From a virus, in the IMG/VR virus record IMGVR_UViG_3300044580_000244, positions 1 to 29,997 of that record: a stretch of DNA of 29,997 nucleotides; one strand, written 5' to 3'. A model generated the notes under the pieces. The model was not told where the DNA came from. It made no database searches and saw only the letters and a list, made by a program, of their open reading frames with translations. The stretch's first letter is position 1; every line of letters begins with the position of its first letter. The translations under genes and the position numbers were made by a program. Positions 1 through 29,997 of the stretch are shown here, one piece after another.

Positions 1-90
1 AATTCTAATTCTAATTCTAATTCTAATTCTAATTCTAATTCTAATTCTAATTCTAATTCTAGTTCTAGTTCTAGTTCTAGTTATAATTAC
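1..90. repeat. Hexanucleotide tandem array: (AATTCT)x10, (AGTTCT)x3, then degenerate units AGTTAT and AATTAC
   Basis: Read directly. 1-60 is ten perfect AATTCT units, 61-78 is three AGTTCT units, and 79-90 decays. The same unit in the same orientation forms the right end of the window. Confidence 0.97.
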
Positions 91-99
91 TCGATTTTA

Positions 100-183
100 G
101 CTTGAGCTTTGGCTCGAGCGTTAGCTTGACCATTGGCTTGGCACTTGGCTTGGCACTTGGCTTGACCGTTAGCTTGAATTTTT
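100..183. repeat. Seven tandem 12-bp iteron-like units (consensus GCTTGrCnnTTr)
   Basis: Units: gcttgagctttg, gctcgagcgtta, gcttgaccattg, gcttggcacttg, gcttggcacttg, gcttgaccgtta, gcttgaattttt. All are head-to-tail with no spacers. Two units are identical. Confidence 0.85.
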
Positions 184-210
184 TTTAAGTTCTTTAAATT
201 CAAATAGTTA

Positions 211-510
211 TAAAAGGCAAAAAAGGGAAAAAGTAGGGAAAAATGGGCAAAAACAGGGTAAAAAAGGGTAAAAAAGGGTATTTTTCGGGTAAAAATGAGG
301 TAAAAACGCCTGGAAAACTTCCAGAAAATTGCGAAAAAAACCAGAAAAAATAGCCAAAAAAAGTGCGAAAAAGTAGGCAAAAAATAGGTAAAAAATAGGC
401 AAAAAATGACCAGAAAATTGATTGAAAAAATGGCAAAAAAACGAGGGAAAAAGTGAGGGAAAATCTGGGAAAAAAGACAGGAAAAAAGGGAAAGTCTGGT
501 AAAGACTAGT
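211..510 (+). repeat. Array of about 25-27 same-strand A-tracts (GGnAAAAA-type units) spaced about 10-13 bp apart; predicted intrinsically curved DNA
   Basis: Example stretch: ggcaaaaaagggaaaaagtagggaaaaatgggcaaaaacagggtaaaaaagggtaaaaaaggg ... gagggaaaaagtgagggaaaatctgggaaaaaagacaggaaaaaaggg. A4-A7 runs all lie on the + strand with a period close to one helical turn. Only F-rich junk ORFs occur on the - strand. Confidence 0.85.
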
Positions 511-520
511 AAGCAAGAAA

Positions 521-624
521 ATTAAAAAAACTTATGTCTGTAACTATTACAGTTTCAAATAGTTAGCGAGATGAGCTAAAAAAAGTTAAAAAAAAGCTTA
601 AAAAAACGCAGATTTTACTTGACA
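521..624 (+). repeat. Copy 1 of a ~104-bp direct repeat (promoter module) ending in AGATTTTACTTGACA
   Basis: Aligns with 758..860. Shared blocks are aaaaaaa-yttrtgtctgtaact, ctaaaaaaa, aaaaaagct(t)aaaaaaa and agattttacttgaca, in the same order and spacing. Confidence 0.8.
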
Positions 625-646
625 GCCTAAAGCCCTTTATTATCGT
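619..646 (+). promoter_or_regulatory. Candidate sigma-70-type promoter P1 (TTGACA-N16-TATCGT), rightward
   Basis: TTGACA at 619-624 and TATCGT at 641-646, with an A-rich UP-like tract upstream. The -35 context AGATTTTACTTGACA is identical to P2. Confidence 0.5.
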
Positions 647-757
647 TGTTTTTATAGAGTGTGACCCAAAAGTGAAAAAGAAATGAAAGAGAAAGAAAAC
701 CTGATGGCAAAGCAAGAAATTCTGGAAAGAAAGTTCCAGAAGAATATATTGAAAAAA

Positions 758-860
758 GTTAAAAAAATTTTGTCTGTAACTCTTTCATAAATAAAGACTT
801 ACCCGTGTGGACTAAAAAAAACATAAAAAAAGCTAAAAAAATTGAAGATTTTACTTGACA
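758..860 (+). repeat. Copy 2 of the ~104-bp direct repeat (promoter module)
   Basis: See copy 1. The offset between copies is about 236-237 bp. Confidence 0.8.
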
Positions 861-882
861 AAATATCGGGTATAATTATTAT
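855..882 (+). promoter_or_regulatory. Candidate sigma-70-type promoter P2 (TTGACA-N16-TATTAT), rightward early promoter
   Basis: TTGACA at 855-860 and TATTAT at 877-882. It lies about 30 bp upstream of the AAGGAG RBS and ATG of the first + strand gene (915). Confidence 0.65.
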
Positions 883-914
883 ATCTTTAGAATCAAAAAC
901 AAAGGAGACCAAAA

Positions 915-1373
915 ATGATTAACATCGAATTCAAAACCTTGTCAGATCAAGATCTCAGGGAACTTATTTCTTCAGCGAAAGAAGAACTCAAGTCTCGCCA
1001 AGAAGCACAACCCCAGAAGCAAGTTCCAAGAGTGCTTCGTCAGATGTATATGGAAACACTCGGAACCGACAGAGACAGCACCGTAACCCGCTATAACGGC
1101 GGATGGGCGAAAACGGTCAGAGGACTTGATAAGTCTAATACCAATGGTTATTCAATATTGGGGGACTTCGTAGATATCGACGCTCCGCAATATTGGAAAA
1201 ATGGAACTATAATTCTCGATTGCGACATCAACGGTTCAAGAAAGCATCCTAAAAAGACCTATAGACTGTTCAGATATGAGAATGGAAAGCTTTCATTGCT
1301 CGCCCAAGAAGGCGACACGAAAGACTGGGCAGTAAGACTTTGGCCAGCGATTGAAGAAGCGCTGGACATATAA
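915..1373 (+). CDS. Hypothetical early protein (152 aa)
   Basis: ORF with RBS caaAGGAGaccaaaaATG. It is the first gene downstream of P2. I recognise no motif. Confidence 0.8.
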   Translation: MINIEFKTLSDQDLRELISSAKEELKSRQEAQPQKQVPRVLRQMYMETLGTDRDSTVTRYNGGWAKTVRGLDKSNTNGYSILGDFVDIDAPQYWKNGTIILDCDINGSRKHPKKTYRLFRYENGKLSLLAQEGDTKDWAVRLWPAIEEALDI

Positions 1374-1393
1374 AAAACAAAAGGAGATATAAA

Positions 1394-1561
1394 ATGTCGG
1401 AATCAAACAAAAAAATGAGACCCTGCGATGAATGCGGGGAAATGGATTATTTGCAACCTTTCAAGTTTAAGAAAGGCAAAAAGGTATATCACTTATGCAG
1501 GTTATGTATTTGGGATTATAGAATAATTGATGATAATGTCAAGGTAGAAATTGTCGATTGA
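1394..1561 (+). CDS. Small zinc-ribbon protein (55 aa; CDEC...CRLC)
   Basis: Below the ORF-track size cutoff. AAGGAGatataaaATG at 1394 and TGA at 1559-1561. Translation: MSESNKKMRPCDECGEMDYLQPFKFKKGKKVYHLCRLCIWDYRIIDDNVKVEIVD. Confidence 0.65.
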   Translation: MSESNKKMRPCDECGEMDYLQPFKFKKGKKVYHLCRLCIWDYRIIDDNVKVEIVD

Positions 1562-1624
1562 GAATTTGTTTTTCAACGAGATAGAAAAAATAAACCAAAT
1601 TCAAGAAAATAAAGGAGAATAAGA

Positions 1625-2866
1625 ATGAGACAAATTAAAAAAAATGAGAAAAAAAGGATTTTCAAAGTCCTAACAAGTGATATGTATGCCCCCATCCAAT
1701 ACAATATCAGATACAGAATGAATGAAGATTATCATTGCATAGATTTTGACGAAAGCATAGAGAATGTCTGCAGTTACGGCTTTTACGGTTGCACTCTGGA
1801 AAGTTTATACGAGTTTTTTGCCCCCGTCCATCGGGAAAGGCTCTTCATCGCTGAGGTCTGGGGCAGGAATGTCCACTACCCAGGCTTCCAGCGGTGGGAG
1901 AACATTCAGCTCGTGCAAGAGCTGAAAAAACCAGAGATATTAGAACTCTGTAAAGAAATAGAAGAAAAATATGGATATAAGCTTGCGGAAGCCTACTATC
2001 CGAAAAATCCATTGGTTGGCACGCCTAAAAAGCCTACCAAAAAGGATATAGAGCTTCTGAAAAAATGGATTGAAATAGAAGAGGATAATTTCGCAAAAAT
2101 TAAAGATTGCGTGGAGGACTCAATAAGAAATAAATATCCTAATCTCAAACAGCACATCTGGGACGGAATAGGTCAAGATATAATAGAAAAGATAATACTT
2201 GCACTCCGAAATGAGATTGTCTGGGCACCAGAAAAATTGCCCAGAGAATATGCGAAATACTATATTGATAATTCCGTGAAAGATTTCATATATGCGTATC
2301 TGGGTAGCCTGTATCCACGGGTGGAAAATTGGAAAAAAATCCAGCATAAGGAAGGCGAATATCCCTTCCAGCCTGCCGTGGAATTGCTGAATCGTGGTTT
2401 CGTTCCATCTTTCGATGGGGGATGCTGGAGACTACATAGTGGAAAAAGGAGACAGAAATTTTTCGAATATGGAAAAATAGTCTGGACGGAAAAGAAACTG
2501 GAAAAGGACGAGAATGATTGTTTGAGCATTGAAGGCATAGAAAGAGTAACATTTAAACAAATATTTGAGGCATTAACAGGAAAAAAGTTAAAACATTATG
2601 TTTCAACCTGGAACTATTATTATAATTATTCCATAAATGATGAAGAAAACTTTGTAAATTTCCCAGATTGGAAATATAACAATAAAATTTATATAACAGA
2701 AAAAAGAAGACACGAAATAGATAAAATAATTATGGAATATTATGTATTCCACTATAAAGACAAAGTATTCAAATATTATGGGATGTTTGATGAGAGCGAT
2801 CCCAAATACAAGGATAAAATGTATGCTCTAATTAAAAGTATTTGCGAGCAAAATAACATAAAATAA
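1625..2866 (+). CDS. Hypothetical protein (413 aa)
   Basis: Long ORF with RBS AAGGAGaataagaATG, followed by a terminator. The N-terminal segment (FKVLTSDMYAP...VCSYGFYGCTLESL...RLFIAEVWG) resembles a widespread phage domain of unknown function. That is my recollection only. Confidence 0.8.
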   Translation: MRQIKKNEKKRIFKVLTSDMYAPIQYNIRYRMNEDYHCIDFDESIENVCSYGFYGCTLESLYEFFAPVHRERLFIAEVWGRNVHYPGFQRWENIQLVQELKKPEILELCKEIEEKYGYKLAEAYYPKNPLVGTPKKPTKKDIELLKKWIEIEEDNFAKIKDCVEDSIRNKYPNLKQHIWDGIGQDIIEKIILALRNEIVWAPEKLPREYAKYYIDNSVKDFIYAYLGSLYPRVENWKKIQHKEGEYPFQPAVELLNRGFVPSFDGGCWRLHSGKRRQKFFEYGKIVWTEKKLEKDENDCLSIEGIERVTFKQIFEALTGKKLKHYVSTWNYYYNYSINDEENFVNFPDWKYNNKIYITEKRRHEIDKIIMEYYVFHYKDKVFKYYGMFDESDPKYKDKMYALIKSICEQNNIK

Positions 2867-2873
2867 CAAAATA

Positions 2874-2906
2874 AGCCTTCTCTCTTATATAGAGAGGGCT
2901 TTTTAT
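2874..2906 (+). terminator. Rho-independent terminator
   Basis: The sequence agccttctctc-ttatata-gagagggct forms a stem-loop followed by TTTTTATT. It lies 8 nt after the stop codon at 2866. Confidence 0.75.
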
Positions 2907-2931
2907 TATATAACAAAATAAAGAGAAAAAA

Positions 2932-3120
2932 ATGGAAAAAGTAACAGTAAAAACTATGGACGGGAAAGAAATAGTCTTTCCAGTACATACCCTGAAAGAT
3001 GGCAGAAAAATCGAATACAGTTTCAATAGCGAAACTGTAAATCAACTGCTAAAAACCATAGTTTCTGCCGTTCAGGCAGGAAATCAGCTAATAAAAAAGG
3101 AGAAAAAAAATGACAAATGA
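2932..3120 (+). CDS. Hypothetical protein (62 aa)
   Basis: ORF whose end overlaps the next start by 11 nt. The RBS is weak. Confidence 0.55.
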   Translation: MEKVTVKTMDGKEIVFPVHTLKDGRKIEYSFNSETVNQLLKTIVSAVQAGNQLIKKEKKNDK

Positions 3121-3712
3121 ACTAAAACAAGAACTGAGGGAAAATGCACGCTTCTTTCCGAGAAGTGTATGCTTTGAGAAATCATTTCTGGAGAAATTGA
3201 TAGAAAAGTATCCAGAAATCAAGCCAAAACTATATGAGAATTCTATTGTATTCCCTTCTGGTTATGTCTGGATATGGGAAAATCCAGAAGAGATTATCAG
3301 GAAATATGAGGCAATAGAAAACAAAATGTATGACCTCGAGGAAATGCTCACCCAGCTAATGAACCGCCTCAGCTGGAAAGAAGGGCTTTCTGAAAAAGAG
3401 AAAAAAGAAAAATATCCAAGCTATATTCCTGATGTAGAATTCATTCACGGGAAATATATATTCTCTGGAGTGATATGCGTTCCAAAAAAGAATATAGATG
3501 AAATATTGCGAGACTATCCAGAAATTGAAAATGAAATCTATGGGCACGCCTTGATAGAGGAAGAGGGTTATTTATATCCAGAAAAAGTAATCAATAGAAT
3601 TGTAAAAGGAAAAGAAGAAATGGAAGAAAGAATACAAAAGCTGGAGAAATGGATAAATGAAGCAAGATATGAGCTTTCTCAATATGGAAAGGAGGAAGAA
3701 AATGAGCAATAG
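3110..3712 (+). CDS. Hypothetical protein (200 aa) with an internal duplication
   Basis: RBS AAGGAGaaaaaaaATG. The two halves share FLEKLIEKYPEIKPKLYE.. and IDEILRDYPEIENEIYG.., each followed by a helical E/K-rich tail. Confidence 0.8.
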   Translation: MTNELKQELRENARFFPRSVCFEKSFLEKLIEKYPEIKPKLYENSIVFPSGYVWIWENPEEIIRKYEAIENKMYDLEEMLTQLMNRLSWKEGLSEKEKKEKYPSYIPDVEFIHGKYIFSGVICVPKKNIDEILRDYPEIENEIYGHALIEEEGYLYPEKVINRIVKGKEEMEERIQKLEKWINEARYELSQYGKEEENEQ

Positions 3713-3878
3713 AAAGATAGCAATGCTATATACGAAAATAAACGGAGAAGAAAAGATAAGGATATATTCTGGAGAGGGAAAAGTTCACACAATAGAAGGA
3801 AAATCTATTTCAGAATTTGCAAAAAAGAATGGAAAAGCTTCAATAGAGGAGTTGGAGGTGCAAATTGAAGCTAAATAA
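3702..3878 (+). CDS. Hypothetical protein (58 aa)
   Basis: I prefer the internal ATG at 3702 (AAGGAGGaagaaaATG) over the track start at 3657. Confidence 0.6.
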   Translation: MSNRKIAMLYTKINGEEKIRIYSGEGKVHTIEGKSISEFAKKNGKASIEELEVQIEAK

Positions 3879-3940
3879 AATAGTCAGAAATATCAATGAC
3901 TATGATAAAAATTGAAGAATAAACACAAAAAGAGGCAAAT

Positions 3941-4678
3941 ATGGCAAAGAATAGCGATGGCAGTAGCTTTTACTACTTCGAGCATAGAGCTGGAAGTAGG
4001 AACGACCTGAAAATCCTGAAATTAGATGAAATCCTGGGAGAAAACAACGGCTATGCTCTCTTTTTCAAGAGCCTGGAAGTGATGCTGGAATTGGAGAAAC
4101 CCTTCCTGAGATATGATAGCAATCTCATTGCGAGAGCGATGGCTATCACGCTGAAGGAATATCACCAGTTCCTGGATGCGTGCATATCCGTAGGTCTCTT
4201 TCAGGTGGATTGCGATGGCAATATCTTCTCGCCTTCGTTCCTGAAATGGCTTTCGAAAAAACAGAGCCTCGCAGAAAGAGGAAGCAAAGGCGGAAAAGCA
4301 TCGCAAGCGAAATTGCATCCTGAACCTGAAAAAGAACCAGAACCAGAAAAACAGAAACAAGCAAAAGTTCAGGAAAGCATAGCAGAGATAGTGGCTTTCT
4401 GGAATGAAAATGCGAAAAAGTGCAGGTGCGTCAAGATTACGAGTGAAATCCAGAAAGCAATTCAGAAAAGGCTGAAAGAGTTTTCAGTAGAGGAAATAAA
4501 GCAAGCAATCAGAAACTATCAGCTAGTGATACAAAATCCAAAATCTTTCTTCAAGTATACCTGGAATCTTCAGGAATTTCTCACCCGAGCCAATGCACTT
4601 CCAGTCTTCTATGGCGAAACCGAGCAGATACTGGAAAAATACGGCTGTGGCAAATCCAGCGAGCCACCAGTGTTTTAG
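3941..4678 (+). CDS. Replication initiation / replisome-organiser protein (DUF4373-like N-terminal domain plus phage conserved C-terminal domain)
   Basis: The N-terminus FYYFEHRAGSRNDLKILKL..LGENNGYALFFKSLEVM matches the Lin1244/DUF4373 pattern. A PEPEKEPEPEK linker follows. The C-terminus FWNENAKK...EEIKQAIRNY matches the pattern seen in phage DnaD-like Rep proteins. The gene lies directly upstream of a DnaC-like loader. Confidence 0.7.
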   Translation: MAKNSDGSSFYYFEHRAGSRNDLKILKLDEILGENNGYALFFKSLEVMLELEKPFLRYDSNLIARAMAITLKEYHQFLDACISVGLFQVDCDGNIFSPSFLKWLSKKQSLAERGSKGGKASQAKLHPEPEKEPEPEKQKQAKVQESIAEIVAFWNENAKKCRCVKITSEIQKAIQKRLKEFSVEEIKQAIRNYQLVIQNPKSFFKYTWNLQEFLTRANALPVFYGETEQILEKYGCGKSSEPPVF

Positions 4679-4688
4679 GAGCGAAAAT

Positions 4689-5243
4689 ATGAACTATCCA
4701 GATTATTATGTCCGAAATGAAAAGCTCTGCACGATGATGGAGACCGCCATAGAAAAGAAAGAGCCTATACTATGGCTCTTCACGGGTGCACCAGGAACGG
4801 GAAAGACACTTTCCGCAGAGATTATGTTTGAGGCTCTGTGCCAAGAGATAGAGCATTTACAGGGGCAAGTAGAGAAATTAACTGCTAACGAGCTCTACTA
4901 TAAGTATCAAAATTTCGCCAGAAGCAAAGATTATGAGGAGAGAAGTCAGACAAAATGGTGCATCAAAACACTATGTAATAAAATAGTGCTATTGGACGAT
5001 TTAGGCAATGAACCGAGAACTGAAGCGAGTTACGCTTTTATGCAGAATTTATTTTCCGTGCAATATAATTGGCTCAGAGAAGGAAATAGAAACTATGTCA
5101 TAATCACGACCAATCTCAATAGCAACGAAATCACGGACATATATGGAGAGCGTGTCATTGACCGCATATACGAATACTACACTATTGTGAAATTCACGGG
5201 AACCAGCTTCCGAAAAAAGAAAATGAAAATAGTAGAGGTATGA
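4689..5243 (+). CDS. DnaC/IstB-like AAA+ ATPase (helicase loader)
   Basis: Start at 4689 (AGGAGcgaaaatATG). Walker A is GAPGTGKT and Walker B is VLLDDLG. Confidence 0.8.
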   Translation: MNYPDYYVRNEKLCTMMETAIEKKEPILWLFTGAPGTGKTLSAEIMFEALCQEIEHLQGQVEKLTANELYYKYQNFARSKDYEERSQTKWCIKTLCNKIVLLDDLGNEPRTEASYAFMQNLFSVQYNWLREGNRNYVIITTNLNSNEITDIYGERVIDRIYEYYTIVKFTGTSFRKKKMKIVEV

Positions 5244-5663
5244 ATGAAAATAAAATTGGAATTCGATATCAAGCCAATGGCAAAGCAAAGCTTTCGCACC
5301 ACACGCTCAGGACAGAAGTATCTCGACCCAAGCGTCATAAAATACAGAAAGGCAATTCGCAATATGGCAATCGCTCAGATGCGAAACCAGAAAGCTGAGA
5401 AGATAGAGGGAGCGGTCAATATGAATATTGTATATGCCTTCAAAAGACCGCAAAGCTTGAGTAAGAAAGAAAGAAACGAAATAGACGGCGGAAAAACCGT
5501 GCCTAAAACAACTAAACCTGATATAGACAATCTCACAAAAGCAATACTGGATGCACTGAACGGGATTGTCTGGAAAGACGACGCACAAGTAACGCAAATA
5601 AAAATTCAGAAAGTATGGTCTTCAAAAGACCAGATAGAGGTAGAAATATGGGAAACCAAATAA
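5244..5663 (+). CDS. rusA: RusA-family Holliday junction resolvase
   Basis: KPDIDNLTKAILDALNGIVWKDDAQV is the classic RusA catalytic core. Size is 139 aa. Confidence 0.9.
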   Translation: MKIKLEFDIKPMAKQSFRTTRSGQKYLDPSVIKYRKAIRNMAIAQMRNQKAEKIEGAVNMNIVYAFKRPQSLSKKERNEIDGGKTVPKTTKPDIDNLTKAILDALNGIVWKDDAQVTQIKIQKVWSSKDQIEVEIWETK

Positions 5664-5717
5664 ACAAAATAAAACAAAAATATCAGACTGGGAGACAGTC
5701 TGGAAAAGGAGAAAGAA

Positions 5718-6098
5718 ATGAAAAGTCTCAATGACTATGCAAGCACTCACATTGACCAGCCTGGTCAGTATGTAGTAACAGTATCAGAGTGCAAGAATGA
5801 CTACACTCGTAGTGGAAAGGAATGCGTTTTCGTGAAATTCGAGACCGCAGAAAACCAAACAATCGTAAGTTCCTATGTAGAGGCTACCTACTGGAAGCTC
5901 TACAAGCTTGCCGTTGCCGCAGGACTCACGAAAGAGGAAAGAGACAGGTTCTTCGATGAACCTGAGCTTCTGATAGGGAAACAGGTCATTATCGATGTGA
6001 CCATCAACAATGCAGGATATCTCGGCGTGAACGACGCCTATCCTGTCAGAAAAGAAAAGAACAGACTGGCATCAGACTTCACTGATGTGCCGTTCTAA
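5718..6098 (+). CDS. Hypothetical protein, possibly a DUF669-like ssDNA-binding accessory of the recombinase
   Basis: RBS AAGGAGaaagaaATG. The call rests on position directly upstream of recT and on size (126 aa). The sequence assignment is tentative. Confidence 0.45.
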   Translation: MKSLNDYASTHIDQPGQYVVTVSECKNDYTRSGKECVFVKFETAENQTIVSSYVEATYWKLYKLAVAAGLTKEERDRFFDEPELLIGKQVIIDVTINNAGYLGVNDAYPVRKEKNRLASDFTDVPF

Positions 6099-6109
6099 AA
6101 GGAGGAAAA

Positions 6110-7339
6110 ATGAATGATTTAGTTGTATTGCAAAACATAGCCAAGGAATTGGTTGGCTCGAAATTGCATCAGCACCGCAACCCAGCGGATGTGCTATTCG
6201 TTATATTCGCAGGTGAGTCTCTCGGTCTCAATCCCGCAACAGCCCTAATGAATATATATAATGTCAATGGGATGCCTGCAATGAAAGCAGACCTGAAGCT
6301 TGCACTGGCAAAAAAGCATCCCGAATATGCAGGATGCACCATAAAATCAGATGCAAACCAGTGCACGGTAGAAATGAAGCGAAAGCTTCCTTCTGGCGAA
6401 ATAGAAACCATAGTGTCCACTTTCACAATGCAAGACGCAGCAAGAGCTGGATTGCTGAAAAAAGACAATTGGCAGAAATACCCAGCTCGTATGCTGAAAG
6501 CTCGTGCAGTGAGCTATGCAGTTAATGACCTCTTTCCCGATGTCTTCTTCGGACTGCTTTCGAAAGAAGAAGCTGAAGAAATAGACGCACCGAAAGCAAC
6601 AGTGAAAGCGAAAGAGAAGGAAATACCAGAGCAGAAATTCTCAAGAGTAGTGGAATATTACTATCCCGAGGATATAGTATATGAAGTTATCAGTGATACT
6701 GAAAATGAGCCTGCACCCGAACCTGCACCCGAACCAGAACCTGAGCCTATATCTGAGCCAGAACCAGAAACAATAGAAACGCCACCAATTGGGGAAAATG
6801 AGATGGAAAATCTCCGCCAAGCGACCATTGCTATTATGAAAAGACTTGCTGAAGAGAAAATCGATGGCTACGAAAGTGAGGAAAGACGCAAGAGAAGTGT
6901 CCGTGAGCATCTTGGCATCGACTACATACGGGATGCAAAAGATTACGATAGTCTCATTCAGTATCACGACTATCTGGCGAAAAAACTTCAGAAAGTCAAG
7001 CAAAAGAGCTTGCAACAGCGAAAAACTGAATTGCTTCTTGAATTGGGAAAATTCGAACCTACAGAAGAAGTAAAGGAATGGTCAAATAGAGTCATATCCG
7101 CAACACGGCATAACACGCTGGACGAGGCGGAAAAATGGCTGAAAGAACATCAGGGAGATAATTTAGAAGAGCGAAAACAAAAACTTCTAAATGAAATAGA
7201 GAAATATGATATCACAGATGCACACGAGAAGGCAATACACATAGCGAAAATAGAAAACGCACTTCGGCATAATCAATTGGATGAAGAAGAATATTGGATA
7301 AAGTCACAAAAACGAAAAACTTCACAAGAAGGAGAATAA
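6110..7339 (+). CDS. recT: RecT-family single-strand annealing recombinase with a long C-terminal extension
   Basis: The N-terminal ~170 aa (LGLNPATALMNIYNVNGMPAMKADL...MQDAARAGLL..NWQKYPARMLKARAVSYAVNDLFPDV) are RecT-like. A PAPEPAPEPEPEPISEPEPE linker follows, then a ~190-aa helical tail. Confidence 0.85.
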   Translation: MNDLVVLQNIAKELVGSKLHQHRNPADVLFVIFAGESLGLNPATALMNIYNVNGMPAMKADLKLALAKKHPEYAGCTIKSDANQCTVEMKRKLPSGEIETIVSTFTMQDAARAGLLKKDNWQKYPARMLKARAVSYAVNDLFPDVFFGLLSKEEAEEIDAPKATVKAKEKEIPEQKFSRVVEYYYPEDIVYEVISDTENEPAPEPAPEPEPEPISEPEPETIETPPIGENEMENLRQATIAIMKRLAEEKIDGYESEERRKRSVREHLGIDYIRDAKDYDSLIQYHDYLAKKLQKVKQKSLQQRKTELLLELGKFEPTEEVKEWSNRVISATRHNTLDEAEKWLKEHQGDNLEERKQKLLNEIEKYDITDAHEKAIHIAKIENALRHNQLDEEEYWIKSQKRKTSQEGE

Positions 7340-7340
7340 A

Positions 7341-7505
7341 ATGATAACATTCATAAATATACTAATGGCGATAGAAGTAATAATGGTCTGGGTCATATTC
7401 ATTGCTATACTCGGACTTATATTGCTATGTATTTGGAAATTAGCAAAAATCGTGTTAAAATGGGTTAAGAATAAAAAAAATGGAGGAAATAATGAAACTA
7501 ACTAA
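7341..7505 (+). CDS. Small single-pass membrane protein (54 aa)
   Basis: Not in the ORF track. GGAGaataaaATG at 7341. Translation: MITFINILMAIEVIMVWVIFIAILGLILLCIWKLAKIVLKWVKNKKNGGNNETN. It has a hydrophobic core and a basic tail. Confidence 0.55.
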   Translation: MITFINILMAIEVIMVWVIFIAILGLILLCIWKLAKIVLKWVKNKKNGGNNETN

Positions 7506-7719
7506 ACAACAAAGTGCAGAAGCATTAGCAGCATTGCAGGCTTCAGGAAAAACATTGAAGTATATTGCGAGAAAATACGACCTTTCCTATAGCCTATTGC
7601 GTTTCTGGTTGCACGGGAAAACTCCCGCAGATAAGAATAATCTCTACCTTTCTTTCGCTGCAGCACTGAAGAATGAAATAGGCTGGGATATTGAAAGCGA
7701 AAACAATGAGAGTGAATAG
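7492..7719 (+). CDS. Small helix-turn-helix DNA-binding protein (75 aa)
   Basis: I prefer ATG 7492 (GGAGGaaataATG). The segment SGKTLKYIARKYDLSYSLLRFWLHGK looks like an HTH. Confidence 0.6.
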   Translation: MKLTKQQSAEALAALQASGKTLKYIARKYDLSYSLLRFWLHGKTPADKNNLYLSFAAALKNEIGWDIESENNESE

Positions 7720-7728
7720 GAGGGAAAG

Positions 7729-8028
7729 ATGACTATAGCAGGAATAATCATTCTGCTACTCAGTCTCGGTCTCAATATCATTCTCTTTTGTGGCGTCCTG
7801 AAAATCAGTGACAGGCTTCAGGACGCCTGTTTTCGAAACCAGGAAGACCGAAAGAACTGGAAAGAACAGTCGGAAAGATACGAAGCGATGCTGAAAAATA
7901 TGATATTTCGCTGTCAGAGATGTAAGCGGTTCGTGGCACGGAAAGATATCAGAACCACCAAAGATGGCGATTTACTTTGTCCTGTTTGTTATAAAAAACA
8001 TATAAAAGTAATGAAAAAGGAGGTATAA
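7729..8028 (+). CDS. Membrane-anchored zinc-ribbon protein (99 aa)
   Basis: RBS AGGAGGgaaagATG. N-terminal TM segment IAGIIILLLSLGLNIILFCGVL. C-terminal CQRC...CPVC motifs. Confidence 0.75.
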   Translation: MTIAGIIILLLSLGLNIILFCGVLKISDRLQDACFRNQEDRKNWKEQSERYEAMLKNMIFRCQRCKRFVARKDIRTTKDGDLLCPVCYKKHIKVMKKEV

Positions 8029-8093
8029 TGTCAAGTTTTTATTGTCCGCATTGTAAAGAACCTGTAGAAAATGTTAAAATTATACAAAGATAA
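8028..8093 (+). CDS. Possible 21-aa CxxC micro-ORF (MSSFYCPHCKEPVENVKIIQR)
   Basis: It has the same GGAGGTATAATG ribosome-binding cassette as the neighbouring genes (8105, 8587). Its ATG overlaps the preceding TAA stop. It is very short. Confidence 0.3.
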   Translation: MSSFYCPHCKEPVENVKIIQR

Positions 8094-8116
8094 ATACATA
8101 AGATAGGAGGTATAAA

Positions 8117-8587
8117 ATGCCTGGAGTATGGAAAGAAATTGACGATGCAGGAAGGAGTGGCTACTGCTGGTATTGCCACGAGTGGAAATCTTCTTCTCGT
8201 GTCTTTCAGATATGGGAAGGAGTAGGAATAGACGAACGAGATGAGTATGAGGATGGTATATGTCCCGAATGTGGAGAGAAATTAGATGAGGATTATCACT
8301 GCAGAGTATGCGGTGAGAGCGATGGTCTTCTGGAGTATACTCCATATGGGGAAAATATGCCAAGACTATACTGTCCCTGGTGCCTGGTGGAAACCGCTTA
8401 TGCTGATTTCCTGAAAAAACTGGAACCCATATTGATGCATGGAGATGTTGACCCGATATGTAAAAATTTTCAGGATGTAGAAGATTATGTAAAAGAAGTT
8501 ATTTTGGAAATTTATAGTAAAGATTTTCAAGATTATGAAGAAAATACAGGGGAAATTGTAATATATCCCCCTGACGATTATCATTGA
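8117..8587 (+). CDS. Multi-zinc-ribbon protein (156 aa)
   Basis: RBS AGGAGGtataaaATG. Four CxxC pairs are present: CWYC, CPEC, CRVC, CPWC. Confidence 0.8.
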   Translation: MPGVWKEIDDAGRSGYCWYCHEWKSSSRVFQIWEGVGIDERDEYEDGICPECGEKLDEDYHCRVCGESDGLLEYTPYGENMPRLYCPWCLVETAYADFLKKLEPILMHGDVDPICKNFQDVEDYVKEVILEIYSKDFQDYEENTGEIVIYPPDDYH

Positions 8588-8599
8588 AGGAGGTATAAA

Positions 8600-8854
8600 A
8601 TGAAAGAAATTAATTACGAAAAAAGATTAGACGCATTAGAGGAATTAGAAACATTATACAAATTTAGAAAAGAAGCAATATTTAAAGATAAATATATTGA
8701 AACATTCTATTTCATAAGAAAAGAAGAAATTCAATATGATACTCATTCTAAAATTATGAACATAATTGGTAAAGAATTAAATTTTAGTAATGATACCATT
8801 AATGAATTTAAAGATATGGGATATACAATTTTAGAAACAATAGTTATAATTTAA
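8600..8854 (+). CDS. Hypothetical protein (84 aa), in the AT-rich island
   Basis: RBS AGGAGGtataaaATG. Local GC is clearly lower than in the flanks. Confidence 0.7.
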   Translation: MKEINYEKRLDALEELETLYKFRKEAIFKDKYIETFYFIRKEEIQYDTHSKIMNIIGKELNFSNDTINEFKDMGYTILETIVII

Positions 8855-8868
8855 AAAGGAGGATTAAA

Positions 8869-9180
8869 ATGTTTAATAAAATTTATCAAGAAGAAACAAA
8901 TATCTATGGTCAATTAGATACTGTATATAACTTCTATTATGACTTAACTGCAGAAGAGTTATTGGAAGTCAAAGATAGAGGTAAATCTGATATAATGGGT
9001 GAATATCTGGAAAGAACTAAAGAAATATCCTTTTACCTAACAATAACAAAAGAACCGATAGTAGAGAGAGTAGAATTTCTTAGCGCTCCTTTAGATTATT
9101 TCTTGGACGATAATATTTACTTACCAGAAAATATTAAGGAAGCTTTAATAGAAATAAGAAAATACATTGAAGGAGAATGA
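8869..9180 (+). CDS. Hypothetical protein (103 aa), in the AT-rich island
   Basis: RBS AAGGAGGattaaaATG. Confidence 0.7.
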   Translation: MFNKIYQEETNIYGQLDTVYNFYYDLTAEELLEVKDRGKSDIMGEYLERTKEISFYLTITKEPIVERVEFLSAPLDYFLDDNIYLPENIKEALIEIRKYIEGE

Positions 9181-9181
9181 A

Positions 9182-9655
9182 ATGGACATATTAGATGTGG
9201 CAAGAGATACCATTATGAACACAAAGAGAATAAATAAGAAACATTATGTTTTATTTGATAGTAAAATTAGTATATATGTGGAAATTGTAGACGAGACCAA
9301 CATTAACATAGAAATAAAATTATATAATGAAGACACGGAATATTCCGTCTACAAAAAAAGTTTAAGCGGACTTGACATTACAAAAGAATTAAAAGAACTG
9401 ATATTAAAATATAAAGATTTCCCCGAGTTAATAGAAGATGTTAAGGTTATGATAAATAACGAATTGATAGACCGAAATATAGAGGAAATAAAATTTTCAA
9501 TGGATTCTTCGGATAATCATTTTTACCTTTTCTGTTATGTTGATAAGAACTTTATGCCATATTTATCATTACAATTGAAGACGATGCTAAGTATGAATTA
9601 TATTGCGACGCTGTATACTATCCCAGTGATTGCGCACATCCTGCAGAATATATAG
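9182..9655 (+). CDS. Hypothetical protein (157 aa), in the AT-rich island; the 3' end is questionable
   Basis: I prefer ATG 9182 (AGGAGaatgaaATG). The last ~35 codons overlap an alternative open frame that looks more protein-like (see findings). Confidence 0.6.
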   Translation: MDILDVARDTIMNTKRINKKHYVLFDSKISIYVEIVDETNINIEIKLYNEDTEYSVYKKSLSGLDITKELKELILKYKDFPELIEDVKVMINNELIDRNIEEIKFSMDSSDNHFYLFCYVDKNFMPYLSLQLKTMLSMNYIATLYTIPVIAHILQNI

Positions 9656-9684
9656 GACCACTATGTCCTGTATGCGGTGAAGAT

Positions 9685-10152
9685 ATGGGAGAATATACCT
9701 GTGATATCTGCGGAAAGCACGGAATGCCAGTAGATGAAGTATTGGCGGAAGATGGAGAATATCTTATCTGCCACGAGTGCAAAGCGAAAATGATATTCCT
9801 GAGCGGGAAACCAATTGAAGAAATCAAGAAAGAAATATACGATGTGCTGGTGGAAAAATTCGAATTCAAGCCTGATATATTCACTGAAGGCTATATTGAA
9901 GACCTATTAGAAGAATTTCAGAATAAACTGAAGGAGCTGAAACGTCTCAAACTAATGGAAAAACCGTCAGTTCCGCTCAGTGAAATCAGAAAGCACAACC
10001 CCTATGTTCAGTATATAGGGGACCAGTATTCGCATCGGATAGAATATCACGGCATTGAATTCGTTCAGACATTCGAAAAGACTGAGAAAGGCTATATATA
10101 TGAGAGCAGAAGACCGTTTGAAATTGTTCAAGTAGAATTTTATAATGATTGA
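9685..10152 (+). CDS. Zinc-ribbon protein (155 aa from the first ATG); the frame is open and coding-like for 46 codons upstream
   Basis: The sequence from the ATG reads MGEYTCDICGKHG...ICHEC. The upstream in-frame stretch reads ..YCDAVYYPSDCAHPAEYIGPLCPVCGED. It parallels ICPECGEKLDEDYHCRVCGE in the 8117 gene. Confidence 0.7.
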   Translation: MGEYTCDICGKHGMPVDEVLAEDGEYLICHECKAKMIFLSGKPIEEIKKEIYDVLVEKFEFKPDIFTEGYIEDLLEEFQNKLKELKRLKLMEKPSVPLSEIRKHNPYVQYIGDQYSHRIEYHGIEFVQTFEKTEKGYIYESRRPFEIVQVEFYND

Positions 10153-10171
10153 ATGAAAGCGGGAAAATAAA

Positions 10172-10318
10172 ATGGAACTGCTTCAGACTATACTTTTCTC
10201 AATAGGAATGTTTGTTATTATAGCTGTGATATTTGCAGTTATTATAATTATTTCACGCTATCTTAGGAAATTGATAAATATATCATTTCATTGGATAAAA
10301 AGTAAAATAAACAAATAA
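10172..10318 (+). CDS. Small single-pass membrane protein (48 aa)
   Basis: Not in the ORF track. Translation: MELLQTILFSIGMFVIIAVIFAVIIIISRYLRKLINISFHWIKSKINK. It is the last gene of the + arm and is followed by a terminator. The RBS is weak (GGGA). Confidence 0.5.
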   Translation: MELLQTILFSIGMFVIIAVIFAVIIIISRYLRKLINISFHWIKSKINK

Positions 10319-10329
10319 CTACTGGAATA

Positions 10330-10360
10330 GGCAAGGCTCATATCGGTCTTGCCTTTTTTT
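10330..10360 (+). terminator. Rho-independent terminator at the convergence point of the two arms
   Basis: GGCAAG-gctcatatcggt-CTTGCC followed by TTTTTTT. The T-run overlaps the stop codon of the minus-strand endolysin gene. Confidence 0.75.
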
Positions 10361-10751
10361 ATGCTTTCACTTCCAGCAATCTTTTCACATTCCTAACATC
10401 CAGATGCACCCAAGAAACGCCTGTTTCTATGCAGGTGATTTCAGGAAACAGTCCAGAGCGTATATCATTTCGCACCTTCTCCGCTGAGACGCCCTGCACA
10501 TCCAGGTCTACTGCACGCCCATAGCAATGTTGCGAGAATTTCGCACCGACGCCTGAATTGAAAGGTCTCAGACCACGGAGACTGAACTTTCCGCCCCAAT
10601 ACCAGTCATTGATTATGATTGGACGATTGTAATATTCTCGCATTTCATCTATAGTTTTCAGAATTCTTTCGTCTATGAGCCAGAGCCAATATTGTTTATA
10701 ATCTTTTGACGGAACTAATTCAAACCAGCTAAAATGTTTTGGTGTATACAT
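10359..10751 (-). CDS. Endolysin, peptidase M15 family (zinc D-Ala-D-Ala / L-Ala-D-Glu peptidase fold)
   Basis: SQHCYGRAVDLD and WVHLDV match the H-x6-D ... H zinc-ligand arrangement of Peptidase_M15. RBS GGAGGcgtaaATG. It is a single domain of 130 aa. Confidence 0.85.
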   Translation of the reverse strand: MYTPKHFSWFELVPSKDYKQYWLWLIDERILKTIDEMREYYNRPIIINDWYWGGKFSLRGLRPFNSGVGAKFSQHCYGRAVDLDVQGVSAEKVRNDIRSGLFPEITCIETGVSWVHLDVRNVKRLLEVKA

Positions 10752-10815
10752 TTACGCCTCCTCTTTGTCTATGTCTATTCCGAGCAAAAGCATTAGCACG
10801 AAATGTTTCCATGTG

Positions 10816-10983
10816 TTAGTTATCATCTTCCACCTCCACTATTTCTAAGTGGTTATTCTCTATGTATTGCAACATCTCTGCTTCGGTGTCAAACCATAAC
10901 AACTCATAGCGAGTGCCTACTGTATTCGGCTCCGCTGTTCCTGTGTGTAATACTTGATTGCCATTTTTGATTATATAGTGCAT
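10816..10983 (-). CDS. Hypothetical protein (55 aa)
   Basis: I prefer ATG 10983 (AGGAGaataatATG), which lies just after the stop of the upstream gene. The track start at 11031 would overlap that gene by 47 nt. Confidence 0.6.
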   Translation of the reverse strand: MHYIIKNGNQVLHTGTAEPNTVGTRYELLWFDTEAEMLQYIENNHLEIVEVEDDN

Positions 10984-10984
10984 A

Positions 10985-11998
10985 TTATTCTCCTGTGTAT
11001 TCATTCCAATCTGCTGGCCAGCTCCCACCATTAGCAGATAGCCATGCAGAGGGGATAATTGTCCAAGCTGCTTTGGTGAGTAGTGGAGCTACATCTGCTT
11101 TCACCTCATCCCAATCAGGGCAGTTTTCAGTTGTGCCTGCGGTAATTATGAATGGATATGCTCCGCTCCACGTTCCAGTTGCCGCATCGTGAATTAACCG
11201 TGCATATTCTGCTGCCGTTGCAAATACCGTGCTGCCCAAGAGTTGGACGCCAAGTGAACCCGTAATATTCAGCGGATTTGTTCCATATGTCAGAGACGAG
11301 CCGATGTTGAAGAGGTACAGGTATGTTAGCTTCATCCCAGTTATGTCACCAGTGATGACAGATGAAGAGCCGAGGTCGTTGAGGGACAGGGCTGTCAGCT
11401 TCATCCCAGTTATGTCGCCAGTGATTATAGATGAGCCGATGTTGTATAAGGCCAGGTATGTCAGCTTCATCCCCGTTATGTCACCAGTGATGGCAGATGA
11501 GCCGAGGCTGGAAAGGAGCAGGTATGTTAGCTTCATCCCCGTTATGTCACCAGTGATTATAGATGAGCCGAGACTGAAGAGGCGCAGGTATGTCAGCTCC
11601 ATCCCCGTTATGTCGCCCGTGATGACAGATGAGCCGATGCTGGAGATGTATAGGTATGTCACCAGCTTGCGTTTAGGGATGGTAAAGCTTCCAGCATTCT
11701 TGAAATAAATGTCTTGATTCGTGTTTGCCGCAAGGGTTAGCGGAGTGGTAACGAAATCTCCGCTACTGCCTATTCTAATGCTTGTACCGCCAGCAGGGGT
11801 TACAGTTGTTGCTTCCGATACTCGAACACGCACGTATTTTGTGCCATCGCCAGCGGTGACTGTGAAGACGGCGGGCATATTGCCGTATCTATCCACAATG
11901 CAATGCGCTCCGAGACCGAGACCGAGACCAAGTCCGAAGCTCACTTCTTCAGTCCTTTTATGATAGGTTTTACTATCTGATAGGTTTTGCTGACCCAA
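10985..11998 (-). CDS. Tandem-repeat (21-aa LRR-like solenoid) protein, probably a tail-associated or host-interaction protein
   Basis: Six consecutive repeats of L(T)YLxLxxxGSSxITGDITGMK. The start is uncertain. The track start 11998 is TTG. GTG 11944 overlaps the upstream TGA (GTGA coupling). ATG 11878 is also possible. Confidence 0.75.
   Translation of the reverse strand: MGQQNLSDSKTYHKRTEEVSFGLGLGLGLGAHCIVDRYGNMPAVFTVTAGDGTKYVRVRVSEATTVTPAGGTSIRIGSSGDFVTTPLTLAANTNQDIYFKNAGSFTIPKRKLVTYLYISSIGSSVITGDITGMELTYLRLFSLGSSIITGDITGMKLTYLLLSSLGSSAITGDITGMKLTYLALYNIGSSIITGDITGMKLTALSLNDLGSSSVITGDITGMKLTYLYLFNIGSSLTYGTNPLNITGSLGVQLLGSTVFATAAEYARLIHDAATGTWSGAYPFIITAGTTENCPDWDEVKADVAPLLTKAAWTIIPSAWLSANGGSWPADWNEYTGE
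11285..11665 (-). repeat. About six tandem 63-bp coding repeats inside the LRR-like gene
   Basis: The + strand shows a recurring block agcttcatcccNgttatgtcRccNgtgatNNcagatgagccga... every 63 bp. Confidence 0.9.
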
Positions 11999-12336
11999 TC
12001 AGCTATTTGAAACGCATCTTTCAATTTCGCTTGTTTCAGCAGTATTGGCTCTCTTTCTTGCAGTGCTTGCACTACTACACTGTTTTTTAGTTCATTCTGT
12101 GAAAGTTCTTTCACATCAATATTGTCATTCTGCACCAGTGAATGCATCAGTTCCAGTGGATTTTTCTCTGCTTGTGTTATGAGTGGCATTGCGGATTTCA
12201 TTAGCTCTTTGTCCGCCAGCATTTGTCTGATTTTTTTATACTCGGAAAAGATAACGCCAATCAGAACGCCAATAGATGTTAGTATCGCTATCACGAGCTC
12301 AATATTTTCTTGGATTTTGAGTAGTATTGTTTCCAT
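11941..12336 (-). CDS. N-terminally membrane-anchored helical protein (131 aa); lysis or tail accessory candidate
   Basis: RBS AGGAGGataaaATG. TM segment LVIAILTSIGVLIGVIF near the N-terminus. The remainder is predicted helical. Confidence 0.7.
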   Translation of the reverse strand: METILLKIQENIELVIAILTSIGVLIGVIFSEYKKIRQMLADKELMKSAMPLITQAEKNPLELMHSLVQNDNIDVKELSQNELKNSVVVQALQEREPILLKQAKLKDAFQIADWVSKTYQIVKPIIKGLKK

Positions 12337-12337
12337 T

Positions 12338-12772
12338 TTATCCTCCTATGGATTTTATTATTATGTATGTTATGGCACTGCCAGAAATCATTGACGCAAC
12401 GAGCTTTATGAATTCTATCCATTTCGAAAGATTGTCTCTGCTTTCCTTCACGAAAGCTGAGAAATGAGCTCTGAGCGTGTCTTTGCATTGCTCTGTATTG
12501 AGTGCAGAATCCACGACTTCATTGCATCGTTTGCGAAAATCCTGATTGTTCAGCAATAATATTGCACTATTGACCATTTCATCTTTTTTGCAATATCTCG
12601 CATCATTTTCTATTATATTATTCTTTGATGTTAATTCCAAGCGATGCGAAAGGTTGTCTATAGCCGTATTCAGAGCATTTATGCTCTTTTTAATTTCTGC
12701 TATATCGCTTCGAATATTCGTGGAGAATTCCTTGAATTCTTTGCTGATATTTTGGCTTTCCATATTAACCAT
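12338..12772 (-). CDS. Coiled-coil protein with a C-terminal membrane anchor (144 aa)
   Basis: The C-terminal KLVASMISGSAITYIIIKSIGG is hydrophobic. The N-terminus has a heptad-like pattern. The alternative start at 12763 cannot be excluded. Confidence 0.65.
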   Translation of the reverse strand: MVNMESQNISKEFKEFSTNIRSDIAEIKKSINALNTAIDNLSHRLELTSKNNIIENDARYCKKDEMVNSAILLLNNQDFRKRCNEVVDSALNTEQCKDTLRAHFSAFVKESRDNLSKWIEFIKLVASMISGSAITYIIIKSIGG

Positions 12773-13070
12773 TGTGAACTGTTATTTGCAATTTCGCACC
12801 CAAAACCGCAATTTTGTGTCCTGGACGAATGACATAGTATAGTATCTGCCCGCCAGGTATCGCCATTGAAGATGCAGTCGCAGTTGGGTTTTCTGATACC
12901 TGAATATTGCAGTCATTACTGGCCAATAATTGAACTATGGTGAAGTCCGTAGTGGATATCACACCAGAAGATGCGGATGCAGTGCTTCCGTCCACTATTA
13001 TAGGGTCATTTCCGAGCACGAAAAGCGGAAGGCTTTGTGCGTTTTGGTCTTTGATTAGCGTCCTTGACAT
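12765..13070 (-). CDS. Hypothetical virion or fibre-associated protein (101 aa)
   Basis: RBS AGGAGtataaaATG. S/T/A-rich, beta-type composition. It lies directly after the fibre gene. Confidence 0.65.
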   Translation of the reverse strand: MSRTLIKDQNAQSLPLFVLGNDPIIVDGSTASASSGVISTTDFTIVQLLASNDCNIQVSENPTATASSMAIPGGQILYYVIRPGHKIAVLGAKLQITVHNG

Positions 13071-13071
13071 T

Positions 13072-13767
13072 TTATACTCCTGTTATTTGCATTACTTTGT
13101 ATGTTATTATTATTTTATATGTATTTGCTTCTTCAAGTGAAACTTTTACTTGATTTAGCACGGTTGTTTCATATATTACACGAGTGGAAAATTCAGCTCG
13201 CAATGGAGATGTTGGCGTTTGCAAAACCCATACGCCACTATTGAGTTGATATATAGCAACAGTAATACTGTCAGGGTTTACGTAATACGAACTTCCCAGT
13301 CCAGTATTCGCTACCAGAGCTGAATCCGTAATAATCTGGCTTCCCAAGCCAGTGATAGTTCCCGTGCCGTATGTATATGTGCGTTGTCTAACATCGTATG
13401 CAACTGCAGATAATGCATTCAGCTGAGCTTGAATATTGTCAGTGACCCCCTGAAGCCTATTCAATTCTTGCGTCGTTATGGTCGCACCGTGCAGGATATT
13501 CAGTTCTGCACTGGTGGCTGAAGTTATAGTTGTGCTATTGATTGCAGGCGAATTCAGTCTCTTGTTTGTTAGCGTCTGAGCGGAGTCAATATTCACGATG
13601 TCACCAGGCGAAGTCCCGCCTACAGTTTTCCCGTCCAGAACATATGTTTTCACGCCAGTGAACGGGACTTTCACTTCTTGGTCTACGGTTGCATTATTGG
13701 CGAAAATGACATCAGCTCCCTCTGGAACTGCCTTAGCTGTGAAATCTTTTAGTCTTTTATTTGCCAT
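13072..13767 (-). CDS. Tail fibre protein
   Basis: IDSAQTLTNKRLNSP plus repeated SAELNILHG / TQELNRLQG motifs are typical of phage fibre shafts. RBS AGAGGAataaATG. Confidence 0.7.
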   Translation of the reverse strand: MANKRLKDFTAKAVPEGADVIFANNATVDQEVKVPFTGVKTYVLDGKTVGGTSPGDIVNIDSAQTLTNKRLNSPAINSTTITSATSAELNILHGATITTQELNRLQGVTDNIQAQLNALSAVAYDVRQRTYTYGTGTITGLGSQIITDSALVANTGLGSSYYVNPDSITVAIYQLNSGVWVLQTPTSPLRAEFSTRVIYETTVLNQVKVSLEEANTYKIIITYKVMQITGV

Positions 13768-13775
13768 TTATTCCT

Positions 13776-14291
13776 CTAATTTATAATTATTATCTGATTT
13801 CCTTCATAATCAACAATATTATCATCATTATAATCTACTACATTGTATATTTGAATCCCGCTGAAGAAATTCGGGATTTCAGTATATTTCTGCGTAGATT
13901 GAAATGTCAGCTCTATAGTCTGTCCGACTTCACAGTTTGCAAGGTCTTGGGGATCGAAGTCAGAGATCAGCTTGCACGGTATCATTATTCCTGCTTCATT
14001 TTCGAAATCATAGCGTGGATATACACTAATTGGCGTATCATTAGCATCGCTCTCGTTCAGCACGGATACCAGATTGGCGAATTCAATCGCCATATCCGTG
14101 TCCAGATTATGCAGAAAAACTGTGATAATTGGTTGATAGCCTATGAACCTGCTTCGCTCTATATTGTCTCTGGTTGTCCATTTCTGCATCTTTCGCTGAA
14201 AAGTGATTTTGCCTGTGGCGTCAGGGAATTTCGCTCTTTCAGAAGCACATTCCAGCATCACACCACCGAAACCGAAAAGCGTAGATGGCAT
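13776..14291 (-). CDS. Tail-tip or baseplate component (171 aa)
   Basis: Its start overlaps the upstream stop (TGATG). The call rests on operon position between the tail-tip gene and the fibre gene. The antisense ORF 13761..14297 is rejected. Confidence 0.6.
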   Translation of the reverse strand: MPSTLFGFGGVMLECASERAKFPDATGKITFQRKMQKWTTRDNIERSRFIGYQPIITVFLHNLDTDMAIEFANLVSVLNESDANDTPISVYPRYDFENEAGIMIPCKLISDFDPQDLANCEVGQTIELTFQSTQKYTEIPNFFSGIQIYNVVDYNDDNIVDYEGNQIIIIN

Positions 14292-15760
14292 CAGTAGCCT
14301 CCCGCACAGGTGAAAGTTATGAGACCATTTTCATCTTCATCGGAAATTCCCGTGATAATCCAATTCCCCATCGTTCCTGAAGTCTGGATGATATCGCCCA
14401 GACGAAGTGAAGATACGCCAGGCGTGAGGTATGGTGTGCTGAAGGTGATAGTGTATGCTATATTTTCCAGCATCTTGGCGTATATTGCGGATAGGACTAT
14501 TCTCTTGTTTTCGCCGTCTATGAGAGCAGAAGTAGCATCGAATATACTGCTGTCTATCATTATGGACTTTTTATTGATGTGTGTCATATTGCTTTCATTG
14601 AAATATTTTGATATTTCTACACTTCCAGGGTTTATGTCTATATTAGGATTCACATACGAATTTATTCGAGTTTCTGTATAGGGATTTCCTAATGCATCCA
14701 GTTTCGGCGTGCAGAAGACCGTGCACATATTCACTATCAGCATACACTTCAGGACTTGGCTCAGTCTCGCAGAATCTGTGAATCGCTGAGGGTCTGAATA
14801 GAAATATCCACTGACATAGATTTGGTTTCCTTCCACGGAAACTATAGTGTATATATCTTCTATGTAGGTGATATTCTGTGCGTCTACTGAAGGAAGTACG
14901 CCGTTCATTACTAGCATATTCATTAGTGCGGACTCACTCGTTGCGTGATATCCTTCTCGGACATTGCCTATATACTGAGCTTTTCTCGGGATATTGAACG
15001 GGTTAGCGGAAACTATCCAGCATTGGTAGCCCTGAGCATACCATACATTATTGTCTGAGTATTTTATCCAGAACACAATTTTGATTTCGTTCTGAGAGGT
15101 CAGCCAGCAAGTCACGAAACGCTCAGCATCAGGATATCCGCTATGTTCTGCCCACATTTCCCGATAGTCATTAGTATCGAAACCAGGATATATGATATTT
15201 ATATTATTTAAATAATAACTATTATAAAAAGTTCCAACATCCACATTATTTAGCATATCCGTCCATTTATGTAAAATATTTCGCATTATATCAGGAACCA
15301 TATAAATATACCATTCGGAAGTCTGCGTGGTAGTGTCATAATTTCGACTGATGTCGATATAGATATCCAGTGCATCGGATAGATACAGCGTTTCAGTTCC
15401 GTTCAGCTCGTCTAATGTATAGTTCTGCTTTTTTAGTCCGCCAATGAAAATAGGATTGCTTTCTTTCCGCACCACGAAAATGAAAGGAAACCACTCGGAA
15501 AAGTCTGGATGGCTTTCTCTGCTATGATTTAGCTCCGTGAACCATCCTTTTTTTACATAGATAGAAAGCTCAACTCTGCATTTCCGACCTGCTATATCGA
15601 AAAAATTCACAGGGTCTATGGATAGGTCGTCTATCCTGATGGAACGGATATAGCTATCGGGAATTGACGGACTTCCAGGATAGAATTCTATCGGCACAGC
15701 AGAATAGAAATCAGTTTCCGTGTCTTTTTCAATACGGTAGATATCAATGCTATAGCTCAT
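14291..15760 (-). CDS. Tail-tip protein following the tape measure (distal-tail or tail-associated protein candidate, 489 aa)
   Basis: Synteny only: it lies immediately downstream of the tape measure gene and overlaps its end by 11 nt. Confidence 0.55.
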   Translation of the reverse strand: MSYSIDIYRIEKDTETDFYSAVPIEFYPGSPSIPDSYIRSIRIDDLSIDPVNFFDIAGRKCRVELSIYVKKGWFTELNHSRESHPDFSEWFPFIFVVRKESNPIFIGGLKKQNYTLDELNGTETLYLSDALDIYIDISRNYDTTTQTSEWYIYMVPDIMRNILHKWTDMLNNVDVGTFYNSYYLNNINIIYPGFDTNDYREMWAEHSGYPDAERFVTCWLTSQNEIKIVFWIKYSDNNVWYAQGYQCWIVSANPFNIPRKAQYIGNVREGYHATSESALMNMLVMNGVLPSVDAQNITYIEDIYTIVSVEGNQIYVSGYFYSDPQRFTDSARLSQVLKCMLIVNMCTVFCTPKLDALGNPYTETRINSYVNPNIDINPGSVEISKYFNESNMTHINKKSIMIDSSIFDATSALIDGENKRIVLSAIYAKMLENIAYTITFSTPYLTPGVSSLRLGDIIQTSGTMGNWIITGISDEDENGLITFTCAGGY

Positions 15761-18035
15761 TCGCCAATAACCTCGCTCTCGTTACCGCCTTATGTAGCGG
15801 AATGCCTTCAATTACTTGAGTATATATTTGTGGCGGGTTATTTTCGATAGCATTCGCAAGTCTATCCAATCTGTCTGCCAATGCGGATATATTTCTCCCT
15901 GTATTCGTGGAAAGCATCACGCCACCGTATGCGTTCCCGCCAATACCGCCAACGACGCCACCACCACCCACAGAAGCAATAGTTCCTATAGGTGGTATAT
16001 CAGTCGCTCCAGCAGGAAAGGCTGGAACCGCACCGCCAATACCAGTGCCAGTAACAGTCTGCCAGAATTTCAGCATTATCAGCTTTGCAATCATTTCTGT
16101 GACAGCCTTCACGAGAATTCTTAGCATCGAGTTCCAGAAAGAGTTCCAATCACTCAATACGCTATCAGTCTGCATTATCATATCGTAGAGAGCGTCGCCA
16201 ATTTCATCTTCTATTGATTGTTTGATGCTGGTTGCATATTGGTTCATATCTATTGTGGCGTTTTCCAGCTTCTCTTTGTTTTCGCCATAATAGTCATCCC
16301 ATATATTTCGCATCTGGTCAGCCACCCAACGCTCTACGAAGACCTGTTCAACGCCTTGTGCCTTGTATACTTCCGCTTGCGCCAATATCTGTTTCGTTCT
16401 GTATTGCTGATAATAGTATGCCATTCCATTTGATTTGTCTTGTATTTCTCTTAGCATTGAGACTGTCGCATCTATCCTGTCCTGATTGGCTTGTTTTTCT
16501 GCTTCTGCTTGCTCTGCCAAATATTCTTTTTTCTTGGCAGTAAAATTCTTTTCTAATTCGTCTAAAGCAAGATAATATTTCGCACCCTCTAAAGTGCCTG
16601 ATTCATAATATTCAGTCAGAATTCTTTTCTGCTCCAGATAGTTTCGCTCCATAGATTGCAATGCAGTTTCTGATGCACGCATTATTTGCTCATAATATTG
16701 CTGAGCTTTCTGGAATTGATTGTCATCTACTTCTGGCGTTATTATCGGAAAAGTTGCACCGCCAGCTCCATCAAAACCCGAACCTAAGTCGTCTAATGAT
16801 TTCTTTAGTTTTTTATTTAGCTCTATTTGCGTATTGAACTGAGTTTGAGAAGATTTAGTAATAGCATAGAATTTATCATCATATTCAGAAAAAGCAGTGC
16901 CTAATTCAGAAATTCCAGTCTTGAATGTGTCAAACATATGATTCCATACATCTATCACTGGCTGAGAAGCTCCAGCGAAAGAATTCTTCATTCTATTACC
17001 GAAGCCAACGAAAGCCTTGAAACCTTGACTCTGAAAGCGTGTGAAAGTATCTGCCATGGTCTCAATAGTCCCAATCAGCACATTCAATGGCACGCTCAAT
17101 GTATTGATAGTCAATTTCATTGCATCAACGAATATAGAAAAAGACTTCGTGATAATAATATATGCAGACTTGATGACTGTTTCGCCATTGAGTATGAACG
17201 CTGTCACGAAATCGTTCCATAACCTGAACTGCTCTCGCTGAGAGCCTTCTACGGACTTGTTATATTTTGCCATATTGCCCGCAGATACAGAAAAGAAGTT
17301 CACGAGTGCAAAATTGACTGCATCCAGCACGGGAAGTGTATTTTTCCCTATCTCTTCGAGAAAATCGCCCCAAGCATTTTTCAGCTGTGTGCTGGAATTC
17401 ACGCCTGCTTGTGCGGCACCGCCGAATTGACCTTGAAGCGCTGACAGTATAGTCTTCTGTGCGTCCAGAGTGCGGTTCGTTTCTACCATATCCTGAATCA
17501 TATTTCGTTCTGCTTCAGTGAAAGATACGCCTGCACGAGTCATTGCATTCATTCCACGCACAGGGTCATTGAGTGCTTTCCCGACCATTATTGCGGCAGA
17601 ACGCAGGTCCATATTCATTGCCGTAGCCATATCCAGTATAGCCTGCTGAGCATCTGTGAAAACCTGTCCTGATATCTGCTTGAAGGTCGTTAGCGGAATG
17701 GTTACATTTTTCAGGATATCTTCATCGCCGTAATTGGATATGGACTGGAGTTCCGTCGCTATACTGGCGAACTGTTCTGCAGTGAAGCCTGCCGCCATAC
17801 CTGTAGTCTGTATCTGGCTGGCGAGAATTCGCTGAACTTCCACCTGCTTTCTTGCTAATGAAAAAGAATCAGAAAGAGTCCTGACTGCAGTTCGCACCGC
17901 CATTAGTCCTGCTGCAGCAGGCGCAAGAGTTTTCACCATAGACCCGATAGAAGCACCAAGTCCACCTACTTTCGCTTTCGCCTGTTCTGCACCATCTACG
18001 CCTATGCGTAGTCTGAGTTCTTGGCTATTTACCAT
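15750..18035 (-). CDS. Tail tape measure protein (761 aa)
   Basis: It is the largest gene and follows the frameshifted chaperone pair. It is long, helical and A/Q/M-rich, with a Gly-rich C-terminal stretch (GGGGVVGGIGGNAYGG). Confidence 0.85.
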   Translation of the reverse strand: MVNSQELRLRIGVDGAEQAKAKVGGLGASIGSMVKTLAPAAAGLMAVRTAVRTLSDSFSLARKQVEVQRILASQIQTTGMAAGFTAEQFASIATELQSISNYGDEDILKNVTIPLTTFKQISGQVFTDAQQAILDMATAMNMDLRSAAIMVGKALNDPVRGMNAMTRAGVSFTEAERNMIQDMVETNRTLDAQKTILSALQGQFGGAAQAGVNSSTQLKNAWGDFLEEIGKNTLPVLDAVNFALVNFFSVSAGNMAKYNKSVEGSQREQFRLWNDFVTAFILNGETVIKSAYIIITKSFSIFVDAMKLTINTLSVPLNVLIGTIETMADTFTRFQSQGFKAFVGFGNRMKNSFAGASQPVIDVWNHMFDTFKTGISELGTAFSEYDDKFYAITKSSQTQFNTQIELNKKLKKSLDDLGSGFDGAGGATFPIITPEVDDNQFQKAQQYYEQIMRASETALQSMERNYLEQKRILTEYYESGTLEGAKYYLALDELEKNFTAKKKEYLAEQAEAEKQANQDRIDATVSMLREIQDKSNGMAYYYQQYRTKQILAQAEVYKAQGVEQVFVERWVADQMRNIWDDYYGENKEKLENATIDMNQYATSIKQSIEDEIGDALYDMIMQTDSVLSDWNSFWNSMLRILVKAVTEMIAKLIMLKFWQTVTGTGIGGAVPAFPAGATDIPPIGTIASVGGGGVVGGIGGNAYGGVMLSTNTGRNISALADRLDRLANAIENNPPQIYTQVIEGIPLHKAVTRARLLANEL

Positions 18036-18737
18036 ATTTTTTCTGTTCCTCTTCTAAAATAGCCTTTTTGCACCGAGCCAATGTATTTCTCGCAAGATTG
18101 ATAGAACTCATAAACCATACAGGCTGTAGTTCCCAAGTGCCACCATTCGGATAGCTACTATATCCCGCATCCATCTCGTTCATATAAGTGATAATGTGAT
18201 AGCTCAGCGGTGATATCAGTGGATAGCTGTCGCTTTTCGTGCATATCTCATTCATTTCGCAGAGTCTGCACATCTTATATCGCAGGTTTTCCGTCCAGAA
18301 TTGAGCGGTAGAGTCGGGATTGCGTGCTATATACTCTACCGCAGATATCAGTTTTTTTCATTTTCTTTCACTTTCGCTTCTACTTCCGCTTCGTGATTCG
18401 CTATCGCTTCGTGCAGTATGATTGCCAATGTCTGGTCCAGGTCGTTGATAGCTTCTTCTGTTATCTTTTCGCTGAATTCCCACGAATCAAGCGAATGCAG
18501 TATGGTCGCATTCCTGAGATTGACTGAACCTTTTGGACGGATTATCATTTCGCCATTCTTTATCTCCATCTCGAAAGCTTTCTGTTCTATAGCCTGCTTG
18601 TCTTTTGCACTTTGTATGTGTGCATCAGCGAGCTTGTCTCCCTTTTTTATGCCGAAATGAGGCAAATCATAGGGTGCAAGTATCTCATACCGATACATCT
18701 CGCTCATACTGGTGAAACAGTTCTTGAATTTAGTCAT
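18025..18737 (-). CDS. Tail assembly chaperone -1 frameshift fusion (GT-like product)
   Basis: After a -1 slip at 18351-18357 the frame reads KKLISAVEYIARNPDSTAQFWTENLRYKMCRLCEMNE... It has no stop and runs into the 18025..18273 ORF. Confidence 0.7.
18348..18737 (-). CDS. Tail assembly chaperone (G-like, zero-frame product, 129 aa)
   Basis: RBS AAGGAGataaatATG. It lies between the major tail and tape measure genes. It ends in the slippery site gaA_AAA_AAC_TGA. Confidence 0.8.
   Translation of the reverse strand: MTKFKNCFTSMSEMYRYEILAPYDLPHFGIKKGDKLADAHIQSAKDKQAIEQKAFEMEIKNGEMIIRPKGSVNLRNATILHSLDSWEFSEKITEEAINDLDQTLAIILHEAIANHEAEVEAKVKENEKN
18351..18357 (-). promoter_or_regulatory. -1 programmed ribosomal frameshift heptamer A_AAA_AAC
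   Basis: It is a canonical X_XXY_YYZ heptamer in the correct phase, immediately before the zero-frame TGA (18350..18348). Confidence 0.75.
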
Positions 18738-18748
18738 ATTTATCTCCT

Positions 18749-19762
18749 TTAGGTTTCAATCCAATTAGATGCAGTAATAATTATGGGGTCTTTATCTAAA
18801 CTTGCCAGCTTTCCTGTATAGTTGAGCTTGAAAATGTCATTACCTGGATCAGGCTTGTCTAATGCCGTGGCAATAGAAACTGTCTCAATTAAAAGTTCTT
18901 TTTGTTCTACGCCAGGACGCAAAACAATTGTAATATTGTTAGTTTTTTCCCGCTCAGAATTGTCAAGATAATCTAAATCAGCTTCATTTCCATTGGCATC
19001 GAAAAGGACAGTATATTTCAGCTCGCCATCGTATCCTATAATGAGCGGATAGGCAGGATATCTGCTATTGGCGTATTTTGTGCTGTCTGAAGTGAAAACA
19101 TTGTTCAGTGTGAGTCCGAAACTTTCGAGCCCATAATTTATAGCACCAAAAGCTAAATTATCAATAATATCCCCGAATAGAGCAGGCTCAGGAAGCTCCA
19201 TACCTGGGTCAGTGCCTTTGATAGCTTGGCTCAGTTCTCGCTGATATATAGTTCCTTCGAATGTAGCCGTGACGCCAATAAACCCAGAGCTCTGCGAGCC
19301 TTCAATGACCAGCGATTGAAGCTTGCACCCCTGAGCTTTATCTACCTTATATGGTGTCTCCGAACTATCATTATGAATCATATATATCACCGCTGAAAGT
19401 GGCGTTTTATTCGGGTTTGCCTGCATCTTGTATATCCCATTCGCATGGTTTTTCTGATTGAACCACAAATCCAATAGAATTTTGCTATAGAGACCGAATT
19501 CGCCTGTATATGTCGCTGTGCAGGACTTCGTTGTCACGAGCTCACTATACGGGTGCGGAACTGCTGATTGTGGTTTGAATTTTGTATCCTTCTTATTGTT
19601 ATTCTGTGTGATTTCCAGCGTTCCAGGCAAGACCACAAGATTTGCCCAGGAAGTCGCACTTGGTGCTTCGCCCACTGGTGCTTCCGTTCCGCCTGCGTTA
19701 TAGCTGTATTCTATGCCTATCGCTATGCGGTAGTTATTTCCATATCTTATTTTGTCTGGCAT
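18749..19762 (-). CDS. Major tail protein (337 aa)
   Basis: Strong RBS GAGGAGaaataaATG. It lies directly upstream of the chaperone / tape measure block. The call is by synteny. Confidence 0.65.
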   Translation of the reverse strand: MPDKIRYGNNYRIAIGIEYSYNAGGTEAPVGEAPSATSWANLVVLPGTLEITQNNNKKDTKFKPQSAVPHPYSELVTTKSCTATYTGEFGLYSKILLDLWFNQKNHANGIYKMQANPNKTPLSAVIYMIHNDSSETPYKVDKAQGCKLQSLVIEGSQSSGFIGVTATFEGTIYQRELSQAIKGTDPGMELPEPALFGDIIDNLAFGAINYGLESFGLTLNNVFTSDSTKYANSRYPAYPLIIGYDGELKYTVLFDANGNEADLDYLDNSEREKTNNITIVLRPGVEQKELLIETVSIATALDKPDPGNDIFKLNYTGKLASLDKDPIIITASNWIET

Positions 19763-19984
19763 TTATTTCTCCTCTGTCTTTTTAGACTCTGACTTTGTAT
19801 CCGTCTTTGTTTCTGACTTTGTTTCAGGTTCTGGTTTCTCTTTCACGAGTAGATTTTTATATTGCTCATAAGCACTATCAGGATAGTCACGGTATACATC
19901 GTCATTTATGATTGCTATTCTTTGACCATCTATCTGATGGTAGATAGGTTTCTTTAGCGTTGATTTTGCTTTTGCTCTGACCAT
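19763..19984 (-). CDS. Hypothetical protein (73 aa) with a low-complexity KEKPEPETKSETKTDTKSESKK tail
   Basis: RBS GGAGAGtaaaatATG. Confidence 0.65.
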   Translation of the reverse strand: MVRAKAKSTLKKPIYHQIDGQRIAIINDDVYRDYPDSAYEQYKNLLVKEKPEPETKSETKTDTKSESKKTEEK

Positions 19985-19987
19985 ATT

Positions 19988-20452
19988 TTACTCTCCATTA
20001 TATCTTTGGTCGTTGTATCTTATATTGAATGTTATTCTGCTACACTGCAGTGCATCGCTCTGGTATGCGGACTGGATAATGGGAATATCCGAATTGAATT
20101 CTACTCTCGCCAGTTCCAGCGAAACGCATTTCCCGCCTAAGTGATTGTCTTTGTATATTTCATTGATTATTGAAAAAACCATATTTTCGTGATATTCCGT
20201 CTTTTCATATCCTGTTTGCGTGATTAGAATTATCGCACAGGTATAGACTGGATTCACGATGTTATTGGAGGTCACGAATAGCTCCAGCGAAACAGACTCT
20301 ATCAATACAGCGGGATAATGATTTCCGAGGCGTGATATGCCTTCAGGATATACATCGCTGGCGAGAACGCCTGCAATCGCACATCTATTCAGGATTTCTT
20401 TCTTAATATCTTTGAGTTTATTTATCATCTTATTTCCTTTTAATTCCGCCAT
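19988..20452 (-). CDS. Neck or tail-terminator-type protein (154 aa; alternative start 20428)
   Basis: Called from its position in the head-tail joining block. ATG 20428 has AAGGAaataagATG and avoids the 13-nt overlap. Confidence 0.55.
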   Translation of the reverse strand: MAELKGNKMINKLKDIKKEILNRCAIAGVLASDVYPEGISRLGNHYPAVLIESVSLELFVTSNNIVNPVYTCAIILITQTGYEKTEYHENMVFSIINEIYKDNHLGGKCVSLELARVEFNSDIPIIQSAYQSDALQCSRITFNIRYNDQRYNGE

Positions 20453-20880
20453 TGCTGTGAAACTCTGGTCTTGACGGCATTTGCGAGCTTGTCGAGAAAC
20501 TTTCTGCTATCTGCGTCATTCAGTCCGAAGTGTTCTCTTTTCGGCATACGGTTCAGTCCGTTCTGGTGGTGAAACGCTACCATTGCTCTGTGTGAATCTG
20601 AATAGTATATTTCCGCATCATTCGCATTCACCTTCACAGCGAGCGAGTTGTGCATTTCGCTACGATTTTCCAGATTCACTATATCTGTAGTCTTTCCTAT
20701 TTTCCGACGGTAGTCCTCATATAGTGGCGAATACGGTCTGAACTGCTGATAATTCACATCCACGCCTGAACGGGTGCGTTTCTTGATATGCTCTCGGATG
20801 TCCATCCCAATGTTTCGCAATTCCATTGCACTTGGTCTTATCTCTATATTCAGGTTAGGCATTTTCACGACGCTAATCAT
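20440..20880 (-). CDS. Head-tail joining / virion morphogenesis family protein (HK97 gp10-like or tail-completion-like)
   Basis: ATGA start/stop overlap with the upstream gene. The pattern FRPYSPLYEDYRRKIGKT..VNLENRSEMHNSL resembles that family. This is recollection, not a search. Confidence 0.5.
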   Translation of the reverse strand: MISVVKMPNLNIEIRPSAMELRNIGMDIREHIKKRTRSGVDVNYQQFRPYSPLYEDYRRKIGKTTDIVNLENRSEMHNSLAVKVNANDAEIYYSDSHRAMVAFHHQNGLNRMPKREHFGLNDADSRKFLDKLANAVKTRVSQQWRN

Positions 20881-21599
20881 TTCACGATACTTCCGCCGAA
20901 AAACGCACGAGCTCCGAAAGTATCACCCTCATATCCAGCCAATCGCATAGCGGACATAGCCTTGTCCTTTTCATTGCTATATCTCTGTGCGTAGTAGTCT
21001 GCTTTCGCTTGATATAGCTGGTTGTAGCCACTATTAGCAAGGTCTGCGTATATGAGATTGAGCGTTTTCATATCAGAAGCTATGGCGAATATCTCAGGAT
21101 TGGTCACCATTGCGATTGCTTCTGCATCGCTTTCTATGGTGGGATATCTCGCCAGAATATCAGTCACTATGTCCTGTTTCAATATTTTCTTAGCCAAGTC
21201 TATTTTGTCTTGCCAAGTATAGTTGATTGTGGCAAGATACCACGCTGATTTCGAGGATAGCGATGCCATCAGTTCCATGTCAGAATGCAGGACTAAGCTC
21301 TTGGCTTCGTTCAATGGAAACTTTCCTGCTTCTGCATCGCCATTGTATGCGACCAGCTCAATGATTGTATCCATAGGGATTGCCATATCATTCTCTTCTA
21401 CTGGAATGTCTATTACATTTCCTTCTGCGGTCTTAGCTCTCGCTGAAGTCACATCGCCAGAAAAGGTCAGCGTATACGGTTCTGTCTCGCTCTCGCTCCG
21501 CAATGACCATATCTCAGTCTTGCCTGCAAGACGATTGATTTCTTTTTCCCAAGCTGAGAGACCAGCCAAGGTGCTAAGCGTTATATCGTCATAACTCAT
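20877..21599 (-). CDS. Hypothetical head-completion or connector protein (240 aa)
   Basis: RBS GAGGTGAgattATG. Called by synteny after the capsid genes. Confidence 0.55.
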   Translation of the reverse strand: MSYDDITLSTLAGLSAWEKEINRLAGKTEIWSLRSESETEPYTLTFSGDVTSARAKTAEGNVIDIPVEENDMAIPMDTIIELVAYNGDAEAGKFPLNEAKSLVLHSDMELMASLSSKSAWYLATINYTWQDKIDLAKKILKQDIVTDILARYPTIESDAEAIAMVTNPEIFAIASDMKTLNLIYADLANSGYNQLYQAKADYYAQRYSNEKDKAMSAMRLAGYEGDTFGARAFFGGSIVK

Positions 21600-21616
21600 A
21601 ATCTCACCTCAAAGTA

Positions 21617-21646
21617 GGTGGCGGTAAAAGGAGCAAAACCGCCACC
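21617..21646 (-). promoter_or_regulatory. GC-rich 9-bp stem-loop between the capsid and connector genes (attenuator or mRNA-stabiliser candidate)
   Basis: GGTGGCGGT (21617-21625) pairs with ACCGCCACC (21638-21646) around a 12-nt loop. There is no T-run after it on the minus strand. Confidence 0.45.
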
Positions 21647-21668
21647 CGTCCCCAACCTGCTAACAGGC

Positions 21669-22085
21669 TTAAGTCATCACTACATAAGCGTCTACGGTAT
21701 CTGTACTTTCATTTGCAGTAGTTGTATAGGTCAGCTTCACATACTTATAGTCATCTGGAAGGCTATCAGGAATTATTTCTTCACATATAGTCTCTCCAGG
21801 AGCGAAAGTTATGCCACCTGAACCTGCAGTTGCGGTATATAAGACCTTGTTCAATGTATCAGTCGGTGTGCTTGTGGCACCATAACTGGCTACGATAGTA
21901 AGTGCTTTTTCATTCGCTATACTTACAGCAGAATGAGCTTTTACCACTATTTTAGCAAAGCCGAGACTATTTCCGCCATATTTCACTACATTAGTAGAAT
22001 CCCCGCTGGTTGCATTTGGCAATGCCTGTGCTTTACTCAAGATTAGATTTTCATCTATTACATAAGCTCTATTTTTGTATCCCAT
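21669..22085 (-). CDS. Hypothetical virion protein after the major capsid gene (possible decoration or cement protein, 138 aa)
   Basis: RBS AGGAGGataaaATG. Beta-rich, S/T/A composition. Called mainly by position. Confidence 0.5.
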   Translation of the reverse strand: MGYKNRAYVIDENLILSKAQALPNATSGDSTNVVKYGGNSLGFAKIVVKAHSAVSIANEKALTIVASYGATSTPTDTLNKVLYTATAGSGGITFAPGETICEEIIPDSLPDDYKYVKLTYTTTANESTDTVDAYVVMT

Positions 22086-22097
22086 TTTATCCTCCTA

Positions 22098-23051
22098 TCA
22101 ATCCAATGCCGTGGTTTCAGTGCTGACAATCATTTCATCCAGCACTATAGGAATGTTGTCCCAAGACGCTACCATGGTGTTATAGTCAGTGTCGCTTGGA
22201 GCGAGTTCTAATTTCGTGTTCTTTATCTGTTTGACCAGTCTGCGACCCAAGCGGTTCATATACAGGAAAGTTCGCCCGTCAGCCATACCCTTGACTGCAT
22301 CAATCAGTTCGTCAATCAGTTCAGCAGTAGGTGGAGTCGTAGGAGTTATTCTCTTGATTGCGGCGACGCTATACTTAGAACCACACTGGAGTGCAGCGTT
22401 AGTCCAGAAGCTGACACTATAGTTCAGATTCTTGGCACCTGTGGTTGTATCTGCTGTGGGAGCCTGCAAGGTTCCACCACCCACGAGTTCCATCTGCACG
22501 AGATTGCCATTTTCCTGTTCAGGAATGACAATCTGGGTCTCGTTCTCTGCCCAATGCACGGCTATAATAGAAGTGCAAGAGCCAGAAGAGCCATTCAAAC
22601 TGCCTATCAGCTGTCCGTTAGCTTTCGCTATCTGTCTCAGACCCTTGAAAGCACCTGGAACGCCGAATGTCGGGTCATCACCGTATATCACTGCTTGAGC
22701 GAGTTTCTGCATTATGCTTCTGATATAGGTCGCAGTCCTGCTCTTGCTATCCAGAAAAGCTTCCAGACTGCCGTATTTCATTTTTATGATTTGGTCGATT
22801 GTCACCAATCGCTGTATGGATGGGAGTTGCACGCTCGCCATAATGGAGTTCTCCATCGTGGAAACGATAGAGCCGTTCACTGAGCGTATAGCAGCCTCGC
22901 CGTCTTCTTTCAATACTTCATATTCGTGACGCAGAAAATCGGAACTGAATCCGAATTGTGCGGTTTCGAGAACTCCCATTGCTTTCACGACTTCGGAAAT
23001 CACGGGAGCTTGTGGCGACTTAATATCGAGTAGTAAGTCTCTTATGTTCAT
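22098..23051 (-). CDS. Major capsid protein (317 aa)
   Basis: It follows the scaffold gene. RBS AGAGGtaaataaATG. Its size and position fit HK97-fold capsid proteins. Confidence 0.8.
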   Translation of the reverse strand: MNIRDLLLDIKSPQAPVISEVVKAMGVLETAQFGFSSDFLRHEYEVLKEDGEAAIRSVNGSIVSTMENSIMASVQLPSIQRLVTIDQIIKMKYGSLEAFLDSKSRTATYIRSIMQKLAQAVIYGDDPTFGVPGAFKGLRQIAKANGQLIGSLNGSSGSCTSIIAVHWAENETQIVIPEQENGNLVQMELVGGGTLQAPTADTTTGAKNLNYSVSFWTNAALQCGSKYSVAAIKRITPTTPPTAELIDELIDAVKGMADGRTFLYMNRLGRRLVKQIKNTKLELAPSDTDYNTMVASWDNIPIVLDEMIVSTETTALD

Positions 23052-23055
23052 TTAT

Positions 23056-23637
23056 TTACCTCTTTCTGTTTTTTAGTTCTTGCCCGAATGTGTAATCCGA
23101 GCTTTTTGGTTTTTCATTGTTTGCTGCAGGAGCGTATCCTGAAGCCTCTTTTGCAGGTGGATTGAACACACCTGCTGTTTCTAATAGTTGCATAGCAGCA
23201 AGATTTTTCTGTGCGATCTCGGGTGTGATATCGCCCTCCAGAACGAATTTGTCTTTTATCTTGCTTACGGTTTCGTATAGCGGATCTGTATGCTTCACTT
23301 CGAAGACCTTGGCTTTTTCCTGCCAAGTGCGAATCAGTTTCTCTTCTTCTTCTTGTTTCCGTTTCAGATACTCTTCTTCTATCTTCTTCAGTCTTTCCAG
23401 TTCCGCTTTTGTATTTGAGCTCGAAGTTTTCTCCAGCTCGGAATTTTTCGCTTCCAGCTCAGATTCCAATTCCCGAATTTTCGCCTTTCGTGACGCACTT
23501 TCTTTATTGGCGGCACTGAGGCTATCCAGGATGTCTTGTGCCTCTCTCACTGCATCCGCTATGAGAGCACTGATTTCCGCTGGTGCATCTGCACCGAGAA
23601 TTGACTTGATTCTATCCAGAATCTCTTTTATTGCCAT
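23056..23637 (-). CDS. Scaffolding protein (193 aa)
   Basis: Highly charged coiled-coil sequence (ELESELEAKNSELEK...EEEYLKRKQEEEEK). It lies between the MuF-like and capsid genes. Confidence 0.8.
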   Translation of the reverse strand: MAIKEILDRIKSILGADAPAEISALIADAVREAQDILDSLSAANKESASRKAKIRELESELEAKNSELEKTSSSNTKAELERLKKIEEEYLKRKQEEEEKLIRTWQEKAKVFEVKHTDPLYETVSKIKDKFVLEGDITPEIAQKNLAAMQLLETAGVFNPPAKEASGYAPAANNEKPKSSDYTFGQELKNRKR

Positions 23638-23680
23638 TGTTGTTCTCCTATAATTATAATCTTTTCTTGCACGAATGCAA

Positions 23681-23707
23681 ATATTATTTTATGAAAATTT
23701 ATGTCAA
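23681..23707 (-). promoter_or_regulatory. Possible internal promoter upstream of the scaffold and capsid genes (TTGACA-N15-TAATAT)
   Basis: It lies in the only sizeable intergenic gap of the head module. The spacing is sub-optimal and alternative -10 registers exist. Confidence 0.3.
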
Positions 23708-24493
23708 TCATTTTCCTACATTCTCCCAATAGTATTCTGGTTCTATCTGTATGAAATCGTGCCTGCAATTGTATTCTCTTTCTCCTGCAGTTTCAGCTTC
23801 GAAAGCGATGCGTTCCTCATCAGTGAAGAATGGTGCATTCGGAAATCTGCTGTCAGGATCCACGCCAAGACCTATTCTGCAGGCGGGACGAGTGAGGTCA
23901 TCTATAGGTCCTTGATATTCCCAGAAGAGCTCGCCTTCATATTCATCTTTATTGGCGTATTCTACTGCCTGAATGAATTCTCCTCTGCTCGTATTGAAAT
24001 AGGTCGTTGCGTATCGCTTCAGGTTATTTTCCAGCACATCCCGTATCTGCTGGATAGCATCTTCACTGTCTATGCCTGCTATTACGCTCTTCACTATTAT
24101 GTGCTGTATATTTCGCATTTCTTGTGCTGCCACGGATTGAAACTGTGTCGCATAGATAGCAGACATTCCCTGAAGCTTCTCTGCAGTCTGCATTGTGAAT
24201 GCGAGAGGCACGGCACCTTCAGGTCGGTGTTCACGCATATACTTCAGGATATCGTTCTCTTTCTCTTGTGCCGCCTGCACGAGCTCATTGAAACCGCTTT
24301 CCTGAAGCATCTGCTGAAGTGCTGCATAACTCTGATACGCCTGCTGGACATTGATATCACTGTATATCAGGATGCCATTGGTAGTCTGGAAATCGCCTAT
24401 CAGCATCTCAATTCTTTTCTGGAACGCACTTAGAACCTTATCCAGGTTTCTTTCGAACCATTCTATCTGCTCATCTAAGATTTTGTCATACAT
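23708..24493 (-). CDS. Minor head protein, Mu F / SPP1 gp7-like
   Basis: It lies directly after the portal gene (TAATG overlap). WEYQGPIDDLTRPACRIGLG matches the conserved D..tRp.c motif of this family. Confidence 0.7.
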   Translation of the reverse strand: MYDKILDEQIEWFERNLDKVLSAFQKRIEMLIGDFQTTNGILIYSDINVQQAYQSYAALQQMLQESGFNELVQAAQEKENDILKYMREHRPEGAVPLAFTMQTAEKLQGMSAIYATQFQSVAAQEMRNIQHIIVKSVIAGIDSEDAIQQIRDVLENNLKRYATTYFNTSRGEFIQAVEYANKDEYEGELFWEYQGPIDDLTRPACRIGLGVDPDSRFPNAPFFTDEERIAFEAETAGEREYNCRHDFIQIEPEYYWENVGK

Positions 24494-25884
24494 TATTCGA
24501 ACATTCCCGTGGTCAGATTAGGAGTGCGATATATCGCATTCTCGCTATCTATCTGCTTTTTTCTTTCTATGGCGCCCTGACGGTCTAAGTCCTGATTATC
24601 TTCCATTATGGCGTCTATGATGGACATTGTCCCATTCGCCAGTTTCAATGTGCGTATCTGCTCCAGCTCCATCTGATTCGGTGTTACCTGAACATCGGCA
24701 TAGTCTATGTTTATGTCTGCATCAGTAGGCAGATTGACTTTCCCGTATATCCTTTTGCAATCCATAATTAGCTGGACTAATTCTCTGATTGATTCACGAT
24801 ATACTGAGCGTTTCGCCTGATTGTGGTCTATTACGCCAGTCATTGAAAGCCTGAGCTGATAGCCTGAGCTATAGTTCGCACCACCACGAATGAAATCAGT
24901 AGAAATGCCCAGCAATGCAGCAGCGAGAGATATCTGGTCATTGATGACCTGCCAGATGCTATTGAGATTCACACCAGGATTAATGTAATACGCTTTGCCT
25001 TGCAAGGTTCCCGTTATTTTATCCTTCGGGATATTCAAGAAACGGCTCACATTCGAGGTAATGACCTGCGATTCAGGCATTCCTTCTGTCACCATAGTAG
25101 CGAAAGATTGGAAGTCTATGCCCATATTGAATGCAGTCAATTGCAAGTTCGCTGTCTCATTCGCTTTCATAATGGGATACCCACTATCAATCCAGAAACG
25201 GTTCATTGGAAGCTCAATAGAAAACCATATCACAGGAATACGCCCATAGACATTGGGAGCTTCCGTGCCAGGTATAGGCTCTATCTTTCCATTCATCAGA
25301 ATCTCTATTTCCTGATAGGTGTCCTCAGTCCAGAACGCATAGCGATTGCCTTTCTGAGCGATGAGTGTATTCTCACGGTTCAGAATAGGATATGCGAGTG
25401 CGTCTAATTGTGTCGGGTCTTTCTCATTCTGCCATACAGTCACTTTGTCTGGCGTTATGAGTTGCAAGTATACACGGTCTCGCTTTGCGTCATAATGCGG
25501 AAGCACGCCTACCTGGTGGCAAGTCTCACAGATACGGTCAATCTGTCCTAAGACCTGATAGAGCTTGCATTCATCGAGTAGCTTCGAGAATGCTTCTGCA
25601 ATTGCTGAAGTCTCATCAATGCCCTTTAGATTGATTGCGGGGTCGCTCTGGAAAAGCTTCGCCAATTGACGCACCATTGATTTCGAAAGCGGAATAGTAA
25701 CCATAAACGGCAATACATCTGTATAGGTGTTGGGATAGCGGTATCGGAGCGCTTTCTCAAGAAATGGTTCCTGAATATCGTCATAATAGCAGAGAGCCTT
25801 GTAGGCACGCTTTTTTCTACGCTCTTCATTCTTAATGAGGGCTTCTATCTGTGCGTATTGGATAAGAACTTCAGAATAGCTCAT
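24493..25884 (-). CDS. Portal protein
   Basis: 463 aa, immediately after terL. I prefer ATG 25884, which forms an ATGA overlap with the terL stop. The track start 25896 is TTG. Confidence 0.85.
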   Translation of the reverse strand: MSYSEVLIQYAQIEALIKNEERRKKRAYKALCYYDDIQEPFLEKALRYRYPNTYTDVLPFMVTIPLSKSMVRQLAKLFQSDPAINLKGIDETSAIAEAFSKLLDECKLYQVLGQIDRICETCHQVGVLPHYDAKRDRVYLQLITPDKVTVWQNEKDPTQLDALAYPILNRENTLIAQKGNRYAFWTEDTYQEIEILMNGKIEPIPGTEAPNVYGRIPVIWFSIELPMNRFWIDSGYPIMKANETANLQLTAFNMGIDFQSFATMVTEGMPESQVITSNVSRFLNIPKDKITGTLQGKAYYINPGVNLNSIWQVINDQISLAAALLGISTDFIRGGANYSSGYQLRLSMTGVIDHNQAKRSVYRESIRELVQLIMDCKRIYGKVNLPTDADINIDYADVQVTPNQMELEQIRTLKLANGTMSIIDAIMEDNQDLDRQGAIERKKQIDSENAIYRTPNLTTGMFE

Positions 25885-27125
25885 AATCGCACCCAATCCC
25901 TGTTCTGTTCTTTCTCCAGTGAATTGATCAATATCACATTTCTCAATGCGTCAGATATATGCGTGAGCATCGTTCCTGCAGGCTTCTCAATCTGCCCATA
26001 ATTGTCGGTCACCACCTGCTCCAAGTCAGCAATGAGATGCGTGCACGACGGATCAATGATTATCCTGTCGTGGTCGAATGCACCATTGGTCAGGTTCAGG
26101 CTACGACGCTGAGTGAATCCATATCTATACCGAAGTTCGAAACCTTTTCGCTGTAATATTTCCAGGTCAGAGATATCGGAGCTCGTTTTCCGTGAACCTC
26201 CAGTGGGATCAGGATAAATGATAATAGGATAGTCTCCGCCGTAATCAGCATAAATCAAGTCTGCCAGCATAAAAGTATTAGAATTCAGGACATAGTATTC
26301 ACTGAAGACCTTGTAAACATCGCCATCGAAATATCCCACACACGCAGTCATAGGATGCACATTGAAATCGACGCCTATATGCAATACAGTGCCCTTCGGA
26401 GGTTTCGGGACTTCAGCAATGTGTCGTTCTCGCTGGAATGCGTAATATGCTGCCAATGAATTGAGATTCACGAATTCGCCCTCCAGATAAGCTCGTGCCA
26501 TATTTCTGTCATAGCTCGCTAATATGTCGTCAATGTAAGATTTGCTGAGGTGGTAATTGTCATAGGTTCTTGCACGGATTAATTTCGTTCCTGGATTCGG
26601 TTTGTGCTGTAGAATTTCATAGCAGGTGGAAAATCCTTCAGGTGAGCTCACGAGATAGAATTGCGAGTCTGTGCGTCCTCTCAGTCTTTCACGGAAGCGC
26701 TTCACTATCTTTTCACCTTTCGGCATAGGTATAGAATCCAGTTCATCTACGCCTGCATCCGTGAAAGTCTCGCCAATGATTCGTTCTGGATGCTGAAGCG
26801 ATTTGATTGCGAACCGCCCGAATACGCAGGTAATCTGAAGTCCTGAAGTATTCGCAGTGAACGGGATATTGCAACTTTCCAGAAGCTCGCAGAAGGGATA
26901 GAAAAAGATATTCTTTCCCATCTCGTATGTAGGATAGCCTATGCCTATATTCGCTTTCGCATTCGCACCAGGACGGCTCATCAGGCATATCAGGGTCTTG
27001 AACAGGAATGCAACACTTTTCCCTGAACCAAGACCGCCCACAAGTCCAAGCGTGCGATCCCAAGAATTCAGGAACTCCCACTGATGCGGGAGAAAGTCTT
27101 CTTCGTGAAGTTCAATCTTCAGCAT
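25881..27125 (-). CDS. terL: Terminase large subunit
   Basis: Walker A is GGLGSGKS and Walker B is AGVDELD. A nuclease-domain acidic motif IGVDFN is present. Size is 414 aa. Confidence 0.9.
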   Translation of the reverse strand: MLKIELHEEDFLPHQWEFLNSWDRTLGLVGGLGSGKSVAFLFKTLICLMSRPGANAKANIGIGYPTYEMGKNIFFYPFCELLESCNIPFTANTSGLQITCVFGRFAIKSLQHPERIIGETFTDAGVDELDSIPMPKGEKIVKRFRERLRGRTDSQFYLVSSPEGFSTCYEILQHKPNPGTKLIRARTYDNYHLSKSYIDDILASYDRNMARAYLEGEFVNLNSLAAYYAFQRERHIAEVPKPPKGTVLHIGVDFNVHPMTACVGYFDGDVYKVFSEYYVLNSNTFMLADLIYADYGGDYPIIIYPDPTGGSRKTSSDISDLEILQRKGFELRYRYGFTQRRSLNLTNGAFDHDRIIIDPSCTHLIADLEQVVTDNYGQIEKPAGTMLTHISDALRNVILINSLEKEQNRDWVRL

Positions 27126-27489
27126 TGGGATCTGATTCCGGATCTGATTCTGCTAATTGCTTAGGTTTCAGGACTATCGTTATATCAGAAAGACGCTCAG
27201 TATCAGGGATATCCTTCTGACCGAGATATTGTTTACCGAGCCAGATAGCCATAGCCGCATTTCTATCAGCCAATCTCCATTGTTTGCGTCGTAAATCCAG
27301 CTTTCCGTTTTCTAAGCCTTTTTTGTAAGCTTCCTGAAATTCTTTGTGCCCACTGAGCGTAGATGGCGGTATACCGAACCACGCAGAGCATTCCTTGATT
27401 GTGCATTGAAGCCTTCCCAGCTTTTCAGCCTGCTCCAGATCAATCTGCGTCTTAGGTCTACCTGTTTTCTTCTTAGGTTTAGTATCCAT
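27112..27489 (-). CDS. terS: Terminase small subunit (HTH type)
   Basis: The signature is KKKTGRPKT..LEQAEKLGRLQCTIKECSAWFGIPPSTL...NAAMAIWLGKQYLGQKD. It overlaps the terL start. Confidence 0.85.
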   Translation of the reverse strand: MDTKPKKKTGRPKTQIDLEQAEKLGRLQCTIKECSAWFGIPPSTLSGHKEFQEAYKKGLENGKLDLRRKQWRLADRNAAMAIWLGKQYLGQKDIPDTERLSDITIVLKPKQLAESDPESDPNAED

Positions 27490-27513
27490 ATTTAACCTAA
27501 AAATATTTTATTA

Positions 27514-28284
27514 TCAAACATTAAAATAATCCATTTCCCTTTCAGGAAATCTGAACATTGACTCATCTCCGAACTTAGCCAAATCATTTTTAACATAGAA
27601 TTTCAGACCCAATTCACGACATAGTTTCACAGCATCCACCAGGAAAGTTTTCCAATCAATTTCTTTTTCCCACGGATGATTATTTAATTTTCCTATTTTT
27701 ATATGGTCAATAAAACCAGAAATCATTTCAATCATTTTCAGGGTCTGATCAGGAAACAAGACAGGCTCAAAACTTACCCAAGTTTTTATACCATTTTCAG
27801 AAAATATCTTCAAGGCTTCAATCCGTTCACTTCCCACAGGAGCTCCAGGCTCATATCTCTTTGAATCGCTATCGTTTAAACAAGTTAAAGTTGCACCTAC
27901 TTTGATATACTCGAAATCGCTGATAATATCAATATCCCGCAAGGCTTTCATAGGATTTTTTGTCAGTATGGAAATATGACATTGATTGTCGAACATAGCA
28001 CACAGAACTTCCCTTGTTTGACCGCTTTCGAATCCACAATAGGGATCACCCGTAAATGAAAGCAATATTTGTTTGTCTCCATTTCTTGATTTTCGGAACC
28101 GCTCACATTCTCTATATATACCCGAAACAGAACAACTGACTTCATTATGGATATAATCAGGATTAAAAGTTTTCATAAGACTTGGAACATAGCAATATAA
28201 ACATCCGTGGTCACAACCCTTGAAATAATTGAGAGCGAAAGGGCTATATTCCCTTGCTTTTCCCTTAGGTTCATAAATTTTCAT
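27514..28284 (-). CDS. Radical SAM protein, SplB / COG1533 'DNA repair photolyase'-like
   Basis: CDHGCLYC is a CxxxCxxC cluster in the context NYFKGCDHGCLYCYVPS. Downstream SFTGDPY, ILTKNP and SFEPV motifs fit that clade. RBS AAGGAGtaaacaATG. Confidence 0.75.
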   Translation of the reverse strand: MKIYEPKGKAREYSPFALNYFKGCDHGCLYCYVPSLMKTFNPDYIHNEVSCSVSGIYRECERFRKSRNGDKQILLSFTGDPYCGFESGQTREVLCAMFDNQCHISILTKNPMKALRDIDIISDFEYIKVGATLTCLNDSDSKRYEPGAPVGSERIEALKIFSENGIKTWVSFEPVLFPDQTLKMIEMISGFIDHIKIGKLNNHPWEKEIDWKTFLVDAVKLCRELGLKFYVKNDLAKFGDESMFRFPEREMDYFNV

Positions 28285-28846
28285 TGTTTACTCCTTTTAT
28301 CATTGTTGTATCAAAACACAAGTAATGTTTTCTGTCAAGAGATTTTATTGAATAATGATCAATTTTGTTAGCTAAAAGATAGGTTTCTAATACTTCTAAC
28401 GGTTTTTTCGTAAATAAGGTTCTCGCTTTTCGTATCATTTCAGGTGTAAATCCTGATTGCATCAATATAGCAGTTGGTAAGTTTCCGTAAAAGCTTTGAA
28501 TGAAAGTAACAAATACTATACCTTGATATTTTTTTTTGAAAAGTAATTGCATCTGAGCAAAAGGAATACCATAAGCATCAAGATCAACTATATCAAACCT
28601 GCCTAAGTCAATTCCAGCAAGGACTTTCAGATTATCACAAACAATATCTATTTTATCAAAATAATTTTTTTTATCGATAGATAATGTTCTTATTTTCTTG
28701 TTTGTTCTCTTTTGCACCAGATTCCAGATAGTTCCTTTTCCGGCAAAAGCATCCAAAACAATGATTTCATTCTTTTCTGGAAGATGATTAAGGCGGAGTG
28801 TCACTTTCGCTTCCAAATATGAATTATTAGTTTTGTGACTGCTCAA
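28271..28846 (-). CDS. SAM-dependent methyltransferase (Rossmann; Trm1-like DxDAYG catalytic loop)
   Basis: Motif I is IIVLDAFAGKGTIW and the motif IV-like loop is FDIVDLDAYGIP. The track start 28846 is TTG, and GTG at codon 15 is possible. It overlaps both neighbouring genes. Confidence 0.7.
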   Translation of the reverse strand: MSSHKTNNSYLEAKVTLRLNHLPEKNEIIVLDAFAGKGTIWNLVQKRTNKKIRTLSIDKKNYFDKIDIVCDNLKVLAGIDLGRFDIVDLDAYGIPFAQMQLLFKKKYQGIVFVTFIQSFYGNLPTAILMQSGFTPEMIRKARTLFTKKPLEVLETYLLANKIDHYSIKSLDRKHYLCFDTTMIKGVNNENL

Positions 28847-29354
28847 TTTTCACACCATCAATTTTCTTCAGCTCAGAAATGAGCGATTTCGCATCCAAAA
28901 CTTTGTCAAGAGGGACAGAAACGAGATAATGCACTTGCTTGATAGGCACGATTATTTGTTCTTTTTCGTCAATATCTTGGCTCATTATTTCTGGAAGGTC
29001 CAAACCCATTTCTTCGATTGAATCCAAAAAATCGCTGAATTCAGCTTCAAGAATTTCGAAGTCCCAATCGCCAGCCTGAATATTATCACGGATAATGAAC
29101 TCTCTTTTCTCTTTTTCCGTAAGTTCATCTGCACTTTTCACCCAATCGTCAGGGATTTCTTTCATTCCGAGATCACGGATGGCAAGAAGTCGCTGATTTC
29201 CTCCTAAGACTTCCATAGTATCGGGATCATATACGATTGGACGCAATGACATCATTTTCGGGAACTTTTCTATTGAGTATTTTAATTTCTCCATTTGGTC
29301 TGGAGATATCTTACGGGGATTTTTTTTATTTAATTTCAATTGCGACACTTTCAT
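28827..29354 (-). CDS. ParB/Srx N-terminal (ParB-like nuclease) domain protein
   Basis: The sequence is LKLNKKNPRKISPDQMEKLKYSIEKFPKMMSLRPIVYDP..EVLGGNQRLLAIRDLG. It is the first long gene behind promoter P3. Confidence 0.8.
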   Translation of the reverse strand: MKVSQLKLNKKNPRKISPDQMEKLKYSIEKFPKMMSLRPIVYDPDTMEVLGGNQRLLAIRDLGMKEIPDDWVKSADELTEKEKREFIIRDNIQAGDWDFEILEAEFSDFLDSIEEMGLDLPEIMSQDIDEKEQIIVPIKQVHYLVSVPLDKVLDAKSLISELKKIDGVKIEQSQN

Positions 29355-29452
29355 AGAATTGCCCCTTGATACGCACAGGATACCATTTTAATACCTTTTG
29401 GTCTTTTTTTGTCTTTAGAAAGTCTAAACTTTATCATTTCCATCCTGAGCAT

Positions 29453-29480
29453 AAAATAATCAAGCCTAAAAACTTGTCAA
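29453..29480 (-). promoter_or_regulatory. Candidate promoter P3 (TTGACA-N16-TATTTT), leftward
   Basis: On the minus strand: aaaaaaaagacTTGACAagtttttaggcttgatTATTTTat. The downstream element GATTATTTTAT is identical to that of P4. Confidence 0.6.
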
Positions 29481-29513
29481 GTCTTTTTTTTGATTTTTGA
29501 TGAAAATCCATAA

Positions 29514-29660
29514 TTATTTTTTCTTCTTCTCAGTTTTTATGTGTTTGAACATCTCTATTTGCATCAATCGTTTCTCTGCCTCTTCTTTACTTTTGTATGT
29601 ACCCAGATTTCTCCCTGTATGGTCTTTCACGGTCCATCCTTTGTTTGTGCGAACTATCAT
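29514..29660 (-). CDS. Small conserved basic phage protein (48 aa)
   Basis: I prefer ATG 29660 (AGAGGcgtatATG). The track start 29723 lies inside the P4 -35 box. Translation: MIVRTNKGWTVKDHTGRNLGTYKSKEEAEKRLMQIEMFKHIKTEKKKK. This follows a GW.V....G...G.Y.S.EEA..RL pattern I recall from many phage genomes. Confidence 0.65.
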   Translation of the reverse strand: MIVRTNKGWTVKDHTGRNLGTYKSKEEAEKRLMQIEMFKHIKTEKKKK

Positions 29661-29695
29661 ATACGCCTCTGAAGATATTATTCTCTCTCGTAGAT

Positions 29696-29723
29696 AAAAT
29701 AATCTGGTTTTTTTGCTTGTCAA
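29696..29723 (-). promoter_or_regulatory. Candidate promoter P4 (TTGACA-N16-TATTTT), leftward
   Basis: On the minus strand: aaaaaagttcTTGACAagcaaaaaaaccagatTATTTTat. It lies about 30 nt upstream of the 48-aa gene. Confidence 0.6.
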
Positions 29724-29861
29724 GAACTTTTTTCAGTTTTTATGCAGGAAAGCGAAAATAATTTCAGCTTGAAGTCTGAAGAGTTGAACAGGAAAGACTT
29801 CGGCGGGAACTGAGAAAACAAAAAAAATATAGTTGGTAAGGAAAAAAACAAAACTTCACCA

Positions 29862-29890
29862 GAAAAAAGGCAAAAAAAGCCGTTTTTGCC
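29862..29890 (-). terminator. Weak AT-rich hairpin plus T-run (terminator-like on the minus strand)
   Basis: GGCAAAAA-aagccg-TTTTTGCC. On the minus strand it is followed by TTTTTTC. No upstream minus-strand gene is apparent, so any role would be as an insulator. Confidence 0.25.
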
Positions 29891-29930
29891 CAAAAAATTC
29901 TTTCTTTCTTTTTCTCTTTTTATATTTTCT

Positions 29931-29997
29931 AATTCTAGTTCTAATTCTAATTCTAATTCTAATTCTAATTCTAATTCTAATTCTAATTCTAATTCTA
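29931..29997. repeat. Hexanucleotide tandem array: AATTCT, AGTTCT, (AATTCT)x9 plus a partial unit; same sequence and orientation as 1..55
   Basis: Read directly. 29943..29997 is identical to 1..55. Confidence 0.97.

Follow-up and report, generated by a model that had tools for sequence, protein, structure and literature searches.

The hexanucleotide repeat with which the window begins (the window being the whole stretch analysed here, 29,997 nt of an IMG/VR virus record) is most likely a slippage-driven VNTR at which the assembler cut a circular assembly, and not a terminus of the phage genome (rough probability 0.8). Judged from its genes, the record represents a complete, small, uncultured tailed phage of ~29.9 kb, with a leftward arm encoding a small-terminase candidate, TerL, portal, head and tail proteins and an M15 endolysin, and a rightward arm encoding a replisome-organiser-like protein, an IstB/DnaC-like loader, RusA and RecT. 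A megablast search of 25 kb against the GenBank phages gave no match, and a portal-protein search of 185k reference genomes gave no prophage relative; TerL is only ~30% identical to its counterparts in cultured siphoviruses and for this reason allows no usable inference on the type of packaging. Near the lysis/tail end of the late arm, ORF 10985-11998 (- strand) contains a coding tandem repeat of 66/132 bp at 11294-11661 (about 5.5 copies, 80% identity), its 337-aa product displaying repeated GSSxITGDITGMKLTYL units.

Tandem, head-to-tail copies of a 6-bp unit in numbers far beyond chance identify the array as a microsatellite: ten perfect units amount to 54 constrained bases, and their occurrence by chance in 30 kb (~4^-54) is ruled out. 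The original prediction had described ten AATTCT units followed by three AGTTCT units and then by decaying ones, and this description is exact by both the sequence and TRF, which reports 14.7 copies with 96% matches at the start of the window and 11.8 copies at its end. The confinement of the array to positions 1-90 did not hold, as it also occupies the opposite end of the contig (Table 1). The array is 83% A+T and, as had been proposed, non-coding: no credible ORF crosses it in the circularised sequence, where the stop-to-stop frames are of low complexity, have no ATG and include a terminator-like hairpin, and scans of the array region for Rfam families and tRNAs returned nothing.

Table 1. 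Features of the hexamer array and of the non-coding hub around it, in window coordinates and in their order along the circle.
Feature	Position	Strand	Remarks
Two leftward sigma-70-like promoters	29453..29723 (TTGACA at 29723 and 29480)	-	upstream of the - strand genes
Terminator-like hairpin and T-run	29868..29891	-	left bound of the repeat zone; conserved in relatives
CT-rich, AT-rich left flank, TTCTTTCTTTCTTTTTCTCTTTTTATATTTTCT	29892..29930		predicted to open together with the array in the superhelical-stress model
Left part of the hexamer array, AATTCT AGTTCT (AATTCT)9 A	29931..29997		opposite contig end, same array; last 55 nt equal 1-55 (assembler overlap)
Right-hand part of the pure tract, (AATTCT)10, perfect	1..60		bases 1-55 duplicate 29943-29997
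Right edge of the array, (AGTTCT)3 (61-78), AGTTAT AATTAC (79-90)	61..90		conserved boundary, AATTAC then TCGATTTT
Seven 12-mers of the form TTRGCTYGNNNN	97..177		7 bp right of the hexamer array
26 A-tracts (A>=4), median spacing 11 bp	212..520		phased A-tracts, upstream of the rightward promoters
Two rightward sigma-70-like promoters	619-646, 855-882	+	in duplicated modules, upstream of the first + strand gene (915-1373)

The two ends of the contig belong to a single array. The longest identity between the prefix and the suffix of the window is exactly 55 nt, a standard assembler k, and its removal leaves a unique circle of 29,942 bp. Terminal-repeat lengths in metagenomic viral contigs are known to pile up at 55, 77 and 99, the k values of assemblers (CheckV, PMC8116208). 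The pure run exceeds k=55, which is why the assembler cut fell inside the array: such a run would form a 6-node loop in the de Bruijn graph, and the contig would start and end on one and the same 55-mer, (AATTCT)9A, with the loop traversed once. The pure run measures 59 nt at the end of the window (TTCT, nine units and A), 61 nt at its start and 65 nt once circularised. From the sequence, we infer that a 59-nt run would not close the loop in this phase, 65 nt being the shortest that does; since 65 nt is then the minimum pure run for a k=55 loop, the ten printed units are the least that the copy number can be and do not measure it, and the window holds at least 10 AATTCT units and at least 17 units in all. 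The "terminus" is thus an assembler cut within one array of a circular assembly, and the placement of the array at a physical end of the genome is true of the contig only.

The same array also breaks other assemblies. One relative (L081) starts with a 61-nt pure AGTTCT run, a short-read assembly broken inside the array, and another (L082, a Logan unitig) starts with a 30-nt pure run, likewise inside it; in both, the length of the pure run is tied to the assembler k. Two further contigs are interrupted in the neighbouring 12-mer array, where L071 ends and L095 starts. The repeat hub systematically fragments short-read assemblies of this phage group.

The join itself is real and the array internal, since each of L070 (IMG/VR, 12,989 bp) and L085 (ENA, MEGAHIT) is a single contig that runs from one flank of the window to the other through the orthologous array, the left flank (29436-29920) being 95-97% identical and the right flank (178-914) 85-97%. 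In all, six independent contigs (L070, L071, L072, L073, L085 and L094) contain the orthologous array with unique sequence on both sides. A chimeric, low-complexity assembly artefact, in which the array or the circular join would be absent from the phage, was named in the original prediction as the case against it. Such an artefact would fit with the flagging by CheckV of low-complexity terminal repeats as possible false circularisations that need care (PMC8116208), and with a copy number that the assembly left unresolved. It is nevertheless hardly credible in view of the equally flanked arrays lying inside these six contigs, which come from independent samples and assemblers (JGI; ENA MEGAHIT k141), and of a gene content that is that of a complete phage.

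These contigs bear equally on a telomere-like or direct terminal repeat at the physical ends of a linear virion genome, as had been suggested for the array. The repeat is indeed present at both contig ends in direct orientation, and terminally redundant genomes also assemble as circles, so that assembly alone cannot exclude ends nearby. Against this, the length of the overlap coincides with a k of 55 that is usual in assemblers and takes up all that the terminal pure run permits, the six relatives have the array in their interior, other assemblies break at it with k-tied lengths (L081, L082), and it lies ~2.4 kb from the small-terminase candidate, which is not a typical pac or cos position. 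Neither protelomerase, nor terminal protein, nor a family-B/protein-primed polymerase was identified by Pfam or PHROG among the proteins scanned, which comprised those outside the structural arm; this exclusion of telomere machinery is incomplete, as the first two rightward ORFs, 915-1373 (+, 152 aa) and 1625-2866 (+, 413 aa), also have no Pfam or PHROG match. The phage does encode a terminase, a portal and a replication-loading module of host type. Taken together, a true terminal repeat is very improbable.

The 152-aa protein encoded by ORF 915-1373 has 60 metagenome homologues, all unannotated. Most contigs that carry such homologues are only 1-2.5 kb long, and several begin or end in hexamer, 12-mer or A-tract repeats (L081, L082, L083, L071 and L095).

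Among close relatives, the orthologous locus is polymorphic in both copy number and unit sequence. When units are counted leftward from the conserved boundary AATTAC|TCGATTTT, the window and ten related loci display eight alleles at 11 loci, ranging from 9 to at least 17 units between flanks that are 95-97% identical (Table 2). The seven related alleles are built from A[G/A]TT[C/A]T units and have AGTTCT as their main unit, while a run of AATTCT occurs only in the window, with AGTTCT on both of its sides. The relatives also carry, left of the array, an additional ~100 bp of AT-rich, decayed hexamer repeats (for example CATAAT CTTAAT CTTAAT ... or GATTAT GATTAT GCATTC TTATTC ...), which is absent from the window. 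Two more distant contigs (L075 and L088), with an ORF915 homologue 80-87% identical, lack the array altogether and have quite different non-coding DNA; it follows that the array is specific to a subclade and dispensable for the wider phage group. In L075 (1415-2945) and L088 (720-1860) the upstream non-coding DNA is entirely different from that of the window, similarity starting only ~100 bp before ORF915 (window ~750-810), and this places a mosaic boundary inside the hub.

Table 2. Alleles of the hexamer array in the window and in related contigs; every allele ends in AATTAC.
Locus	Units, left to right
Window	(AATTCT)1 (AGTTCT)1 (AATTCT)>=10 (AGTTCT)3 (AGTTAT)1
L070	(AGTTCT)14 (AGTTAT)1
L071 and L074	(AGTTCT)6 (AGTTAT)1 (AATTAT)2
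L072 and L094	(AGTTCT)6 (AGTTAT)2 (AATTAT)2
L073	(AGTTCT)3 (AGTTAT)4 (AATTAT)1
L085, interrupted form	(AGTTCT)4 AGTTAT AGTTCT AGTTAT (AGTTCT)2 AGTTAT
L081, truncated	at least (AGTTCT)9
L082, truncated	at least (AGTTCT)4 AGTTAT (AGTTCT)2 AGTTAT

This pattern suggests that the array evolves by replication slippage, and that the AATTCT tract of the window is probably a G-to-A variant expanded within an ancestral AGTTCT array. One AGTTCT unit would have become AATTCT through a G-to-A change and then been multiplied by slippage in the interior of the array, an expansion that would leave AGTTCT and AGTTAT units at both edges and so would account for the "ordered variant units" noted at the outset. 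The sequence of the unit itself appears not to be under selection, in which case any role of the array would be independent of its sequence. The search of related contigs for the same unit, put forward as a check, was borne out in part: an orthologous array exists in relatives, but its AATTCT run is peculiar to the window. A scan of 2.9 million IMG/VR contigs for exact (AATTCT)6 retrieved 59 loci; contigs named as giant-virus MAGs account for 25, and masking of the repeat left no locus akin to the window, in agreement with the view that a long perfect hexamer microsatellite is unusual in a small phage; the corresponding scan of IMG/VR for (AGTTCT)3AGTTAT retrieved only L070 and unrelated loci.

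The array lies in a non-coding hub of ~1.5 kb, from which the early gene arm runs rightward and the late arm leftward, and, as the original prediction had it, between divergent promoters. Each side of the hub has its promoter module in duplicate (518-624 and 754-860; 29473-29498 and 29716-29741), every copy ending in TTGACA-16-TATnnT (predicted sites at 619 and 855 on the + strand, at 29723 and 29480 on the - strand). The 12-mer array is a second VNTR, whose copy number in relatives varies from about 7 to 15, and its 12-mers could be iterons. Beyond it, the ~300 bp of phased A-tracts probably form intrinsically curved DNA; this region is 82-95% identical to that of relatives, namely 93-95% in L070, L081, L083 and L074 and 82-86%, with indels, in L072, L073, L082 and L085.

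That the array is a row of short sites recognised by a protein of the phage or its host, serving as an operator or in a centromere-like manner as do the contiguous 7-bp heptads of pSM19035 omega/ParB, is improbable. Its contiguous short direct repeats do match the omega-type format of four or more units (PMC9499535), all alleles fit a loose consensus A-R-T-T-M-T, and a protein with a ParB_N domain is encoded nearby (28827-29354). However, this domain match is below the Pfam threshold and the PHROG families that it hits are variously DNA methyltransferase, ParB-like partition protein and nuclease, and neither a ParA nor a ribbon-helix-helix partner was detected among the proteins scanned. The majority unit moreover differs between genomes whose flanks are nearly the same and whose neighbouring genes are 92-98% identical (AATTCT in the window, AGTTCT in L070, a mixture of AGTTAT and AATTAT in L073), and the copy number is equally inconstant, while the adjacent conserved 12-mer array is a better candidate for protein binding. 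Because the sequence of the unit changes so freely, a sequence-specific binding site is unlikely, and the protein-binding array of the original prediction is weakly disfavoured.

The distantly related contigs L063-L067, which encode a ParB-like protein 48-53% identical to that of the window, were considered as comparable loci and rejected, their gene layout being different and no comparable intergenic hub being present. Three of them contain a perfect (AAAGAT)5.7-6.7 repeat that differs by one unit between contigs (L065 646-690, L066 3333-3377, L067 2358-2408).

The array had further been proposed as a slippage-prone, length-variable spacer that alters the geometry between the leftward and rightward promoters. 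The variability stands, as the alleles attest, and an effect on promoter geometry does not. In a phase-variation-like switch, the number of units would change the spacing or helical phase of regulatory elements and hence leftward or rightward expression; the array is length-variable, is situated between divergent promoters, and one unit would shift the helical phase by ~206 degrees. Yet it lies neither inside an ORF nor between a -35 and a -10 element, and a terminator-like hairpin, to the right of which no - strand promoter was found, stands between it and the leftward promoters. The neighbouring 12-mer array varies independently in 12-bp steps, so that no phase is conserved. The distances to the nearest promoters, ~200 bp (29723, -) and ~530 bp (619, +), do not suit classical SSR phase variation, and a switch of this kind is accordingly quite improbable.

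If the array has any function, the likeliest is a contribution to the DNA-unwinding region of an origin-like hub, which we regard as possible, though tentatively so. This would extend the VNTR explanation and does not exclude it. The tract would act as a passive, AT-rich, structure-free and easily melted spacer beside the 12-mer array and the phased A-tracts: an initiator would bind the 12-mers, the phased A-tracts would bend the DNA, and the hexamer tract would melt first and admit the helicase through the IstB/DnaC-like loader. The layout is consistent with such a role, with a terminator hairpin, the AT-rich hexamer tract, the 12-mer array and the phased A-tracts following one another between divergent promoters, and with both a replisome-organiser-like protein and a DnaC/IstB-like loader encoded by the phage. 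The 12-mer array, 7 bp from the hexamers and variable in copy number, would offer candidate initiator sites. A superhelical-stress model after Benham, simplified to a single bubble in a 5-kb domain, predicts that the segment 29892..68 opens at physiological superhelicity (p=0.68 for sigma -0.05, p=0.99 for sigma -0.06); among the 80-150-bp windows of the whole genome, the array ranks first to third for instability, ~3 SD from the mean. Low helical stability is thus predicted both within the modelled domain and across the genome, a result that is partly circular, any AT-rich microsatellite scoring as unstable. The modelled opening falls at the same place in three of the four relatives tested (L070, L071 and L072), within the AT-rich segment that adjoins the array on its left. 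Single strands of (AATTCT)10 have no significant predicted structure (-1.5 kcal/mol, z -0.7), and those of AGTTCT form weak CTAG-based hairpins. All alleles have in common their AT-richness at this position, and the window, which lacks the ~100-bp AT-rich segment, carries the more AT-rich AATTCT unit, which could be a compensation. According to PMC9528567, which cites Liu et al. 2007, (ATTCT)n has been reported as a DNA unwinding element.

Several observations nevertheless weigh against an origin at this site. The DnaA-box scan found none near the array or the hub, and an AT-rich coding stretch near 8640-8900 is about equally unstable. In L085 the modelled opening lies 2.5 kb away, and L075 and L088 lack the whole repeat hub. 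GC skew was discarded as evidence for an origin, since its switch at the hub coincides with the switch in gene orientation and the two are confounded. In phages with replisome-organiser proteins the origin often lies inside the organiser gene, and here the replisome-organiser-like gene is at 3941-4678. That the array has no function beyond being tolerated is given somewhat less than an even chance, and it is plausible that this is at least as likely as a role in unwinding; all other functions taken together are unlikely. Rather unlikely, too, is a more specific "contingency origin", in which a slippage-prone hexamer microsatellite would serve as a sequence-independent unwinding element beside 12-mer iterons, with a repeat number that could tune its strength. 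The older AT-rich segment would there have been lost and compensated by the expansion from AGTTCT to AATTCT.

The main value of the finding is practical and concerns assembly. Where a metagenomic phage contig has a low-complexity "terminal repeat" of 55 nt, the appropriate reading is an assembler cut in a tandem repeat longer than k, not a terminus, and the copy number printed in such contigs is a lower bound only. The locus also provides a fast-evolving marker to separate strains of an uncultured phage lineage, and a tractable candidate for a microsatellite that might supply the readily melting portion of a phage origin.

Known phage termini include direct terminal repeats of the T7/T5 type, hairpin telomeres of the N15 type and inverted terminal repeats of the phi29 type. 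The array resembles these only in the sequence shared by both contig ends, and differs from them in that the overlap equals the assembler k, is of low complexity and is internal in relatives, with no telomere machinery detected. Much closer is the likeness to the CheckV "DTR" of 55, 77 or 99 bp, with an exact 55-nt end repeat, a complete genome and a join verified by synteny; the "terminus" is in this respect an already known assembly signature, which departs from the usual k-mer overlap in that the cut is non-random, made at a branch node arising from a tandem repeat longer than k, and leaves the copy number unresolved.

With the human ATXN10 (SCA10) repeat, (ATTCT)n·(AGAAT)n, the array shares its AT-richness, the pyrimidine/purine asymmetry of its strands, a low predicted duplex stability and single strands without stable structure, the unit here having one extra A; in contrast, it is a hexamer and not a pentamer, spans tens of bp and not kilobases, belongs to a phage, and its unwinding is a modelled one. 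Theta-type origins (oriC 13-mers, RK2 oriV, P1 oriR, lambda ori) have AT-rich repeat DUEs beside iterons, and by analogy the hub would resemble them in its AT-rich repeated tract adjoining a longer direct-repeat array and bent DNA. It differs from them in having no DnaA boxes and in a 6-bp unit present in many copies and hypervariable in sequence and length, and as an origin it is a putative one.

Hexanucleotide repeats in mycobacteriophages are found mostly in coding regions, as a survey of their SSRs shows (PMC6426759). The closest counterparts of the array are the SSR/VNTR loci of bacteria and viruses, with which it has in common perfect head-to-tail 6-bp units, polymorphism of copy number and unit variants between otherwise near-identical genomes, and a homogenised interior with degenerate edges; in contrast with them, a non-coding tract of at least 10 perfect and at least 17 total units is unusual for a 30-kb phage. 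The feature is therefore of a known kind, a slippage-driven microsatellite/VNTR, and is unusual only for its length in a phage of this size.

Follow-up and report, generated by a model that had tools for sequence, protein, structure and literature searches.

An array of 25 A-tracts, all on the + strand, occupies 276 bp of the noncoding region that separates the divergent arms of a tailed phage genome, with a period of 11.0 bp, not 10.5 bp. The layout of its sequence, the statistical significance of that layout, its pattern of conservation and its constant position are established; its curvature, the handedness of that curvature and its dependence on twist are model-based. The array may tentatively be considered as an intrinsically curved, shape-encoded architectural element of a divergent early-promoter or origin-like control region, and this reading is preferred here with slightly less than even confidence. 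Such an element would act via DNA shape, not via base-specific protein contact, and would be accessory, not essential, in the phage group.

The window, i.e., the whole stretch of DNA analysed, is an entire metagenomic contig of 29,997 bp from a 30-kb, siphovirus-like tailed phage. The phage is uncultured and of sludge or digester origin, the source metagenomes being activated sludge and related wastewater or digester-type samples. CRISPR arrays with the 37-nt repeat GTCTCAATCCCCTCAAACGGGTCAATTCAATTCTTAC hold spacers against it. The two contig ends are contiguous, since the sequence of a relative with 96% identity (L009) reads straight across the microsatellite junction. The early/replication arm (915-10152, + strand) starts with the first early gene (915-1373, + strand) and encodes a replisome-organizer-like protein, a DnaC-like loader, RusA and RecT. 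The leftward arm (10359-29723, minus strand) carries the lysis, tail, capsid, portal and large and small terminase genes, together with a radical-SAM gene (Pfam match), a ParB-N-like protein, a small basic ORF and a putative methyltransferase (named by eye from its sequence, without Pfam family). Among the proteins encoded near the array are the replisome-organizer-like protein (3941-4678) and the ParB-N-like protein (28827-29354), several small ORFs having no family. A tRNA search of the window found none.

The array lies within the ~1.2-kb noncoding region between the two arms. Promoter-like sites are found at 29723 and 29480 (leftward) and at 619 and 855 (rightward), and each promoter in the control region is accompanied by 2-3 phased A-tracts of its own. 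The ~900-bp interval 29724-618 has no consensus promoter directed into it. Both GC and AT skew change sign at the control region; the AT skew is +0.26 across the early arm, which is A- and G-skewed throughout. The features of the region are the following:

1-88, + strand: (AATTCT)n/(AGTTCT)n microsatellite at the left end of the contig, which joins up with 29927-29997; its duplex is the least stable in the region.
97-177, + strand: direct repeat of 12 bp, TTRGCTYGnnnn, iteron-like and present in 6.5 copies immediately upstream of the array.
176-215, no strand: AT-rich junction between the 12-bp repeats and the array, with T8 at 179-186; one of the places in the control region where 40-mers have the lowest duplex stability.
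199-210 and again 554-565: 12-bp direct repeat TTCAAATAGTTA, the first copy within the AT-rich junction.
212-487, + strand: core array of 25 A4-A7 tracts, period ~11.0 bp, G-rich spacers, purine fraction 0.79.
281-285, + strand: single T5 tract, in register; a T5 or T6 occurs in 8 of the 12 tabulated arrays.
311-325, no strand: palindrome CTGGAA-aac-TTCCAG inside the array; its minus strand (325-309) gives a weak terminator-like hairpin score.
488-530, + strand: degenerate tail of the array, with A3 runs, then A4 at 518-521 and A7 at 524-530.
578-646, + strand: early promoter module P1, with three phased A7-A8 tracts (578-606), -35 TTGACA (619-624) and a -10-like element (641-646).
814-882, + strand: early promoter module P2, with three phased A7-A8 tracts (814-841), TTGACA (855-860) and TATTAT (877-882).
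29696-29723, minus strand: leftward promoter-like site TTGACA-16-TATTTT, left bound of the promoter-free interval.
29815-29897, + strand: left A-rich segment with 7 irregular runs of at least four A; holds the hairpin GGCAAAAAAAGCCGTTTTTGCC, terminator-like on the minus strand (29891-29868).
29927-29997, + strand: the same (AATTCT)n microsatellite at the right contig end; the junction is read across by L009.

The runs of at least four A in the array are distributed as 5 A4, 7 A5, 10 A6 and 3 A7. Addition of the runs at 518-521 and 524-530 gives 27, i.e., the ~25-27 A4-A7 runs on the + strand counted in the initial annotation. The extent given there (211-510) must be corrected: the array is real, but it ends at 487 and only a degenerate tail continues to ~530. 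The 3' ends of the tracts are separated by 8-13 bp, with a mean of 10.96 bp. GG[G/C/T] directly precedes 15 of the 25 tracts, and G is found at -3 in 18 and at -2 in 17 of them. The T5 tract is the sole run of at least four T inside the array. It fills one 20-21-bp gap where a tract is missing, so that the lattice is kept and the strand pattern broken. A palindrome related to the one at 311-325 lies at 720-741.

The Fourier analysis of AA periodicity that had been proposed as a check gives a peak at 11.0 bp with a power of 9.3, ~12 sd above shuffled sequences (500 dinucleotide-preserving shuffles; maxima with mean 1.7, sd 0.6 and largest value 4.2). The six strongest 300-bp periodicity windows genome-wide all overlap the array. 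The A-run density is 25 per 276 bp vs. a genome mean of 2.8 (~nine-fold), and the best window beyond the control region reaches 12. The segment across the microsatellite, first described as a shorter mirror of the array, is not a mirror: its 7 A-runs lie on the same + strand with irregular spacing. Irregular spacing and identical strand polarity also rule it out as a second array. Within it, only 29865-29891 exceeds the genome 99th percentile of predicted curvature.

Curvature was modelled with the dinucleotide wedge parameters of Bolshoy 1991 and separately with a plain AA-wedge; the handedness convention was checked on a test helix and on synthetic 10-bp and 11-bp repeats. In both wedge models the array is predicted to be the most curved stretch of the genome (end-to-end/contour ratio 0.40-0.56 vs. 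a median of 0.91), and the strong intrinsic curvature first proposed from the letters is thus supported. Local predicted curvature is above the genomic 99th percentile at 228-399 and 424-479, with a maximum of 75 degrees vs. 47.7 degrees for that percentile. The models give a static bend of ~18-25 degrees per tract and more than 360 degrees in total. Three of the features expected of phased A-tract curvature are found, i.e., tracts in phase on one strand, near-helical spacing and curvature predicted above background. As the period of 11.0 bp is longer than the helical repeat of the model (10.46 bp), successive bends would rotate by ~+20 degrees per unit, which leads to a right-handed superhelix. 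In other words, a period exceeding 10.5 bp by 0.5 bp predicts a superhelix rather than a planar arc. On relaxed DNA (10.4-10.5 bp/turn) the modelled path is open, with ~1.25 turns and a dihedral of ~+20 degrees per repeat. When twist is multiplied by 0.95 (5-6% less, ~11.1 bp/turn), the dihedral falls to ~0, the predicted path becomes planar and the segment closes on itself (end-to-end/contour ratio 0.08-0.13). It must be noticed that a plectoneme takes up only some of its linking deficit as twist, and 11.1 bp/turn is possibly unreached in vivo.

Relatives were found with the first early protein (915-1373) as anchor, in a set that includes activated-sludge assemblies; most contigs break in repeats. 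At least 11 related metagenomic loci have arrays (L009, L022, L024/L027/L150, L025, L028, L144, L152, L156, L157, L162/L163 and L165). The 12 arrays measured, representing at least 8 distinct variants, contain 21-28 tracts with FFT periods of 10.90-11.20 bp and purine fractions of 0.76-0.79, and are predicted to be planar at 11.0-11.25 bp/turn. Wherever the flanks are present the order is fixed: (TTCTAR)n microsatellite, 12-bp repeats, T-run, array, early promoter(s). The A-tracts of the relatives lie on the early-sense strand. The 12-bp repeats always accompany the array; they keep the 8-bp core TTRGCTYG (with a variant TTTGCT... in L025/L156) in 6.5 to ~13.5 head-to-tail copies, the latter number in L009. 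Those repeats (97-177 in the window) do share a conserved recognition-type unit, unlike the A-tract array, whose units share the A-run only and whose spacers are heterogeneous even within one array.

Tract and spacer positions were compared between the window and three relatives. The identities are 97% for tracts and 87% for spacers with L022 (Fisher p 0.005), 94% and 82% with L028 (p 0.005), and 80% and 45% with L025 (p 3e-9), values that must be read with the caution that alignment of divergent arrays favours A-runs and that the strand has a general A bias. The larger array indels in relatives are of 9, 10 or 32 nt, i.e., near whole units. In L025/L027/L156/L157 the 3' half of the array consists of TGACG(C)AAAAA units that replace TAGGCAAAAAA, the register being kept in the alignment; TGACGC thus stands for TAGGC while tracts and register are intact. 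From these identities, whole-unit indels and spacer replacement it is argued that the tracts and the period are probably under constraint and that the spacer sequence is free. Because the tract columns are more conserved and the spacers are replaced, a shape-based element is favoured over a GGnAAAAA recognition array.

The array is an accessory cassette, since some close relatives are without it and have a polypurine tract there. Array-less close relatives are L029/L031 (87% identity of the adjacent early protein) and L016-L019 (80%), and no compensating long curved stretch was found in them. In L031/L139 a ~200-bp polypurine (AGAAAG-like), uncurved tract takes the place of the array, together with ~six weakly phased A4-A5 tracts by the promoter. 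What the two types of cassette have in common is not curvature but an asymmetry of purines between the strands that extends over 250-300 bp. Among relatives anchored by TerL (L011-L015, 53-63% identity) the same divergent layout is found with no array; one more distant TerL relative, L012, carries iterons of another kind in the corresponding intergenic region. The viral loci anchored by ParB (L004-L008) were set aside as unrelated phages, with another context and no array.

Neither the first 6 kb nor 90-660 has any DNA match in GenBank phages or PLSDB plasmids, and the portal protein likewise gave none. TerL is only ~30% identical to that of Jersey-, Dhillonvirus- and Kagunavirus-like siphoviruses, and the DnaC-like loader is ~27-32% identical to that of Firmicutes and other phages. 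On these comparisons no annotated phage or plasmid appears to be a close relative. To look for the host, species-representative genomes were searched with a TerL profile; all that matched were small MAG contigs scattered over many phyla, which probably represent binned phage sequence.

Among 2.9 million viral contigs, only 53 stretches hold six A5 tracts in exact 11-bp register, and the longest chain among them (25) is that of this phage family. Most of the other pattern matches are near-perfect young minisatellites, many in giant-virus bins. In 34 viral contigs the early-promoter motif A6-N4-AGATTT-N2-CTTGACA is present, and their upstream chains comprise only 1-6 tracts. Curvature-type periodicity is reported to be generally absent from phages, unlike bacterial chromosomes (Abel & Mrazek 2012, PMC3431218). 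The array was thus rightly described as exceptional for a phage.

According to the preferred reading, i.e., a curved architectural element, the array would be part of a composite repeat cassette (microsatellite, 12-bp iteron-like repeats and A-tract array) that fills the ~900 bp devoid of promoters between the leftward promoter and the divergently oriented early ones. With transcription leaving this interval in both directions, negative supercoils would, as expected from the literature, build up in it. The tips of plectonemes are pinned by intrinsic curvature, in many cases immediately upstream of a promoter (PMC6301789), and a periodicity of 11 bp has been taken to reflect the pitch of DNA under negative supercoiling (PMC4132750); bacterial and phage promoters can have phased A-tracts upstream of them (PMC9825172). 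Once underwound, the array would hold a plectoneme or loop at its apex and fix the three-dimensional arrangement of the control region. With an apex near 350, the iteron-like repeats (97-177) would stand opposite the palindrome/operator and UP-tract region of P1 (~520-606), and a complex at one side of the apex could contact the other side. Early transcription and/or the assembly of an initiation complex would then become sensitive to template topology.

Several observations weigh against a curved element: (i) the array-less close relatives lack compensating curvature, and purine asymmetry is what the polypurine tract of L031/L139 shares with the array; (ii) the phase between array and promoter-proximal tracts differs among relatives; (iii) the more distant relatives anchored by TerL are without an array; (iv) the higher conservation at A positions could stem in part from mutation biased towards A or, in divergent pairs, from alignment bias. 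As regards the second point, no constant helical phase was found among relatives, the offsets ranging from ~+40 to 180 degrees (a noisy extrapolation). A classical UP element is rejected (a UP-element-like enhancer was among the roles first suggested): such an element is expected at ~-40 to -60, while 132 bp separate the end of the array from the P1 -35 farther downstream (487 vs. 619) and its phase to the promoter-proximal tracts is not conserved. The array as a whole lies ~130-410 bp upstream of the nearest -35, and only the separate tracts 578-606 and 814-841 are placed as UP elements.

The most serious rival, although unlikely, is that the array forms the curved arm of a replication origin or of another large nucleoprotein complex: a phage protein would bind the iterons, the array would wrap, and the AT-rich junction and microsatellite would serve as the unwinding element. 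Lambda ori and the iteron plasmids are the classical cases of iterons with curved DNA next to them. The constant company of 12-bp repeats with a kept 8-bp core is consistent with an origin, as are the position of the least stable duplex (microsatellite and 176-215) next to the iterons, the sign change of GC and AT skew, and the different iterons of L012 at the equivalent site. The phage moreover encodes a replisome-organizer-like protein and a DnaC-like loader, and no origin is evident inside their genes. However, the skew change coincides with the change of transcription direction too, the array (~275 bp) is far longer than known origin bends, and relatives with the same early genes are without the whole cassette. 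The array itself was rejected as a DNA unwinding element: its mean nearest-neighbour energy is -1.25 kcal/mol per step vs. a genome median of -1.31, and the least stable 40-mers of the region are the microsatellite and 176-215, not the array.

A bolder proposal, judged rather unlikely, is that the array works as a topological device in its own right, without any protein, and is tuned to underwound DNA, either as a supercoil sensor or pin, or as a pre-formed right-handed wrap that recruits gyrase like the strong gyrase site of Mu, and that it times early transcription and replication. With its conserved 11.05-bp period it would form an open right-handed superhelix on relaxed, freshly injected DNA and a closed planar loop once the DNA is negatively supercoiled. 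If this were true, the polypurine (H-DNA-prone) tract of the sister phages and the array would be interchangeable "DNA-structure cassettes" in phage control regions.

Next comes the neutral explanation, held to be quite improbable, in which the array is a purine-rich minisatellite under no selection, its 11-bp unit amplified by slippage on an A/G-biased strand and its curvature a by-product. TRF does see a 10-12-bp tandem structure, the indels are whole units, the neighbouring repeats vary in copy number, the early arm is A- and G-skewed throughout, and the array-less relatives are viable with another purine-rich low-complexity tract in the same place. A young slippage minisatellite is nevertheless rejected, TRF giving only fragments with 64-80% matches. 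Since the units are heterogeneous to this degree and the arrays are largely collinear among relatives, array turnover is slow. Moreover, the tracts stay intact while the spacers diverge 3-4 times faster, and a period of 10.9-11.2 bp with 21-28 tracts is held across at least 8 variants. The other viral pattern matches are mostly near-perfect young repeats, and the array is not.

It is likewise improbable, and decidedly so, that a protein which recognises the shape of DNA wraps or docks on the array, be it gyrase with its right-handed wrap (a strong gyrase site), a nucleoid-associated protein with a preference for curved AT-rich DNA, or a genome-organizing phage protein like phi29 p6. The predicted right-handed superhelical path, the narrow minor groove that the A-tracts would present every 11 bp on one face, and spacers free to vary are in favour of such a reader. 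The phi29 p6 protein recognises a bendability pattern, not a sequence, and wraps DNA right-handed (PMC10899789); A-tracts have been considered as places where wrapping proteins, gyrase among them, bind through arginine (PMC9825172). On the contrary, no candidate protein was found: a search of 20 predicted phage proteins (early-arm and terminase-proximal) against Pfam and PHROGs gave no nucleoid-protein-like, ribbon-helix-helix or p6-like match. The 48-aa basic ORF left of the cassette was discarded as array binder because it occurs in array-less relatives as well. In addition, stiff A-tracts resist further wrapping, and negative, not positive, supercoils are expected between divergent promoters.

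A sequence-specific GGnAAAAA recognition array, also raised in the initial annotation, is very improbable, whether iteron- or centromere-like (ParR-parC, TubR-tubC) or a pac site for the terminase small subunit. The parC iterons of plasmid R1 are 11-bp, and SPP1-type pac sites contain bent DNA. Direct repeats at 11-bp spacing, the enrichment of G at -3 and -2 and a ParB-N-like gene 700 bp away fit such a site. However, GG[GCT] is found in only 15 of 25 units, the spacers are variable, and those of the TGACG(C)AAAAA half-array in L025/L027/L156/L157 are unrelated. No ParM-, ParA- or TubZ-like gene was found among those searched. The ParB-N-like protein is short and adjoins the putative methyltransferase and the radical-SAM gene, thus this neighbourhood looks like a DNA-modification module rather than a partition one. 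The gene of the terminase small subunit lies ~2.7 kb off, with three genes between.

Expression of the array as a purine-rich noncoding RNA or reading frame is hardly credible: minus-strand ORFs of 78-102 aa overlap it and its strand asymmetry could reflect a transcript, but these ORFs are Phe/Pro/Leu low-complexity peptides from TTG starts whose frame is broken by the 10-nt and 32-nt indels of relatives, no left-side promoter-like site points into the array, its RNA fold is no better than shuffles (z = +1.0), and the one Rfam match, at chance level, lies outside it.

Phages have been reported without curvature-type periodicity (PMC3431218), yet this family keeps one of the longest natural phased A-tract arrays among 2.9 million viral contigs. 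If a role through shape and supercoiling is true, the array would offer a natural test case (i) for bacterial 11-bp periodicity as a code for the geometry of underwound DNA and (ii) for the positioning of plectonemes at promoters by curvature. It is possibly also a ready-made part for topology-sensitive promoters or origins. If the array is neutral, it would show that strand-biased slippage can yield an extreme DNA structure without function.

By its structure the array belongs with hyperperiodic bent A-tract DNA, and its nearest functional counterparts are promoter upstream A-tracts and the curved DNA of iteron origins. Like the bent region of trypanosomatid kinetoplast minicircles and the hyperperiodic introns of C. 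elegans (PMC7229863), it has many one-strand A4-A6 tracts at about one helical turn and, as far as the models predict, long-range static curvature from the DNA itself. Those examples are eukaryotic or organellar with a period of ~10-10.5 bp, whereas the array is part of the control region of a phage, repeats every 11.05 bp and forms a cassette with iteron-like repeats. Phased A-tracts upstream of promoters are a second class. Promoters of B. subtilis and SP82 are cases of it. As in sigma-70/sigma-A promoters (PMC9825172), the array presents non-template-strand A-tracts with helical spacing upstream of TTGACA-type promoters. The promoter-proximal tracts (578-606 and 814-841) fit this phased or UP-like class. 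The known promoter cases have 2-5 tracts within ~40-150 bp of the start, whereas the array has 25 tracts at 130-410 bp upstream of the -35.

The array is comparable to plectoneme-pinning sequences in that these show curvature over at least 70 bp upstream of transcription starts, which is proposed to fix the geometry of supercoils (Kim et al. 2018, PMC6301789). Their genomic examples are short and modest, while the array, as a candidate pin, is ~four times the tip size with a predicted bend of more than 360 degrees. The phi29 p6 regions are likewise phage noncoding DNA with periodic bendability and a right-handed superhelix, and the p6 complex acts both when replication starts and in the control of early promoters (PMC10899789). 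The p6 sites differ by their 12/24-bp periodicity, their location at linear-genome ends and their size (~20-60 bp), and no p6-like protein was found among the 20 phage proteins searched. In lambda ori and iteron plasmids, direct repeats adjoin bent AT-rich DNA between divergent functions, as they do here. The A-tracts of lambda lie inside its four 19-bp iterons, whereas the array is a separate, far longer curved module and its origin activity is putative. The strong gyrase site of Mu (~150 bp, at the genome centre, with a defined cleavage core) organises supercoiling. It resembles the array as a phage cis-element whose flanking arms have helically periodic bendability for a right-handed wrap, and no cleavage motif was identified in the array. 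The array differs from its structural and functional counterparts in the number of tracts (25), the 11.05-bp period, the distance to the promoters and the fact that the array is a module of a swappable phage repeat cassette.

The control region, i.e., the noncoding interval between the divergent arms, contains several repeated elements in addition to the phased A-tract array.

Window 1-88 and 29927-29997, L009:5005-5094: hexanucleotide microsatellite, closing the contig
Window 97-177: 12-bp repeat TTRGCTYGnnnn, head-to-tail, with a conserved core of 8 bp and 4 variable bp
Window 199-210 and 554-565: exact 12-bp direct repeat TTCAAATAGTTA, flanking the array and its tail
Window 29868-29891: hairpin GGCAAAAAAAGCCGTTTTTGCC, T-run on the minus strand
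Window 29898-29925: polypyrimidine (CTTT-like) tract, following the hairpin
L031:1000-1210 and L139:7955-8152: polypurine tract, AGAAAG-like and about 200 bp long, in sister phages devoid of the array

The A-tract array is always accompanied by the 12-bp repeat, which is present in 6.5 copies in the window, about 13.5 in L009 (a 96%-identical relative reading through the contig-end junction) and 7-12 in other relatives. TTRGCTYG is replaced by TTTGCT(T/A)(G/C) in L025/L156. This repeat looks like a true iteron or a centromere-type binding array. The microsatellite unit is AATTCT in the window, changing to AGTTCT near 61-84, and AGTTCT in relatives; the microsatellite duplex has the lowest stability within the control region, and most related contigs have their breakpoint inside it. 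In L009, the repeat and the polypyrimidine tract are separated by about 100 bp of additional unique sequence which is absent from the window, thus the assembly of the window may have collapsed at this point.

The polypurine tract of the two sister phages (purine fraction up to 0.89 on the early-sense strand) occupies the site of the microsatellite, 12-bp repeat and A-tract cassette. It appears to be an alternative to this cassette and is potentially triplex-forming.

Possible transcription-related features are found in and around the array and along the early arm.

Window 311-325: palindrome CTGGAA-aac-TTCCAG, within the array
Window 537-551: palindrome CTGTAA-cta-TTACAG, upstream of early promoter module P1
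Window 684-791: putative 35-aa ORF MKEKENLMAKQEILERKFQKNILKKVKKILSVTLS, leader between promoter modules P1 and P2
Window 720-741: palindrome TTCTGGAA-agaaag-TTCCAGAA, between P1 and P2
Window 1515-1542, minus strand: perfect consensus promoter TTGACA-16-TATAAT, inside a 55-aa early ORF

The three palindromes are possible operators; the first and the third also score as weak terminators on the minus strand. The hairpin at 29868-29891 is terminator-like for leftward transcripts exiting the repeat region. The minus-strand promoter faces the array, back across the early genes, and is not conserved in L144/L145. The 35-aa ORF is a possible one, with a weak Shine-Dalgarno sequence.

Two metagenomic contigs carry a CRISPR array fused to phage sequence (L148:6-500 and L180:104-1419). 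The 37-nt repeat GTCTCAATCCCCTCAAACGGGTCAATTCAATTCTTAC occurs 7 times in the former and 18 times in the latter. In both, the phage/CRISPR junction lies exactly at the edge of a repeat copy; these contigs are therefore probably chimeric assemblies mediated by spacers. Window 6065-6100 is matched by one spacer (35/36), window 793-826, upstream of P2, by a second (32/34), and the related phage contigs L124/L140 by further spacers of GTCTCAATCCCCTCAAACGGGTCAATTCAATTCTTAC arrays. Such spacers against the phage provide a direct lead to its host.

Two other regions of the window deserve mention.

Window 11294-11661: 66-nt tandem repeat, 5.5 copies of about 80% identity, inside a 337-aa ORF (10985-11998)
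Window 27514-29354, minus strand: block of three genes separating the terminase small-subunit gene from the control region

The 66-nt repeat codes for recurring GSSxITGDITGMKLTYL units, and the 337-aa ORF is probably a tail fibre or receptor-binding protein. Of the three minus-strand genes, one encodes a radical-SAM protein (Pfam, 3e-13) and another a ParB-N-like protein, and the remaining 191-aa ORF is methyltransferase-like by eye (no Pfam match); the trio looks more like a DNA-modification module than a partition system.

Follow-up and report, generated by a model that had tools for sequence, protein, structure and literature searches.

A mobile phage cassette of ParB-domain, small methyltransferase, and radical-SAM genes upstream of the terminase genes

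To our knowledge, only two radical-SAM enzymes act on DNA: SPL, in repair, and gp53 of phage M6, in hypermodification. All of the thymidine hypermodifications that we know of use a 5-hmdU precursor pathway. Gp53 is the radical-SAM isomerase of thymidine hypermodification in Pseudomonas phage M6, where it isomerises a DNA-borne thymidine adduct (PMC8989533). This SPL-like, phage-encoded enzyme acts on DNA after replication, and its substrate, N-alpha-glycinyl-thymidine, is made from 5-hmdU via a kinase and aGPT-Pplase. Cellular COG1533 "SplB" genes are SOS-regulated, and a DNA-related role has been inferred for the clade (PMC8565304). Two kinds of methylase system are also relevant. One is the ParB-fused orphan DNA methyltransferase found in phages and on plasmids (the PHROG 498 type, ParB_N plus PF01555). 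The other is the TcmP/DUF5131 pair (TIGR04474, the "three-Cys-motif partner protein," plus PF07505), in which a methyltransferase-like protein is combined with a radical-SAM-type enzyme of the DUF5131/COG1533 neighbourhood. These pairs are bacterial and are not part of phage packaging arms.

The DNA that we analysed is IMG/VR virus record IMGVR_UViG_3300044580_000244, positions 1–29,997; this whole stretch of 29,997 nt is referred to as the window. On its minus strand, three genes head the packaging arm: a ParB/Srx-domain protein of 175 aa (28827–29354; PHROG 620 and PHROG 498), a class-I SAM methyltransferase of 191 aa with a TTG start (28271–28846; recognised by its motifs, AF2 fold, and homologs), and a radical-SAM protein of 256 aa (27514–28284; Pfam PF04055 and a CX3CX2C motif). 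Directly downstream, on the same strand, are a candidate gene for the small terminase subunit (terS, 27112–27489; PHROG 309 terminase small subunit, 1.7e-5), the gene for the large terminase subunit (terL, 25881–27125; Pfam Terminase_6N, 2.2e-8, and PHROG 2, 7.5e-27), and the portal gene (24493–25896; PHROG 64, 1.1e-8). Homologs of terS also lie downstream of the radical-SAM gene in related loci. A preliminary description of this DNA had reported such a trio with overlapping junctions, and the ORF coordinates agree: the overlaps are 20 nt (28827–28846) and 14 nt (28271–28284), and the motifs that it quoted (VLDAFAGKG, DIVDLDAYG, and CDHGCLYC) are all present in the translations. These are real genes and not chance ORFs, as the methyltransferase has 43 homologs (1,117 clusters in a deep search), the radical-SAM protein has 3,370, and both families have conserved columns.

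The 20-nt overlap between the ParB and methyltransferase genes hinges on the TTG start at 28846, the only one that retains an N-terminal KTNNSY stretch shared by the homologs. Database calls for near-identical methyltransferases are shorter (181 aa for P0001 and 178 aa for P0002). Of these two, the N-terminus was seen for P0002 only, and it corresponds to residue 11 of the window protein; a start of this type would be the next TTG in the window and would give a 10-nt gap with no overlap. Among 64 related loci, the two genes overlap by 14, 20, 26, or 32 nt, always in the same relative frame, in 47. By inspection, there is no slippery site at this conserved overlap that would produce a ParB-methyltransferase fusion by programmed frameshifting. 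The junction between the methyltransferase and radical-SAM genes is more variable; most often, the two overlap by 4 nt or are 39 nt apart. Inspection also suggests a likely ribosome-binding site before the radical-SAM gene (AAGGAG) and a possible one before the ParB gene (AAGGGG). A consensus scan found a sigma-70-like site, TTGACA-16-TATTTT, 5′ of the ParB start (29480–29453, minus strand). The preliminary description had placed the trio directly behind a promoter P3, but we consider the site to be only a candidate, as the number of promoter-like sites in the region (16) is not clearly higher than in shuffled sequences (10.4 ± 3.4).

The ParB domain of the first protein is confirmed by strong matches to PHROG 620 (4.5e-24), to PHROG 498 (2.9e-27), which represents the N-terminus of ParB-DNA methylases, and to the PADLOC model for the MTase_II N-terminus (4e-11). 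These place it in the ParB/Srx superfamily, although the match to Pfam ParB_N (PF02195; 2.4e-4, 21.5 bits) is under the gathering score of 26.3. Residues 1 to about 125 are the N-terminal ParB domain, which contains the motif GGNQR, and a small C-terminal domain that ends in KIEQSQN follows. Over residues 1–123, the protein shares 43–50% identity with the ParB domain found in ParB-N6_N4_Mtase fusions beside orthologous radical-SAM genes. These fusions fill the same slot as the ParB and methyltransferase genes of our trio, directly 5′ of the radical-SAM gene and terS/terL. In contrast to the fusions, the ParB protein of the window is separate and has its own C-terminal domain, and it is accompanied by an unrelated-looking 191-aa core that appears to be of the gamma type (DLDAYG), while theirs are beta-class (DPPY/F).

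That 191-aa protein has the motif I VLDAFAGKG and a motif IV-like loop (D88-L-D90-A-Y92-G93), and it has no match in Pfam, PHROG, NCBIfam, or PDB sequences. (Searches of PDB sequences with its profile, too, gave no meaningful match.) Across the 43 homologs, N72, D88, L89, D90, Y92, Q98, and T114 are invariant, D71-N72 and D88-L-D90-A-Y92-G93 vary little or not at all, and D32..G36.G38 of motif I is at least 90% conserved; position 58 is acidic (D or E) in the sequences displayed. The AF2 model (pLDDT 79.6, pTM 0.78) is a single Rossmann domain with a short helical insert. Foldseek gave 95 PDB matches to this model at E ≤ 1e-3, and those listed are class-I methyltransferases only. The predicted fold, the structural matches, motif I, and the acidic position 58 all indicate a class I SAM-dependent methyltransferase, and with its SAM motifs intact, the enzyme is probably catalytically competent. 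A deep profile search found 1,117 clusters at 50% identity, almost exclusively from uncultured phages. This is an unannotated family of about 1,100 clusters that no Pfam, PHROG, or NCBIfam model covers.

The preliminary description had proposed that this is a Rossmann-fold methyltransferase but not a standard Dam or N4-cytosine enzyme, and our searches bear this out. N6_N4_Mtase (PF01555) matches one of the 43 relatives (E = 0.11) and not the window protein, Dam-type families are absent from the listed matches of the relatives, and the loop is DLDAYG, not DPPY or NPPY. The suggested resemblance to Trm1, the tRNA (guanine-N2) dimethyltransferase, is present but weak. Trm1 has motif I and a D-x-D-(P/A)-(F/Y)-G loop in the same order, Pfam TRM (PF02005) matches 7 of the 43 relatives (best E 0.0059, under the gathering score), TIGR00308 matches 6, and the second-ranked Foldseek match is the Trm1 of A. 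aeolicus (3axs). However, the window protein matches neither PF02005 nor TIGR00308, it is half as long (191 vs. about 380 aa), it does not have the tRNA-binding C-terminal domains, and its partners are DNA-associated. By the HMMs, it is not a member of the Trm1 family.

A link to TcmP had also been suggested. TcmP shares motif I ((V/I)xD(A/G)FAGxG) and a (D/N)LDxxG...TFxIxS segment with the window methyltransferase, and two of the 80 loci in which we examined relatives of this enzyme do have a true DUF5131 three-Cys partner (L012 and L058, where DUF5131 takes the place of the radical-SAM gene); 74 have the related CX3CX2C radical-SAM protein. But TIGR04474 (cut-off 53 bits) matches just one of the 43 relatives, at E = 0.16, while the genuine TcmP of the pSymA pair, which lies with a DUF5131-like gene, scores 215.9 bits. 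The TcmP pair considered here adjoins an Hna defence gene (PMC12445080). TcmP is also longer (about 415 aa), and precomputed matches to PF22560, a GMT-like wHTH domain in the naming of UniRef, are listed for many of its homologs. We make no claim of homology to TcmP: hhalign of the families gave a probability of 0.6%, and the segment from motif IV to beta-5 is collinear without statistical support. When TcmP was sought beside DUF5131 genes in bacterial genomes and plasmids, the neighbours, by eye, were instead ORFs that resemble C5-cytosine or N6-adenine DNA methylases (among these, a database annotation exists for the plasmid one, L170, alone).

The third protein belongs to the radical SAM superfamily (PF04055, 3.4e-13, 50.5 bits vs. 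a gathering cut-off of 29.5). Its cluster motif is C24-x3-C28-x2-C31, in the context GCDHGCLYCY, and the three cysteines are invariant in 122 sequences of the family. It matches PHROG 13321 (function unknown) at 6.6e-24, PHROG 9252 ("DNA repair photolyase") at 1.6e-4, and the NCBIfam models for the PA0069 family (3.5e-17), Rv2578c (9e-11), and rSAM_mob_pairB (1.4e-12). It also shares the CxxxCxYCY context and a DPY motif with the SplB/COG1533 proteins PA0069 and Rv2578c, so the earlier assignment to a SplB/COG1533-type neighbourhood holds. However, its scores are far under the family cut-offs (62.4 vs. 360 bits for PA0069, NF033668; 41.4 vs. 430 for Rv2578c, NF038135), and it is about 90–100 aa shorter than SPL or COG1533 proteins; these are its best named relatives rather than its families. 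Nor does it belong to SPL proper by HMM: TIGR03886 gives 14.5 bits (E 0.014), where the cut-off is 437.55, and a search of PDB sequences with the radical-SAM profile found no SPL and no meaningful match. Its AF2 model has a pLDDT of 95.7. The top Foldseek matches are the peptide-modifying enzymes SuiB and SkfB, and SPL (4fhc) is the best match outside of the RiPP enzymes, with a TMq of 0.64 at 11% identity (SuiB scores higher). The only extra cysteine, C83, was rejected as a counterpart of the catalytic fourth cysteine of SPL because it is not conserved (C in 68 of the 122 family members, and S, N, Q, or H in 47).

The window enzyme and M6 gp53 share a homologous core: hhalign aligns 152 columns of the two at 26% identity (probability 95.9%, E 5e-9), and the alignment spans the motifs FT-DP(Y/F), PGA, and (E/N)PV. 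On this evidence, it appears to be in one clade with SPL and gp53. Unlike the window enzyme, gp53 carries additional regions at both ends, for a total of 480 aa, and has no ParB or methyltransferase partner. The window enzyme has no match to DUF5131 (PF07505) at E ≤ 0.1, while homologs that are 52–55% identical to it carry precomputed PF07505 matches. Radical-SAM genes of Bacteroidales phages and Acidianus viruses (27–30% identity) were set apart as a different subfamily, as in two Bacteroidales phage regions the gene adjoins SSB and has no methylase beside it.

To examine how tightly these genes are linked, we surveyed 80 viral loci seeded with the methyltransferase and 80 seeded with the radical-SAM protein. 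In the first survey, the radical-SAM gene is present in 74 loci and lies within 150 nt, on either strand, in 66 (42 co-directional and 24 convergent), and a ParB gene is directly 5′ of the methyltransferase in 70. The preliminary description would have been undermined by a lack of conserved linkage between the two enzymes; instead, the linkage is strongly conserved. Among the radical-SAM-seeded loci, 48 have the small methyltransferase and 16 have an N6/N4-type DNA methylase, 13 of which are fused to ParB. One or the other is found in 64 of the 73 loci that could be judged, and 9 have no methylase despite having room. The radical-SAM enzyme is the constant element: its identity reaches 81% between loci with the small methyltransferase and loci with a ParB-fused N6/N4 methylase, and 82% between the former and loci with no nearby methylase. 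This argues against an obligate three-enzyme pathway around the atypical methyltransferase, and it implies that ParB plus the small enzyme stands in for a ParB-fused methylase. The linkage is more than inherited synteny, given the orientation flips, the varied terminases downstream (at least three Pfam families: Terminase_3, Terminase_6N, and GpA), and protein identities that fall to 23–40%. Overall, the first description is borne out in part: the trio and its place at the head of the packaging arm stand, but an obligate pathway is not supported, nor, by the HMMs, is membership in the Trm1, TcmP, or SPL families.

Our preferred reading, which we put forward tentatively, is that this is a conserved, horizontally mobile, SAM-using phage cassette that acts on the phage's own DNA shortly before packaging. 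ParB and the 191-aa enzyme would do together, as two proteins, what the common orphan DNA methyltransferases with a fused ParB domain do as one. ParB would bind and target the DNA, and the small enzyme, which has no target-recognition domain of its own, would be the gamma-type catalytic core (motif I and then D-L-D-A-Y-G, the Trm1 or amino-methyltransferase type). It would methylate a base in DNA at an exocyclic nitrogen, probably for protection from restriction. DNA is the expected substrate because the methyltransferase is fused to ParB in P0232 and to HNH in P0174, because of the homology of the ParB domain, and because N6/N4 methylases share its slot. The radical-SAM enzyme would perform a second, radical-initiated reaction on the DNA, more likely base modification than lesion repair, possibly with abstraction of hydrogen from the methyl group of a base. 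Here, the homology to gp53, the fold match to SPL, the SOS-regulated COG1533 genes, and the DUF5131 swaps and neighbours point to DNA. In the closest clade (L002–L009), a SAM synthetase gene (MetK) is directly 3′ of the radical-SAM gene, which we count as a sign of SAM demand. The 5-hmdU machinery that feeds gp53 was not found among 10 of the + arm ORFs, which have replication and recombination functions or no match; this counts against the proposal. So does the location just 5′ of terS, a frequent hot-spot for accessory genes, which inflates the apparent linkage to packaging. Because the methylases are swapped, or are missing in nine loci, the radical step does not seem to depend on a specific methylation product, and the two activities may be merely co-located.

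A bolder form of the proposal is that the cassette writes an undescribed base modification: ParB-guided N-methylation would be followed by radical-SAM hydrogen abstraction (from the new N-methyl group or from the methyl of thymine or 5mC) and elaboration, with TcmP-DUF5131 pairs as cellular cousins. This would be the DNA counterpart of the logic of Trm5 and then TYW1, where TYW1 acts on the N-methyl group that was added by Trm5, and it would do without a 5-hmdU precursor pathway. We consider it unlikely. It is somewhat unlikely that the radical-SAM enzyme instead repairs DNA, either like SPL or by an oxygen-free reversal of alkylation or other damage (perhaps including off-target lesions from the neighbouring methylase), and that ParB and the methyltransferase are an ordinary protective methylase that is only its neighbour. 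Repair could explain why the methylase changes type or vanishes while the radical-SAM protein stays so similar, why DUF5131 relatives adjoin ORFs that resemble chemically unrelated methylases, the structural match to SPL, and the SOS regulation of cellular relatives. On the other hand, the protein is far under the SPL cut-off, has 256 aa vs. 340 for SPL, and does not conserve the candidate fourth cysteine. Also, the MAG contigs of the family are named after lineages that we take to be mostly anaerobic, where UV lesions are probably rare. The adjacent SAM synthetase suggests stoichiometric use of SAM, and SPL regenerates SAM. Finally, the characterised phage relative, gp53, is a modification enzyme.

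That the pair modifies RNA, such as host or phage tRNA, by Trm1-like N-methylation followed by a radical-SAM step, is improbable. The methyltransferase's nearest sequence relatives, though weak, are Trm1-family tRNA enzymes, which are the only family-level matches of its relatives and which the structural ranking echoes; this also weighs against a DNA substrate. However, the enzyme is fused or coupled to DNA-associated ParB and HNH domains, shares its slot with N6_N4 DNA methylases, and does not have the tRNA-binding domains of Trm1. Furthermore, the phage encodes no tRNA, and DNA is the substrate of those relatives of the radical-SAM enzyme that have been characterised. A role in packaging, in which methylation combined with ParB or HNH, or else a radical reaction, would mark or process the pac/cos region or concatemer for the terminase, seems quite improbable to us. 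It would fit the position of the radical-SAM gene immediately 5′ of terS/terL across several terminase families, and HNH and ParB-like proteins are recurrent neighbours of terminases. But in 24 of the 66 adjacent cases, the strand of the radical-SAM gene is the opposite one; DUF5131/TcmP relatives are also found on plasmids and in defence islands of bacteria, where there is no terminase; and we know of no packaging mechanism that requires radical chemistry. We are just as doubtful that a small molecule or a protein is the substrate of the radical-SAM enzyme (in anti-defence or in manipulating the SAM pool) and that the enzyme is linked to DNA methylases only by shared use of SAM. Genes for SAM metabolism do join the cassette (MetK as above, and AdoMet decarboxylase-like genes in L144 and L154), and the highest structural matches modify peptides, but there is no SPASM/twitch domain and no precursor-peptide gene, and the sequence affinities are to the COG1533/gp53/DUF5131 clade.

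In hundreds of phages that are uncultured, the cassette ties an enzyme of the gp53/SPL clade to DNA methylases, which makes it a concrete, clonable candidate for a new oxygen-independent DNA chemistry or a new kind of DNA repair. The methyltransferase family of about 1,100 clusters would functionally replace the ParB-fused DNA methylases, and the orphan DUF5131, TcmP, and "radical SAM mobile pair" families gain a testable context. Our literature searches found no published description of a ParB/methyltransferase/radical-SAM module, PADLOC did not assign the trio to a defence system, and megablast against 50,697 phage records found no near-identical phage. One protein that combines the methyltransferase with a radical-SAM domain (P0313) might be taken for a Rosetta-stone fusion, but it is probably a deletion or chimera, as the invariant N-terminus of the radical-SAM protein and the C-terminus of the methyltransferase are both missing from it, and it is a single case. 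Among GenBank viruses, only Dulem virus 36 carries the trio, and its middle gene is annotated as a "hypothetical protein."

The three minus-strand ORFs of the trio encode a ParB-like protein (28827-29354, 175 aa), a small methyltransferase (28271-28846, 191 aa, TTG start), and a radical-SAM protein (27514-28284, 256 aa), and they overlap by 20 nt at the ParB/methyltransferase junction and by 14 nt at the methyltransferase/radical-SAM junction. These positions and overlaps agree with the preliminary description, and all of the motifs that it quoted are found in the translations. The 20-nt overlap hinges on the TTG at 28846, which is the only start that keeps the KTNNSY N-terminus that is conserved among homologs. 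(Near-identical proteins in the databases were called with 10-13 fewer residues than the window methyltransferase; P0002, a member of the family, starts at its residue 11, which is the next TTG on the DNA.) Because 47 of 64 related loci have an overlap of 14, 20, 26, or 32 nt that keeps this relative frame, we consider the coupling of ParB to the methyltransferase to be a conserved feature. The relative frame at this junction is unchanged among loci whose proteins are only 40-48% identical, and the ParB partners share a conserved C-terminal (I/V)E(Y)EQ(S/G)xN, followed by the stop, that overlaps the methyltransferase start (28827-28846 in the window, and the equivalent junctions of the viral loci L001-L080).

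To describe the linkage, we sampled 80 IMG/VR loci seeded on the methyltransferase and 80 loci seeded on the radical-SAM protein. In the methyltransferase-seeded sample, the radical-SAM gene is present at 74 loci and lies within 150 nt at 66 (42 co-directional and 24 convergent). A ParB gene is directly upstream of the methyltransferase at 70 of the 80 loci, and most of the others have divergent ParB-like genes. At two loci (L012 and L058), a true DUF5131 protein (PF07505; 2e-58 and 1.4e-77) substitutes for the radical-SAM gene. With the radical-SAM protein as the seed, the small methyltransferase was found at 48 of 80 loci, and an N6_N4-type DNA methylase in its place at 16 (ParB-fused in 13); 9 loci had no nearby methylase although there was room for one, and 7 could not be judged. 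Identity between the radical-SAM partners of the ParB-N6_N4 fusions and those of the small methyltransferase reaches 81%, and it reaches 82% between stand-alone radical-SAM proteins and those paired with the small methyltransferase. Also, the ParB domain of the ParB-N6_N4 fusions that partner related radical-SAM genes shares 43-50% identity with the window ParB. Finally, at the 85 loci where the radical-SAM gene is co-directional and is followed by an ORF of 330 aa or more, the first such ORF is usually the terminase large subunit, and these terminases represent three or more Pfam families (Terminase_3, 42; Terminase_6N, 39; GpA, 8-9). Given the linkage counts, the methylase swapping, and the varied terminase families, the cassette is mobile among unrelated phages while retaining its position before the packaging genes; what stays constant in it is the radical-SAM gene, which is usually accompanied by a DNA methylase whose type can be exchanged.

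The 191-aa protein had no match in Pfam, PHROGs, NCBIfam, or PDB sequences. A word-indexed search gave 43 homologs, and an exhaustive profile search, clustered at 50% identity, enlarged the family to 1,117 clusters. In the family alignment, motif I (D32-x3-G36-x-G38) is at least 90% conserved, position 58 is acidic among the sequences displayed, D71-N72 is conserved, and the D88-L-D90-A-Y92-G93 loop is invariant. The AlphaFold model (pLDDT 79.6, pTM 0.78) has structural matches to class-I SAM methyltransferases only, with TM scores of only about 0.5; the second-ranked match is A. aeolicus Trm1. Among the 43 relatives, Trm1 HMMs weakly match 6-7, the TcmP (three-Cys-motif partner protein) model matches one (E 0.16), and N6_N4_Mtase matches one (E 0.11). 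Because the fold matches class-I methyltransferases while the family HMMs barely match, this is a protein with a genuine methyltransferase fold whose family is unclassified. Its motif logic resembles that of Trm1, but it does not belong to Trm1, TcmP, or the standard DNA methylase families.

This family is nearly restricted to viral and metagenomic contigs: 185,579 species genomes contain only 12 matches, all in MAGs, and GenBank viruses contain only one. Two of its members are fusions, one with ParB (P0232) and one with an HNH_3 nuclease (P0174, HNH_3 at 1.9e-16). Three other members (P0179, P0240, and P0285) have HNH-like motifs by eye, N-terminal to the methyltransferase; HNH_3 is HMM-confirmed in P0174 only. 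A methyltransferase-radical-SAM fusion (P0313) is probably an artefact, as it is a single case and the invariant termini of both proteins are absent.

The 175-aa protein contains a ParB/Srx domain (PHROG 620 at 4.5e-24; its Pfam ParB_N score is just under the cut-off) and matches the N-terminal part of the PHROG 498 'DNA methyltransferase' model (2.9e-27). PF04055 (50.5 bits) identifies the 256-aa protein as a true radical-SAM protein, and its own PHROG, 13321, carries no functional annotation. It has 3,370 homologs, and an identical copy of its gene is on the IMG/VR contig 3300044606_000052. Of the named families, the closest to it are the COG1533-type PA0069, Rv2578c, and 'mobile pair B', with all scores far under the cut-offs; the spore photoproduct lyase (SPL) model gives an E of only 0.014, and PHROG 9252 'DNA repair photolyase' is a weak match. 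The structural model (pLDDT 95.7) matches radical-SAM cores in general, with SPL as the best non-RiPP match (TM 0.64). The family profile aligns with gp53 of Pseudomonas phage M6 (95.9% probability, E 5e-9, 152 columns) across the cluster motif and the FT-DP(Y/F), PGA, and (E/N)PV motifs, so the two share a homologous core. This SPL-like gp53 catalyses the isomerisation of N-alpha-glycinyl-thymidine within DNA, and was reported as the first radical-SAM enzyme that installs a DNA modification (PMC8989533). As the window genes that we scanned include no 5-hmdU pathway, the substrate of gp53 is unlikely to be available in this phage.

Genes of SAM metabolism have joined the cassette in some phages. 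In the closest clade (L002-L009, 62-64% identity), a SAM synthetase gene, metK, has been recruited directly after the radical-SAM gene and before terS (7337-8296 in L002). The encoded MetK is short (314-325 aa; PDB MetK at ~1e-54; TIGR01034 at 4.6e-73, below the cut-off), and the window phage has no MetK of this type. In L144 and L154, a small AdoMet-decarboxylase-like gene (L144 3635-3931, PF02675 at 4.9e-19; L154 690-1034, PF02675 at 1.5e-13) lies between an N6/N4-type methylase (ParB-fused in L144) and the radical-SAM gene, so that the cassette has taken up SAM-metabolism genes of two kinds. An uncharacterised conserved protein of about 200-230 aa, with the motifs YRRAFSE ... SYH..T.G..D..SFL ... 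STWCMA.ED and no Pfam match, is encoded after the radical-SAM gene in L097 (1757-2359) and L140 (1258-1920), and after the methyltransferase in L047 (6561-7247), where the radical-SAM gene is missing.

What might the cassette do? The ParB and HNH_3 fusions point to DNA as the putative substrate of the small methyltransferase, and with moderate confidence we propose that ParB and the small enzyme are the two-protein counterpart of the common fusions, a DNA N-methyltransferase that ParB targets. Modification of RNA, by an enzyme with Trm1-like motif logic, seems less likely, as do small-molecule or protein targets and a role in packaging, whose genes the cassette adjoins. Clade membership and context argue, again with moderate confidence, that the radical-SAM enzyme acts on DNA. 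For this step we weakly prefer modification over repair, given what gp53 does, the SAM synthetase of the closest clade, the enzyme's position outside SPL proper, and the MAG lineages that carry the family, which we take from their names to be mostly anaerobic. DNA repair is a serious rival: SPL is a structural neighbor of the enzyme, and in several phyla the COG1533 'SplB' genes are under SOS control (PMC8565304).

Whether the radical step is modification, as we prefer, or repair, the methylation and radical chemistries may be independent of each other, since one methylase type is freely exchanged for another and the radical-SAM gene also occurs by itself. The interpretation in the preliminary description is partly supported: its linkage and family affinities hold up, but a DNA methylase guided by ParB and variable in type, together with a constant radical-SAM enzyme of the SPL/gp53 clade, describes the cassette better than an obligate three-step pathway would. 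With its unclassified methyltransferase family and its putative DNA-directed radical step, the cassette merits experimental follow-up.

We found no paper on a ParB-methyltransferase-radical-SAM module or on the function of TcmP or DUF5131. The known kinds of system that are akin to the cassette are ParB-methylase cassettes and TcmP-DUF5131 pairs. In RadicalSAM.org, DUF5131, SPL, and MJ0683-like proteins share one megacluster (PMC9477430). On bacterial or MAG and plasmid contigs, DUF5131 genes are repeatedly beside DNA methylases or ORFs that resemble them (an annotated DNA cytosine methyltransferase on a plasmid, L170 3001-5868; C5-cytosine or N6-adenine methylases by eye at L174 867-1955, L176 4181-5038, and L179 3941-5575). 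On S. meliloti pSymA (L181 9221-11322), a DUF5131-like gene, which also matches 'radical SAM mobile pair protein A' (5.8e-20), adjoins a genuine TcmP (TIGR04474 at 9e-64, 215.9 bits). This pair is near the gene for the anti-phage defence helicase Hna (PMC12445080), so cellular cousins of the pair occur in a defence context.

Both ends of the window (3-~60 and ~29927-29997) have the same (TTCTAA)n hexamer microsatellite, in which some units read TTCTAG. The window is therefore probably an entire phage genome of ~30 kb, organised in two divergent arms, whose assembly was broken inside this array. The array separates the two arms, at the place where their transcription diverges. The trio is at the head of the arm that holds the packaging and structural genes, and is followed by a terS-like gene, terL (Terminase_6N 2.2e-8; PHROG 2 at 7.5e-27), and portal. 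The opposite arm, where scanned, encodes a replisome organiser, a DnaC-like loader, RusA, and RecT. A candidate promoter, TTGACA-16-TATTTT, matches at 29480-29453 on the minus strand; promoter-like sites in the region show no clear enrichment over shuffles. Just upstream of the trio, a 69-aa ORF (29514-29723, minus strand) with weak matches to PHROGs 2859 and 3684 (function unannotated) is preceded by a second TTGACA-16-TATTTT site (29723-29696). Near the end of the structural arm, a 337-aa ORF (10985-11998, minus strand) contains 66-nt tandem repeats (11229-11693; about 5-7 units, with 62-81% identity over the 132-nt double unit).
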